From NCBI RefSeq assembly GCF_021028975.2, contig NC_059432.1, positions 68,386,001 to 68,450,000 on the forward strand: a DNA stretch of 64,000 bases, written 5' to 3'. Positions within the stretch are counted from its first letter, which is position 1; every line of letters starts with the position of its first letter. The DNA is from Sphaerodactylus townsendi (lineage: Eukaryota). The translations under genes were made by a program, and so were the position numbers. The notes under the pieces are model-generated. The model had not been told where the DNA came from. It was given only the letters and a program-made list of their open reading frames with translations, and ran no database searches. Below are positions 1 through 64,000 of the stretch, piece after piece.

Positions 1-112
1 AAAATTTAAAAACACACAAACGACCCTGAAATGTTGGCGCCCCCCCACGTGACCAAATGGGGGGCACCTGGGGACATAGGGTACCCCCTGTCCCTAGGCA
101 GGTACGCCACTG
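1..112. mobile_element. End of a non-autonomous DNA transposon (hAT-like), truncated by the window edge
   Basis: Ends in GTACGCCACTG, the reverse complement of a CAGTGGCGTAC-type terminus; GC-rich subterminal sequence. Confidence 0.4.
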
Positions 113-305
113 AGTCCAACCCCCTGCAACGCAGGAACACATTATCAAGGCACTCCTAACAGATAGCCATCCAGACTCTCTTGAAAAACCTCCAAAGAAG
201 GAGACTCCACCACACTCCGAGGGAGTGCATTCCTCTGTCGAACAGCCCTGGCTGTCAGGAAGTTCTTCCTGATGTTTAGGTAGAATCTCTTTTCCTTCAC
301 CTTGA
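113..305 (-). mobile_element. CR1 LINE 3' fragment
   Basis: Minus ORF KRFYLNIRKNFLTARAVRQRNALPRSVVESPSLEVFQESLDGYL is the typical CR1 ORF2 C-terminus. Confidence 0.85.
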
Positions 306-369
306 AGGAAGGAGAGGTGGAACTGGTGAGAAGGATTAATTTACTAACCAGCATTATTGTAATATTTTT

Positions 370-498
370 GTTAATTGGTTTTAAAGTTTTAAATCAAGAT
401 TTCTATCTTAAAGTTGTATGATGTTTTAAATTACGTTGTAACCCGCCCAGAAACCTTCGGGGATGGGGCGGGATATAAATCCAGCAAATAAATAAAAA
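370..498 (+). mobile_element. L2-type LINE 3' tail
   Basis: GTAACCCGCCCAG...GGGGCGGGATATAAAT followed by a (TAAA)n tail. Confidence 0.55.
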
Positions 499-1811
499 GG
501 TTGGGGACTCTGATCTAAATAAAGGTTCACTTTGTGCCTCTGTTTCCCTCCCCTGTTGGTATTTGAGAGGTACAAGAGCCACAGCCCCTACGATATGCAG
601 GAGAGCATCAAGAAAGAGGTCAAGGGGGATCTGGAATGTGTGTTCTGTAACCTTGGTAAGTAAATGTGAAGGTGGCTGGTCTGAATGCCCAAATGCAGAG
701 GGCCGAGGGGCAGGAATCGCTGACCTGTCCCTGCTTTGGTGTGACAGAGGCCGGCTGCTCATCTCTGCACGGCTGTGGTTGACCCAAAGGGGCTTTCCCT
801 GCAAAGGCCAAACTTACTCATACTTCAAAACTCACCAGAAGTTTGTGTCTTGCTGGATCACACCCGGGACCACTGAAACACTCGCTGGCCGTCAGCTTAA
901 GATCTCCAAAACAAACACTGGGGGGAGCCATGAAATTGTGTTTGAGCAGAAGACAGGTTAGATGTGTCGGCTAGGAGGGGGGTTGGGCTAAAAGCATGTG
1001 GATCTTCATAGCAGCAGAAGAATTTGACACAATCTGAATTCTTCTGACTTTTGGAACACTGGTACAGGTTACCTCAAAGAACAGCCCCCTCCCTTCATTT
1101 TGGCAGTTCTACATGTTTTTCAGTCACTACTCAAAAGGAAATCTTTATTTCAGACTGACTGGTTCCACAAAAGAAAACCATATTTCCAGGTCCCTTCTGC
1201 ACTAGAATATCTCCATGAAGCCTGCTATTGAGAGGCTCCTTGTAAGACCCGTAAGCTGTTTCAGCACTTCTGTGGACCCCAGAATTTTTTACACTTTACA
1301 AAACCTCAACACTTTTCTCACCGTCTTGAACACGTAATTCAAGGTGAGAGGGATCTGTTAAAAACAGACATATGGCTTTGCTTTCTCAAGGCAAATTCTA
1401 AACTGCTTCAGAGGCCGCTGCTCATGCAAAATAGACACAACTCCCAAGCACATTAGTATCATCCCAGCATTTTGTATTATTCCAGACATCGGCTATGGGC
1501 AATGTCAGAATTTATGGACTTCCCATATCTAGCCATTGTCTCCAATTGCTTCCCACTGAAAGAAAGCTATGATCATCAGAATATATGAGGAACTAAAATC
1601 ACACAGGGTCACTTTTGTGTTTTTTACTAATTCAAGGAGGTATTTATGGGATTTTTTCTATCATTTTACTTCAATTTCTTTTGACCTATTGCTTTATCAG
1701 CCCCCTTTCCCATCTATGCTTTAATATGCACAAAGTCAGGCCTCTCAGCACCAGTCCCTCTATTCACTCCCCCTTTTTTCTCTGTTCCAGAGCATTGTCT
1801 GTTCTACCAGC

Positions 1812-3341
1812 GTGACCAGAAGTCACTTTAGGAAAGCTATTTTGAAGGTTTGGTTAGATTACAAAAGGAAAAATATTGTGCAAACTCCCAACTGGATCTC
1901 TCCGCACGAAGCTCTTATGTTAAAGCCAGGTATTCAAGACAGATACTTAAAATATAAAGATCTCACTTATTGGGATAATTCTACCTGTAAACTAAAGGAA
2001 AGACATGAAATCATAGTTCATAAGCAACAATGTCAATGGTTCCTTTATTGCCAGCTGAAAGAAAAAATTCGTCAAGACTTTAAAAGAGGTTTTGAAAGAA
2101 AAGACTCAGAGCTATGGTCATCATTATGTAAAGGGAATTTATTAATGATTAGGAAGACTTATAAATTGTTACTGGATAGAGATACAGAAGAAGAAATTGT
2201 TAAAGAATCTATGGTGAAATGGTCTCAAGATTTGGGGAAAACAATTGATTTAGATAAATGGTCAAGAGTTTGCACCAAAAATTTAAAATTTACTTTATGT
2301 TCAAATTTAAAAGAGAACTATTTTAAAATGTTATATCGGTGGTATCTCTATCCCAGTAAGTTGGCCAAAATGTACAAAGATTCTTTGAAGATTTGTTGGA
2401 AATGTCATAATGCCAAAGGTACCTTTTTCCACTTATGGTGGAATTGTAAAGGAGCAAAAATCTACTGGCAGGGGGTATATGACTTGATTATAAATATTTT
2501 GGGTTATCAGATAAATTTTTTACCAGAATGATTCCTACTAAATATTCTTGACAAGGATATAAGAAAGAACATGAAATATTATTTTTGTATATGACAACGG
2601 CTGCCAGAATTGTTTATGCAAAAGACTGGAAAATGCCACATATGGAACTGAACAAGTGGCTTTCTAAAATGCTAGAGTTTTTAGTTATTGATAAACTTTC
2701 AACTCTCAAAAAACAACAGAACTTGGAAACTTTCAGGAGAAATTGGAATCCTTTGGTGTTTTTTTTCAGAAAGCAGCAATACCATTTAGAGAATTGTAAT
2801 TTATAATAGGTATTGGTGTATTAACTTACAAAATTGTATTTTGTTTCCTCCATTTAGATGTACTTATTAAGTTAGAATGTGATATCAGATGAAAAGTTCT
2901 TCTACGCCGAAAAAAAATACTTTTGAGTTATTTTTGTTGTTGTGAAGATTGTCATGATTACTTTGATTGTTGGTTGCTTATTGCTGCAATTTAAATTGCA
3001 ATAAGAAATTTCATGGATGTAACAAATTGCATATTATTGTGTATATATATAATTGGCCATGCTGGCAGGGGCTGATGGGAATTGTAGCCCATAACATCTG
3101 GAGTGCCAAAGGTTCGCCACCACGGATATAGACTGTAAGATGGTTAAGGTTAGAATGTTTCTTTTTTGAGTTTAGAGATATGTAAATCTAGCTGGAAGTC
3201 CTTCCTTTATGTTTCTTTTCTTCTTTCTTTCTTTCCTTCTGTTCTCTTGGGATCTCATTTGCTTAATTGCTTATAAATGATTGTATTATGAATTGTACGA
3301 TAATGAACTACCAATAAACTTTAAATCTTAAAAAAGAAAGA
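1812..3341 (+). mobile_element. 5'-truncated L1/Tx1-clade LINE (ORF2 C-terminus, 3' UTR, A-rich tail)
   Basis: ORFs 1812-2531 and 2585-2806 carry KMLYRWYLYP and the CWKC...GTFFHLWWNC zinc knuckle; broken by a stop at 2529-2531; AATAAA near 3314 and an A-rich tail; a small MITE piece sits at about 3054-3125. Confidence 0.85.
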
Positions 3342-4449
3342 ATTACTTTGCCACTGCATCAGGGTCTTATTACAATGGCACTTTAGCAAATCTATGTCCC
3401 AAGAGTTTCAATGATATATCACTACTATAAATGTTACAATTATTGTCTACTGCAGCAAAACACCAAAATTGTCTTGTGGTACTTTAAAGACTAACAGGTT
3501 TATTACTGGATACAACAGATTTTTACACCTGATTTTGGCCACAGTAAATCAGTTCCTCTTTAAGGTGTAACGAGCCTATTTATTGGTTTTTCATGAGAGG
3601 CTCACAAGTGGACCCAGGATCACACCCTGCTCATAAACACCTTTGCCAGCATGGTTACCTGTATGGCTGATATATCCCATCTGATAACACTGAGCAGTAC
3701 TACATGTCTGTATGCCATAAGGGTTTTTTTCCAGCAAGGGGAAGAAACATGACATGGACTCGTTATCTTTGTTATTTGGCCCTGGGACAAAGTACATACT
3801 TACTGACCAAATGGCTTAATGTTTTTGGGAGAAAAGTTGTACATATGAGAATTGAAACATATGAACAGGAGGCAAAGAATGTATGAAAGCAACTTTGGCA
3901 GGTTCTGGGCCTGTTCACGGATGCACATTTATCACACATTCACTGTAGCATCAAATGAGGATGCGTGCGCATGAATGAACCATTTAATCACTGTAAATGG
4001 AACTTTCACATCATCCAATGTTAACTCAAACACATTGTTTAATAGAGACAGTTCATATCCAGCTAAGACCCATCAAACAATGTACATACGTCTGTGAACC
4101 ATGGATCCATAAATCCCCATTCTGACAATATTATACATCTTACTATACATCAGAAACATTTACCCATTTAAAACATTAGTATTTAGGGAGGACATGCATA
4201 CTGCTGAATTTTTCAGATCTTTTAATTTCTTTTTTTAATGGGACATGTGCATTTGTGTTTCTGCCCAAGTCATCCATCAGATTGTGTAACATGGGCATAT
4301 ACCAGCATGCATATGGTATGTTTGGATCTGAACCTATCTATTTAAAAAAGAACTAGAAGGCAAGAAAACAGGACTTTGCTTAGTGCTGAACAGGAAACAA
4401 AAATGTACACAACCTACTATTACAGTCTCTTCCAAGGCTTTAAAAATAA

Positions 4450-5355
4450 TATCTTCTGTGCAATGGGTATTACAACACTACATCCATCTGCTTTTCCAAA
4501 CATCATAATGCACTCATTTGGAATTCATAGCCTTTATGCACTCCCATTCTATGTTATGTTTCATTGCTGATGCATATTGAAATCTCATGTGTCTGATCAC
4601 AAATTCTACTTCGTCACATTGCTTTTCGCCACCAATGATATTTGCTAATGCAAAAAATATACAAATAGTTGTCATCACGTTTATACCTAAAGCCACTGGG
4701 TAAATTCCCTGATCTTTCTCTTCTTTCCACATAAATGAATTTTCTCAGAACTGCACAAGTCTCTTATGAGCTAGGCATTTGAAAGGGCAGGCTAAGCAAT
4801 TTTTCTCCTCTGTAAACACCTAGTCGTGAAAGGTGCCAAAACCCTTCAAATCTCACAAAGTTGTGAATTGTTGTTTCTTAAAATCAAACATGAATTACTG
4901 AGCTTTTTTGCAATAAACTAGAGCTCTTCTGAATGACAGGACCAATTATATTTTCACAATGGGTGTATGTGTGCAGTCTACTGTGATAGAGTCACAGTCA
5001 GAAGTCGACTGTAAGCCCCAAAATCATCCTATATTATGCCACAAAGGTCAAAGATAACATTCTCCTTTTACTAACCATCTGATTGGTTATCATTTTTTTC
5101 TGAGTGAACCACAACCTTCCAGATATGGAGACAGTGGGGCCGGAATGGACAACATGAATACTTTTTGCAGAGGAAACTGCATTTTCTCTTTTAGCAGGCC
5201 TCTAGACATTACCAGGGTAAAAAAAGAAGCATCCAGATCAATATGAGGGCTGCAAGTGACTGAGAATGAACTATCTTTCCAGATAGCTTGATTCTATGGT
5301 AAAGTTGACCTCAAGTAAATTAACTGATTAATGTGCATTTCCAAGTTACTTCTTC
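4450..5355 (-). pseudogene. Decayed C2H2 zinc-finger array remnant
   Basis: Minus-strand fragments RSNLEMHIN (5327-5353), KCSFLCKK, VHSEKK, CLACPFKCLAHKRLVQ-[fs]-EKIH (4735-4798, C-x2-C-x12 spacing), GGEKQCDEVEF..RHMRF (4580-4633) and HRMGVH, separated by stops and frameshifts. Confidence 0.5.
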
Positions 5356-5626
5356 TGCCTTCCTCTACTGCGCTATGGCCTTTTAATATCTAGCACTTTT
5401 ACCTTGTGAATGTACCAATATAGGCCTAAACAAACCACATCTTAACCTTCTCAGTAAGCTAAAAGCCAAGTTCTACAGGTGTCATTGCTTTGGTGCTGTT
5501 GCTGTACATTTATGGAGCCCAACGTAATATCTACATCAACTTCCAATTGATCAGGTCATTTTAAGACCTCCTCAAACTCATTTCAGCTTCAACAAAAGCA
5601 ATTCCTCTAGCAATTCATATATGAAG

Positions 5627-6502
5627 TTAGCAGTTTTCATATTTGTCAAAAGTCTCATAGAACCCTGGTCTGACTTTTCTGATGCTCATACGAAGATGCT
5701 GACATTCATGAGGGACTGACTCGTCATAGCTAGTTGAAGTTGCAGTCCCAGTAATCCAGCCAGAAGATAAGCGCTTCCTTTTTGCCTTATGTGAAAAGTC
5801 TCCAGCTCCCTTGCTGCGTTCAAGAGAAGAGTCATCTTTATTCCTACTGGTGACTTCTTCATCTGGCAGTTCATCTCTACCAGAGGCCATTCCTTTACGC
5901 TTACAAGTTTCTTTCTCCTCTTCTGCAATCTTCCTGAAATGCTCCAGTGACTGTACTTTTCTCCGGCTTTCTAATGTTTCTGTTTGTTTCTTGTCCATGA
6001 AGTCCTCAAAGTACATTTTTCTTTCACTTCTCTGATCTTCAAGAAATTTCCACTCAATGTCTGTCATCTTCACACCACTGTATTGTTCCAGTTTCTCTCT
6101 TGTAACTGTATCTGTACAAAATATATCAAAAAGCTGTTCCGAGCTCCGGTTGAAGTCATCCGCTTTCTGTATAAACAGCTCATTTTTTCTTCGCTTTCTA
6201 GACTGATACAACTTGGAGAATTCCTCATATACCTTAAGTATATGGTTTTTTATGCTATGTGTTGCTATGGTGTACAAATTGCAAAATAACCAGTGTTCTT
6301 GCAAAAGTTCAGCAAGCAATTGGGCAGCATCTTCTTTGGATCGCTGCGCCTGCCCAGCCCTTTTAGGGTGCAGCAAATATAACATATTTTGAATGACATC
6401 CTTCTTTGTAGGCAGAATTCCTTGTGCAAATTCTGATGATTCCACATAATCAACAGTTCCCAGAGTTTTCTTCGCTTTTGCTTTAGTATCTAAAGCTGCC
6501 AT
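5627..6502 (-). CDS. Uncharacterised 291-aa protein, probably derived from the N-terminal region of a DNA transposase
   Basis: Intact 876-nt ORF; strong Kozak ACAATGG; polypyrimidine tract and CAG acceptor just upstream (exon starts at 6526); motifs LPTKKDV, LFDIFC, GVKMT..EWKFLEDQRSERKM; basic NLS-like KAKRKR. Confidence 0.7.
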   Translation of the reverse strand: MAALDTKAKAKKTLGTVDYVESSEFAQGILPTKKDVIQNMLYLLHPKRAGQAQRSKEDAAQLLAELLQEHWLFCNLYTIATHSIKNHILKVYEEFSKLYQSRKRRKNELFIQKADDFNRSSEQLFDIFCTDTVTREKLEQYSGVKMTDIEWKFLEDQRSERKMYFEDFMDKKQTETLESRRKVQSLEHFRKIAEEEKETCKRKGMASGRDELPDEEVTSRNKDDSSLERSKGAGDFSHKAKRKRLSSGWITGTATSTSYDESVPHECQHLRMSIRKVRPGFYETFDKYENC

Positions 6503-7699
6503 TGTTTCTTTCCAGATTCACTTCACCTGAAAAACTACAATAAAAAAGATATATATTTGAATCAGAACATTCATAACAACAAAAATACAAAAGCTTTTTG
6601 AAGCTACTAACCATCTAGGCCTGACATCAAAAGACTTTATGCTATAATACTATAAAGGACTTCAACATCTGTAATCAAATATTTTCTACACACCTTTTTC
6701 TGAACACCAATCTTTCTGAACACTAGCCTCAGATAAATTAATATAATAATCTGCAAAATTAAACTGTCCTATAGAGCAGTGTAGAGTATCAATAAGACTC
6801 TCATTACCTGTAACCTACATTTCCTCCAATCTTTCTGCTGGTTTTTATTCCCAGCAGAGAATGTGTCTAGGATACAGTCTAGTGACAACAAGAATCACTA
6901 CACACTGGTCACATTTTATTTATCACAGAAAGTAATTCCATGTTTTGGAAAACACCACCCTCACTCATAAGTTTTGTTTCATGTTACATATATACTATGG
7001 CTTCAACATGAAGTCTATATTCCAGCAAAGGTCCAGGGTTTCCCTATACTACAACAGCACTTATCTTATTGTCAGTGCATCAGAGACACCTGAGATCATA
7101 TATTAATGAGCAGTCCAATAATTGTATTCTGAACACTAAAAATGAATAGCATGGTGGCAAACCTTTCTTCAAATAATATGTTGCCGCATTTCCAGGGTCT
7201 CTGGGGATCTGGAAATCTTGTCTTCCCAGTAATATCTCCCACTGTTTTAAAGCCACTAAATTTCAGTTATCTGTGCTGAAACGCCAAACACTTTCTCAAT
7301 ATGAACATGTTCATGCATAATCCTATTGGCAAGACTGTCAGATTTAATCTCCAGAGCGTACTTAGACAGAATTTTCTAAAATATTTTAGCGACAGGTAAA
7401 GAAAACCTTAGACTGACTGCAGAATGGAAACATCCAAGAAAATAGCATCAGGTAGCATATACAGAATCCCATTTCCAAATTTGGTTGTCTACTTTGTCTG
7501 CTTTTAAAACACTGGGATACTGTCAAAAGATTCTCAAGCACACAATCGTAAACTTTCACAGCTTAATTGTCAAACTCAGCTGTGGAGACTTCAAGAACGG
7601 TACAGAAATTCTGAAATCCCATCCTTTTAAGCATATCTGAATGCAACGACAGACCAAGAATCGCGTTTTCCTAGCATCTAACAAAATCGGTTTATAGAG

Positions 7700-9300
7700 G
7701 TCATCAGGGGAACTACAATATGACTCTAAAAGCGTGTGTGTGGTGTGGGGGGGGCGGGTAAAAGAGGGAAAGATAGCTGGGAAAACGTTACTACGGAAAC
7801 AGAGATCTAAAATCGCTGATCTGACAGGAAACCCTAAAAAAAAACGCGTGCACAGAAGTGCCACTCAATATGCCTTAGGCACGGTGGGCACAGCGATCGA
7901 TCCTGCAAGTCCACCGACCTTAATCTCCACTTTAGAAAATAAGGCCACAAAACAACCCAGCAGGCAAAAACAACACAGGCTCCGTAAGGAGGATTGGGGG
8001 TGGGTGGGTGGGGCGCCGTCCAGAGTCCCTCCCCACCCCCAGGCCAGGCCGCCAGAAGTCCAGGCTTCACACGTCCCTAGTAAGCCGGCCAGAAGCGATG
8101 CATCTGGCTTGGCCAGCTGTAATCCCGCCTTCTCCTTCGCCCCAAGACCTGCCTTAGAGCCTCGAAACTAACCGAATCAGGTAGGGCGCCAGTCGCCTCC
8201 CGCCTGCGGCCCATCCGCCACCATCTTTGTGATCGTGAAGGAGCGCTACGCAGTGGGGAAAGGGAAATGGTCGCTCGATCAGCCATTTTGAAGAAGGGCA
8301 CCTCTCATACCTGGCAGCGTGAGCTCCTCTATCCCAGCGTCTCTATGACCTAACGCGTGAGTCTCAGTCACAAACGGTTTCTAAAAATCCGGGTGTTGGC
8401 AACTTGTCTTTCGTTCTCACTCTATATCTGAGGCGAAAAGTGGACCCAAGGGAATCTTTGAGTAAGGACGAAAAATAAGGGCACAACCGGGAAATAACAA
8501 CGCTCAATCGCTGTCAGGTAACGTTTACAGGTAGAAGAAGACCTTAGAATACAGGAAGAAAACCTGATTCTATAGGGGGGCGGGTTCAGCACATTCCTTC
8601 GGCGGAACCGATTGGTCTTTAGCTCGAAGCTGATTGGTCGTTGAGCCGCAACAGTCATAACGAGACGTTACCAATCTCTTGGGCGAACGCTAATGCTTCC
8701 AAATACCGAGCGCCACAACGGGCTCCGTTCTTTCCGGGGTCGTGGTCGGATTACCAACCAGATTCGGAGTAGGAAAGAACAAACACGCGACGGCCAGTCT
8801 AGGAACTGCGGTTTACTATACCTGCTGTGTTAATCCCTGTATTTCGCGCTGTCGGAATATGATTGGACTGCTGTAAGAGAAAAAAATGTAATAGTGGCCA
8901 ATAGCTGTAGAGTGAGTTGTAGGGCGCGGATTGGTTTTTTTCGTTTGAGTGATTGAGCCTTAGTAGCCAATGGCGGCGATCTGAGGTCTGCATGAGGATG
9001 GCCTTGGTACCTAAAGCTCCGTCTATCGTAGTCTGCTTTTACGGCAAACGTCAGGATTGGCGAGTGTGGAAATTCGCTGGGTGGACCGACTGGCGGGCAC
9101 GAAGTTGATTGGCGGTCCCTGTTGTTTATTTGTAGCCTCTGTTCCTCAGAGTCCTCTGAGCTCCCTGGCGAGCACGGAGGTCGTTTGGCTGTTGTGACTC
9201 ATAAACCAGCTAGCTTCCATTTTATTTTACCCAGAACCAGTCGCCCCTTCCTTCATTTGTAGCCCAAGTATTTTCTCTCCCTCCCGAGAAGAGAAGCGGT
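7700..9300. promoter_or_regulatory. CpG island / bidirectional promoter between SCLY and the minus-strand gene
   Basis: High CpG density; nine CCAAT/ATTGG boxes (8611, 8633, 8671, 8862, 8898, 8930, 8967, 9056, 9108); GC box 8575-8584; AATGGCGGC near 8969; genes diverge on both sides. Confidence 0.8.
8311..8500 (-). other. Probable non-coding first exon of the minus-strand gene
   Basis: Minus-strand donor CCAG|GTATGAG at 8311 inside the CpG island; YY1-like CAAAATGGCT just downstream (8281-8290); 5' boundary is approximate. Confidence 0.45.
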
Positions 9301-10113
9301 GATGGCTCCCCCAGAAATGCACCCTGATGCTAGAGGGGCGTCTCTACATTCAGTTTTCTCTGCCCAGTAGATGATCTTTGCAACAATCCTGAAAAAACCC
9401 TCAGCTTCCACCGAATCATAAATAGACTAATTTTAGAGGTTAAATGTAGCAAGATGGCTGGAATGTCTTTATTACGATTATGTGTTCCTTAAGTGTGGAT
9501 TTCGACTTCTCAGCTAGGAGGTGTTTCATTCCACCCCCAGTCTTTTTGCTCCCTTCATCGTGGTTGAAAAGATATCCCCTGAGGTTTGAGGCTCTGAGAA
9601 AAGATGGATTGTACTGGAGCAGAATCCTGTTAGTCACCTTCCAATCTCGCCATCTGCAGATAATGATGGTTGTGTTCCTGTTGTTTCAACAGCAGTAGTC
9701 CATGGTGCTGCATACTCAGTGGATGGGAATCCTCATCAGGGGCCATTTCTGTCCACTGAAGAGATGGGGAGGGAGACACCAGGGGACTATTCAGACAGTT
9801 GGTCCTCCCCCTATCCCCAAACCTGTTTACTCAGGATTTAGAAGGCATCCCTTGAAAAGCAGCCTTCTGTTACAGCTGAGTGGTCATTTACAGATAACTG
9901 CCAATTTACTGATAATCATGGGTTTCTCCAGAAAAGGGTGGAAAGTTGTGCTGCTGGATTTTGTAAGTAGTTCTGTAGAATCATGAAACAGCATTTCTGA
10001 AGTCAGTTCAGTAAGCCTTGCCTTCTCTCTGGCTAAGTGAGAGTTAAGTCATCTGTACAAGTTTAAAGGCATTTAACAATACATTACTTTTTTTTAAAGG
10101 AAGTTCTTGAATC

Positions 10114-10211
10114 ATGGAGAAAGTTCAAGCCAAGAGGGTGTTAGTTAACAATGGAAAGGAGATCTGTGAGGAAATTGGCTGTCCTGGAGAAGGAAAGATG
10201 TCATCAAGCAG
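10114..10211 (+). CDS. SCLY: SCLY coding exon 1 (MEKVQAKRV...KMSSS)
   Basis: ATCATGG Kozak; acceptor TTTTAAAG before 10100; donor AG|GTCTGT in phase 2 matches the next exon; peptide is poorly conserved. Confidence 0.7.
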
Positions 10212-13200
10212 GTCTGTGGCTTGCCTGATTACTTTAGTGGCGGGGGCTGTTTTTCATAATGCGAAGTGCCAAGGTACTCTTACTTAAGCTGTGATTTAAT
10301 ACAGTAATCTGTCCAGTTGGATTTGGTGGAAATTTCTCCTGTGAAAATAAGCAAAGGATCAGGTTGCAAATCTCATGTGGAGATGTCCAGAAACAGTAAG
10401 ATTATTAGTTAATTTTGCAAGTATGATAACAAGAGCCACAAAGAGTCTGGGGGGTGTCAAATTCATCCATGTTTCAGATGAAATGCTTGTCAGAGCTGAT
10501 GTCACATTCATTAGTGTTGGAAATTTCAGAATGCTATTGCCAGCTGTTTAAATGTTGTTGCAATAGTTGTTCCAGGAGGCACTTTGTAAAAGCAGCAATT
10601 TTCACTTCCACAACCAATACATTATCTTCTACCTGAATAATGATAGTATTCGTACATCTAATTTCTGCTGCTTTGGTAATAACTTTCCTGTTTCATTTTC
10701 TGCAGCAAGATTTACATGGATTACAATGCAACTACTCCTCTGGCAACTGAGGTGATTCAGACAGTTTTTGAAGCCATGCAAGAAGCATGGGGCAATCCTA
10801 GCAGTTCCTATATAGCAGGTGAGAGCCAGCACACTATGAGAGATCTTGTTTTGCATTGAATGGGTCTTCAGCTGAAGCTCACTCCTTTGTTCAAGTCACT
10901 GGCAGTAGGGATTGTCAAGTGACCTGTGCAAGAACAGAGAAATACTTCAGTTGCTGAAGTAATCCAGATGTTCTTCCTCAAAGGAGCTCAGCTATTGCAG
11001 GAACATCACATTTTCCCATGACAGTTCACAGAGCAATCGGCTAATGGAAAAACATGGTGTTTTTTAGTGTGAAATTACAATTGACCTCAGTGCATTTAGA
11101 AGGGTATAACTCTGCTCAGGATTACATTGCTAGTCATGTTCATTCAGTTCGTACACCCTGGATGTTTTTCCATTGTCTGTTTTAGCTAATACATTACTTG
11201 GGTACAGTAACCTATTGTATAAATCATCAAGGCACTGACTATTGCTCTATATTAATGGCAATGAAGGAATAAGTTCCTTCATTCTTACTGGATTCTGTGC
11301 ATTTATTAAAGAAACAGAGATTGGTTATGTATTTATTTTAAACTGTTTTGAGCACTCCTGCACCATAACACTGATTTGAAAGAGAGCTAGCTAATACAAA
11401 AACAACCTAATTTTACTGATCGTATCGAGAAGTTCTGATCTGCTATTGAGTGTATAACTCAGTCGTATTAATGTCATTGGATACATTCTGGCATAAGTGA
11501 TGTGAGAGTCATAGGTCAGATTATTTTCAGTTTTATCCAGATCTTCAAGTTATTGTGATAAAATGGCCTTCTTCTGATAATTTTCTTTCTCAACTATCCA
11601 ATTTTTATCACTTATTGGAACACATGCTTGTGTCAAGACCACAGAGCCAAACTTCTGGATTTTTCCCTCCTATAAAATATTTGTGTTGTATTGGAATAAT
11701 ATTTGCACAGGCATGATGACCTTTCAGTATTGCTATCTTTTGAAGCCTTTTGTTTTCTTAATTATCTGTAAGCTAATTTTTGGGCCTTGATACTACAGGT
11801 CAAAGGGCTAAAGAGATCATCAGTGAAGCTCGTCAAAGTCTGGCTAGAATGGTAGGAGGGCAACCCCAAGACATCATCTTCACTTCTGGTGGAACAGAGG
11901 TGAGATTGAGGAGTTATTAGCTCTGTGCTGACTTGGAGGAGAGGCCAAAAGAGCAATCCATAACACATAAGCTGGTTTTCTGACATTAGAGCTAGTGTGA
12001 TCTACACATTTTGGCCTAGTCATTCTTTTAACTTCACCTTCCCCACATGGTTGTTGTGAGAATACAGTGGAGGAAAGAAGAACTATGTATATCAACTTGA
12101 GCACCTCAGCGGAAGGTGGAATAAAAATATAGACTTTATTTGTAATTTCAGGTTAAACTGAAAAACATCAGTCAGATCAAAAGAAAAGTTAGGCCTCTTA
12201 TGCAGAACAGGTATTGCTTTTATTTAAATCAGGTGACTCACCATATATTAATTTTTTTAGAGGATAGCTATGTTGGGCTACAGTAGACCAGCTAGATTCA
12301 AGTCCAGTAGCACCTTGCAGCACCTTGCAAATTGATTGTGTTACACCAAATAATGGTAGATCTGTTTCTAAGACTGAATCTGGAGTTCATTTGATTGATA
12401 GACTAGTGCATTGCCTTCCAAGGACTACATCTTAAAAATTGGATTTTTGTGTTGTGGAGAAACTAATAGGTGACTCTGGTATTTGTATCCTCTCCTTTTC
12501 TGCAGGCAAATAACTTGGTGATCCACACTGCAGTGAAGTATTTTAGAGAAAGCAACAAGCAGAGGTATGATGAGCATGGCAGTCCAAAGAAAACTCTGGA
12601 GATGTATCCACATTTAATTACATCTTGCATTGAACATGACTCAGTCCTCCTACCTGTGAAGCACTTGATGAAAGAACATGAGGCTGGTGAGCATCAGCCA
12701 CTGTAGAGGATGGTCAAGGATCACAGATTAATGATGCTTCTTATAGCCATTTTACTTTGAACTTCTCTTGATCAGCAGTTACAGCTTTACAGTTCTCAAA
12801 GAGGTGTACGAAATTAAATAAAAATGTAATAAAGCAGCAAAAGCCAGCAAGATAAACTTATTAAGAGTGATGCCTGCCTAAAATTTCAGCCCCCCCAAAA
12901 TGACAGACACACATTAAACGTGAAAGGCAAGGACAGTCTTTGAGTCCTGTTGAAATGGCCACTGTCCAAGATCTGCTGGAGCACAGCTGGTGGTAGATTT
13001 CATAGAGCATTGGTGATCACCACATTAGTTCGACACCGAATCCCTAAATGATCCTTCGGGCCAGATTTTAATGATCAGAAAGCTGCATGTAGGAGAAAGT
13101 GCACCTTCCGCTAACACAAGTGAAAATTGAAAAAGGCATGATAAGCATATGGTTAATTTCCAGTCTAAAGGAATTTCCACTTAAGGAATATTTCTCCCTA

Positions 13201-16200
13201 AAATATTCTTACTGAAGACAAATTCATTGAGCTGTGGCATTAACTTGTTTGAACCCTGATTTGCAGAAGCCACTTTAGTCCCAGTGTCCAAAGCAACTGG
13301 CCAGGTGGAAGTAGATGATGTCATTGCTGCAATCCGTCCAACCACATGTTTGGTTTCTGTTATGCTGGCCAATAATGAGACTGGAGTTATCATGGTGAGT
13401 TGGTCTTTTAGTTAGTATCATCCACATGTTCAAAGAAAAGGGGTCCATCTTTCTGTATGCGACAATGAAACTTAGAGAACAGTTCTAAGCCCATCCAGTC
13501 AGAATCCTCTGTCCAGTTAAGACAGAACTCTGTCGAATATGCATTGGAGAAATTTCACTGGTCTTTTTCTGTCTTTCTCACTGTTCTTCTGCATTAACTC
13601 TTTTTCTCATTATTCCTTTTCATGCTATGACATTAACTAGGCAAGTATTCTGTAGTTTTTTCAGTCAGCCTTATATTAGTTTTTCAGCAGCTAAATATAT
13701 TAAAGTACGCACACAAAATAAAACAGAAACATGGTAGAAAAACAGAAAATAGTAGGCACAGTATCAGATCAAGATAAAACTTAAAAATCTAAATGTCTTC
13801 AATTATTAGGTCAAATCTTATTATGAATCCAGATGATAATTGAAAGCTGAAAGACTCCATGGCTATAGGAAGCTATAATGTGCAAAGTAGCCCTAAGTGG
13901 TCATTTCTCTGTGTAAAATATTCTACAGTGGAATCAAATACCAGCCAGTAGTGTTATCTAGGATGGAGTTGCAGTCTCTCAATAATGTGGGGAAAATTAT
14001 CTCAGAGCAGACTGCTTTTTAATATTGCAAGAGGCTGGGTAGGGAATCTTTAATACCAGTGTATACAAAGCTCAGCTCTTGGAAGAAAATCCACAGAGGG
14101 GAATATAGGCAAATTTGACAATCTTTATTGTAGGGATAAGAGGTTCACAAGCACTTGATTTAATGCAATAAACACAGAGTTCCTAAGATATAAATAAGTT
14201 GGAAAATAGGNNNNNNNNNNNNNNNNNNNNNNNNNNNNNNNNNNNNNNNNNNNNNNNNNNNNNNNNNNNNNNNNNNNNNNNNNNNNNNNNNNNNNNNNNN
14301 NNNNNNNNNNNNNNNNNNNNNNNNNNNNNNNNNNNNNNNNNNNNNNNNNNNNNNNNNNNNNNNNNNNNNNNNNNNNNNNNNNNNNNNNNNNNNNNNNNNN
14401 NNNNNNNNNNNNNNNNNNNNNNNNNAAGAATATCCAGGGTTCAGAACCAAACGGCCAGCATCTGATTCCAGTGGGCAACACATTGGGCACAGTGACAAAG
14501 ACGGAAAGGTGTCTGTGGCACTGGGCAGTTGACCCTTTTGAGGGTAGAATTTTTATAGGGTGAAGAATGGCCTTTGGGAGGTGTCAGGACAACCTCTGGC
14601 AGGTGTCTGGATGGATTGTTTGAGAAACAGTACAGTTCATTGTAAGGTGGTCAGGAGAAGTTAGTTACAGAAGGGAGTATCTGGGTTAAGATAATCAGGG
14701 GAGGCAATGACATCAGGGCTCCTCTTGCTGCTGGAAATGAGTATCCATTCAGCAGGGCTACAGTATCATGTTGAGGGCACATTCTTCTTTGGCTGTGGAG
14801 CTGAAAATGTGCTGCTATGGCAAGCAAGCTGAGAGCTGAGTACAGAAAGAAAGAAAAATTCCTGGAAGTTCCTTGTAGATAGACCTGGCTATTGCCAGAG
14901 AATGGGATCCCCATCTCTGCAGTGCCAGCATCACCCTTTAGGTGATGGGATACTTGTGGCATTAGGGATACTTGTGAATAAGCACTCCCCTGCTATGCCA
15001 GGGCAGTATGATAATAGTAGGACTGTACGACTACTGCTTTTGTCAGAATGAAGCCCCCTGAACTCCTCCCTCCAACAAGGACGCCATCTTGGGATTCCAT
15101 ATAAAGATAGGAAATGCCCATGTGACCTGGACTGTGTGGAATCTGTAACCCACATGTTGTTATACTGTCCCTTCTATGTTCAAGATAGGGAAAAGTATAT
15201 ACCCTATGTATATACCCTATGTATATTCCCTATGTATATACTTTTCCCTATATACTTTTCCCAATACAGTGTATGGGTGCTGGAAGCTGTGGCCAAATTT
15301 TTAAATGGTGTAATCTTAAGTCGTTCTAACGTGTGTTAATTGGAATGCTGTAATGTTACGTTTTTGTTTATTTATATGCCATTAAAGGTATTTGACTTAC
15401 TGAACTCAGACCGTGTTTGTTTTCTCATCAGCCCATCTCAGAACTCAGTCAGCAGATTCAGCCTCTGAACCACAGGAGAGTGGCATCTGGTCTGCCACGA
15501 ATCTTGGTACATACAGATGCAGCTCAGATGATAGGAAAAGGCCAAGTGGATGTGCAGGATCTGGGAGTGGATTACCTCACTATTGTGGGGCACAAGGTAT
15601 GGTTAAAATACCCGTCTCCTCTGCAGTATCCAGGCTTGGGGTTTGTTGGGGAGATTTCTGTCAGGATTTGTTGAAACTTTTCATGTGCATTCAGGGTGTT
15701 GCGCTGTGAGGGAGGGAATTTTCCATTTTCTTATGCCAACCAGTTGACTTTTTTTACATTATAATCTTGTGGTGTACCTAAAAGGGCATGATGTACCACA
15801 ATTAAAGATTGATTTGCGTTTAAGCAATTTCCCCACTAGATGGTGCTAAACGTTCAAGATTTTCATGCTGTGACAGAGCAGTACAATGTTCTGTTATAGC
15901 TTTCTCCTGTTCTCTTTCAGGAGTCATCTAAGGGTTCAGGTAAAACCAAAGATATGATTGTTAAACTAATTGTGGAATTCAAAAGCATGATTATTTTAAA
16001 CACTCAAAGGCATTGACAACAGATGGAGGAAATATGTGGGCCTGTCAATTGCATAATTATAAAGAGATCCCAAAATGGTAGAAGGTGGTCAGCAACAATG
16101 TTTATGGGATCCATATATATTCTCAAGAGTTAATGTTCACTTCTCCACGCTGAGGAAGAACTATTTTTGTGAACCATGTTATTTTTAGTTTTCTTTCTTC

Positions 16201-19200
16201 TGTCTCATGTTAGGATCACTACTTAGTTCTCATCTGGGGTCCCATGTTATCTTTGATTTATTGTTGCAGTTTTATGCCCCACGGATTGGAGCTCTGTACG
16301 TGCGAGGACCCGGTACTGCTACACCTCTCCATCCCATGCTATTTGGAGGTGGACAGGAATATAATTTGCGTCCTGGGTAAGATAGCTGAAGAATGGGTGG
16401 GTTTATAGCCTTTGGGAGGCCAGTACTGTAATCTATGAGTAAAATATCCAGGGATTTTTTCTTTTGAGATTGAAGAGTTGCAAGATAAGGTAGTAAAAGA
16501 TAAGGCAGTAAAATACAGTAATCACTTTGAAGAGGTTTTCCTGTGAGCCTCATGTTCATATACTGGATATACATAGGCCAGTAACTTGAAGGCTCTTATG
16601 TTGAAAAATTGATATTGCTTAGCTCATTGACCATGTTATCAAGTTTAAGGGTATGCCAAAACAGTTCTTGTTCAGAAAATTGTCATTCATTGAAAGTGTA
16701 TGTAGTCTATTTATTCATAGCTAGTGCATGGTGAAGAATGTTTTGCAATGTTTGAAGGTTTTCATAGATGTTAAATAATTCTCTACTGGGTTTGGAACTT
16801 GTTTAGAGAAAAGCCCACAATTATAGCCAATACCAGAACTTTTTAGTTAACAAGATAAGATCTCTTTTTCCACTGAATAACTGAGCCAGTAGTTCCTGTT
16901 GGGTACTCCACCATCATCACTGTTAGAGTAATTGTTCAAATAGGTATCGCACCTGTGCAGCATGCATTGTTCTGTGGGAATCTACAAGCACTCTTCTCTG
17001 TTCTAGGACTGAAAATACACCAATGATTGCTGGTCTTGGTAAGGTGAGCTAACCTGTAATAATAAGACTATTGATGCTATCTTTGTTATTATCTTTGTTG
17101 TCCAGCTTGCACTTGTATGTTGTCGTCTTTCACTAAAATACAATTTGGAGAAAAAAGCACATATTCTTGTAGCAAGGCTGGGTTAAAAACTTAGATCCAG
17201 TGTTGCTGTCATATTTATTGAAAGTCTGCAGCAACACAACATAGCTGGGATTTTCCCTTGGCAGTTCACTTCTGTTTAGTTCTGCTTTTATGCCAAAGTA
17301 AGGGCAGATTTTGTGTTATGTTATTTTGATTGATAGGTGGAGCAAGAGCTCCCAGTGTGCATTATTTGCATGCCCATGCAGAGCAGGGATGGAGGAAATA
17401 GCTTGTTGCAGATTCAAGAGATTTCCCAATATTTGAGGGGCCACTTGTTGAGGGCTAGATGAAAGGTAACAGGCTGTGATTCTAAGAGTGTTGTTTAGAG
17501 CAGTTGGGGAAACTGTACAGTAACTGCAATTATGCAGGCAGCCTTTCAGTAGGGATATCACACTAGCTGTTAAATATATGGGGCAGGGGTGCAGAGTATT
17601 CTAAACAGTGTTCTAAAATGCCTCATGGAGAACATATGCAGATTTTCTTGTCTCTAAGGGAGCAGTATATATATATGGGTACTGGGCTTCATTTTAGCTG
17701 ATGGTTCCCTTGGAGATGAATGGGAGAATGCTCATGCAAAATTTTTCTGTGTAGATTTTCTACTATCCCTGATAAACTAATCCCTTAGATCAATATAGGG
17801 AGAGGCATTTCAGAGACCTGTAGGATTATATTTAGATAGGTTAACAGTGCTATCCCAGCCCTTCATCTGGTAACTGGTCACTTGCTTTAATTCCATTGGT
17901 GTGGACATTCTAGGGACATATTATTCTCCTGCTTTATTTGTCAAACTTGCTGCACCAAGAAACATAGTTTTTCTTTTGCAGGCAGCAGAACTGGTGAACA
18001 AGCACTGTAAAGCATATGAAACTCACATGAAGAAAATCCGGGATTACCTGGAAGAGAGGCTGACAGTAAGCACCCTTTTGTGCCTTGATTTGCAACCTTT
18101 GTGGGGGAAAGGATATGGTTTCAGGAAAACTGCTTATTTATTTAGATATTTATATCTGGCTTGTCATTGTTGTGTCTACAGTGCAGTCTCGCATGGCCAA
18201 TGTGTGCCAATGCGTGCCTGCAAAGAAGACAATCAACGAACAACTTTTACAGGTAAGTCCAACTTTGTTTTCTTCCCCCTGGGGGAATCAGTAATTGAAA
18301 AGTATTCTTTTTAATATTCCAGGCTGTGTTTGAAGAACAAGGAATCCATTTCAACTGTCGACTGGAAGGCTCTAGGCGACTTTGCAACACCAGTAATTTT
18401 TCTATACTGGGCTCAGGATTGCAAGGTAACCCACTTTGCACCATTTCTGTATGGCTGCTGTCAGACCCAGAACATGTCATCCATATTCAACACAAAATAA
18501 ATGTTAATTTTGTTTGTCCAGTCCAGGAATGCATTGCTGGTCCAGTAATCTTTCTATTTGGACTAAACTACATTTTACTTCGATACATTTTAAAATTTTA
18601 TTTTGGGGCAAAAAAATTCTCCCCAGGGGCCATTTTCAGCTTGGGAAAAATTATTGGAAAGGCAGGAATTCCCCTTACACACCACAGTCCCGTGCAAGAT
18701 CGCCCCCCCTACGACTTTTAGAACAAAGTTTCCCGCAGGTGCTCTGGGGTTGGGGAAAACAAGGGTGCTCTGGGAAACCCATACCCAATTTGTTAAATGT
18801 ATTGTATATTTTGGCCATCTTGTCTGCTTGAAACAGGATGCTTGCTATGTTATTTAGAAAAGCATTCATCTCCTAGAAGAGTACTGAGAGGCTAAAATCA
18901 ATGGCCGATTACACACAAAGTTTATTTATTTATTACTTAGATTTATTCCACACCCTACCCCCAAAGGGCTCAGGGCAGCAACAACAATAAAAACTATTAC
19001 AATAAAACAGAAACAATCTTAATAAATAATTTAAAACAGTATAAAAATTTAAAACAGTGTAAGAGCTCAAAAACGGATGGCGACTTTCACTCACTTTATC
19101 CCCCCCCCCCCCCCGAAGCCAAAACAGATGACAAGCAGATGAAACTAGGGTTGGAGATTCGGACAGTCCAAATCCGAATTTTTACCGAATCTGCACGGAT

Positions 19201-22200
19201 TCGGACGGATTCGGACGAGCAGGAGCCGAATCTGAGCTGTCCGAATCCTAACAGATCCGAATCCATGGGATTCGGATTACCAGCCGAATTGCGTTTTTAT
19301 TTTTTGGTGTTTTTTTCACATTTCGGCCTGCAGGGGAGACATTTTTAAACATATCAGCACCAAATTTTCAGGGTATCATCAGGAGACTGATAGGGACACC
19401 CCAAAAGTGGTGTCCCTATCCCCCATTCTTTCCAATGGGAACTAAGGAGATGAGGGCTACCCTTTTCAGGGTCCATAACTTTGGCCCCCCTGAACCAAAC
19501 TGCACCAAACTTGGAGGGTATCATCAGGACAGTCTCCTGATGATACACTGAAATATTGGTACCGATACATCTACAAATGCACCCCCTGCAGGCACCCCCA
19601 GAAATTTGCACAAGATTCTTTGTTCTGCAGTGACTTAGCTGCATTGCTGTCAATAGGGAATTTCTGAGGGGGCTGTGGAGTGCATTTGTAGATGTATCTT
19701 CAGGAGAGTCTCTGGATGACACCATCCAGGTTTGGGGAACTTTACTTCCAGGTGGAAGTGGGAGATGGCCCCACCCCTTTGGGTCCCATAGAATTAAACC
19801 CCTGAAGCAATTTCCCCAAACCCGGATGGTGTCATCCAGAGACTCTCCTGAAGATACCCTGAAAGTTTCCTAGATGGGAAACCCGATGTGGTAAAAAACT
19901 GGCTGGCCTATGAAAAAGCCCGGCGGAACAGGTCCATCTTGCAGGCCCTGTAGAAGCCACTTAGGTCCCTCAGGGCCCTAACCTTAGAAGGGAGCATGTT
20001 CCACCAGGTGGGGACCCAGACTGAAAAGGTCCTGGCCCTCATCGTGGCCAGCTGGATGGTTTTTGGGCCAGGGACTACTAGAAGATTCTCCTCTGAGGAG
20101 CCTGCTTGTGTGCTATTTGCTGTGTGCTGGAGGAGAATGTCCATCGCAACCAGGTTTCTCTTACAGAGGTATTTCCTCTAGCCCCACTTTCACTTTCCAC
20201 TCTCTGGGGCAATCAGACCCACTTACAGCATGATTATAATTTTGCTTTGCTGCAAGAGCAGGACAGCTTTGCCCTGGATCTCTTCTCTCCACCTGCAGCC
20301 AGCTTACCTAGTCTTACCCCCCCGGCGCTGCTTTGCACGCTTTCCCCTTGCCCTCCTCCCTGTTGCCAACTACTTATTGCTTCTTATCCTGCCGTATAAT
20401 TTCTATTGCCCATGGTCTCCCCACTCCTGCATATCTTTAGATTTTAAAAAATCAGAAAACTATATCGATAGATTGATTAATCAATACTGACACTTAAAAT
20501 ATGTAAAAAATAAGACTAGTTGACCAGTCCAAACGCCCGATTTGCCTCTGCATTTTATCAACAGCCTCGTAGTTTTATACACAAGTAATCAGTGATTCCA
20601 GACCACACTGGGAAAAGCCCGTCAGTCTTGACGCTTGGGTTTACAGCACATCGGAAGACAGATGATCATGAACCTGCGGAACTAGCAAATGGCAGTTCAC
20701 ATTGTCCTTTGGGGGTTTTGCAGTTTGCATGCTGCCATTACTCCCTCGTCACTTCCCACCATAAAAGACAATCAGTGTTCAGGCAAAGTGTACAGATGCC
20801 GTACTCAAGACTTTTCTTTAATAATTTGCCTTTTCTATGTCAATGTGTCGATCTATTGATAGGTTGATAGAATGATATATTAATCTATTGATAATATTAA
20901 AAATAAAAATTAAAGACTCCATTAAAAATTAAAGAACACATGCATGATAGATATCCTTCAAAACATCCACACCACCACCACCCCTGCCTGGATGCAAGCA
21001 AAAAGCCACCTGGTGGGTAATGCCTGCCCCGCTGCAAACAGGGCAGTGGGTAATAATACCGAACGTGCCCTGAAACAAAGACTCCCCGGACAGTTTGAAG
21101 TCGCAGAAACCTGGCCGTGCGTAATCGGCCAATGTAACAGTTTTTATAAATGCATAATGGTAAAAGTGTGAACTTTTTACATGAAATATGAAATGCTCAA
21201 GCTTAAATGTTGAGCTTCAGCCTTTTAAATTTCTTAATATGAATTTTAGGCTTGTCAGGAAGCATTCCAATTTTGAACATACACACACCTGTACCTGACT
21301 TTTGCCATTAAAACTCCACTTTTTTCTTGTAAATATACATTTATTAAACAATTGTAAATGTATGATGTCAGTTGAGCTTTTTTATACATGCACATCTGCC
21401 ACACTAGTAAGAAGCCAGTCCTGGCCTAGTGTGGGTGGGGTGCTGGGCAGGTTGGCTTGGTTGTATATCTTGGCTGCTGACACAAAGGCTGTTGAAAGCA
21501 CATCCCGTGGTTGTTCATACACAAAGAGTCTTTGTACCTCTTATGAGATGAGTGAGGATCTCTGCCTTGACTTCTCTGCAGGTCGACTGGTGCTGTCTCG
21601 GTGTGGGACTCTCCTTGCCAGCGTTGGTGCTGCATGCCACTCTGAGAGGGGTGATGAGTAAGGAAGCGTATTGGTGAAACTGGGTATACTGGATTGGAGG
21701 GAAGAAGCCAAGACTGCAGAGGAAAGGATATAGAAACGTCGAAAACAATTTCTCGGTTTAGAACTGCAGCCTCAGATTTATAAATGACTAATGCTGTTGA
21801 GAATATCCCCAAAATAGCAACATGTAATTCTGTTGTGTGGGACCTGACTGTATTAATTATTTAATTGTGTTATTGGATTTGTACCTTGCCCTTTCCTGAT
21901 GGAAGATAGGCTCAGGGCAGATAACAATGTGAAAATAACAGTCATTTAAAATACCCAATACATTAAAAAAAAACCTCACATCAATTAAAATACCCATTGG
22001 CGCTCCAGAAATACTCAACAATTTCCTGGAATGACCAACCAAGGAGGAATGAACAAAAGGAATGAGTAAAACCCAATCAAAGCAAAACAGCTAAGAAAAT
22101 AAAGATAAATAACAATAGAGGCAGGGAGGCAGCAAAGATTTGACTGTCACTGTCTCAACCAGAAGCTTGGTGGAACATGTCTGTCTTACAAGCTCAGTAG

Positions 22201-24918
22201 AATTGTGCCAAATCCTGCAGGGCCCAGATCTCAGTTGACAGAAAATTCCACTAGGCCAGAGCTAGAGTTAAAGAAGCTCTTGCTGTGGTTGAGGACCTTC
22301 TTGAAACTTGGAGGTGTTGCATACTTAGATCATTATATGGTGAGAGGTAAAAACAAATTTTGATCTATTGGAAAAATAGAAGGCAGCAGTTCATCAGAAC
22401 CCTGGTTGAGAGAGTATTTGCCTTACATTCCTAGCCAAAGAACTGGATTACACAAACTATTCTTCCTCCTTGTGAATGCTCACATAGGAACTGCTTTTAG
22501 CCCACTCTTCTGGGACTTGCTGCAGATACTTCAGACTAGCCAGTGAATCAGTTGATCAGCTGAGTACTTGGAATTAGAATGTCATAAAATGCTTTCTCTC
22601 TGAAGAGAGGCTGCAGTATAGTGTGACAGATCAAGTGTCCCAGCAGTGACTTGCTACCCTGCTGTTGTGTGCCACTTATCACAACAGTGGAACAAGAAAG
22701 GAGAAACATGAACACCCACCTTCAGGCCTTATGTATCTGGCCTTGGTAGATTTTCCCCAGAATGTTTAAATTCCAGTATTATGTTTGGTTAGTGTGGAAT
22801 AATTTTTTAAAATCCCATTGAACAAGTAGATGTGGCAAGCTTATATCCAAACTGTTACCCAAGTAACTCTGGAGCCAAATCTGTAATCGAGACCTAACAA
22901 GGTTTTAGGCCTTCCCGTGGAAGGTCTGCCCTAGAAAATGTAAGCATACAGAAGCCAGTCCAGAGAATAGCAAACACTAAGAATTGGCACTGTATTTTAT
23001 TTAGTGGCCAGAAAGTCCTGAGCTAAGCTACACGAAGCAGTTTTGCCACAAGTGCTAATGCAAAAGCAGCAGTAGCAGCAAGCCTTTATTGGCATAGACA
23101 ACAGTACAACAATAATAAAAAACGGATTAAAAAGCATATACAATACAGGAAATAAATGTTAAGTTGAAGGAAATCTACTGGCATTTAGTAATTTCCAGGA
23201 GAAAGTCTGCCACTATCATACAGAGAGAAGGATCAGAATTGTCCAATAAGTAGTGTAATCTAATTAAATCGGGTAAATGTAAAGGAGTAAGATTCACCAG
23301 GTGCTAATGTCTGAGAGTCTTCATCACAGGCCTGAGGCCCCCTCCATCATCTCAGTCCTGACACTTAAGGGTGAGGTCAATGGCAATGTACTGGCAGACT
23401 GCTCAAATGATCGCTGGAACACAACACAAGATACGCACAAAAAAATGCTATAACTGTTTGTTTGTACCCAGAACTTGTGGAAACAGTGTGTGTTCCAGAA
23501 GATTCGGGCAGCTCTATTTCCCTGTTCCCCAGTTGGGGGTAATAAAGGAATGCATTCCCAGCTGTGGTTACCTGAGATAAGAGTACACTGTCCAGGTCAT
23601 CCAGCACACAAACAAAGCCAATCTTTTCCTCCACCAGTGTACGATATAAGGAGAAGATGGTATTTCTCATAAATCTGGCATTGTACAACCTCAAGGTTGA
23701 AGTGAAGGGTTCATTGAGCACCTTCCCCACCCACATGGAGCACAGACTGGATGTACAGCAAGCTCCTGAGCATCTCATTTTGTCTTTTACCAAAAAAACC
23801 TCCTCCTTCTAGACCAGGGGTAGGGAACCTTTAACACTCAAAGAGCCATTTGGACCCGTTTTCCATGGGAAAAGAAAACACTTGGAGCCGCAAATAATTT
23901 TTGACATTTAAAATAAAGATAACACTGTATATATTGGGTTTTTTAAACCTTTTACTCTGCTCATTCTGAGAAGCGCATGGATGCGTCCCCCCTGCTGCCT
24001 GCAGGGCGGGCAAGGATGGGGTCAGCGGCTCGGCCTTGCTGGCCACCGGGAAAGCGCTCGGCCCGCTCCAACGGGGCAGGCGAGAGGGGAAGCCCGCGGC
24101 ATGGCCCAGCCGGCCGCGGGCAGTTGGTGTGCCCGCCCTGCTGCCTGCAGGGCGGGCAAGAATGGGGCCAGCAGCTCGGCTCGTGGAGCCGCAGTACAAG
24201 GGCAGAAGAGCCGCATGCGGCTCTCGAGCCGCAGGTTCCCTACCCCTGTTCTAGACCTTCCTAACCTGCATAGCACTGAAATGCAATTAGAGGCCATGAT
24301 GGATGAACCGAAAAGCTAAGAGTAGCCAAAAATAGGTGCCCAGCAACACAAACTTCAGCAGGCATCCCATACCCTCTGCTCCATTGCAGGATGAGACAGG
24401 GGGATGGACACCGCCTTGCCCAGGGAGGGGAGGGTCTAGGAGGGCTGACCCAATTTTCCTGTTTCCCTGTGGTCTGGTCAGGAGAGAGGGTGCTGACTTC
24501 ACACATCCATGTGGTGTAGGGGTGGGGGTGATTGACATCCTAACTTAGGGCACCTAAAATCTTTGGTCTGGCCCTATTTAGGAACTCTGGAGAGATTAAG
24601 GAGACTTTCAAACTTATGTGTTCAGAACTGAAATGCAGGAATGCAGATCATCTGCTTTTCAGACATGTAATTTTTTCTTGGCTTTCTGTGTATTTCTGCG
24701 TTTCTCAGATGCAGTGTTTCTCTTTTAGACCAGGGCAACTAAAAAATCTGGCATTCCTTGTTTTGTTTTCTAGGCCATCCTCCATTTTGCTTGGTTGTGG
24801 AATTCCTTACCATGTGGCCCAGAACGCCCTGCGCCTCAGTGTGGGGCGGGATACCAGCAAGGAAGACGTGGACCTCATAGTGGACGATCTGAAGCAGGCT
24901 GTGGCTCAGCTGCAATAG
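10114..24918 (+). CDS. SCLY: Selenocysteine lyase, full gene span, 12 coding exons, 1338 nt = 445 aa + stop
   Basis: All introns GT-AG with consistent phases; motifs [37 protein letters not shown] (PLP lysine), GTENT, GAACHS (catalytic Cys), LRLSVGR. Confidence 0.97.
10706..10818 (+). CDS. SCLY: SCLY coding exon 2
   Basis: [18 protein letters not shown]...WGNPSSSY; AG/GT boundaries; 113 nt. Confidence 0.96.
11799..11899 (+). CDS. SCLY: SCLY coding exon 3
   Basis: [33 protein letters not shown]; 101 nt. Confidence 0.96.
12506..12686 (+). CDS. SCLY: SCLY coding exon 4
   Basis: [13 protein letters not shown]...[13 protein letters not shown]; 181 nt. Confidence 0.96.
13267..13394 (+). CDS. SCLY: SCLY coding exon 5
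   Basis: [42 protein letters not shown]; 128 nt. Confidence 0.96.
14211..14425. other. Assembly gap (215 N)
   Basis: Run of N in SCLY intron 5. Confidence 0.99.
14426..15405 (+). mobile_element. RTE-X-like LINE 3' fragment
   Basis: [34 protein letters not shown] motif; 3' end TGCCATTAAAGG resembles the copies at 23 kb and 44 kb; 5' limit uncertain. Confidence 0.6.
15432..15596 (+). CDS. SCLY: SCLY coding exon 6
   Basis: PISELSQ...[14 protein letters not shown]...DYLTIVGHK; 165 nt. Confidence 0.97.
15833..15848 (+). promoter_or_regulatory. Candidate CTCF site
   Basis: CCACTAGATGGTGCTA closely matches the CTCF core consensus. Confidence 0.45.
16270..16376 (+). CDS. SCLY: SCLY coding exon 7
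   Basis: [15 protein letters not shown]...[14 protein letters not shown]; 107 nt. Confidence 0.96.
17007..17043 (+). CDS. SCLY: SCLY coding exon 8
   Basis: [12 protein letters not shown]; 37 nt. Confidence 0.96.
17982..18065 (+). CDS. SCLY: SCLY coding exon 9
   Basis: [28 protein letters not shown]; 84 nt. Confidence 0.96.
18323..18425 (+). CDS. SCLY: SCLY coding exon 10
   Basis: [11 protein letters not shown]...[16 protein letters not shown]; 103 nt. Confidence 0.96.
18920..20100 (-). mobile_element. L2 LINE 3' fragment interrupted by a DNA-transposon insertion
   Basis: (TAAA)n tail near 18920-18935; ORF2 C-terminus LLVVPG...WWNMLP..VR...[13 protein letters not shown] at 19908-20100. Confidence 0.7.
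19146..19880. mobile_element. Non-autonomous DNA transposon fragment nested in L2
   Basis: Begins TAGGGTTG; subterminal CCGAAT/ATTCGG repeats; boundaries approximate. Confidence 0.5.
20150..20720 (+). repeat. Unclassified interspersed repeat, copy A
   Basis: Collinear similarity to the reverse complement of 54290-54900 and 50170-50360. Confidence 0.65.
21582..21657 (+). CDS. SCLY: SCLY coding exon 11
   Basis: [24 protein letters not shown] with the catalytic Cys; 76 nt. Confidence 0.97.
21855..22300 (-). mobile_element. Old L2 3' fragment
   Basis: L2-type 3' stem and tail, with degenerate ORF2 end similar to the other L2 copies in the window. Confidence 0.5.
23061..23300 (-). mobile_element. 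Short RTE-X-like LINE 3' end
   Basis: TGCCAATAAAGGCTT followed by a (TGC)n tail on minus; 9-bp TSD GTGCTAATG at 23052-23060 and 23301-23309. Confidence 0.7.
23815..24248. mobile_element. hAT (Charlie-like) MITE, 434 bp
   Basis: Perfect 16-bp TIRs CAGGGGTAGGGAACCT; perfect 8-bp TSD TTCTAGAC at 23807-23814 and 24249-24256. Confidence 0.95.
24774..24918 (+). CDS. SCLY: SCLY coding exon 12 (terminal)
   Basis: [28 protein letters not shown]...LKQAVAQLQ followed by TAG. Confidence 0.97.
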
Positions 24919-25294
24919 GTCAGATTCTCACAGGGCCAGACCGTGTGCATGAGAGGCTGGGAGTTTTGTCAGTGACTTTCTAGGTTTTGTTTTCTTCTAA
25001 AAATCAGCCACGTGAAGCCCCAGTTGTGTCAGGGCACCGTGAGGAGGGGGCACTGTGGTGTCAGTCGGCACCAGGGTCCCATTTGCCTACTGTTTAAAAG
25101 TGGGGAAAAACTATTCAAAAACTCATTTACAGAGTTCCCAGCATCTTATGTAGGTTTATTTATTTTATTTATTTATTGTTTCGTCTTATATACCGCCCGA
25201 TCCCCGAAGGGTTGACTCCTAGTTACCCAGAGAGAAAAGACTTTGCCCATTGGAATCACTAAGTGAGCTTACCCAGCCTCAGGCTGCCATGGTT

Positions 25295-26735
25295 TGTTTA
25301 TTTATTTATTAATCACATTTCTTAATCGTCCCTCCCAAACTGGCTCGGGGCAATTTACAACAGGAATAAATACAGTAAAAATTGACTCAGAAGTGAAAAC
25401 CCGTAACTTAAAATCGAGTGCAGTGACTAATTCTACTAACTAAAATTTAGATAAATTCAGTTAAATTAGAGTCTAATTAAAATTCATGCATGTAGGAGAA
25501 CAACTCCAGAGCTGTCCATCTGCAGAGAGAGGTGGTGCACAACCATAGGGGATGGGTGGTAATGTTAGGTCAGGCCTTCGCAAAATACTTGGCGGAACAG
25601 CTCCATTTTACAGGCTCTGCAGAACTCCATAATGTCCCGTAGGACCCTGATCTCCTCTGGTAGGCTGTTCCACCGAGTTGGGGCCAGAACTGAAAAAGCA
25701 TTGAGGTCAGTTGGACCTCGCGTGGGCCAGGGATTGTTAAAAGCCCTTTTGATCCAGATCTTTATGTCTGCTGGGGGTTATAATGGAAGAAGCGGTCACA
25801 CAAGTATCCTGGGCCCAGACTATGAATGGCTTTGAACTTCTTTTTCCAAACTGGTTTCCTGCATGTGCAGGATCAGTTTTCTAACTGTCTCTTCCAAAGG
25901 TCACGATTTTGTGCGTCTTCTGGGGTAAGGTTCTTTGCCTGCAGGTCTTCATTGATTGTGTCCCTCCATCGTTTTTTGGGTCTTCCACGTGGGCGGCATC
26001 CACCAGGCTCAAGGTGCAGGCTGTCTTTGCTACAGATGTTTCCTCGCGGTGCATGACATGGCCATACCACCTTAGCCGTGCCTGCCTCGTGTACTGGTCA
26101 ATTGGTGTTATTTTAAGTCTTTGCCGCATGTCATCATTCGGCACATGGTCGAACAGCGTCAGGTTTAGCATCCATCGAAGCATCCTCATTTCCATGACAT
26201 GAAGGGCTTGTTCATGTTTTCTTGTTGCTGGCCAGCATTCGGCTCCGTGCACTGCTATTGGGCTTTGAATGTCAACATTAAAACCTTGAACCTGATCCTG
26301 CTCCCAACTGGTAACGAATTCAGTTCACAAAGCACCAGTGTCACATGTGTACGCCATGGGGACCCAGAGAATATCCGGGCAGCTGCATTTTGAACCAACT
26401 GAAGTTTCCAGATCAATCTCAAGGGCAGCGCAGTGTAAAGCGCATTGCAGTAGTCCAATCTGGAGGTGACTGTTGCATGGATCACTGTAGCTAGGTTGGA
26501 GGACAATAAGTAGGAGGCGAGTTACTGCACCTGGCGCAGATTTTAAAAAATGCCAGCTGGCCCATCTTGGTGATCTGGGTCTCTGTGGACAACGAGGAGT
26601 CCGAAATCACCCCAGGTTCTTGGCAGATGAAACAGGCTCTAAACGAACCCCATCAAGAGCCAGCCTCTGCTCAGCCGTCCCTCCGCCACCCAGCCACGGG
26701 ACCTCCGTCTTTCCTGACTTTGGACAGAATTAAGG
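25295..26735 (-). mobile_element. L2 LINE fragment downstream of the SCLY stop
   Basis: ORF2 motifs LATVIHATVTSRLDYCNALY..LP..LQLVQNAAAR, RIRFKVL; the frame resumes as FKAIHSLGPGYL after the RTE insertion. Confidence 0.9.
25837..26260 (-). mobile_element. RTE-clade LINE 3' fragment inserted into L2
   Basis: GAECW...EMRMLRW...RLRWYGHV..R and RPRGRPKKRWRD; 9-bp TSD GGCTTTGAA at 25828-25836 and 26261-26269. Confidence 0.9.
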
Positions 26736-28394
26736 ATAAACTACATTCCCATCTGTTTGTTGCTGTTGGAATTGTGCAGAACCACTACTAATAGTTCCGG
26801 TTAACAGTAGCAGATCCTCAATTTTTTTTCCTGGCCATCACTATGCCTACGGTTCCATTACGAAAGTATTGTGTGTGGTCTGGGAGCGTGTGGGTATTCT
26901 TTTGCAGTGACTTCTGCAATCACACCTGCAATTTTTTTACTACTTGTATTATGGAAATTGCTGTAAAGTATATCTCTGTATTTTCTGTTCACAATCCATT
27001 TTTCATACTGTTGCATACCCAGGGACTATTGGTTAAAGACAGTTGAAGATTGCCTTGTGAACGAGTCCAAAACATTCGGAACACATAGTGGGGTTTTCCT
27101 TTGTGTTTGGTTTCTATGCCGCAGCATTTCCAGGTGCTCGTGCTTGATCTATGTTTCAGACAGAGTCCCTTTTCATCTACCCCCATGCCTTTGTCTCCTT
27201 CAAGTCAGCAGACCCCTCCCCCCCAATCCCTTTTTTTTTACAAAGGCATGCAGAGCACAGTGTTCAGCTCACTGAACTAGGCTGTAGAATGGTAGGATAA
27301 ATAGTCACGAGCTGTCCTTGGGTTAAGCTGATTGGGGTAGGTGGTTCTGATTTCATCTGATTTGCTTCACTTCTCTGATGGGCCAGGCACTTATTCTCAG
27401 TCCTAATTTCCCTCATAGGATGGTTGTGAGGATAAAATGGAAGTGAATTACCCAAGCCACTTTGAGTCCTTATTCAGATGAAATGTTCTGTAAATGAAAA
27501 AATATGAAACATTCTCTCCCTTGGTAGAAGTTATTGGGACTTTTTATTTTCATTCTCTTATTTAGTGGGCTGTGAATTGGGCCCAGAGAAACAGGCATGT
27601 GTTTCTTGTGATGTCTGAGGCTATTGTTGCCAATGAAAGTCTTCCTGACACTCTTTCAGCATCATGCTTATCTGTCAGATGAGTTATCACTGTGGTAGAT
27701 ATTCCCATAGGATCATATTTCCAATTACTAAGAGGCAATTGCCGCTCTAGTCCCTCGTGTGTTGTTACAGTTTGTTCCAGGAGACCTTGGGCTCATCTTT
27801 CCCTTAGTGATCACCAAAGATTTGTTACCTACTAGGATCACAGGTGTTGACTGAGTTTCTTCGAGGCAAACATGAGCAGCACAAATGCTGTGGGAGGGAA
27901 GGGAATGGAGCAAGAGCAATGCGCAGAATTTCATGCACAATCAAGTCAAAGCTGTGGAAGCAGGGAACACTGGAGGAGAGGGCATGAGAGAAGGGACAGG
28001 AGAAAGGAGAGTTGGAGCAGCAGTTGCCAGCCTTTTCTTCAATGAGAAATGACACCAAGCGTTACAAAGCTTTTTTTTTCTGTTCTATAAGTAGAACATG
28101 GACTAGGAAGAGCACTAGCAAGGGAGCTATCACTAAGCAACATTGAGGGAAAAACCTATGAAATAAAGGCATTAAAATCCTATGAAAAACCTAGAATAGG
28201 TGTGTAGTGACAAGACAGGGAGGCTGAAATTGTCTTTTAGCCTCTATTTAGCTCTGTTAATGTTTGGTTATTGTTTGTGTGGAAGAGAAGTTGAAGGACA
28301 GTTGTGGGTAATATGAAAGAATGTTCCAACCAGGAGAAGTTTTGAAGTTGCTTTAAAACTAGATACACTTTGAAAGCCTCAAGTGAAACATTAG

Positions 28395-28605
28395 GTTGGT
28401 TGGTGGTGGTGGAAAGTGCCGTCAAGCTGCCACTGGCTTGTGGTGTTTTCAAAGCAAGAGATGTTCAGAGGTGGTTTGCTATTTCATGCTTCTGTGTAAC
28501 AACCTGGACATCCTTGATGATCCGCCATCCAAGTAGTAACCAAGGCCAGTGCTGCTTAGCTTCTGAGATCTGACAAGAGAACAGGCTAGCCTGGGCCAAC
28601 CAGGT
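28395..28605 (-). mobile_element. 5S-rRNA-derived SINE (5S-Sauria type)
   Basis: Reverse complement contains TCTTGTCAGATCTCAGAAGCTAAGCAG...TACTTGGATGG (5S head) followed by a non-5S tail. Confidence 0.7.
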
Positions 28606-29098
28606 CAGAACACCAGGGTGCTTACCTAATAAAAAAATTAGCTGGGATTAACTGTTAACATGTAATTAATAAAATGCATACAAATCTGAATTGGAATAAA
28701 ACAAGCATTTTGAAGTGGAAAAGTAGCTTTTCTTTTTAATATATATCCAGGTATGGCAGCAAGCACCCTTTTTGAAAAGGCATTCCATGACAGAAGAACA
28801 TTTCTTCTCAGGAGATAGTTGCCTCCTGTAGAAAAACCACAGTGCTTGGACGGGACATAACTGATTTCTAAATATGCATTTTCCTGTTAAGGTTGAGTTT
28901 GCCTTCCTAGTTGATGCAATAATTTTTAATTGGTTAATCAAAGCAGTTGGTTCTTAAGGACTACCCTATCAATTAACAGACGTCAGTAGTGTCAGTGTAG
29001 CTTTTCATGACAGGCACCAAAAATTTGCAAGCAGCAATTCTGTGTTCCTCATTTATCCACTATTCAGGGGAAAAGGAGGTAGAATAGAAGAAACATTT

Positions 29099-29112
29099 CT
29101 GCCCTCTGCTGG
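29099..29112 (-). promoter_or_regulatory. Candidate CTCF site
   Basis: CCAGCAGAGGGCAG on the minus strand. Confidence 0.4.
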
Positions 29113-30504
29113 AAATAAAAGCAACTAGCACAAGACTTGAGTTCTGTTTTGTGGTAGTGGCAAATTCTTTCATAAACGTCTTGATCCAGGGTATCTAAGT
29201 ATTAACTGGGATATATTGATGTGTATGATTTCAGTTAAAACCAATTTATTTCTCTTTTTAAAATTCTTTTTTTCCTAAGGAAAACCCTGAGTGGCATACC
29301 CGTTCCCCTTTATCTGCATAAGAACCCAATGAGGTTGGGTAAACTACATTGGTAACAAGCACATTTTGCCATGATTTGAAACTGGATTTCCACAGTTTAA
29401 TCAACTAGTCCCCTCAGCATGTTGGGTGTCTGTGTACTTGCCCTTGTGATACTCACTTAACCTATTATGACTCCCTTGTATATTTTTGCACACCTCAGCT
29501 TATGACCACATGATTTCAGTTGTCATCCATAGTTGCTTTCCCATTCAGAATAGCTGCTTTGACTTTGTGAATACTACAGTACAGCAACTCTACAGCTACT
29601 GTTACTATTTCTGCTTAATGGTTACTATGCTTGTCACAGCTTTGGGGCTTTGTTATACCCAGTTTACATAAATCAGCCATTCACTGGTGAAAATGTGTTC
29701 CTTTCTTTATGGGTATCAAATTCCCTGGTGATCTGTGGAATGGTATGAACTAATAGCCATATTGATCATATGGCAGTAATGGGGAGCAGGGCAGGGGCAA
29801 AATTATTCTTTTCCTCTTCACACTGTAGCTATCTGACCCATAAGGCTGTTGTTCACACATGTCCCTCAACTCTGGATGAAACTTTCTCAGGAAGGAAAGG
29901 GCAGAAAATATCCTGCTGTTCTTATACCTTCCTCTTGCTGTTCACAGGATCTTGCCCAATATTTGCAGTAGTTATTGGATGTTATAAATATTCTGCCATT
30001 CAGAAATTTAAAGTGTCCATAAAAACCACTGTTAAGACTAATTTTTTAAAAAAACAAGCATAATGTTTTGTTGGCTATGGCCTGTTCAGATACCAGAACA
30101 GTAACATTAGAAACAAGCAAAACTTGAAGGGAACTGTGGTGATTCATTAACCACCACCACCACCACCCCTCGCAACTCCCCCAAAATTGTTCACTACTTA
30201 ATTGATTGTATTAATTGAACGTATTAATTGATTGTAATAAAAAGTATGACATTACTGTTGCTTGCTTTTATTTTTCTCTAATATGACAACATAGGTATTT
30301 AGGTAATAGGTGTCTATTATCTGGAAAAAAAATAAAATTCAGCAATTCAAAAGATAGATCCTAGATCAGGAGAAAGAGGGCCTTCTGCCGCCTCACAGTG
30401 GTACTTTGCTTATGGGTGTTGTGCTCTCTTACCACTAGTAAATGTTGTTCAGTTTGGCTTTTATTGATTTTTTTTTACGTAGTGTACCATCTAAAATCAA
30501 TTCC

Positions 30505-30905
30505 CAGCATTGCTTACAATAAAGAAAGATGATGGGGAAAAAGTTGTTTCCTTTGAAATGTGGAGTTGGAGGAGAGCTTTATGGATAATATGTAAGGCCC
30601 AAAAGACAAATGAGTGGTTTCTAGACCAAAAGCCTGAATTTTCCTTAGAAGCTAAAATGACTGAACTGAGGCTATCGTACTTGGTCACATTCTGAGGAGA
30701 ATCACTAGAAAAAAACATAATGTAGGAAAAATTGAAGGCAGCAGGAAAAGAGGAAGACCCAACATGAAATGGATTCATGCTATAAAGGAAGCCATGGCCC
30801 TCAGTCTGCAAGATCTGAGCAAGGCTATTATTGATAGGACATTTTGGAGGACATTGATTCATAGGGTTGCTATTAGTCAGAAGCAATTTGATGGCATTTC
30901 ACATG
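30505..30905 (+). mobile_element. BovB (RTE) LINE 3' fragment
   Basis: TIKK...FEMWSWRRAL....A.KTNEW.L...PE.SLEAKMT.LRLSY, then GKIEGSRKRGRP. Confidence 0.85.
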
Positions 30906-31199
30906 TACACATTCACAAATAGGACAGCCATGTTTGATTTTAATTCTACTCTCTTCTTTACAAGGGACCCATATATTAGCTCTAGAAGCTGACCCAAATT
31001 ATATTGCCAAACAGAGAGAACAACCATTGCATACTTCTCTGATGCAACCCAAAATCCAGCATGTATCTTGCGTTGTCTACTCTAACCCAACTGTGTGTAC
31101 ATAATGTCTCCATACATTGTCTCATTACAAACTACAGACTATGAGGCTTTTCCATCATGAACTGCAACGTCTTCCCTCATCCCATTTTTGTTCTTGGCT

Positions 31200-31478
31200 G
31201 AAGAAGAGGAAGAAGAAGAGTTTGGATTTATATCCCCTCTTTCTCTCCTGTAGGAGACTCAAAGGGGCTTACAATCTCCTTTCCTTCCCCCCACCCCAAC
31301 AAACACTCTGTGAGGTGGGTGGGGCTGAGAGAGCTCCGAAAAGATGTGACTAGCCCAAGCACATGCTAATCTAGTTCCCCAGATAAACCTCCACAGCTTA
31401 AGTGGCAGAGTGGGGAATCAAACCCGGTTCTCCAGATTAGAGTACATCTGCTCTTAACCACTATGATACTGTTGCTCT
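31200..31478 (-). mobile_element. Squam3-type tRNA-derived SINE
   Basis: (CTT)n tail with GGGGATATAAATCCAAAC end; tRNA-like head GTGGTTAAGAGC...GGTTTGATTCCCC on minus. Confidence 0.8.
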
Positions 31479-32228
31479 CAGGTGCACTCTAATCTCTCTG
31501 AGGAAGATTTCTGCAAAACTCAAAAGCGTGCTTATTACTTTGTAACAATTTAGCTGGTTCTGTTAGAAGGTATGACACTGCTGTACAACTTGGCTACAAC
31601 AAGGTGACAACAGTCAATAGATTGTTTAAAAACTTTAAAGAGTTATTTCCCTACATAGAAAAAGACCCAGAATATGCATTCATATCAAAAGTTGGGCATT
31701 CTTGCTTCAGAATGAGAAACATGCTAAGTAGGCAGGAGATGACAGTTATGGGGGTTGGCTGCCTTTCTGGTGTGGCTTGCTTAACTGCAGAAGTACGTAT
31801 CTTTTGATATAATATAATTAGACATGTCAGTCAGTGAGTGACTCTAGACTTCAATGCTTCCCTTTTGAGTCCTAACTTTAGATCTGTTTGCCCCATACCC
31901 ATTCCTCCCTGAACTGAGCCTCTACCATCAGACTCCATGTAAGCTCATGGAGACTAGATAGCTTGCTGGATCTGCTGAGACAGCAGACACTGTCTTCAGC
32001 AGGAGTTAAAAGCTAGAATGAGAGCCTGACTTTCTACCATGGTGCAGAAGGAATCAAATCTATGTCCTTCCTGCCTTTACAGCTATGTTTGGTTTCCTGT
32101 TAGTAGAGTGGAAAATGTTCACCTAAGTTCCTGGCTGAGGGTGACTGAGCAAGCATGTTGCAGAGCCTTTTGGCTGTCTCTGCCTGTTAGGACATGGATA
32201 CCAGAAGGCAATTAGCAGCAGGCAAGTG

Positions 32229-33485
32229 ATGGTGAGATAAGAAAGGTCCAGAGGAGTCCAGAGGGCAATCGTGGTCAAGAATGTGCAGCTAGGTTTCCAT
32301 TTGTTTTTGTGGCCGATGTTCTTCTGCCATAAGAGGGCAAGCAGAAGTACAGTGGGGCATTGGAGTGGCACTGCAGTGAAATCCTAAACAAGCACTCAGG
32401 TTTCACTGAACAAAGCATAGTAAATCTTTACCACAGCCAGAGATTTGGAATAAGGCCTTCTGAAACCAGAGCCTTCTGTCACCACTCAGTTTACCATTGA
32501 AATATTAATGGAACAAAAAAAAATTCCTTCTGGAACACTCGATATTGGTTAAATAAAACAGCATGGTTCATGTGTGAGGCTGAACACAAGAGTTCTCTCT
32601 GGGTCACTGTAGCTCACATATTGTGTGCTGATACTGTTGGTGGGGGACAAATGGAAGCAATGTATTCAGTCATTGATGAACATACAGTAATCAGATTTGG
32701 TGATGCTTTTAGTTGGAGTTTGAAAGAAAAATTTACAGTATGATTTTTTCTTCACAAATCTGAGAAAATGAGTTGTGGCTCTGAAAAGTTCATATTGAAA
32801 TAAATGTTATTAATCCTTAAAGTGCCATGGGATTAAAAAAAAAATTTTTTTTGCTATGACAGACTAACAGAACCCCTTGGTCAATGTCTCTGCATGCCAA
32901 GAGCCTCTAAAGGGCTTTAAAGAGTCCACAACTCAGTGGGGCTGACATGGGTTCCTCACAGGGATGCAATGACATTGGTGTTTCTGCCTCCTCATTTTAG
33001 CGTCAAGGTCTGGGTCATGGAACAGAACAGGCTAGATGAGCATCTGTTGACTACTTATATAGCCTGTACTGAACAGCATAGAGTTTTAGGCCTAGGTTTG
33101 ATTAGGTCACAGATATTTTGATAGACTTTAGAACAGAATGGACTAGCAGATAGCTGATATGTGTATAGGCTTGTGGAAATTTGCATATTTAGCAAAGGCT
33201 CATAATGCTGCATTTGGACATTTTAAAAAATCTCCTTTCCCAAGAGTTGAACTCTTGATGCCTAACTCTCCTTATCCTTCCAATTCTCAGTTACAAACTA
33301 CCCCTTTTTTCCAGTCAGCTTCCAACTGAAACTCCTTCACTCCCAGACTAAATCTCTCTTCTATTGTCTTCCTTCCCCTTAATTGCTGTCAGCCTCTCAT
33401 CAACATTCTGCCATCTCTCATTGGTTGCACTCTGGGGGAGGCGGGACAGGACCTGTCTGTCACAATGACAGTTTTTGCTGTGAGT
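32229..33485 (+). pseudogene. ESPNL: Decayed remnants of ESPNL ankyrin-repeat exons 1-5
   Basis: Ordered fragments VQRAI / RGQ-EC / FVADVLLP-KRA (32256-32339); TA-RFG, ETR..HH, L-ILM (32433-32510); ACQE, SGADM, DAMTL, HFSVKVW (32892-33013); AG|VTDI, LLM (33106-33260); CCQPLINILPSL, DLS (33384-33479), with many indels and stops. Confidence 0.7.
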
Positions 33486-33531
33486 ATTAATTTTATCTTC
33501 AGGAAAATGAGAGATTTTTATATCTGTTCAG

Positions 33532-33644
33532 TTAACCTGAGTCCAGCAGATGCTCTTCAGGAAGGCCATGCTGTCACATCTGATATGTCCGCTTCCATCA
33601 ATATTACATTAGGTGGCATTGACATGGCACAGCCTGCTTTAATG
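33532..33644 (+). CDS. ESPNL: Putative ESPNL exon 7 (open; in-frame ATGs at 33507, 33585, 33624)
   Basis: CAG acceptor; NLSPA resembles human SLSPA; 113 nt ending in phase 0, which fits exon 8; donor GTTAAC is weak. Confidence 0.5.
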
Positions 33645-33809
33645 GTTAACAAAGTGGTACTCAGTGACTCAGATGAATATGGGTACAGCTTGAGAAAGTA
33701 GAAAGCATTTATTTTCTCATGGGCCACTAAATGAAGGGAAGCCACAAGCGTAGAAGTGATCAGATATCAGCTTATGACTTGTGTATCTGTGCAGAGCTGT
33801 AGTTTGATA

Positions 33810-34220
33810 ACATTCATTAGCTGTCCATGCCCTGCAGGACCTTGGTGAGTTCCGCAGGGCCTGTAAGATGGAGCTATTCCACCGGGTCTTTGGAGGGGCT
33901 GGCCGCGGTCTTACCGCCCCCCCACTGACACTGAGGCTGCCTGTTTTTTCCATCTTGGTTGGGCCCTGATTCCATCTTGGGCCCTGCCTACTCCCCCCCC
34001 CTTTTTTTGGCCTTCAGATTGGGCGCCTGTTTTTAAACAACTTCTGTTGTTTTAATTTATATTTAATGTTAGTAACTGCTGCTTAAGTTTTTAATGGGTT
34101 TAAGTTTTATGCTGTATTGATTTGCTGTCTCAGAGAACAGCCATGTTGTGAGCCGCCTCGAGCCCTTTGGGGGTGAGGCGGCCTATACATTTAACAAACA
34201 AACAAACAAACAAATAAATA
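33810..34220 (+). mobile_element. L2 LINE 3' end
   Basis: ALQDLGEFRRACKMELFHRVF C-terminus, 3' stem GAGCCGCCTC...GAGGCGGC and a (CAAA)n tail. Confidence 0.75.
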
Positions 34221-35084
34221 TAGATTCAATGTACACAGACTAAAATGGTTATTTTTTGTTTCCAAGCCCAACAAGGGTCTTATCCTCTCTCTGTTAGCTC
34301 AGTTGGACAAGATGTGTGATCAGATCTCTGGATGTCTCTTAGGGCCTAAGAGTCCAACCTAAGGGTCCAGCTGAGCTAACAAAGGAAAGAAAGGATTTCT
34401 TATTTTATCTCCATGTAATCCTCCCTTATAGTTAGTAAACTCATTTATAAAAAGCAACTGAAAAATTCTGTCCTATTCTACTTTGCCAATATATGTAATA
34501 CACCCAACAAATACACCCAGGCATCACACAAAAGACAGGGGGTGGAAGGGATCACCACCATTACATTCCCTGAGTGACATCATTGGGGTAAATCTCTAGC
34601 TCTCAGCTTAACCTACTTCACAAGCATGTTGTGAAGTTACATAACCTCTGGCTAATAGTTGGGACTGGCAGATCAAGAATCAATATCTGCCTTTTCCCAA
34701 ATGATAAAAATTTGCACCAACAGTGAAATGTTTAGTTCAGTTTGGTCGCTGCATCTTAAGATGGGGATACAGAAATGTAAGGAGGAAATCATGTTTAAAG
34801 GTAAGTGCTCTATTAAGGTCCAAGCATCAAATTAAGGGAACTAAAATGAAGATCCATGTTTGGTGACTGATCCACTGCTGTGGACACATTAGAGCTCAAT
34901 ACAGTATTTTAGAGCAGTGCGGTTGGTGTGACCTACTAGTTGGATTTAAACTGGTAGATGATGGGAAGGGGGATCATTAAATATTTTTAGATGTTTTAAT
35001 TTAATGTTAACAACACATTTTGAATTTGCGACTTTTTTATTTTCATTCACTTCAAGGGTCTGGGACTACCTTGTACAAACAGGG

Positions 35085-35183
35085 TGTTTGTTGTGAGGGG
35101 GGAGGGAAAGGAGATTGTAAGCCCCTTTGAGTCTCCTACAGGAGAGAAAGGGGGGATATAAATCCAAACTCTTCTTCTTCTTC
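35085..35183 (+). mobile_element. Squam3 SINE 3' fragment
   Basis: Same 3' end and (CTT)n tail as the copy at 31.2 kb. Confidence 0.7.
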
Positions 35184-36389
35184 TACTTGAAATAAAATAA
35201 ATATATGCTTAGGAAACAAAGAAGTTTCTTCTGAAATAATACTTGAACATCTAATTTCTTTGAACATTCTTAGTAGGCAAGTGACAGTGAGGATCTCCCT
35301 GACCCCAACTAATTGCTCTGAGTTCATTCGTCTCATGACTCACGGTTTTATTCTAACCCCTTAGTTGAATTACACTGTGGTAACTTATACCTGCCAATCC
35401 ATTATATCCATATATAATGAATGTATGGAGGATACTCTGATGAAAGAAGTTGTTCATGTATGTAAATCTTTGCTGAGGAATCTGGGAGAGGGTAGGAAGC
35501 AACTACATTAGCCTTGAGTGCCTGGGAAGATGGAGGATGTCTCAGACAGTCCCTGGGACTCATCCTGCTAGCCTCTAGATCTGCACTGGCCATGAAGCTA
35601 GAACATCTGAACTAAGACACTGAGAAGAATCTTATTGTTTGGTCTCTGCTAAATCCAGCTGAACACTCGCCCTTTGGAAAAAAGTCCTAGATTTTAGGAA
35701 AGGAACTGAAAAAGAAGAAAGGTGAAGACAGTTTGGGAAGCAGAGAAATCCAGATGTATCCTGCCTTCTGCCGCTAAAAAAGCTCCTGCCTCTCTGCATA
35801 TCCCTGCCATCTGATGCCCAACCTTCAAATATTAATGTAATGCTAATTGTGACTCCCTGACCTCCACTCTTTCTCCTGGCATTTGCCACACAATGCAGTC
35901 TCTACCTTCCTCTAGACGGGACTGAGGTCTCTAGTTTCTGTGCTGTTGAAGACTAATTATTCACTGGTCAGTGAAATTCTGACCTTCTTAAGGACCAGAT
36001 CTAATCACAGCAGTATTTGTTCATCTTCTATGTTGTGTTCTAAATGGGCCTGCAAGACACAGGGCCGGCATGATTGGTATGTACCTTTTTAATAATTTCA
36101 TAATTTCTGTTGACATTTTTCCTGAGCAGGGCTGTAGCTCACAGAGAGCATGGAGCCTCCTGCTGGTGATGGTGGGGCTACCATCTTTTTGTGAATTCCA
36201 TCTCTACTGTAAGACTAAAAATGTACTGTCTCATTCTCAATATGCAAGCACCATTCAAAATGTGTCAGTGTCTTGAATTCTGATCTTTTCAGAATAATTA
36301 CTTTTGAGTTTATTCTCTGGCATGCAAATTGTCTCGCTGAATTAGAATTTTCCAAGTTTAGAATCTGTATTTCTACTGCTTGGACCAGT

Positions 36390-36575
36390 AGACCAATCTT
36401 GTCAGATCTCAGAAGCTAAGTAGGATTGGCCCTGGATAGCATTTGTATGGGAAACCACCAAGGAAGTCTAGGGTTGCTACATAGAGGCACACAAAGGCAA
36501 ACCACTTCCGAAACTCTCTTGCCTTGAGAACCCTCTGAGATCACCATACATTGTGACTTGATGGCACTTTATATA
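36390..36575 (+). mobile_element. 5S-rRNA-derived SINE
   Basis: TCTTGTCAGATCTCAGAAGCTAAG...GGGAAACCACC head followed by the family tail. Confidence 0.7.
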
Positions 36576-36949
36576 CACACACATCTTGGGCTAGGAGTAT
36601 TGCAGTTAATTGGTGGGATGAAAGTTACAGGCATGTTGTTGATTATTTGAGATTATTTTGCTTCGGATGCAATGTTGTAACAAGGAATGAAAAAGAAATT
36701 TCCAGGTAGTATTTCCTTTAAATAAGAATAGGCAGTTTTTGATTAGTAAATTGCTTGTTAGTATTTCCTTTTATATATCAAAAAGACACCTGTCTAGAAG
36801 TTCTAGTGCTATATAAACACATTTCAGTTTAATGGTTAAAAAGTAGAGGATTAATCAACTAAACACTCTTTAACTGGATGACAGTCCTTCAGTGTTCAAT
36901 AGCACTATCTGCACACACATCACCCCCACCCCACCCCATTTAAGGGCCA

Positions 36950-38437
36950 GAATGATCAGACTCTGGGTCTGGGTCTGTATAGTGTCTGTGAATAGACCTG
37001 TGGTGTTGGCAGGGAGAGAGTATTGGGGGGAAAGGACCATACTCTAGCCATAGAGGAGAATTATCTTTTAGGGAGAGAAGAATTCCTAGCCCAGGTACTA
37101 ATAACAGCTAATTCTTCTTTTGGACAGAGCAGGTAGAACTGAGGGAACTAAGTGAAAGTCTGGATCAGAGAGGGACAGTTCTCAGGTCAGGAAGGAAATC
37201 TTACACTGTGTGTGTGAGAAGAATCTCCATCCCTAGTTCTAAGAAGGAATTACTTCAAACATTGTGAAGTGATCCAAAAGTTCAGGGAAGTTAGAAGGGT
37301 TGACACTCTTTTTGATATAGTTTACAGGCACCAGAGTTAACATGTGAATCTCTAGATATAAGCTCAAGACAAAGCTGTGTAACATCTAGAAGTCTACTGT
37401 ATTTCAAAAACTCTGAGCAACAGAAATCAAATCAAACAGCAAAACACCATCTGAGCTGTACTTCAAGAGCATCTTCATATCTGTACATAAAACTGTACAG
37501 ATCTTTCCTTCATATCTGTACATAAAACTGTACAGATCTTTCCTTTCTGTCTTATCCTATTCCCAAAAGATGTTTAATAAAATTCTATTATTTTATTTAT
37601 TGAACTTTTTTAAAAAAAGAAAAAAAGCCTCTAGCTCTGTTATCTGAGGTAAAACAGAATGAGTGGAGTGGGAGCACCTAAGTTCCCTAAACTGGTTCAG
37701 ATATACCGTAGGTTTATTTTAAAGAAGTACAGAATGAGACAATATGGAGAAGACCTCCAGAAATTTACATTCATAGACGCATATTTAATAAAAATTCTAC
37801 TACTTTATTCGTCAAAAAAAATTTACAAGACAGAAAAAAGGCCTCCAACTATTGGCTAAAACAGCAGAGTTTGCCCAGGAATGGAAGCGTAACATTGAGT
37901 GCAGTAAAAATCAGACCTCCCAAAAAGTAAATTGCAAAAAGGTAAAACTTACATTTATTTAAGTAGATTCTGTTCACATTCCTGTTGCAGTTGAAAGAGA
38001 GCTAGAAATCCTAATCTAAAGAATATACTTCCCTATACAAGTGGGCAGCTATTTCCGGCATTACGTGAGTGCTGAGTGTGAGTATGGAATATTTGCTTCT
38101 ACAGGAGAGACCTGTAGAAGCATCTGACTCCATGCAGATGCTTGTGGAAAGTGAGACAAAGGCTACTGAGAGAGAAGAAAGAGAGGTCAGAGGTCAACTC
38201 TCAGGTACAGGCAAAGAGAGGACATCTCACCAAGAGATAACATGTATACAGCACCCCCCAATGTCCAGGCATGCTGAGTTGCTCTCACTCCAACACTAGC
38301 ATGGTTATTATCTAAGGTAAAATGGAGTGAGTGAAAGGGATGGAGACCACCTCAGTTCCCCAAACTGCTTCAGATATGCATTTGTTTTAAAGAAGTACAA
38401 GGTGGGACAATCTGGGGGAGACACCCAAAAGGTTACA
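36950..38437 (+). mobile_element. Two related LTR-like fragments
   Basis: Diverged ~130-bp direct repeat (about 37638-37770 and 38306-38437), both ending TTACA; AATAAA near 37576; 5' limit uncertain. Confidence 0.45.
37473..37542. repeat. Perfect 35-bp tandem duplication
   Basis: CTTCATATCTGTACATAAAACTGTACAGATCTTTC x2. Confidence 0.95.
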
Positions 38438-38455
38438 TCCATGCATAAATACTCA

Positions 38456-39011
38456 TCTCTCTATATAAAAAGCTAACAGTGACTTTGTTAGTCACTCCCT
38501 AACGCCGAAACGGCTGGACGGATCGCCCCCAAATTTTCACATGACGTTCCTCCCTGTTGTGGGCAGGTAATCGGACCTTCAAATTGCTGAAAGTCCATAC
38601 CTGAGCCAGGTAAAATGTCTTTTTCCTGGCGCACCAGGCCATGAAGCTTATGTGTTTAACTGTCACCCTTAGAATGTTCGTGCAGCCTGTCTGTCTGTGG
38701 CCTGAGGGCTTGGTATGAGGGCTTAGAATGTTCGCGCAGATGGGCAGAGATGAGCATTGAAGACAGCAAATAGGTAACACTGTTAGGTAATATGACTGGA
38801 AGTGAAACACATACAAACTTTGCCGTGTGAGACACCAGGTGGGGTTTCCCCCCTCACACGCAGGTAACTTTCACTCTCTGTGCCTCACCCACTGCTACCA
38901 CATAACACACATACTTTCATACACATCCAGCTCATCCTCACACACCTCACTCTGCCCTCCCTCACATCCAACCACCACTTACCCACTTCCTCACCCATAT
39001 TCGCCACAGCT
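38456..39011 (+). mobile_element. Non-autonomous Helitron, 3' end truncated or altered
   Basis: Inserted after A; starts TCTCTCTATATAAAAAG; contains GAAACGGCTGGACGGATC..CCAAATT; ends TTCGCCACAGC; no TIR or TSD. Confidence 0.65.
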
Positions 39012-40231
39012 CTCTTTTACTAAAAGGGAGCTAGAGTTTGCCTTTTTCTTCTAAGAATATCTGCAGGGTGGGGGCAAACCAACACTACTGGCTCCGCTTC
39101 TTTTGCACATGGCCCTTTAAGAACCCAGGGAGCTGGCCTTGATCTGAACGCCTCACCACCCTGTGGCTGGAATCTTCAGAGGTGTATCACAAAGAGAAGT
39201 CTGCCAGCATGATACAGCTGTGAGCCAATCAAGAATATGTCAAGAATATTTAGTGTCATGGGGTGACATTCAAATTTGTTTTATTTTACTAATAAACAGG
39301 TCATTAAAATTTTAGTGGGTCACGAAGGAGAGGTATTAAAATAACCGGGCCATGGGGAAAAAAGTTTGGGAAATGCTGCTCTAGCACTTTGGACATTTGA
39401 GATGGTTATTAAATTAGACTCAGCAGCAACAATTTCTTAAACATAATTGTCATGCATTACTGATTTTGAGACTTTGAGCCATATTTATAGGTGGTGTCTT
39501 AAAGTTCATCCTGGTGTAATTCCCATGTATCATTAAGCCATTTTGATGTACTTATATAAAATGTTTCCCAGTTAAAATGGTTAATAGTGTGGATGTCTAC
39601 ATTTTTTTACATTGGCTCATTAAAGTGAGAAAATTCACCCATAGAACAGGAATGTTTAGGATTACCCATGAAAGACACTAGCATTTGTTAAGGTTTCAAC
39701 ATGGAACTTTGGGTTAGTAAGCCATGCTGACTCTTGATTAAAGACAAAGGCAGTTTAAAATGCAATTTAAATTAACAAATAAATGTATATTTGTCTTTTA
39801 TTCCAGCTCCAAAGATCTCTACCATACTGAAAGTGCATGAATCCAAGAAATCGGTAGCTGAACAAAAGATCAATAAATCTCTTCAGAAGGCCAAGATAAC
39901 AGCATTGTTTTCAAACTCTGTAGGTTGGACAGCAATAATTAATGTTTCTCTATTATCTGTACTTTTCTTATTCTGTGATCTCCCCCAGGGGATCTTGTCT
40001 CTCCACATCCATTCTAAGAATTATTTCACTAACTTCTATTACGTTAGACCTGGTCATTTATCTGACCTAGGGACCAAACTAATATCTACAGCAGTAGCCT
40101 CAACTTCTGCTCTTGGTAGCCCCCCTTTGATTGCTTTGGGCTGCAGTTTAATGGTTTGAGGGGAAGTCCTAGCATATCCTTCTTTAAACTGAGGTAAAGG
40201 CCCTTTACAAATACAGCCATCTTCCGTGCAG

Positions 40232-40429
40232 GATGAAAAGAGAGAGCAATCAGAAGCCACCGTACCAAGCACTCTCCTCATAATGCTGGATGAGGTGGGA
40301 GCCTCAGACATTGATGCCCTTGTGCCTACCCACGATGAGCGAGGATGTTCCATCCCAGAGTGGAAGCGGCAGGTGATGGTGAGGAAGTTGCAAGCCCAGC
40401 TGACATCTGAAGAAGGAATGAGCAGGAAG
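40232..40429 (+). CDS. ESPNL: ESPNL exon 8
   Basis: [32 protein letters not shown] (espin-family motif); 198 nt; AG/GT; phase 0-0. Confidence 0.93.
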
Positions 40430-41591
40430 GTACTATACTGAGTTAACAGTAGGAAAAAGTATCACTGCACTGCCTTTCCTATACTGCCTGACTTCCCAAC
40501 AGCTGCTTATTTGACTTCATATGTTTTTAAAATTAAAATTCCAGTAACTCCATTTTGACTGTTTCATTCCATGTGCCTGTGTAATGGAAACCCTTTTCTT
40601 GATTTTAATGCAATAGCACCCATAAATCTACCCTGTTACTGTAAGAACAGATTGACAAAGCATGTATGCAGTGTTTACGTTTGTTTTTGCTTTTTTGTAC
40701 ATGTGTCTTGCTCAATAACCAAGGGTAGACAGAGGATTTATAGAGCCCTGGGCAATATCCCAAAACCAGCCCAGCTAGGTAGAGTAGGTAGAGTCAACAG
40801 AAAATGTTCTAGCTATTCCAATCTAGAGTGCAATCAGAATTGCAGAAACAGATCTGGGTTTTGCTGAAGAAAGTAAAGCACACCAAGTTTCAGACAAATT
40901 AAGTCATATATATGGAAAAGAGAAGTTGCAGGGCCAGAGTGGCAGTGTGTGTGTGTGGGAGAGAGAGATCTCTGTAATGTCTGTGCTTGTGTAGAGATGC
41001 TATGGAGAGAAAAGGGGGAGAGGCAGAAGAGGAAGCAATGGCAGCAGTGAGCAGTATGGAGACATTCCCATCTTCTCCCAGACTCACGGCTGCTTCCATG
41101 TCACCCACGTAGAATTCAACCTTAGTTGTCCTAATTTGAATCATGCCATCGTAAATCCCCTCCCCTCCCTCCCTCCCTCCCTCCAAAGATGGGACATACT
41201 TATGTCATGCTGAGTTATACCCATGTGGCCATATTTAGAAGTGGAAACCATGCCACAGATGATGTATATAAATTAGGCTTTCCTGCAGGGTAACATTTGA
41301 TTAGTTTGGGTAGATGCAGTTCCTTAAACATGATTGTGTGTAGGGTCTCTTAAATATCATCCACATGTAGATATGAAGATATGTAGTCCTTTGATAGAGA
41401 TTGTTTTTTATTATTATTAGATGGTGCTTCTACCAGTGATTTGGAGTTGATGACACATAAGATGATTTCTAATTCTATATTTATCAGATTACTTGTTTGA
41501 CTACTAATTTGGAGACCATTGGGGGAAGGGACTTGAACTTATCTTGTCACAATTCTGAATCACATCTTCCTTGCTTTCTTTCCTTATCCAG

Positions 41592-43169
41592 AACAAGGAA
41601 GGCTGTGCTCTGGACCAAGATGATTGGCAGTATTCCCAGGCACACAATGCCATCCTGGGTCCCTATGGGGAGCTCCTGACTGAGGATGACCTTCTGTATT
41701 TAGAAAAGCAGATTGAGAAACTGCAGATAAGGAAGAGGTGCCAGGAGTATGAGAGTGAGCTAGGACACCTGACAGAGGAACTGCAGACAGTTCTCCCATC
41801 TCCCATTGTCAATATCACAGTCAACACTCAGTTTCTGCAGGAAGGATCTAAGGACAACATCCAGGAGCTCCCTGCCTGGTGCAGCCAGATGTCTGGCGTG
41901 GTGAAAAGCATGTCTCTCTTGCTCAACAACATCGGTGGAATGAAAAAAGAGGAGACTGAGACACCAGCTCCAAAGGTTCATCCTATGTCAAGAAAGGCTG
42001 ATGTTATTTCTGGAGGGTCTGCCAGGAGAGAGATCCTGGAATGTGGTGTTTCGGTAAAAAAGCTAAGGGGCAGTTTTGAGAAAAAAGCTCTCTTGGGACA
42101 AGACAAAACCTTTGAACTCCAACGATTGAAAGGCATGCCCTGGGAACATGGGACAGGTAAGGAGAAAAACCAACCAATATTATCATACATTTGTGAGGGC
42201 AAGAAGAAATGTCTTTGTAAGAACGACGGGTTTGGAGATGTGGAGAATGCCAGTGATTCTGGCATCAGCTGTGAGGAATCCACTTCTGAGATGACTGGCT
42301 CTCCTGTCTCCATAGCAGAGTCTAGCATACTCCGAAAGGAACGTATTGTGCTGCTTTTTTTAAGTCACTGGAAGAAATCTGCCTACACTCCGTCCATGAA
42401 GCTCATGGCTAGGAAGACTGTTAAATCCTCAACCCCTGTGAAGATGGGTCTGGTAGAGGTTATGGCAGACGTTAAAAAACAGCAAGCTCCTATGCAAAAA
42501 CCGTTGGTGGAAATGAGCAAGCTTGGTCATTTAGTTCGACAGAGATATGCTATCAAAAATCTAATTGATTGCTGGAAGGGCATAATCTCTCTTGTACCCT
42601 CTCAGCAGATCAGCCGCCTCAAGCACCAGCGGCACACGGTGTATTCCCCAGAACAATTTCTCCCATACGTGAATGGTAAGCCTGTTGATTACAACAGCTT
42701 AACCCTTGACCTGTTTATGCTGGGCTATTTCCACATCCTAGAGTTGGACCTCTCCCCAGAAGAACGGAAGAGAAGGCATCTGCTTTGCTTTGAAGTCTTT
42801 GACCACTTGGGAAGGTATCAATGGGAAACAGTGCGTGCCTTTCACAAAGCAGTGATTGATGAGATAGCTGCAGGCAAAAGAGGCTGGAAAGATTGCTTTG
42901 AGGACATTAAGACAAGGTTTTTCGGTAACCCAGCCAATAACAAGGAACTCAAAACATCATCTGTTGAAACAAATCTGAAATCAGCATCCAGCAATAGGGT
43001 CCAGAGTGTGGTTCTTGAGCAAGGAGATAATGTTCCATGGAAATACTTTGAGCTGGGAAGCTTCAGTAATGATGAAATCTGCAGATACATTGCAAGGAGC
43101 TTTGCCTTCTGGAAAGAAAAAGAAGCAGAGATGTTCAGTTTTGAGGATTCAGGCCATCCTTTACATTAG
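41592..43169 (+). CDS. ESPNL: ESPNL terminal exon 9 (525 aa + stop), C-terminal region
   Basis: WQYSQAHNAILGPYGELLTEDDLLYLEKQI, SDSGISCEE, LRKERIVLLFLSHWKKSAY, LTLDLFMLGYFHILE, RHLLCFEVFDHLG, RSFAFWKEKEAE; no disruptions. Confidence 0.95.
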   Translation, partial: NKEGCALDQDDWQYSQAHNAILGPYGELLTEDDLLYLEKQIEKLQIRKRCQEYESELGHLTEELQTVLPSPIVNITVNTQFLQEGSKDNIQELPAWCSQMSGVVKSMSLLLNNIGGMKKEETETPAPKVHPMSRKADVISGGSARREILECGVSVKKLRGSFEKKALLGQDKTFELQRLKGMPWEHGTGKEKNQPILSYICEGKKKCLCKNDGFGDVENASDSGISCEESTSEMTGSPVSIAESSILRKERIVLLFLSHWKKSAYTPSMKLMARKTVKSSTPVKMGLVEVMADVKKQQAPMQKPLVEMSKLGHLVRQRYAIKNLIDCWKGIISLVPSQQISRLKHQRHTVYSPEQFLPYVNGKPVDYNSLTLDLFMLGYFHILELDLSPEERKRRHLLCFEVFDHLGRYQWETVRAFHKAVIDEIAAGKRGWKDCFEDIKTRFFGNPANNKELKTSSVETNLKSASSNRVQSVVLEQGDNVPWKYFELGSFSNDEICRYIARSFAFWKEKEAEMFSFEDSGHPLH

Positions 43170-43924
43170 TAGTCTTTATTTATTAATCAGAATCTATGAT
43201 CCAGAATGCACAGAGGGGCCTGAAGCTCTGGAAAGACCAGCTATTTTTATCATTGTCATTTGACATATAATAATTATTTATTCCATGGACACTGCATGGA
43301 ATAAGCAGACACAAACTGGTAATTTTGTAAGAAGCTAGAAGTGCCTCAAGACCAAAGAGCTGGGGTGGCGGGGCGCAAACCACATGTTACACTGCAGCCA
43401 AGGGTAACATAGTCATGGTGACCCCTTTTTCAGGCTATCTGGAGAAAGGACAGAAAGATAGAGGCTGCTTAATTCTTCCTTAACCAGTTGTTTTGCCTCT
43501 GAAATTTCCCTTGCCTTGGGTATTTTACCCTTTCCAGTGTTCCCAATCTGTGTTTACTTTGTAAGCAGAGGAATGAAATCCAGTGAGCATAAAGACAACC
43601 TAGTGGTGCTGAAGATGTTCAAGGGGAAATGAAAGGGTTAAGCACTCCTTCTGTCTTCACTCTTTATTTCCTTAGAGTAGGAGCCTCCGAGGATCCATTT
43701 ACCAATTGTTTTAACTAATGTTTTCTGAAATGGCTTGAAGATATGTGTGTTGGTAGCATCTGAATGTCCACATGCATATCTCTTTGTTTTCTTAAAGACA
43801 TGTTTGATCAGCCGCCATTTGAACAAGTAAAATAATAATGTATTTAATAATTAAAAAATTGCTAGGATTCCCATGTTCCAGACACTTTCCATTAAGCGTT
43901 GAAGGGCCAGTTAATGTATGTGTC

Positions 43925-45950
43925 ACACACACAAGCCTTTATTGGCATTTAAAAACGGGACAAAGTTTTAAAACAAAACAAGGTTAAGAAATACAGTTAA
44001 AATTGCTAAAATTACTAATTTCCAGTATAAAATTTGCAACAGTTTCACAAAAGAGCACATCAGAGCTGTTCAGGAGATTGGGTATCTTATAACACTCATG
44101 CCACTGAGAACATTTCAAGAAAATGGAATTCATGTATTTCATGCGTATCTTATTGTATTTAGGGCATAGAAACAAAGAATGGTCAAGTGTTTCAACCGTA
44201 GTCCTATCACATGAACAAACTCTTTTAGAACGTTCCATATTCTCTTAAATCTTCCCTCCAACCGCAGAGCTGATGGCAGCACATTATTACATCTTTGCAG
44301 TAGCCAAGGCTACTCCCTCTGGGTTCAGGATTTATCCAGCCCAGGCTAAGATATGCTGCCATAATTCCACGCTCGCATGGGATGTCAATAATGTAGTCGG
44401 GAGAACAGGTTGTCTTGTGGCAGCCACGAGTCAAATTATGAAAATCAAGATCCAAGAGCCTATTCTTAACTAGTATGAAGGAAGGCTTCCACCTTTGGCG
44501 AAGGCATAAGGAGTGATTCCAAGGGGAAACCAATTAGCTTCAACCTTTCTAAAGATCCAAGAGTATACCATTCTGAAATAAAGTGATCTGATAACAGAGA
44601 GGGAATATAGCTATTGGATCCCACACCTAGAAAATGTATATGCAGCCAGTATATTTTATGGCCCTTATCCATGCCAAGGTTTCTAGAGTTGTTTGGCCCA
44701 TCTCAATGCACAACGCAGCATAAGGCACACATCTAGGGAGCCCCCATTAATGGTTTCAGCGAGAGGAATTTGGAATGTACATAACCAATTAAATGATTTA
44801 TTTTATTGCCTAGAATCCAAATGGGGAACGCTTTGTACAGTAGCAAGGAAGATGCCAATCCTAGCCTCAAAAAACCTTCAAAGCCGCGAGAGGAATGTAT
44901 TGATTGCCTTTACTATAAAAAAAAGCTGATATATTGCTTTCTGTCATGATGGTATGTGCCGAGGTAGTTACTGCTAGTCTCTGTAGAGGGACCATGACAA
45001 ATTATACCTATAGTAAATGCCAAAGGGATATCGGAAATATTTGGACTACTGCTCAATTTTGTGGCGCCTTTATGATTAGCCAGGACATGGGCTTCCAACT
45101 CTTAGCAAAAATGAGAACTTTAGTTTTAGCATAGGTTAATTTCCAGTCTGTTCTCTTAGCTTAATAATTAGCAAAAACTGTTACGTATTAGGCGTTTAAG
45201 GCCAATACTGGACAAGGACAATAACACTGCATCATCTGCACTTACAACATTAAAAGGAACATGGGTAAGATGTAATTTTAGGACTATGCTGCCCATTCAC
45301 AGACACTTTTCTGCAAAGCACATGAGGTAAATCATTGAGGAATAAATTGAATAAAGTGATGGGAGCCAGTCATGCAACCTTGTTTTAACCCCACGAGGAG
45401 TACTAAGATTACACTGCTGGTTAACTGACCTTCCCCAGAGCATCTTAACTTGACAGAAACAGTGTTTGGTATACACAACTGATTGATCAGGAATAGAAGT
45501 CTGGGGGTCAACATTCAGATGACTTCATCTTGTCCCACAGGAGATTTCTGCTGTCACAGTATCAAAGGCTCCTTTTTAGGTCCAAATAAAAGCAGCAAAA
45601 TAATTTAGAAGCCTTTGTAGTAGCATACTTATTTACCAGATGGGAGAGTACTAAACAGTGATCCAAGGTTGACTTATTTCTACAAAATCCTGCTTGCTCA
45701 GGTCCAATGATTTTAGTTTGATCCAGCCAAGTTTGCAATCTAATCAATAATAATTTTGAATAGAGCTTTCCAATTACCGATAGTAGACTAATTGGCCGGT
45801 AATTGGAAGGATCAGTAGGGTCTCCCTTTTTGTAGATTGGTACTAATATGGCTAATCGCCAGCTGTTTGGGATAACACCTGTGTTATTAATGATGGTAAA
45901 CACTGATATGATGGTAAACAATGATGGTAAACACTAATGATGGTAAACAC
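43925..45950 (-). mobile_element. 5'-truncated RTE-X-like LINE in the probable ESPNL 3' UTR
   Basis: RT motifs PIYKKGD...NYRPISLLS, EQAGF; C-terminal CSC...ETLDHSLFLCPKY; TGCCAATAAAGGCTT with a (TG)n tail; 6-bp TSD TGTGTC at 43919-43924 and 45951-45956. Confidence 0.85.
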
Positions 45951-46420
45951 TGTGTCCTGATATGATGCATTTGGATAATTTATTGAGATTTCATTGTTTT
46001 CAGATTTTTATATCTGCTGTGATTACATTTGTTTTCCCATTTTTCAAGTTATGACTATGTGAAACAAAAGAAGTGTGGTCTAGATTTGTTCATTTTCTAT
46101 GTGTTTACTATAAACAATGTACCTACAAAGTAGTACAATCTAAAAATGCCTCTAAGCCCTGTTCCTATTATTTTCCTGAAGTTTTCTAAGAGAAGGTTTG
46201 TGCTAAAGGGCCCACAGTCTTTGGCTCTGTTCTTGGTACATGCTGAATTCCTTAGAGCGCTGTTCACTTATACCAATGAATGAGAATATATGAATCTCAT
46301 GTTTACATTACTTGGATGGACTGAACATCTGAATTAATGTTCTTATATAAGTGTTTCATTTTGTAATTGTATATTTTTAAAAGTTACACTTCTTTCTATT
46401 TTTAAACAACTCCAGGTTTT

Positions 46421-46426
46421 AATAAA
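46421..46426 (+). terminator. Candidate ESPNL polyadenylation signal
   Basis: AATAAA after a U-rich stretch downstream of the LINE insertion. Confidence 0.35.
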
Positions 46427-47304
46427 AAATTATCTCAACAAAAAAAATTATTACAATGAAATGATTAGTAATACATAGTTGAAATCATTATACAAAATGC
46501 AGTTTTAGCTTAAAATTTTCCCCCAGAAACAAAAAAATGATATTCATTTGTCCCAAGGAATATAATAGAGCAATAGCTAAGAGGAGGAGCCTTTGATTCA
46601 AACATTACCTCTGCTATAAACTCACAGGGAACCAGAGGCACATATTGTCAGACTTTGCCACCATTTGCAGTAAGGGATAATAGTACCAGCATACCTTACT
46701 GTTGTAAGGATTATTTATTTATTACAACTATACCTCCTTTCTGCCACTGCACTCCACATGATTTTCATTCACACTAGCACCTAGAATATAATGTATACAA
46801 TACAAAAGTGCAAAAAAGGGATAGAAAAGGAAGAAGAAAATAGCTACACTCATGCACTAATTCTTACATAATCTATATAGCTGTTCTGTAATGATCAACT
46901 AGAATTAGGATTGCTCACTGCCTGAACAAAAAATGTCCCGTCTCTTTAACAGTAGCATAAGGCATGTTATTTACCAGTTGGTGTTGTTTATCTTCAGAAA
47001 TGAAAACATTCAGCTGTCCATTTCCACACACTAAGCGTCTATTAAAGGGACAGAACATTTTTCTCCAGGTCTGCTGGTAACCCTAATAACCAGTTCAAGA
47101 GAAAGTTCTGAAGGGGAGGAGCCAAATGGCAGATGGTGCCAAGCAGACTATGACAAGAAAATGTATGTTTTGAACATGATCTGAATGCTGAAAGTGCTAT
47201 TTAAATACTGTGTTATTTCATGTGTGGGTTTCTTAGAAACAAAATCTTTTTTTTTTTGGCAACATGAATCAAAATTTTGGTCAAAGTCATTCTTGGCTGG
47301 AATC

Positions 47305-47665
47305 AACTGACATATGAATTTTCCAGGCTGTATGGTAATGGTCTGGTAGTTTTAGCTCCTAAGGATTTGCCAGCATTGATAGCTGGCATCTTCATAGTTT
47401 CTCTCCATGGCAGTTTGGAGTGTTTTGTGTAGTTTAGTATGTAACTGCAAATGAACTCCACCTGGACACATGCAAATGCACCTAATCCCCCTCCCGCTTC
47501 AGAGGTGGATAAAACAAATACACAGCTACAAAAAGCACTCCACACTGTGTCACAGAGAGAAACACATCTTCTGAGACATGCTTCTGAAGATACCAGCCAT
47601 AGATGCGGGCAAAACCTTAGCAGCTAAAACTACCATGGCCATTCACCTGGAAAACTCAGAACAGC
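47305..47665. mobile_element. Penelope-like element fragment with inverted ends
   Basis: Inverted arms (about 47315-47395 versus 47583-47655) homologous to 56205-56325; degenerate hammerhead CTGAAGA...AAAAC. Confidence 0.7.
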
Positions 47666-48334
47666 TAATGAATCATATTTGCTCTTCAGCCTTAAGATTC
47701 TCTATTCTAAGTGCCAAGAAAACCTCAAGCCTGCCATTTCCTAGTGAGAGAAAGGCAAAATGTTAGGAACACTTAAAAAAAAGAAGACTGCTCTTTAAAA
47801 AAAAAAAAAAGACTACAGCTAGAACATTTTAAAGACATATTTGCTAAAGTAGGAGCACTGCAGGAAAATGCTGCTTCAATGGTACATGGTATAATTCAGG
47901 AGAGCATTTTCAAGCATCGCTTTGAAAGATGAAGGGGTAGCCCTCAGACCAAAAGCCTGGGACCCTAGTGCTTTCAGGGACCTGGGACAGAAACACTTTC
48001 CTTGACCTAGGTCTAGGAGGACTGGATACGTCACATCTCACTTGGGCACTAAAAGAGGCTTGGCAAGGAGAAGCATGAATCATACCCATGTGGAGAGCCA
48101 GGGTGGTCTCACCTGTAAGATCAAGGATGATCAAAACAGAAGAGGCCTAACTCTTCTGTATCCCACCAATTGCTTGCACTGCAGGGGGTTTGGCCTGTGT
48201 GTACTGCAGGGGTTTGCCTGTGTGCACTGCAGATCCCTCTTGAGCAATGAAAATAAAGCTGGTTCATTGATTATCCCTGCTTCTGGTGTCAACTCTCCTT
48301 ATTCCATGGACAATATCCTACAGGTGAAAACAAG

Positions 48335-48552
48335 GTGGCTTACAAGCTCCTTTCCCTTCCTCTCCCCACAACAGACACCTTGTGAGGTAGGTGGGGCTGA
48401 GAGAGTTGCGAAGAACTGCGACAAGCTCAAGGTCACCCAGCAGGAATGTAGGAGTGCGGAAACACATCTGGTTCACCAGATAAGCCTCCATCACTCAGGT
48501 TCCCCAGATTAGAATCCACCTGCTCTTAACCACTACGCCAAGCTGGCTCTCA
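48335..48552 (-). mobile_element. Squam3-type SINE
   Basis: tRNA-like head TGGCGTAGTGGTTAAGAGCAGG on minus; body matches the 31.2 kb copy. Confidence 0.8.
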
Positions 48553-48779
48553 TATAACCCATGATTAACCTATTGAGATAAAATGTTTAAACCAGCAAAA
48601 TAAAGAAAAGAAATTTCTATTGGAGAGCAAATCTGATTTACAAATCAGTGGATGGCCTTCAAATTAGTTCACCCTCTAGTCTCTTGACCTAATTTGAAGA
48701 CTCTGATCAGCGATCTCCCCTTCCACTGGGCACAATCTTCCCAGGCTGTCTTTTTCTCTTCTCCTTGGTGTATTGCTTT

Positions 48780-49003
48780 AAGAGCAGGTGGCCTGGAGAG
48801 AATAACTGTCAAATAAATTTCCCAGCACTTCCCCACAGTCACTGCAAGCTCCAGTCTAAATATACACACATTAGTCGTCTTTACTGTACAGCTGCCAAAT
48901 AACATCCCTTTCAGAGTAACTCTCTCCTCTCAGGTCAAGGCAAATTGCTCCCCATGCATTGTTCCTGATCAAACTGGCTGATTGGATGTAAGAAATCACT
49001 GAG
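48780..49003 (+). promoter_or_regulatory. KLHL30: Probable KLHL30 promoter and non-coding exon 1
   Basis: E-boxes CAGGTG (48785) and CAGCTG (48889); MEF2/TATA-like CTAAATATAC (48856); strong donor GAG|GTAAGA at 49003; matching acceptor before 50577. Confidence 0.5.
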
Positions 49004-50656
49004 GTAAGAGATGAGATTTGGTTGGTTGTAATTTCTGACAGGACTCAGCAGGGGCTGAAAGAAAACAATCAAATTGGAATTGTGGGTTGGGGACTGTCAA
49101 GTTTGGGAGAATATACAGGCACAAGGAGGAGTGACAATTGATGAGTCCTTGGTTGTGAGACAACTCAGTTGCAGATGTCTCCAGAAAAAAAGTACAAGGA
49201 AGATTTATGAATATAGCAGAGGTTACTGCTGGGAAAATTTCCTGGACATATTTCCTGAAACAAAGGAGTGAATGTACTAAATGTGAAAAGGAGTGAACTA
49301 ACTAAAATGAGGAAAGAACCACTAGCATTGTCATTGAGGGTTTTTTTTAAATACTGGCAGTGTTCAACTGATCAGTATAACACTGGTGTCTACAAACCCA
49401 TTTCAAATCAGACATCATAGAGCATGGAGGGGCAGAGAAGGGAAAACAAGAGTCTCCGTCGGTTTTTCATGCTTATATTTTACAAACAACACTTGTGAAA
49501 GAGAGGGAGCACTATGACTAACCATGCTGTTTTATTCTCACATATGACAGGCTGTCTGTATTTCATAATTCTACGTAAGCAAGAGAAAGTACAGTGTTTA
49601 GTATTAAGTGCAGAATTTTGTATACTCCTGAGAAATCCTGCTTTCATTTTTTGAAACAACATTATGAAACTGAACTTGAAAGTGGGATCTTCTGCTACTC
49701 CAAGGGGATATGCACTGAGTTATATCTGAGATTCTAAAAACCTCAAAGAAAAGTTTTGTTTCAGAGCTGGGGATGTTGGCAGATCCTGCCTTGTTGATTC
49801 CAGAAGATTCATTTATTGGTAATGAGCATATCTGGAAACTCATAACAGTTAAAACCTGTTATACTCATGTCTTGAAAGTTACAGCTAACATTAGAGATTT
49901 AAGTGTCAGGATCATAGCTGCTTTATGTACAAACTAAGCAAGATGCACTTTAGGTTTCTTGTTGTAAAGTGCCTCTAAATATATATATAAAAAAACCGAC
50001 TCCCCAAATGGTTACATAACCAAACATTTTGGTAATCTATGGTGTTGCTTAAATTTGACATAATTTAGAGCCTCTGCCATTTAGAGGTTTTTTAATGCAA
50101 CAAAGGACAATGATTTTGCAGTGTTTCTCTGTTTAAAAATGGAATAACAAATCTGAAAAGGGGGAAGGGGACAGGTGTGTGTAGGAGTGGGAAGGGCTGT
50201 TGGTGGGTGAAAGGGAGATATCCAGAGCAAAGCTGTGCTCACTGGCAAATCTCCCCCACTCTGGCGGCAAGGAAAATTGAAGTCAAGCTTAAAGTGATAT
50301 CTCTTGGCATGGGGAGAATGAAAATTGAAAGCAGGGCTCAGGGAAATACATCCTCAGTGGACATTCACTCCGGCTGTGCAGCAGACATCTTGTGCATAAT
50401 GGGCCAGTATGTCTTAAACCAGTCCTGGTCAGGATTCATGAGACACACTTATTTGAAGGATTCTCTATAATATCATTAAAGACTGACTTCATTTTCAATC
50501 TCCAAACTGAGACAAGAGATTTGTTATTCCGCCTAAAGCACAAGATCTCTCCCCTTCTCTTCTGCTTTCTGACTAGGATTGGGAAGAGGTTTCTCATTCT
50601 AAGGTGTCCAAGATCATTTCTTACAACAGGAGTGGAGTTTTCTAGAAAACAACACC

Positions 50657-51430
50657 ATGGTGAGGAACATTGATGACTTCGATTTTAGTCTTCCATCCCA
50701 TCCTCAATCTATTCTGGAAGGATTACAGGCCCTGCGCTCCAATCCCAAACTTTCAGATGTCACCTTAATAGTTGGGAAGCATGAATTTTCCTGCCACCGC
50801 AGCATCCTGGCCCTCTGCAGTCATTACTTCAAGGCTATGTTTGCTGGTGACTTTCTGGAAAGTTTCTCTGCTCGCGTAGAGATAAAAGAAGTGGATCCGG
50901 TTGTTATGGAGTCTTTGATTGACTTTGCTTACACAGGAAAGGTAACCATAAACCAGGGGAATGTAGAGGCCTTAATTCGGGCATCCAACCAACTTCACTT
51001 TCCCACTATCCAGAAAGTCTGCAGCCGGTACCTGAGACAGCAGATGGATGCAACCAACTGCTTGGGCATTTGTGAGTTCGGGGAAATACATGGCTGCCCA
51101 GAAGTGTCATCAAAGGCTTGGTCATTTCTGCAGGAGAATTTTGAGCTTGTGTCTCAGCAGGAGGAGTTCCTTCAATTGTCCAAGGAGAGGCTGATTACCT
51201 ATCTATCTAACAACCTACTACAAATGCAGGAAGAGCAGAGCCTAGTTGAGGCTGTGCTTCGATGGGTGAGGTCTGAAAAATCTGCCAGAGCCATGTACCT
51301 TCCAGAGCTTCTTGACCTGGTACACCTCGTCACATTGCCAGATCAGTATCTGCAGAACCTCTTGGCATCAGAACCATTGATTCAGGAATCGGATACTTGC
51401 AAGACCATTATCACCAAACATCGCAGCACG
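50657..51430 (+). CDS. KLHL30: KLHL30 coding exon 1 (BTB + BACK)
   Basis: CACCATGG Kozak; [23 protein letters not shown]; NCLGI; donor ACG|GTCAGT; 774 nt. Confidence 0.95.
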
Positions 51431-52380
51431 GTCAGTACTAAGAGTAACCTCCTCTTGATCTCCCTTCCATCTCAAGGCTATAAAAGTGACTATATGGTTC
51501 AGTGATATTTGGTCATTGACCGTAAATAAAGTATACTATTCTATATGGTTCAGTGATTATTGTAATTCTTCTTCCCATTCTTTCACAAATATCTATGGTT
51601 TGAGACAGTAATGGTAAACGAAAATATTCTAGATAAGCAGGTTTTGGCATGCTTGGCTATTAGCCTGAACTGAGAAGCCCCTGAATCTGTGTTGGCAAGT
51701 AAGTGGCATGCCCGTTTTGAGTCCAAGGTAAGTGTTTTTAAATTAATCAGCTCATCTTTACCTTCCATACATTTGCAAGCTCAGGGATGCACCCTTCTTC
51801 CCGTATCTAAGTGGCCTGTTTTGGCTCCTCTACTGAGGAGCCGAGTCGGCGCTAGGGAGGAGGGGGTGTGGGAGGCGATTTTGCACCCCCCACATGACAG
51901 GATGGCATGTGCCTGGGGATGCGTGACCTCACATGTCCCTGTGGGTGCTCCACCCCTGACTGGAAATGAAACATTTTAGGAACCAAAGGGAGTAAAAACA
52001 ACATGGAGCTCCATGAGGAAACCTTTTTCCTGCCTCAAAACGTTTTAAAATGTTTGTGCAGAAAAGGTCATAGTTAGACTAAATGTGATGCTCAGCCAAC
52101 TATTGCTTTTGTGCCTACATAGCTATGAAGAGATGACCCTTAAGAATTACAGCACAAGGTTTTGAAGCCTCATAGCATCAAATCTGCAGATTGTTAAAAA
52201 AAAATAGGAATGACAACAAAATGGCAGCCAGGAATCATTTCAACAGGATGAGTGCAGACAAATGGTTTTTTGAAAATGTTTTCAAGAGCTTGTGCAGAAA
52301 GGTCCTATAAAAATGGAGGTAGAAAGAACAAGGTAGCTCCTAGGCGGAAGGGAAGGATAAAAATGTGTGTTTGTTTGTTT

Positions 52381-52429
<49 letters not shown>

Positions 52430-55400
52430 CAGCTGACCGAGCTATGGCTCTAAAGTAGTTTAGAGTAGAATAGTTTAGACTCCTTGCCTTCTTATATACC
52501 CTGCAGGAACATGTGGAAATTATATGTTACTGAATTGTATCACAGAAGATCAATATACTGTACATAAACTGGTAAAGATTGAGGCAGATGAGGAGGACTA
52601 GCCAATATGTTTTATCTTGGTGACATTGTTCATTCCTCTTTTCTAAGGTGGAGAACCGGCCATTTGTCCAGCAGAGGCTACAGGCTCTTCCACAAAAGCT
52701 TGAGGAGGTGCTGGTAGTGGTGGGAGGCAGAGCCCTGGAAGAGGATGAAGAAGAAGATGGAGAGGCACAAGCACAACCAACATCCAGGAACTTTGCCTTT
52801 TATAACACAAAGACAAGTAAGTGCCTGACCCAAACAATGCCAACATTCCATCTAAACTTAGAACACAATTAATTTAAGGAAAACAAGTAGGATTCGTGAG
52901 GCACCTTCAAAAACTAACTGGTTTTTATTCCAGTATCAGATTCACAAGATACACCCTAGTCGTTAAATGCTTATCAATAAAATTGTCTAGAAGTTGCTTG
53001 CTTGTTTTGAAACTGACTGACACACAGGGATGGTTTGCCACCCAAGCAGTCACTTTGGGCACCTGATTAGTTGTGGGGCATAATGGGGGAAGAAAATGAA
53101 TAGGTGTGGCTTGGGCCTGTCATTGTCTTCTAGCCTGCTTGCCCCTCATGGGCTGCAGAAAGATCTTGTGCCAGGCTGGCGCAGGGTGAGGGAGCAAACA
53201 CAAGTGCTGCCTGAGTTGGTGGATCACACCGGAGCAGGCATGCCCCCTCATGCTAACGTAGGATTTCCATTTACCACCTTGTGGGAGGTAAATTCCTGCT
53301 ATTAGCTCTTACCTCCTGATTTGGAGAGATTGGGGAGTGGGAGAAAAAATGGCTGTTGTGAAAGCAATGTTATATCAATGTTTTCTTTACCTCTTGGAGC
53401 CAGGTGGTCACAACAGAAGCATGGTGGAGATATACCAGCAGCCATGCATGTCCACCTCTTGGGATGACAAAACAATTTAAGTCAGCATTGCTGACATAGG
53501 CCGTTTCCTCACTTTAAAAAAAAAGCAGAGGCAAAACGGTTATGTAAGCTTCAGGGGTTTTTGAGCGCGCAGTCAAGCTCCCCACTGCAGGTAGTCACAC
53601 GGGGTTTCCCAAAAGGCACTGTTCCAAATAGGAACAGAAATGGCCAGCAGCTGAGGGGTCAGAGGCCCCGGTAGAATCGAGAGGCGGCTGCGTTGCATGG
53701 CCCGCTCCGGTGATGGGGAGATGCTGCTGGAACCCGGCGTTACTTGGCCCGAGTAGCTTACTTGCAACAAAAGGTGAGTGAGTGAAGCTTGACCACATAG
53801 CTGTCTGAGCATTAATTTAGCAAGTAATGAGGATCAGAATGTTATCACTATAGTGGAATGACCAGTGTACTCTTGTAGCATTTTAGATAAGAGGAATAAA
53901 ATCCACAGCAAAGTCTCAAACAATTTAGCTTGTTCTGTTCCCCAAGCAAAACTGTTTCTGGTGCTCTCTGCTGCTGCTGCCCTAACTCCTTGGGCACCTG
54001 TATTGAACTGAACTGAGTTAAACAGGGGCATTGCTGGGAGATAACAGAAAGACTGCCTCTTGGGAAACTTCTTAAAGGGACAGGGGCTAACTAAAATTCC
54101 CTCCCTTTGGAGACTATACAGAGGACTAAACCCATGCTAACTATGGAAATTGATACTTAATAATGAAAATAATAAAGGCTTCTGTGGGAACATGACATCG
54201 CCTATGCAGGGAAGATACTTACCTCCTTACTATTGATAACATTCTGTAATGTATTTGAAAGATACATTATCTAGTATGTTAGTATCCTGACAACACGCAT
54301 TTCCATTTGCTAAGCTCCCCAGGTTCATAATTGTCTGTCTTCTGATGTGCAGTAAACCCAAGCATCAAAACCAACAAGCTTTTCCCAATGTGACCTGAAA
54401 TCACTGATTGCTTGTATATAAAATTACGAGGCTGGAAACATCCCAGTTTGTTGATCAAATACAGGGGCAAATCAGGTGATTGGACGGATTGACTAGTTTT
54501 ATTATTTTTGCTTTTTTTAGTATTGGTATTGACATATCGATCTATCGATATGGTTATTTAAATTGTTTTTTAATCTAAAGATATGCAGGAGAAGGGAGGC
54601 CACAGGCAATAGAAGTTATACAGCAGGACGAAAAGCATGAAGTAGTCGGTCTACAGGGGGAGGGGGAAGTGTGCAAAGCTGTGTGAGGGAGTGGGGGGAG
54701 GTAAGACTAGACAGGCTGGCTGTGCAGGGAGGGAAGAGGTCTGAGGCAAAAGTTGTGCCCACTGGCAAATCTGACCCACTCTGGCAGTGAAGTAAAATTA
54801 AAATTGTGCTACAAGTAGATTTGCTTTCTGCGAAGAGAATGGAAAGTAGAAGCGTGGCTAGAAGAAATACGTCTGTCCAAGAAATTTTGCCTCAGCAAAC
54901 ATTTGCCTCCACCACACTGCTAACACCTTGTCCATAATCAGCCATAATTACATTAAAATCATGACCTAAAAAATTACTTTCCTCCCTCTATTTTATTTGT
55001 AACATTCAGCTTGAGGAAGAGTTCTAGTGAACTCAAAAGCTTGCACACTGTTATGTGTCATTGGTTTGGTCCTAGTAAAATTTATTACATTCTCAAGACA
55101 GGATTCCATGAAGAATACAGTGCTTACTGGTTTTAATTAGCTGATGGCCTCTTATGCTTACTTTTCTCATTTCAGAAGAATGGATTGCTCTTCCTGATTT
55201 TCCAGACTATAATAAATGGGGCTTTTCTATGATTGCACTAAATAACAATGTTTATGTCACAGGTAAGTTTTGAACCTAGGTCTCCCATGCTTTGGTATTT
55301 TGGTGGATCTATTTGTTTCCCCACATTTCATATATTAAAAAAGAGAAAATAAATTATGGTGCTTGGAGTATAGTCAGACAATAAGTGGTAAATTTAACCA

Positions 55401-58400
55401 AATTGTATAGTATCATACATATTATCCAAGCTTTATTATTCAAGTCTCCAGATGTATTTGTCTTGGTTCTGAGTGGTTTCTTTGAGGCTATGGTCATGTG
55501 GCTAAGGCACAGCAAATTGCAGCTGAATCCAAACAGGACAAAGTAGTATACGTTGTGAAGGCTGATATTCTATCTACAGGGACTGAATCTACTGGTCCCA
55601 GATGGAGTGACATTGGCTTTTTCAAAACAGGTTAAGAGGCTGGGGGTGCTCACAGACCTTGTGTTGCTGTTTGAAAAGCAGGTTGGCATGAAGGCCAAGA
55701 GCTCTTTTTGCATCTGATTTGCCGACTGTCTCACCACGGAGATTCAGCTGATCTGACCATGCTGATAATCCTCACAGTTGTATTCCTGCAAATCACTCCA
55801 AGTGGGACTGCCTATGAAACTCAGGAACTGAAGCTGATCCAAAATGCAGCAGCCCAGGACCTAACTACAGGGGAGATATCTTGCCCATTTTGAAACAGCT
55901 ACATTGGCTGCCAGTCTGTTTCAGTTCAAGGAGCTGGTTCTGACCATTAAGGCCCTTTGTGACCTGGGACCCACATATCTGAAGGACCAAATCCTTCCAC
56001 GTGTCCCTTGACCACCTATGATCATCAAGCAGCCATATATTGGTAATGATACCATTTGAGGTTGCCCGTGTGGCATTGACCAGAATCTGTCTTACATTGT
56101 GGATCCAGCTCCATAGAATGGGCTCCCTTAACGGGGGGTGGGAAGTGAGATTTGGGGTTTGCTATTTTATTTTTGGCTTTAGCAGAAAATGTTTTAAACT
56201 ATTATTGTTGTTTGGGTGCTGTGTGGTTTCCGGGCTGTATGGCCGTGTTCTAGCAGCATTCTCTCCTGACGTTTCGCCTGCGTCTGTGGCTGGCATCTTC
56301 AGAGGATCCTCTGAAGATGCCAGCCTAGGCACAGCCAGAAAAATTCTGGCTATTCCCTAACCTAGCATCTATAGCCTGTACAACCTATCCAAACGATGAA
56401 TATAGCCTTGACAAATATATTATAGTTGTTGTTTTGAACCGCAAGGAAAGGAGGGGTATAAATCTTTTAATTAAAAATAAATAATACATATTTTGACTTA
56501 TAATTTTGCAAATGCTGAAAGTTTGAAAAAAGCTGGGAACCCCTAACAGAAATAATGGTGAGTAAACTTGAGTTGTGTGTTTTAACTTGGTATAAAGAAA
56601 CAGCAAATAGCCCTCTATTTGTGATGGATATTTCTCCTTTCAGGTGGCTCCAGAGGTTCACAGAATGACACGTGGTCCACAACCCAGTCGTGGTGCTTCT
56701 GCTTCAGGAAAGGTGCCTGGAAGCCTATTGCTCCAATGCTAAAGCCTCGAACAAACCATGCTACGGCTGTTCTTAATGGAGAGATCTATGCCATTGGTGG
56801 TAAGGAATGGGATCTGTCAGCCTCACTCTTCAGGCATGCGATCAGCAGCATGAGTGAGCATTTACCTGGCATGTATAAAAATTGTACGACCTCAATTTTC
56901 CAGAAATTGCTTTTGCATAGATCAGAGGTGGTGGAAGCCAGGAAGTACCTGGAGATATGTGGGCCATCCCCGAGGAAAGGCAGAAAACATGAATAAATGG
57001 AGATGGGTGAATAAATGGATGAATAAATGGAGATGGCTGATGATGAATTAAACAGTTTCTGGTTGAACAGGCAGGTGCTATGGATCCAGTGCAACCCCAC
57101 CTCCAGCCTAGGGATGTGGGAAAGATATGTGACGGGGCACCTGAGGAGTAAACTGCTACAGTGCAACACTCACAGTAAAATCTTTAGAACTTTACCTACT
57201 TCAGAGTCCATTGAAGTCAGTGGGCTCAGAAGGATCTACCTGCACAGAATTATACTGCCAGCGTGCATCCTTTCATAATTTTTTAATGATTGGAGCTCCC
57301 AAAAATTATCCTATTTGAGCACGAGATGAATAATGCTAATCTTTCACATTGAAATAGTATCATGTGAAACTATTGAATCATTGGAGCTCCTAGTTTTTGC
57401 CTGTGAAGAAGAGCCGAAAAACAAAGGCCCTTTGAAAGACACACTGGGATAGATGTTTCTGAAAAGCAGCCCATTCCCCTCCTGCCCCCGCTTCCCTACA
57501 GCGCTGTAGTGCTTTCACTTGTCTTTTCTGTAATCTTTACCAAGCCTGATCTGCTGTGATGTTTAGGGGAAAGGTTGCAACAGAGCTCCAATGGCCATCA
57601 TATGGGCTTTTCCTGGTCCAGCCAACATCAGCACCATTTTTTCTGCCTCATACCCAATAGAGGCCACCCCCCACCCCTGCCGAGAGGAAGCTTTTTTGAG
57701 GATTTTTTAAAGATAGGTAATTGACATATTGATAGTGTGGAATAATGGATCCACAAAATGAAGTTGGGGACAGATAGGGCAGTTTCTGTACAAACCTAAT
57801 AGAAGACCCAAGTTTCTGTACAAACCTAATAGAAGTTCCAATCTTAAGAAAATACGTTGGGGATTAAAACACCCTGAAATAGTAGGGGGAAAGTCTGTAG
57901 CTTTAAGAATTGAATGTCCGCTGAGCTCTAGGTTGCAATTTTGGAGGTTGCTAGGCAACTGTAACAATTTTGCTGAACTTTGCAGACCTTGTGTTCTGTG
58001 AAGAAATGCCACAGGGGGACAGTGGGAGTGGACTTGGAGGCTAAATCAGTTCTGCAAAAGGCTCCCTACCCTATCATGTCCCCTGGTGGAGGAAGACTCA
58101 CCAGGGCAGGTGTGGTGGCTACCCACAGCACTTGGCTTGACCCAGCAGCTACTGTGCAACAGGGTCTATGCAGGGTTGCTAGCAAAGCACTGGCAACCAG
58201 AGGGAGTGTGGGGGAGGGGGGCAGGGTCTTGGGAAGCAATACTGCAATGTCACTTCCAGTTGTATACCTAAAACAACTGAAATCTGGGGAATTCCTAGTG
58301 TTGTGACATCATTTGCAGTACATCGGGTGCAACATTGCTTCTCCTTCACATTTTTGCTCCCACTAGAGCTTAGAGCTTGGAGTCTGGGGGCAAGAGATTG

Positions 58401-61400
58401 TCCATCTCACCCAATCAAATTGTATCCCTCAGGCCCAGCCTAGTCCAGCAACTACTGCACAGTGTAGCCAGAGTTTTCCCAGGGAGAATCTGCCAGAAGG
58501 AGGGAAAGCTGAAGACAAGGGAGCAGGTAAAGGTTGTTTGGCTGGTGGCTGGGCAGGAAGAAAAGAAGGGGGCAGGGAAAGTAGAGAGACTGTGGAGGCT
58601 GCCAGGGAAGATAAAGAGCAGAGGGGAATACAGGGGCGATGACACGTCTTCCCACAAGTCCTTGCAGGGCACCTGATTGTACCAATGTAATTATTTATGT
58701 TAGTTAATTGTTTTAAAAAGAAAAAAAACTTTTAAAAAATCACCTCTCCCAGGTATACAAGGAGGCATGGCTGCCATAGGGATCATGGCAGTGAAAATGT
58801 GAGGAAACCCACCATATGGTTGCCCCGTTCCAGATGCACTGCACTGGTAGTAACAGTTAAAGTGAGGAAACTCCAAAGTGCAGGTGCTGTGTGGAACAGA
58901 CCATTGACTTATGGACTAAATAGTCACTCCTGTTGATCTATGCATGTTCTTAGTTCCTCAGCCATCTGCTATATTGAGACAGACTCCTATTCTCTTTTGT
59001 GACCTACAGGTACCACTGTGGACATTGTGGAGGTGGAGTGCTATGATCCATACAATGACAGCTGGTGTTTTGTCAGCCCTGCCCTGAAATATGTCAGCAA
59101 CTTTTCAATAGCTGGGTGTCTCGGAAAGTTGTACCTCATAGGCTCTTGTGCTGTCAAATACAATGCATTAACTCTGCAGTGTTATAGCCCCGCTACAGGT
59201 GAGAAGGAACAGAGAAGGCCTTGCCTGATGACAGGCTTTTTGTAAAGCCAAGGTTACTAAGCAGCTTTGCAAAAGGGCATTTCTTTCTGTTGTTCAAAGC
59301 TGCAACAGGTAACCAGAAGATTTTTGGATGGCTGAGGGTTGTAGAGCTGGAAGGTCATAGGACACAGTCAGACGGCTGAATGGTACATGAAATGGGGGAA
59401 GGGAAGCCCATAGAAGGTTTCTAAAGACAAGGGTGAGTTATTGCCACTCCAGCTACTGAGAAGAAAGCCACTGAGAACCACTGTTTCCATTCATAAGAAG
59501 ACCCCATCCTTGGATTTGTATCTTGACCAAATTAAAGTATCATGGATATAATGCTGAGAATAGGGGCGTAACTACCTTGGGGAAAGTCAGGCCTCTTACT
59601 CTGGGTGCCAGTGGCCTGGAGGCACACTGGCTGCTTCCCGTGCCCCCATCAGAGCTTCACTTTGGGCACCAAATTAAGGCTGTGCAGGTCAGGTCAGTTT
59701 CAGGCTTGTCTGCACCTCGGGGCAGCAACTGCTGAAATGAGGGCCAGAGAGAGGCAGTCACCAAGACCCATTTGGCTGGCTGCTGCAGCTGGTGAAGGTG
59801 GAGGGCGCAGCAGCAAAACAGGGGATGGGGGGTGCATGCCCCTCTTGCTCCCTCCTGGCACCACCTGCCTGCTTGTCTGCCTGCCTGCCTCTGGTGCTGC
59901 AACTGGCTACCTGTCCTCTTCTTGGCTCACCAACACTCACCAACACTCACAATCGACTTTGGGATTAAAACCCACTGGTTGGGAAATAAAATTAGACAAG
60001 GCTGCTGCAGAAATTTTGGCAAATGCCTTCACCAATAGTGGTGGAATAGAATCAAAGGTCTTTAATTCTATTCCACTATAATGAAAATCCAAAATATAGA
60101 GTTGTGGTCTTTCTCACTTTTCATCTATCTCTCCTTTCTCTCTTTTCATCTTTCTCTCATTCTCTTTCCATCTATCTCTCCATCTATCTCCATCTTTACT
60201 TCTTTTCATCTATCTCTCCTTTCTCTCTTTTCATCTTTCTCTCATTCTCTTTCCATCTATCTCTCCATCTATCTCCATCTTTACTTCTTTTTCCGTTTCT
60301 TTCCCTTTCCAGAACTGCAGATCCTATCTTTCCCAGAACATCATAACTTTATAATCAATGTTATTAGATCTCAAGAGCTCCTCATACAACCTTGACAGGA
60401 TTTTCTTTTCCAATACTGGGGAAGAATTATAAGAACTTGTTGGTATTTGCAAGTGTCTGTCACAATTCAGTTACTAAAGGGTTATATAAATAAGCTGCTG
60501 AGGTCACTGTTCCATGATCTGGTTTATTGATTAGCCATTGGTGAGCCAGACCACCATTGCTTACATGTTAGTAAGCACAGATATCTAAAGTTATAAAGTT
60601 ACCTGTTTTCTTTGTTCATAGCACATGCTCAGAGCCATGAGGCGCGATAGCAGATAGAAAGCAAGATTTAGTCCTAGATTGTAATTACTACTGTAAATAT
60701 GCAACAGAGCAGTACAGCATCTGTTATTTTATTCCATGTAACCCTTCCTTTAAGCTAGTAAACTATTTTTATACAAAAAGCAACTCAAAGTATCTCTGGC
60801 TATCTCTGCTACTAAGTATCTCTATTGAATATATTTACCTACAGAACTGTTTTCTTTGGGAGGGCGGAAGAATTATGACGGGGAGATGATCAATAATTGA
60901 AAAAATTCCTTGGAGTAGAGATGTCTACTGTACAGATTATCTTTCTTATGCCAATGCTGCATATGAATGGAGATATGTGTGTGTGGAAGTATTTCAGGGA
61001 ATGGGGAGTGTAGCTTTGATAAAATTATCTTTTAAAAAAGGGTGTTGTGGGGTGCAATTTTAGTTCTTGTCCAGGGTGCCATTTTCTGTAGCTATGCTCC
61101 TGATTGGAAACCCGCTTTTAGACATGAATCACAGGTCTTGCTTATGTCTGTATGTGTTGTATGCTTTTAATTTTATCTGTGATGCATAAGGAGTAAAAAT
61201 TATGAGGTGAATGAAGAAAGGGGTTTTGGTATATGACTTGCTGCACTTGTACTCAGCCCAGACGTTTCTTCTAATTGGTAATACAAATGGTTAGCCTATT
61301 TTTGTAGAAGCTATAGGCTATAGTCTTCCTTATTTTAGCTTGCAGTATTGCTCAAAATGTTTGTTCAACCAATTGTGTATATCCACATATTGCCATGATG

Positions 61401-63419
61401 TCAGCATGTAATTCCAAAGCTTTCCATTTGAAAAACTCTCAGCTACTGTCAAATTACTTCTGGTAGTTCATGAAGGTTTTAAATGCAGTACATGTAACTC
61501 ATGTTCAGATTGTCTGAGAAAACCTGGATAGCAGTCATGGAATAGCTGCATACTGTCGGCTAAACTGCAGCTCTGCCTGTTTTCACCTAATATGATGCTA
61601 TGTAGGAATAATGGTATTCATCAGAATGCCATTTAGGAACTCCTACCCCTTATCTCACTGTGGTATATTCCACAATTGAACATCCTTTAGGACTTCCTGC
61701 ATCTCTGGCTATTTATGTTTACTTTTCACACTGTGCCTCTTTCAACCTGTTAGCTACCAGGCATCTCCCCATTCTCTTTTCTGTTGCTATCAATGAAGAA
61801 TACTGAATTACATTTAGGGATACATAGTCTGCTTTTCTTATTGGTTTCTAATGTGACAAAGGTAGTGGTGGTAATGGGAATGATGCAAGAGAATATGAGT
61901 AGTAGCTACCTGCATGGGGAACACATAGCTCATGTCCTGGCTCATTGCTGAAACAACTGCTGGCTTGATATTCTTGGAAGAATGCTAGATTCCAGCTGCA
62001 GATAGCAGGCAATGTGGTCATCGGGTTTATAACATTATGCGTGGAGTGGAGAAAGGGGATAGAGAGAACATTTTATCCTTCTACCACAAGACAGGAACTC
62101 AAAAGATATTGGTGGGCAAAGTGGAAAAAAGTACTACTTGACACAGTGAGTAATCTCAGCCCCTGGACATAGATGAGATGAAAATAGATGGATTTAAAAG
62201 GAGATTAGTTAGATTCCTGAAGGATACTAACCACAGCTACTAGAAATGGTGACTAAAGGAAACCTCCACACTTAGAGGCAAAGAATGTCTGGACACCCGT
62301 GCTAGGAGGCAGCATCAGAAGAAGGCATTAGTTTCTATGCCATGCTTGTTGACCCTTCCACTGTGTGATACTAATCTGATCCAGCAAATTATATTCTTGT
62401 GAAACTCATGCTATGCTGGGGTTGCCAGGTCCTCCTTGTCCACTGGTGGTGGGGGAATGGGTTTTTTTGTTTTGTTTGCCAGACTCAGGTAGGGAAACCC
62501 TTCGAGATTTGGGGATGGAGTCTGGGGAAAAAATGGATCTCAGGGAGGTACAACGCCACATAGTCCACCCTCCAAAGCATCTATTTTCTCAAGGAGAAAT
62601 GATCTTTGTAATCTGGAGATCTGCTGTAATTCTGGGGGATCCCCCAGCCACATTTCAACTTCAGCAGTGCCACTGCAGGAGTAATGTTTTTTGTTTAGCC
62701 AGAAGGCAGTGCACAGAACAAATAACACTGGGCTGTCAAGATGATCAGAAAATCATATTTAGGGGCTGCTCCTACTCTGGGCCAAACAGATCCATTGCAT
62801 ATTACCTTCCATTAAACATTTAATGTATAAAAACCCAGACGTAGGTCATGCATGGCAGGCAGGTGAAAATGGAAACATCCTGATATCACCATTTTTACAT
62901 GTACACAACTCTACTGATATATCAGGAAACGCTACAAACAACTCAGTGAAACAGGAGTTCAGTAGAACCTTTCAGATTAAAAGAATTCATTAGATTGCTT
63001 CCGAGGAAGTGAATTTACATTGGAATAAATGTTAGTCTTAAGGTGCCATTGGACTCCTTTTTGATTTTGCTTCTACAAACACAGCTAAGCATCTGGAACG
63101 ACCTTTTAAAAAACTGTGACTGAAAAGTCCTTTCAAAACCAACCCCAATCCTTCTCCCTTTCCTATTAAATTATTCTGCCATTTTAATAAGAAACCTTTT
63201 TAATAGGTAAGAATATCAACCTTGCTTAAGGATGCTGAGGTTTTTAATTAAAACAATTGATTTTTTTTTACAGATGTCTGGAGTGTCATTGCCTCTCCTT
63301 TTATCCCCAAATACCTCTCTGCTCCCCGATGTGTCTCTTTGCATGGTGTCATCTATCTTATTGGAGACAACACAAAGAAGGTTTATGTATATGATCCAGA
63401 TGCTAACATATGGCAGAAG
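50657..63419 (+). CDS. KLHL30: Kelch-like protein 30 (BTB-BACK-Kelch), six coding exons, 3' incomplete
   Basis: N-terminus [15 protein letters not shown] is characteristic of KLHL30; position after ESPNL is syntenic; GT-AG introns in consistent phase. Confidence 0.95.
52364..52426. repeat. Compound (TG)n(AG)n microsatellite
   Basis: Seen directly in the sequence. Confidence 0.95.
52648..52816 (+). CDS. KLHL30: KLHL30 coding exon 2
   Basis: [21 protein letters not shown]...[10 protein letters not shown]; 169 nt. Confidence 0.9.
54290..54900 (-). repeat. Unclassified interspersed repeat, copy B
   Basis: Inverted homolog of 20150-20720. Confidence 0.65.
55176..55262 (+). CDS. KLHL30: KLHL30 coding exon 3
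   Basis: [29 protein letters not shown]; 87 nt. Confidence 0.95.
55470..56080 (+). mobile_element. Old L2 ORF2 fragment
   Basis: [39 protein letters not shown] remnants. Confidence 0.7.
56205..56325 (-). mobile_element. Penelope-like element terminal fragment
   Basis: Homologous to the 47.3-47.7 kb element; inverted junction forms a 38-bp palindrome. Confidence 0.75.
56264..56306 (-). ncRNA. Minimal type-I hammerhead ribozyme (Penelope-associated)
   Basis: UCCU-CUGAAGA-U-GCCAGC-CACAGAC-GCAGGC-GAAAC-GUC-AGGA: intact core, stem I UCCU/AGGA, stem II, palindromic ACGU stem III. Confidence 0.7.
56644..56799 (+). CDS. KLHL30: KLHL30 coding exon 4
   Basis: [16 protein letters not shown]...[24 protein letters not shown]; 156 nt. 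Confidence 0.95.
57781..57835. repeat. 30-bp-period tandem duplication
   Basis: AGTTTCTGTACAAACCTAATAGAAG x2. Confidence 0.9.
59010..59198 (+). CDS. KLHL30: KLHL30 coding exon 5
   Basis: [18 protein letters not shown]...ALKYVSNFS...[14 protein letters not shown]; 189 nt. Confidence 0.95.
60118..60291. repeat. 85-bp pyrimidine-rich tandem duplication
   Basis: Unit starting TCATCTATCTCTCC at 60121 recurs at 60206. Confidence 0.9.
62415..62660. mobile_element. Degenerate MITE-like repeat
   Basis: Starts GGGTTGCCA; a partial related piece lies near 58.3-58.4 kb. Confidence 0.4.
63274..63419 (+). CDS. KLHL30: KLHL30 coding exon 6
   Basis: [48 protein letters not shown]; 146 nt. Confidence 0.95.
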
Positions 63420-64000
63420 GTAGGCATGAGTGGGCAAGCTACGATTATTTTAACCCAAAACATAGGGATGGAGGATCAGGCAGGAGTTCACACCTCCAAC
63501 CAGTCATGAAACTCATTGGATGGCCAGTCATGTTATCTCAGCCTAACCCTTCTTCATGGCCCTGTTGTAAGGAACCTGTCTATGTTAAACTATTTTAGTT
63601 TGATTCTTCATAGCTTGAAATGACTAAAATAAAAGTAAGTACTTTGATGTACTAAAAAAGTCAATATTAAAACAAATTAACAACTGGGTATGAAACAATG
63701 AAAATATAGTTAAAATGGGGTTGGGGCGGTGGGAGGCATGTAATTCTATCTTGAGTTCTTTGGTTAAAAGGCCGCATAAAAATGTGCTTTAGCTTTACTA
63801 TGAAAAAAATAAAATAGAGGTCATACCTGATTGATATATGTAGATGTGAATCATCACGTTTCTCCATTGCACATTTGACTGAAAAAGGGCTACTTCCCCA
63901 CAAAATTCTCAAACACAATTTTTGTTTCCAAGTAGGTGGTTTGACCACAGCACAGGGTAAATTACTATACAGCTGTGTGGCCTGTATGTCATAGGCCCCT

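Follow-up and report, generated by a model that had tools for sequence, protein, structure and literature searches.

The 64-kb window analysed here, the whole stretch of 64,000 nt from the gecko Sphaerodactylus townsendi, contains on its minus strand an uninterrupted, ATG-initiated open reading frame of 291 aa (5627-6502 in the program-made ORF list), which an earlier note had read as a probable domesticated transposase gene arranged head-to-head with SCLY. The locus raises the question whether this reading frame belongs to a functioning host gene, from which kind of transposon it came and what the encoded protein might do.

A spliced and expressed gene beside SCLY

The neighbouring gene is a class-V aminotransferase (Pfam Aminotran_5, E 5e-8), whose conserved exons, from the second to the last, were located on the plus strand at 10707..24912 by tblastn of ostrich gene pieces (52-89% identity) and whose exon 1 probably lies at ~8330-8900. 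An N run interrupts the window at 14211-14425. The head-to-head layout with an SCLY-like gene (below simply SCLY) is thereby borne out, and it recurs in all eight sauropsids, the gecko being compared with the loci of Anolis, Sceloporus, Gopherus, Emydura, Alligator, Struthio and Accipiter. Both genes are separated by a GC-rich stretch at 8001-8400 (GC 0.56-0.65, CpG o/e 0.59-0.91), the candidate donor at 8311 having been placed earlier in a CpG island of SCLY.

RNA-seq reads define a single splice junction, 8173|6534, covered by 11 reads (5 + 6) in two runs and bordered by GT at 8172-8171 and AG at 6536-6535. On the minus strand, the transcript comprises a non-coding exon 1 at 8173..8320 (GC 0.56-0.65, depth ~2x over 8128-8324), whose 3' end at 8173 is exact and whose 5' end is approximate because the RNA library is unstranded, and, behind a GT..AG intron of 1638 nt (6535..8172; zero RNA depth over 6552-7142), an exon 2 which accommodates the complete coding sequence (5627..6502; 291 codons plus the TAA stop at 5627-5629). 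The latter is preceded by a 5'UTR part of 32 nt (6503..6534, delimited by the RNA splice joint) with an in-frame TGA at 6520-6518, is covered by RNA at a depth of 5-28x and is followed by a 3'UTR of at least ~1.4 kb (4200..5626) with continuous RNA depth, no joints and ATTAAA signals at 4221-4239. Coverage runs on at a lower level to about 3800, and AATAAA signals are present at 3499-3584. RNA depth and a GT..AG splice from a non-coding exon beside SCLY attest the expression expected of a domesticated gene.

These data uphold the uninterrupted reading frame and the strong Kozak context deduced earlier (A at -3, G at +4, the in-frame TGA six codons upstream) and correct the splice sites. The acceptor was placed 24 nt before the ATG; the real one is 32 nt before it and the proposed AG at 6528-6527 falls within the exon. 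Likewise, the real donor is 8173, instead of the candidates at 8311 and 6808, the second of which is situated in the stretch of zero coverage. The earlier expectation of a 5' exon spliced in from the stretch common to both genes was right, the specific junction 8311-6526 wrong. A decayed C2H2 array was also considered for 4450-5626 and rejected, as this stretch is transcribed 3'UTR and none of its frames shows a C2H2 pattern or linker.

Origin by truncation of a transposase

Word searches returned 53-75 relatives of the ORF. An exhaustive profile search gave 1,231 representatives of clusters at E<=1e-3, of which 471 reach E<=1e-10; fragments are numerous among them. Relatives from invertebrates and fish extend beyond the sauropsid stop to proteins of ~860-940 aa, and their N-terminal ~276 residues are the only part to which the ORF can be aligned. 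The predicted structure of one of them, P0188 (942 aa, pLDDT 82.7), was matched by Foldseek to the Hermes transposase (prob 1.00, E 2.4e-5), which two aligners ranked as the best fold match for the long relatives, with 4D1Q and 8EDG on top. Integrase cores align over positions 335-782 of the long relative with only ~125 residues, which reveals the insertion domain. In the parent family the residues D353 (35/37), D424 (33/34), C451 (26/26), H454 (24/25) and E732 (8/9) are conserved. The parent family has the DDE triad on an RNase-H fold, the alpha-helical insertion interrupting this fold and the CxxH behind the second D, as in the hAT superfamily.

Like Hermes and other hAT enzymes (2BW3, 4D1Q, 6DWW, 8EDG), the full-length relatives possess an RNase-H-like core which a large all-alpha insertion interrupts, along with the conserved D, D and E; their elements end in terminal inverted repeats (TIRs) and are flanked, in the amphioxus copy, by a short target duplication. 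In contrast to hAT, the parent family is devoid of a BED finger and of a Pfam hAT match; for nine long relatives Pfam reported no family at E<=0.1, and hence none of the hAT models Dimer_Tnp_hAT, DUF4371/DUF659 and zf-BED. A PDB sequence search with two family profiles gave no match, and the ESM Atlas searched by shape yielded only unnamed eukaryotic clusters, which probably represent the same family. The termini also deviate, with TIRs of ~150 nt compared to 10-25 nt in hAT and one clean duplication of 7 bp compared to 8 bp, whereby both features were judged on two elements only. The amphioxus element (L004 9050-13504), inserted into an intron of a gene to which it is unrelated, ends in TIRs of ~146 nt and is flanked by a perfect repeat of 7 bp. 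The TIRs of the toadfish element are homologous to these; this copy has an internal deletion, its right end is degraded, no clean duplication borders it and SCLY is not nearby. The transposase origin, for which AlphaFold combined with Foldseek had been suggested as a check, is supported by the Hermes-like fold of the longer relatives, and the ORF is almost certainly a transposase-derived domesticated gene.

The last gecko residue, 291, aligns with residue 276 of P0188, whose first catalytic aspartate is residue 353; the gecko protein stops 20 residues short of the part alignable with Hermes and represents the surviving front third of an ancient transposase. Unlike Hermes, it is devoid of the core, the insertion and the catalytic residues. 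The absence of a DDE domain, previously noted for the ORF, holds for the entire 64-kb window, in which tblastn at E<=10 revealed neither a DDE nor another catalytic remnant and in which no second family copy was found. Similarly, no TIRs flank the ORF, as had been observed before, and the family's terminal motif does not occur anywhere in the window; the mobility hallmarks, TIRs and target site duplication, are lost. Having lost the DDE/RNase-H core together with the inverted repeats and the target duplication, the gene encodes a protein that is unable to cut or move DNA. That the gene has been kept intact and expressed despite the loss of the DNA-cutting part suggests a useful role.

Downstream of the stop, the proximal 3'UTR (5427..5626, minus strand) is alignable at the DNA level across all eight sauropsids and, according to shifted-frame translations in the eight species, contains a frame-shifted, stop-riddled fossil of P0188 ~277-340. 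The clearest gecko piece, LEVDVDITLGS at ~5505-5546, is short and in a shifted frame; tblastn detected the post-stop fossil in Emydura and Struthio. When a profile of P0188 277-346 was compared with 291,418 six-frame residues from eight 20-kb loci, the top six matches were all located directly behind the stop, on the strand of the gene and colinear (Gopherus with E 1.3e-4 and 8e-4, Alligator with 1.2e-3, next Emydura and Alligator). Since the 3'UTRs of turtles and the alligator retain frame-shifted remnants of the next transposase segment behind the stop, the gene arose through truncation of a transposase.

The protein and its presumed nuclear role

The N-terminal globular domain (aa 8-165; 6008..6481, minus strand, as are all parts below) is predicted as a helical bundle with a small beta hairpin, modelled by AlphaFold with pLDDT >90 over residues 10-160. 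It has kept all of the residues L30, P31, W71, D126, E139 and M146, which are core throughout the family, and is only mildly basic (pI 8.7). It is followed by a long single helix (aa 166-207; 5882..6007; helix 171-205 in the AlphaFold model), a disordered acidic linker (aa 208-262; 5717..5881; pLDDT <50, pI 5.7), which is the part of the protein with the fastest evolution, and a conserved basic C-tail (aa 263-291; 5630..5716) with the motif HIR..RKVR..FY, a dN/dS of 0.04-0.10 and the residues H269, R271, R275 and V277 conserved in the transposon family. The basic cluster KAKRKR, pointed out earlier and located at residues 239-244 (nt 5771-5788) within the linker, is a putative nuclear localisation signal; sauropsid orthologs and transposon-family proteins likewise have a basic cluster in the matching position of the alignment. 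The N-domain displays no zinc-finger pattern, and a zinc site considered at H70/C74/C129/H269 was dropped, as the candidate ligands are only partly conserved across the family.

Pfam reported nothing significant for the ORF, and the N-domain has neither a Pfam family nor a PDB sequence match. Foldseek searches of the PDB with the gecko model gave no match at E <1, and a wide structural search was filled with generic long-helix/coiled-coil matches of residues 166-207, so that it hardly probed the N-domain. HeH and DUF4518, offered by the ESM Atlas searched by features (0.76-0.79), were discarded, their scores being within the range reached by shuffled proteins. The retained domain is described in no database. 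Wherever annotated, the gene is listed as 'uncharacterized protein' ('LOC424740-like' proteins), and the literature library searched contained no paper on LOC424740, the gene or the family.

These data lead to the following scenario: A hAT-like cut-and-paste DNA transposon became fixed beside SCLY a single time, prior to the last common ancestor that living reptiles share with birds, and its transposase ORF was shortened ~77 residues ahead of the first catalytic aspartate. The surviving pre-catalytic module, consisting of the ~160-residue helical N-domain, the long helix, the acidic disordered linker with the NLS-like cluster and the basic C-tail, is transcribed from the GC-rich region shared with SCLY via the non-coding first exon. 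The protein might then enter the nucleus, bind DNA or chromatin by its N-domain and its basic tail and have a regulatory instead of an enzymatic function. A once-only, pre-sauropsid truncation of a hAT-like transposase beside SCLY, kept as a presumed nuclear regulator, is very probably the best explanation overall. In Hermes, DNA recognition and multimer assembly are tasks of the N-terminal region (residues 1-132). As the equivalent region has these tasks in Hermes, a nuclear DNA- or chromatin-binding regulator is the most likely mechanism for the gecko protein, to which we assign, in view of the architectural position from which DNA binding is deduced, slightly less than an even chance; the remainder falls to other roles, for instance as an adaptor between proteins or as a leftover repressor of the transposon. 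More speculative, and rather doubtful as a whole, is the idea that the N-domain represents an undescribed DNA-recognition fold of a widespread, Pfam-invisible hAT-like family, recruited by sauropsids some 300 million years ago as a sequence-specific nuclear regulator which mammals lack, and that the 3'UTR fossil has been selected as a regulatory RNA element.

Among the other roles, a protein-interaction scaffold or adaptor without DNA binding, whose N-domain was perhaps once the multimerisation or host-factor-binding part of the transposase, is unlikely, though it is the strongest competitor. It would agree with the missing DNA-binding fold or zinc finger, with the only mildly basic N-domain and with the long helix next to an acidic, disordered linker, a combination common among adaptors; however, the NLS-like cluster and a C-tail that is both basic and conserved better suit a nucleic-acid-binding nuclear protein, and the equivalent Hermes region binds DNA in the known structures (4D1Q, 8EDG). 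Distinctly less probable is a trans-acting repressor of the parent transposon, a truncated transposase which, in the manner of the KP protein of the Drosophila P element, has retained the parts for end binding and multimerisation and blocks transposition by occupying transposon ends or forming dead multimers. The architecture, an N-terminal module with a long helix and an NLS-like cluster but no catalytic core, would fit, residues common with active-looking family members are retained and the family exists in other vertebrates (teleosts). Against a repressor stand the lack of any other family copy or terminal motif in the window and the single protein cluster per sauropsid species; for a repressor without a target, a dN/dS of ~0.1 since the sauropsid ancestor is not expected.

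The nuclear regulator proposed here may be compared with known systems. The KP repressor of the Drosophila P element resembles the gecko protein as an architectural analogy only, consisting of an N-terminal transposase part without the catalytic domain and a helical region behind it. KP, which has a THAP domain, is the product of mobile copies with internal deletions, whereas the gecko gene is a fixed host locus that dates back about as far as the sauropsids, and no cognate transposon was seen in its vicinity. New regulators have repeatedly come from domesticated transposases; among vertebrates, the majority of known examples were found in mammals. The vertebrate ZBED genes, DAYSLEEPER of plants and Kat1 of yeast are, like the gecko gene, single-copy, immobile, syntenic, selected and expressed genes of hAT-type origin; they keep a BED or another DNA-binding domain of known type and, in general, large parts of the region for catalysis or dimerisation, whereas the gecko gene retains the pre-catalytic module only. 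In domesticated hAT genes, the host mostly uses the DNA-binding part (PMC4091102, PMC3499209). The present gene offers transposon biologists a handle on the role of the N-terminal module in the hAT-like family and constitutes a candidate regulator for bird and reptile biology, for which chicken and Anolis are tractable models.

Vertical inheritance under purifying selection in sauropsids

The gene is common to lizards, snakes, turtles, crocodilians and birds, with full-length orthologs 59-89% identical across sauropsids and an intact ORF of 274-316 aa in more than 40 species. Protein searches found one protein cluster per sauropsid species, and the position of the stop codon is identical in seven of the eight species compared, the Alligator stop lying four codons earlier. 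Single-copy syntenic orthologs, one of the checks named in the earlier note, hence exist in lizards, turtles, a crocodilian and birds. Neither of two word-index searches, which covered annotated proteins only, turned up a protein from mammals or amphibians; the gene is, as far as seen, confined to sauropsids, in agreement with the former suggestion of an uncharacterised sauropsid gene.

In the phylogenetic tree, the sauropsid clade (support 100/100) follows the species tree and branches off, with one long stem, from deep within a transposon family spanning sponges to teleosts. The reversed direction, in which a transposon took over an old host gene and the sauropsid gene is the donor, is very improbable. 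It could draw on the tree being rooted by midpoint only and on an N-domain without relatives among known transposase domains; the long stem deep within the family speaks against it, as do the 3'UTR remnants of transposase sequence past the shared module, unexpected in a donor, the toadfish copy with TIRs and no SCLY nearby, and the lack of a non-sauropsid syntenic ortholog in our searches.

The descent from a truncated transposase also agrees with the features of a domesticated gene assembled here: transposase homology, syntenic single-copy orthologs, loss of mobility, selection and expression. On the whole, the interpretation in the earlier note is supported. The gene represents a clean, old, sauropsid-wide domestication with an unusually complete chain, reaching from a living transposon family, the truncation point and a coding fossil in the 3'UTR to synteny, selection and expression. 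Selection, for which a dN/dS analysis had been called for, is evident from values well under 1 (NG86, all computable pairs), namely 0.06-0.28 over the whole coding sequence and 0.04-0.13 in the N-domain; the coding sequence is under strong purifying selection. Between the RNA sample and the window, all six fixed differences in the coding sequence are synonymous (6/6). That the locus is a young or decaying copy of a transposon, or a pseudogene that is transcribed and has an ORF open by chance, as might be imagined in a region read earlier as repeat-rich and for a protein whose relatives are mostly broken fragments, is refuted by the ORF kept intact in more than 40 species, with shared position and stop, by the low dN/dS and the purely synonymous differences, by the absence of TIRs and by the spliced mRNA.

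Gene structure and transcript

The uninterrupted 291-codon ATG ORF described in the earlier note is present in the ORF listing at 5627..6502 on the minus strand, with the strong Kozak context claimed for it (A at −3, G at +4); six codons 5′ of the ATG there is a TGA in the same frame. A partial UniProt entry with 100% identity to the protein points to Sphaerodactylus townsendi as the probable source of the window. A search for inverted repeats bracketing the ORF found none, as had been stated for visible TIRs, and neither a second copy of the transposase family nor a catalytic-domain remnant was found within the 64-kb window. Conserved class-V aminotransferase exons, located at 10707–24912 by similarity to the ostrich gene (52–89% identity to its pieces; Pfam Aminotran_5, E 5e-8), lie on the plus strand, so that the ORF and an SCLY-like gene are indeed arranged head-to-head, as proposed. 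An intron of this neighbour contains a run of 215 N (14211–14425), and the intergenic stretch 8001–8400 is GC-rich (GC 0.56–0.65).

Two RNA-seq runs labelled as the same species were mapped to 3400–9300. The depth is 5–28x over 4385–6551, lower over 3794–4384 and zero in both runs over 6552–7142. The sole junction in the reads, 6534|8173 (five reads in one run, six in the other), removes 1638 nt which begin and end with CT...AC on the plus strand, corresponding to GT..AG on the gene strand. In the gecko gene, exon 1 is therefore non-coding, with its end at 8173, and exon 2 begins 32 nt 5′ of the ATG, both on the minus strand; as the library looks unstranded, exon 1 has only an approximate 5′ end. 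The splice sites predicted from sequence had to be replaced, as the reads use neither the acceptor 24 nt ahead of the ATG nor the donors at 6808 and 8311, and do not contain the expected junction 8311–6526. Judged by RNA depth, the 3′UTR measures at least ca. 1.4 kb; ATTAAA signals are found on the minus strand at 4221–4239 and AATAAA signals further downstream at 3499–3584. A decayed C2H2 array considered for 4450–5626 was rejected, as six-frame translation yields no C2H2 pattern or TGEKP-type linker and the interval is continuously transcribed 3′UTR. Within intron 1, 7143–7930 carries RNA at 1–2x and no junction, which could reflect unspliced pre-mRNA, use of an alternative first exon or some unrelated transcript.

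Fixed differences between RNA sample and window number six in the 876-nt CDS, all six synonymous, and at least about two dozen over 3782–5572 (3′UTR and beyond); 15 further differences occur across the stretch. Over 3700–8600, the fixed differences in the UTR amount to ca. 1 per 100 nt; the RNA donor therefore either belonged to a different population than the assembled animal or was a close relative of it.

Longer relatives of the protein

Searches retrieved relatives from starfish, amphioxus and mantis shrimp and, with the family profile, also from two teleosts and a sponge; none came from mammals or amphibians in word-index and family-profile protein searches. An exhaustive profile search gave 1,231 cluster representatives at E≤1e-3; fragments are numerous among them, and a few are proteins of 780–940 aa, which extend beyond the sauropsid stop and contain no Pfam family. 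The predicted model of the 942-aa full-length relative P0188 (pLDDT 82.7), compared with solved structures by two independent aligners, matches chains of the Hermes hAT transposase (Foldseek probability 1.00, E 2.4e-5). D353, D424, C451, H454 and E732 are nearly invariant in a 41-sequence alignment and constitute a DDE plus CxxH pattern, which Yuan and Wessler in 2011 are said to have described as a mark of hAT and its allies.

The amphioxus copy (L004, 9050–13504) resides in an intron of a CCDC85 gene, in opposite orientation to it; the ORF of the copy is split into two frames, ca. 146-nt gapped inverted repeats starting with TAGGGGG form its ends, and TTTCCAG is present on both flanks. The toadfish copy (L009, 9618–12066), which has an internal deletion and no SCLY nearby, shares 70% protein identity over 522 aa with it, and the ca. 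150-nt repeats at its ends are homologous to those of the amphioxus copy and alignable as DNA; a clean flanking duplication was looked for here and none was found. Both copies are cut-and-paste transposons, and the likeness of their sequences despite the teleost–cephalochordate split suggests horizontal transfer of the element.

Sauropsid orthologs and the truncated transposase

Full-length sauropsid orthologs (274–316 aa, word-index search) are 84–89% (squamates), 66–69% (turtles), 58–65% (birds) and 62% (Alligator) identical to the gecko protein. The CDS is contained in one exon in Anolis, Sceloporus, Gopherus, Emydura, Alligator, Struthio and Accipiter, where it is arranged head-to-head with an Aminotran_5 gene; the synteny to be checked in birds, turtles and crocodilians extends to all seven other sauropsid loci. 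In ostrich (L002, 15793–18611) and goshawk (L006, 16413–19394), an HSR/PHD (SP100/SP140-like) gene follows on the same strand. Thirteen sauropsid proteins form one clade (IQ-TREE, support 100/100), whose topology, squamates versus turtles + (alligator + birds), is that of the species tree. The dN/dS values proposed as a check, calculated by Nei-Gojobori for eight CDSs, are 0.06–0.28 for the whole gene, 0.04–0.13 for the N-domain, 0.04–0.10 for the C-tail and up to 1.3 for the disordered linker. The stop codon position is common to seven of the eight CDSs and lies four codons earlier in Alligator. The orthologs are annotated “uncharacterized protein”, no paper mentioning LOC424740 was found, in line with the presumed uncharacterised sauropsid gene, and a literature search for the gecko gene or the transposon family returned nothing. 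Transposase domestication is well known; the present instance and its retained domain are undescribed in the literature searched.

The last gecko residue aligns with residue 276 of P0188, a position that precedes the Hermes-alignable part by 20 residues and the first catalytic Asp by 77, which agrees with the claimed absence of a DDE domain. Translation beyond the stop in all frames revealed remnants of the next transposase segment, frame-shifted and broken by stops, most clearly in turtles and alligator and recognisably in birds and lizards; tblastn detected them in Emydura and Struthio. A profile of P0188 277–346, which the sauropsid protein lacks, was run against all six-frame pieces of eight 20-kb loci (291,418 residues), and its six best matches (E 1.3e-4, 8e-4, 1.2e-3, 0.12, 0.18 and 0.25) all fall in the first ca. 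200 nt beyond the stop, colinear and on the gene strand. Based on these remnants, we conclude at the sequence level that a longer transposase ORF gave rise to the sauropsid gene, rather than the sauropsid gene to the transposase, as the proposed transposase derivation implies. The post-stop DNA (5330–5626 on the minus strand; ca. 300 nt in L001–L003 and L005–L008, the other sauropsid loci) is alignable in 8/8 sauropsids and contains invariant blocks, with an identity of 0.5–0.6 in the deepest pairs that is inflated by the optimised alignment. Since synonymous sites are saturated in those pairs (dS 1.4 or more), this alignability hints at constraint on the proximal 3′UTR, where the non-coding transposase fossil may be kept by selection on RNA or DNA.

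Protein architecture and possible function

The predicted gecko model (pLDDT 79.6 overall, >90 for residues 10–160) comprises a small hairpin and helical bundle (residues 8–165), a single long helix (171–205), a disordered acidic linker (208–262) containing the NLS-like cluster KAKRKR (239–244), and a basic C-tail with a short helix. The suggested AlphaFold and Foldseek analysis thus provided a confident N-domain model but no Foldseek match of this domain to solved structures; in a wide structural search the match list was taken up by the long helix, and a new fold is therefore not claimed for the N-domain. Core residues common across the family are all retained.

The protein lacks any catalytic residue, is expressed and shows the strongest constraint in N-domain and C-tail, and its retained module presumably sits where Hermes has its DNA-recognition/multimerisation region. 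Based on this equivalent position and the NLS-like cluster, we tentatively propose a nuclear role, for which the odds are somewhat short of even: the protein would enter the nucleus, putatively involving KAKRKR, and bind DNA or chromatin there. The same retained module might instead serve as a DNA-independent adaptor, which we regard as rather unlikely, and a repressor resembling KP, the truncated P-element protein, appears quite improbable. The 405-aa Asterias rubens protein P0015 (LOC117293082) carries two tandem N-domain copies and no catalytic part, and may either have arisen by a separate, second domestication or reflect a chimeric gene model.

What the first reader, a model, noticed from the sequence alone, without database searches (positions are those of the whole stretch)
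32229..43169. ESPNL appears to have lost its ankyrin-repeat half while keeping an intact C-terminal half
Seen: no intact ankyrin exon lies between the SCLY stop (24918) and ESPNL exon 8 (40232), and this interval has no assembly gap. Instead, 32.2-33.5 kb holds ordered, frameshifted peptide remnants that match ESPNL exons 1-5 as I recall the human protein: FVADVLLP-KRA ~ FLVQRAQLPGNQRA; A-RFG and ETR..HH ~ AARFG and ETREGARPLHH; ACQE, SGADM, DAMTL, HFSVKVW ~ ACQEG, CGADV, DGMSAL, HYSLVVW; AG|VTDI ~ VTFTDI; CCQPLINILPSL ~ CCQTLVSHHVDPSL. The proline-rich exon 6 is not visible. Exons 8 (198 nt) and 9 (1578 nt) have no stop or frameshift. Established: ESPNL is a hair-cell stereocilia protein, and the ankyrin domain of espin-family proteins binds the myosin-III tail for transport to the tips. 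Inference: this contrast in decay implies old loss of the motor-binding domain with continued selection on a ~600 aa ankyrin-less protein, which may be uncoupled from myosin III or used in another tissue.
Basis: partly seen in the sequence, partly recalled or inferred. Interest (0 to 1): 0.85.

Follow-up and report, generated by a model that had tools for sequence, protein, structure and literature searches.

The report
Gecko ESPNL gene missing its ankyrin half
In the dwarf gecko Sphaerodactylus townsendi the hearing-related gene ESPNL has lost, by clean deletions, all exons for the domain that docks it onto myosin-III motors, while the actin-binding C-terminal half stays intact and under selection; colubroid snakes show the same loss independently.

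Summary
The window is Sphaerodactylus townsendi, SCLY-ESPNL-KLHL30. The core observation holds. No ankyrin exon lies anywhere in the 64 kb, there is no gap between SCLY and ESPNL, and exons 8 (40232-40429) and 9 (41592-43169) are open.

The claimed decayed remnants of exons 1-5 at 32.2-33.5 kb are not real. That stretch is orthologous to intron 5 of Gekko and Paroedura, and its peptide matches score no better than control introns.

The ankyrin exons were removed, not decayed:
- exons 1-2 are missing between 25120 and 26829;
- exons 3-5 are missing at a sharp junction at 29727/29728;
- exons 6a/6b should lie where 36954-39389 holds 2.4 kb of unrelated sequence.

Euleptes, of the same family, has a full 1025-aa ESPNL, so the loss arose within Sphaerodactylidae. 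On the S. townsendi branch omega is 0.40: below 1 (p=2e-4) and above the background of 0.23 (p=0.02). Both published actin-binding elements are kept.

Colubroid snakes lost the ankyrin half independently and keep the rest (omega 0.48, below 1).

This is a new variant of a known kind, of moderate interest.

The parts
24616..24918 (+). Last coding exon of SCLY (stop at 24918). It is the upstream anchor of synteny.
   Evidence: Collinear blastn to the Gekko L001 and Paroedura L002 SCLY 3' ends. Aminotran_5 genes are called upstream of ESPNL in L001, L002, L004, L006 and L008.
25121..26828 (.). Lesion 1. This 1.7 kb with repeat fragments stands where Gekko has 9.9 kb (L001 5174-15094) and Paroedura 8.4 kb (L002 4310-12718) holding ESPNL exons 1 and 2.
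   Evidence: Gap in the collinear blastn chains to both geckos. The only similarity is to a dispersed repeat in reverse orientation. No exon 1/2 relic by tblastn or blastn.
29700..29763 (.). Lesion 2. The deletion junction is at 29727/29728. The left flank equals Gekko L001 up to 20108 and the right flank equals L001 27630 onward, so about 7.5 kb with exons 3, 4 and 5 is missing.
   Evidence: Base-level comparison of the junction. The same gap is seen against Paroedura: window 29408-29796 against L002 15610-23581.
31498..33529 (+). Orthologous intron 5 sequence.
   Evidence: Collinear alignment at 72-76% identity to intron sequence downstream of exon 5 in Gekko and Paroedura. Peptide matches are at chance level.
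36954..39389 (.). Lesion 3. This 2.4 kb has no similarity to either gecko, at the place where exons 6a and 6b lie in Paroedura (L002 31728-31847, 32956-33045) and exon 6b in Gekko (L001 43713-43817).
   Evidence: Gekko and Paroedura align to each other across this interval, but the window aligns to neither. No exon 6 hit by tblastn or blastn. It holds an internal 135-bp direct repeat and no Pfam hit on its ORFs.
39807..39919 (+). ESPNL exon 7 (113 nt, phase-1 start, no in-frame ATG). It is intact, with an AG acceptor and a GTAGGT donor identical to Gekko and Paroedura.
   Evidence: It is 81-87% aa identical to Gekko and Paroedura. Pairwise dN/dS is 0.28-0.36, like Gekko-Paroedura at 0.35, but 37 codons give low power.
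40232..40429 (+). ESPNL exon 8 (198 nt). The public model starts at Met 40283. Positions 40307-40402 encode [32 protein letters not shown], identical in Gekko, which is probably the 27-residue actin-binding region shared with ESPN.
   Evidence: The region is described in PMC4773517; equating it with this block is inference.
41592..43169 (+). ESPNL exon 9 (1578 nt with the stop): the ESPNL C-terminal domain, open throughout.
   Evidence: 100% identical to P0001 and 84-85% to Gekko and Euleptes. All vertebrate-invariant blocks are kept.
42054..42080 (+). [quoted passage not shown]
   Evidence: Translation. The motif and its in-vitro actin binding, with apparent Kd of about 6 uM, are in PMC13364712 and its supplement.

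Best explanation
This is the true orthologue of ESPNL in Sphaerodactylus townsendi, truncated at the DNA level.

Two sharp deletions removed exons 1-2 and 3-5, which encode the whole ankyrin-repeat domain. A third lesion, a deletion plus 2.4 kb of unrelated sequence, removed exons 6a/6b. Exons 7, 8 and 9 remain with intact splice sites and reading frame.

Shown: the loss happened inside Sphaerodactylidae, after the split from Euleptes. Since that split the remaining coding sequence has evolved about 2.7 times faster at the protein level than in Euleptes. It is still under purifying selection, with omega about 0.4.

Inferred: the locus now makes only an ankyrin-less protein of at least 574 aa. 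This protein keeps both F-actin-binding elements, the exon 8 block shared with ESPN and the SFM in exon 9, plus the conserved C-terminal domain. It therefore still binds actin filaments. It cannot dock on the THDI tail of myosin IIIa/IIIb, so it cannot ride to stereocilia tips as a motor cargo or help MYO3B move. In this it is functionally analogous to the short, ankyrin-less isoforms of espin.

Not shown: transcription, which must start from a promoter downstream of the deletions, possibly in or near the new 2.4-kb segment.
For: - Identity and synteny.
- Absence of ankyrin exons with positive controls.
- The three lesions are defined against two independent gecko loci, one of them gapless.
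- The ankyrin exons of Gekko have ordinary GC content (0.47-0.55), so dropout in sequencing is not expected.
- Euleptes (Sphaerodactylidae) has a full-length gene. It is sister to S. townsendi in the protein tree, with branch lengths 0.045 against 0.12.
- Codon maximum likelihood on 548 codons and 7 taxa gives omega 0.40 for S. townsendi. Omega=1 is rejected (p=2e-4) and omega equal to the background 0.23 is rejected (p=0.024). The 6-taxon run agrees.
- Neutral-decay simulation with the local indel:substitution ratio of 0.2: P(ORF open) is 0.026 at 0.01 substitutions per site and 0.0005 at 0.02.
- Both actin-binding elements are conserved.
- The ankyrin domain is the myosin-III THDI binding site: PMC4773517.
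- Independent precedent: snakes lack exons 2-5 and carry only a frameshifted exon 1 relic. They keep the C-terminal half at omega 0.48, below 1 (p=4e-4), within the snake crown.
Against:
- The base assembly is linked-read (Supernova) with nanopore gap filling, so local misassembly cannot be formally excluded.
- The age of the deletions is unknown, and the branch-wide omega mixes time before and after the loss.
- Exon 7 starts in phase 1 and has no ATG, so the real 5' exon and start codon are unknown.
- The rest of the genome could not be searched for relocated ankyrin exons.
- The structure model of the retained protein is poor (mean pLDDT 48) and gives no functional clue.
Confidence: 0.75

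Rival explanations
1. Recently dead gene. The deletions killed ESPNL as a whole, and exons 7-9 are an unexpressed relic that has not yet had time to pick up a stop or frameshift.
For: - No promoter, first exon or RNA evidence for a short transcript was obtained.
- Exon 7 has no start codon.
- Omega on the S. townsendi branch is raised, 0.40 against 0.23.
Against: - Explaining the raised omega by a neutral phase needs about 22% of the branch, roughly 0.04 substitutions per site. The simulated chance of a still-open ORF is then below 0.001.
- Three separate lesions in the 5' half contrast with none in 1.9 kb of 3' exons. All vertebrate-invariant residues are kept.
- Splice sites of exons 7-9 are intact.
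- Snakes show that the ankyrin-less half can persist under selection.
Confidence: 0.09
2. Assembly artefact. The ankyrin exons exist in the animal, but the linked-read assembly collapsed or skipped the segments that carry them.
For: - The base assembly was Supernova linked reads, gap-filled with nanopore reads and re-scaffolded.
- No reads could be laid on the junctions.
Against: - Three separate losses all have clean collinear flanks and no N run in 24-44 kb.
- Each missing segment is several kilobases of ordinary GC content, 0.43, with exons at 0.47-0.55.
- NCBI's own annotation of this genome yields only the 574-aa product, and no S. townsendi protein appears among the ankyrin-domain hits of 508-1615 aa.
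- The C-terminal half shows the relaxed omega expected of a real change.
Confidence: 0.07
3. One reading: the ankyrin exons decayed in place and survive as frameshifted peptide relics at 32.2-33.5 kb.
For: The best tblastn segments are 18-20 bits.
Against: - The region is orthologous to intron 5 in two geckos that carry their real exons elsewhere.
- Its scores lie inside the range of 16 control windows, 15-22 bits.
- No nucleotide relic of any ankyrin exon is found.
Confidence: 0.02
4. Split or relocated gene. The ankyrin exons moved elsewhere in the genome and still work, alone or with the C-terminal half through a distant first exon.
For: Nothing positive. The rest of the genome could not be searched, and proteins shorter than 508 aa were outside the search range.
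Against: - Deletion junctions are simple, with no sign of inversion or translocation breakpoints.
- No ankyrin-domain hit on either strand of the 64-kb window.
- No S. townsendi ESPNL-like ankyrin protein among the best hits.
Confidence: 0.03

Closest known systems
Full-length ESPNL (espin-like), a myosin-III cargo of hair-cell stereocilia (Ebrahim et al. 2016, PMC4773517)
   Same: - Orthologous locus between SCLY and KLHL30.
- Exons 7-9, the exon 8 actin-binding block, the SFM motif and the C-terminal domain are all conserved (84-85% aa identity to Gekko and Euleptes).
   Different: - It lacks residues corresponding to 1-334, the ankyrin-repeat domain that binds MYO3A/B THDI, and the linker exons 6a/6b.
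- It cannot be a myosin-III cargo by the known mechanism.
Short espin isoforms (ESPN splice/promoter forms without the ankyrin domain; ESPN-1 is the only ankyrin-bearing form)
   Same: An actin-binding C-terminal protein made without the ankyrin domain. This is the best functional analogy for what the gecko locus can still encode.
   Different: - In ESPN the short forms coexist with the long form and arise from internal promoters or splicing. Here the long form is abolished in the DNA.
- ESPNL binds actin but does not bundle it (PMC4773517).
- An internal ESPNL promoter is not demonstrated.
ESPNL of colubroid snakes (Protobothrops, Thamnophis, Notechis, Pituophis models of 634-686 aa)
   Same: The ankyrin exons are lost while exons 8-9 are kept under relaxed purifying selection (omega 0.48). 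The SFM and the exon 8 block are kept.
   Different: - It is an independent event: Anguimorpha and Iguania have full-length genes, as do other geckos.
- Snakes retain a frameshifted exon 1 relic and exon 6a, but show no exon 7. S. townsendi has no exon 1 relic, lacks exon 6 and keeps exon 7.
Unitary pseudogene left by segmental deletion in squamates (general phenomenon, e.g. PMC13005343)
   Same: Multi-kilobase deletions removed coding exons.
   Different: The remaining 1.9 kb of coding sequence is open, keeps its splice sites and has omega significantly below 1.

Membership tests
ESPNL orthologue | Position between SCLY and KLHL30 on the same strand | tested here: met
   Collinear blastn to the Gekko and Paroedura loci, whose called genes are Aminotran_5 (SCLY), ESPNL and BTB-Kelch (KLHL30).
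ESPNL orthologue | ESPNL-specific C-terminal domain (large last exon) | tested here: met
   Exon 9 is 100% identical to the S. townsendi 'espin-like' model. It is 84-85% identical to Gekko and Euleptes and 45-50% to fish and mammal ESPNL.
ESPNL orthologue | Actin-binding elements: the block shared with ESPN, and the SFM 9-mer | tested here: met
   The exon 8 block is invariant against Gekko. The SFM VKKLRGSFE keeps positions P1, P4, P8 and P9. Binding itself was not assayed.
ESPNL orthologue (full-length, myosin-III cargo) | N-terminal ankyrin-repeat domain that binds MYO3A/B THDI | tested here: not met
   No ankyrin exon in the window by tblastn with seven full-length queries or by blastn with single exons. 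No Pfam Ank hit in exons 8-9.
ESPNL orthologue (full-length, myosin-III cargo) | Presence in hair bundles and transport to tips | not testable with these tools
   No RNA or protein data could be reached.
Pseudogene | Stops, frameshifts or lost splice sites in the remaining exons | tested here: not met
   Exons 7, 8 and 9 are open and keep AG/GT sites.
Pseudogene | Neutral evolution (omega = 1) | tested here: not met
   Omega is 0.40 on the S. townsendi branch, and omega=1 is rejected at p=2e-4. The simulation argues against a long neutral phase. The branch includes time before the loss.
Short isoform from an internal promoter (espin-type) | A transcription start and start codon downstream of the ankyrin exons | not testable with these tools
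   - The public model starts at Met 40283 in exon 8.
- Exon 7 has no ATG and needs an upstream exon.
- Ankyrin-less models are annotated in many vertebrates, which is only suggestive.

The most novel reading that the evidence does not exclude
Loss of the myosin-III-docking ankyrin domain of ESPNL is recurrent in sauropsids. It is shown here for Sphaerodactylus and, independently, for colubroid snakes. It is possible in turtles and ratite birds, where only ankyrin-less models exist.

Each time, the actin-binding C-terminal half is kept under relaxed but real purifying selection. This would mean the C-terminal half has a function of its own that does not need myosin III. It would also mean the motor-coupled function is dispensable in lineages with reduced or low-frequency hearing, given that Espnl-null mice lose high-frequency hearing.
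Probability: 0.35. Interest if true: 0.7.

Novelty: new variant of a known kind. Interest (0 to 1): 0.55.

Why it matters
ESPNL is known only as a myosin-III cargo, and its large C-terminal domain has no assigned function. A natural allele that deletes the motor-binding domain but keeps the rest under selection is seen twice independently in squamates. That is a natural separation-of-function experiment, and it predicts a myosin-III-independent, actin-associated role for the C-terminal half.

It also supplies ready-made constructs and species for testing how espin-family cargos set stereocilia dimensions. And it offers a candidate molecular correlate of differences in reptile hearing.

For genome annotation, it shows that the 574-aa model is probably a real truncated gene rather than a partial prediction.

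Tried and rejected
- Pfam finds nothing in exons 7, 8 or 9, and no WH2 hit for exon 7. It finds nothing in ORFs of the lesion 1 and lesion 3 segments.
- The AlphaFold model of P0001 with a 30-sequence alignment is poor: mean pLDDT 48, with only residues 10-40, 60-110 and 410-500 moderately confident. The fold search gave only generic helical matches at Z<8. The Atlas feature search returned only ESPNL clusters.
- Distant CTD-like hits from the representative search carry no informative Pfam domains.
- Euleptes DNA is not on record, so the sister lineage entered only at the protein level.
- The turtle check failed its purpose. The Emys locus L007 begins inside intron 5, and Mauremys L005 has only 10 kb of upstream flank. 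Turtle loss of the ankyrin exons is therefore untested. The bird case was not examined; the emu model sits on a very long branch.
- Literature searches for ESPNL with gene loss, pseudogene or reptiles found no prior report.
- The scan's earlier notes hold nothing on ESPNL.
Searches used single-exon references or the public protein P0001. Exon sequences were concatenated only inside scripts for the codon statistics and the decay simulation.
- No N run was filled and no human contig was fetched or compared.


Full report
**Identity of the locus**

The long ORF at 41571-43169 has no Pfam domain. It is 100% identical to the public 574-aa 'espin-like protein [Sphaerodactylus townsendi]' (P0001) and 84-85% identical to Gekko ESPNL. 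That protein maps to exon 8 (from Met 40283 to 40429) and exon 9 (41592-43169).

SCLY lies upstream and KLHL30 downstream, as in every other sauropsid locus fetched. This is the ESPNL orthologue.

**Are the ankyrin exons absent?**

Full-length ESPNL proteins were run by tblastn against the whole window on both strands. The queries were Gekko japonicus (P0003), Varanus, two marsupials, a bichir, Euleptes, Paroedura, Podarcis and Anolis. Only exons 7-9 were hit.

The same queries find all five ankyrin exons in the Gekko locus L001 at E 1e-16 to 1e-50. Exon-by-exon blastn at word size 7 finds no relic of exons 1-6b between 24.5 and 40 kb. Exon 7, the positive control, scores E 2e-32.

The only N run in the window is at 14211-14425.

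**The claimed remnants**

The window was aligned to the complete SCLY-ESPNL-KLHL30 loci of Gekko japonicus (L001) and Paroedura picta (L002, gapless). Both alignments are collinear chains.

They align at 71-76% identity to intron sequence downstream of exon 5 in both geckos, and both geckos carry their true ankyrin exons far upstream of that intron.

The best plus-strand tblastn score of the ankyrin domain in 32229-33500 is 18-20 bits. Sixteen control intron windows of the same size give 15-22 bits.

**What really happened: three lesions, each seen against both geckos**

1. Between window 25120 and 26829, 1.7 kb with repeat fragments replaces 9.9 kb of Gekko and 8.4 kb of Paroedura. Those segments hold exons 1 and 2.
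2. At 29727/29728 the sequence jumps from Gekko L001 20108 to 27630. This removes 7.5 kb with exons 3, 4 and 5, and the junction can be read base by base.
3. Window 36954-39389 (2.4 kb) aligns to neither gecko, while the two geckos align to each other across the corresponding interval. That interval holds exons 6a/6b.

The missing segments have ordinary base composition.

**Exon 7**

It has the same AG acceptor and GTAGGT donor as in Gekko and Paroedura and is 81-87% identical in protein. It begins in phase 1 and has no in-frame ATG.

Its pairwise dN/dS of 0.28-0.36 is like that between the two full-length geckos, but 37 codons give little power.

**Timing**

A search with the Gekko ankyrin domain returns full-length ESPNL from 13 lizard species, tuatara and alligator. 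These include Euleptes europaea, which belongs to Sphaerodactylidae.

In a protein tree of the C-terminal half, S. townsendi and Euleptes are sisters, with branch lengths of 0.12 and 0.045. The loss is therefore younger than that split. The retained half has evolved about 2.7 times faster in S. townsendi.

**Selection**

I wrote a branch-model codon likelihood (GY94, F3x4) and ran it on exons 8+9 (548 codons). The taxa were S. townsendi, Gekko, Paroedura, Podarcis, Thamnophis, Protobothrops and Mauremys.

| Branch class | Omega | Test against omega=1 | Test against background |
|---|---|---|---|
| Background | 0.23 | - | - |
| S. townsendi | 0.40 | rejected, p=2e-4 | rejected, p=0.024 |
| Snake crown | 0.48 | rejected, p=4e-4 | rejected, p=7e-4 |

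These values are, and the 6-taxon run agrees.

The branch includes time before the loss, so I asked how long a neutral phase could be hidden. The local intron indel:substitution ratio is 0.20, and 15% of indels are multiples of three. Under those rates the simulated chance that the ORF stays open is 0.17 at 0.005, 0.026 at 0.01 and 0.0005 at 0.02 neutral substitutions per site.

The lineage dS is about 0.18. Explaining the raised omega by neutrality alone needs about 0.04 substitutions per site. Continued but relaxed purifying selection is the better reading.

**What the retained half contains**

Ebrahim et al. 2016 (PMC4773517) show three things. The ankyrin domain (mouse residues 1-334) binds THDI of MYO3A and MYO3B. 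ESPNL binds but does not bundle actin, through a 27-residue region shared with ESPN. Espnl-null mice have high-frequency hearing loss.

The exon 8 block [32 protein letters not shown] (40307-40402) is identical in S. townsendi and Gekko. I take it to be that shared region; this is inference.

[quoted passage not shown] The window encodes VKKLRGSFE at 42054-42080, with the key positions kept.

The product should therefore still bind actin filaments but cannot be a myosin-III cargo by the known route. The structure model is mostly low-confidence helices and coils and adds nothing.

**A parallel case**

No snake, turtle or bird appears among the ankyrin-domain hits, while ankyrin-less ESPNL models exist for four snakes, several turtles and three ratites.

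For the pit viper Protobothrops the whole gapless interval from SCLY to the ESPNL stop was fetched (L006). It holds only a frameshifted relic of exon 1, still alignable to the Podarcis start-codon region. Exons 2-5 are absent. Thamnophis is collinear with it as far as its locus reaches.

Anguimorph and iguanian lizards have the full gene, and so do other geckos. The snake and Sphaerodactylus losses are therefore independent.

For turtles the test failed: the Emys locus starts inside intron 5. The turtle and bird cases rest on annotation only.

**Limits**

- The assembly is linked-read based with nanopore gap filling.
- The rest of the genome could not be searched for relocated ankyrin exons.
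- The real transcription start and start codon are unknown.
Concatenation of exons was done only inside scripts for the statistics.
- No gap was filled and no human contig was used.

**Verdict**

This is a real, lineage-specific truncation of ESPNL by deletion, not decay in place. The actin-binding C-terminal half is retained under relaxed purifying selection, and snakes show an independent parallel. It is a new variant of a known gene family and of moderate interest. Its main value is as a natural separation-of-function allele.

Noticed in passing
L006 5283-5582 (Protobothrops mucrosquamatus) and L003 (Thamnophis elegans): Colubroid snakes carry a frameshifted relic of ESPNL exon 1 and lack exons 2-5. 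Their C-terminal exons stay open, with omega 0.48 within the snake crown and a very long snake stem branch (0.77 substitutions per codon). No exon 7 hit was found in Thamnophis.
   Followed up: partly
L007 (Emys orbicularis), L005 (Mauremys mutica); proteins P0008-P0011, P0025, P0029, P0030: Turtles and ratite birds have only ankyrin-less ESPNL models in the database, while alligator has a full one. The fetched turtle loci do not reach the place where the ankyrin exons would lie, so real loss is untested. The emu model sits on a very long branch with odd composition.
   Followed up: partly
window 36954-39389: This 2.4-kb S. townsendi-specific segment replaces the exon 6 region. It has a 135-bp internal direct repeat (37640-37774 / 38308-38442, 74% identity) and no similarity to any fetched locus. 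Its origin is unknown: a transposon or other insertion. It is a candidate source of a new promoter or first exon.
   Followed up: partly
window 40232-40285: In S. townsendi exon 8 begins GAT GAA, where other geckos have GGT GAA. This creates an out-of-frame ATG at 40233. Its short ORF ends in a TAA that overlaps the in-frame ATG of the public model (ATAATG at 40280-40285). It may be chance, or it may matter for translation start.
   Followed up: no
window 25590-26506, minus strand: Repeat-derived ORFs (123 and 83 aa, LINE-like by eye, no Pfam hit) lie in the segment that replaces exons 1-2. Similar copies occur at window 19922-20027 and in Gekko L001 14262-14747.
   Followed up: partly
L001 43713-43817 and 45633-45745 (Gekko japonicus): The public 923-aa Gekko japonicus ESPNL model omits exons 6b and 7, although both are present and open in its genome. 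The Euleptes model uses an earlier donor inside exon 7. These are annotation differences, not biology.
   Followed up: no
window 39390-39806: The 400 bp upstream of exon 7 is 82-85% identical to Gekko and Paroedura. This is slightly above the other alignable intron sequence (79-83%), so it may be a conserved regulatory element.
   Followed up: no
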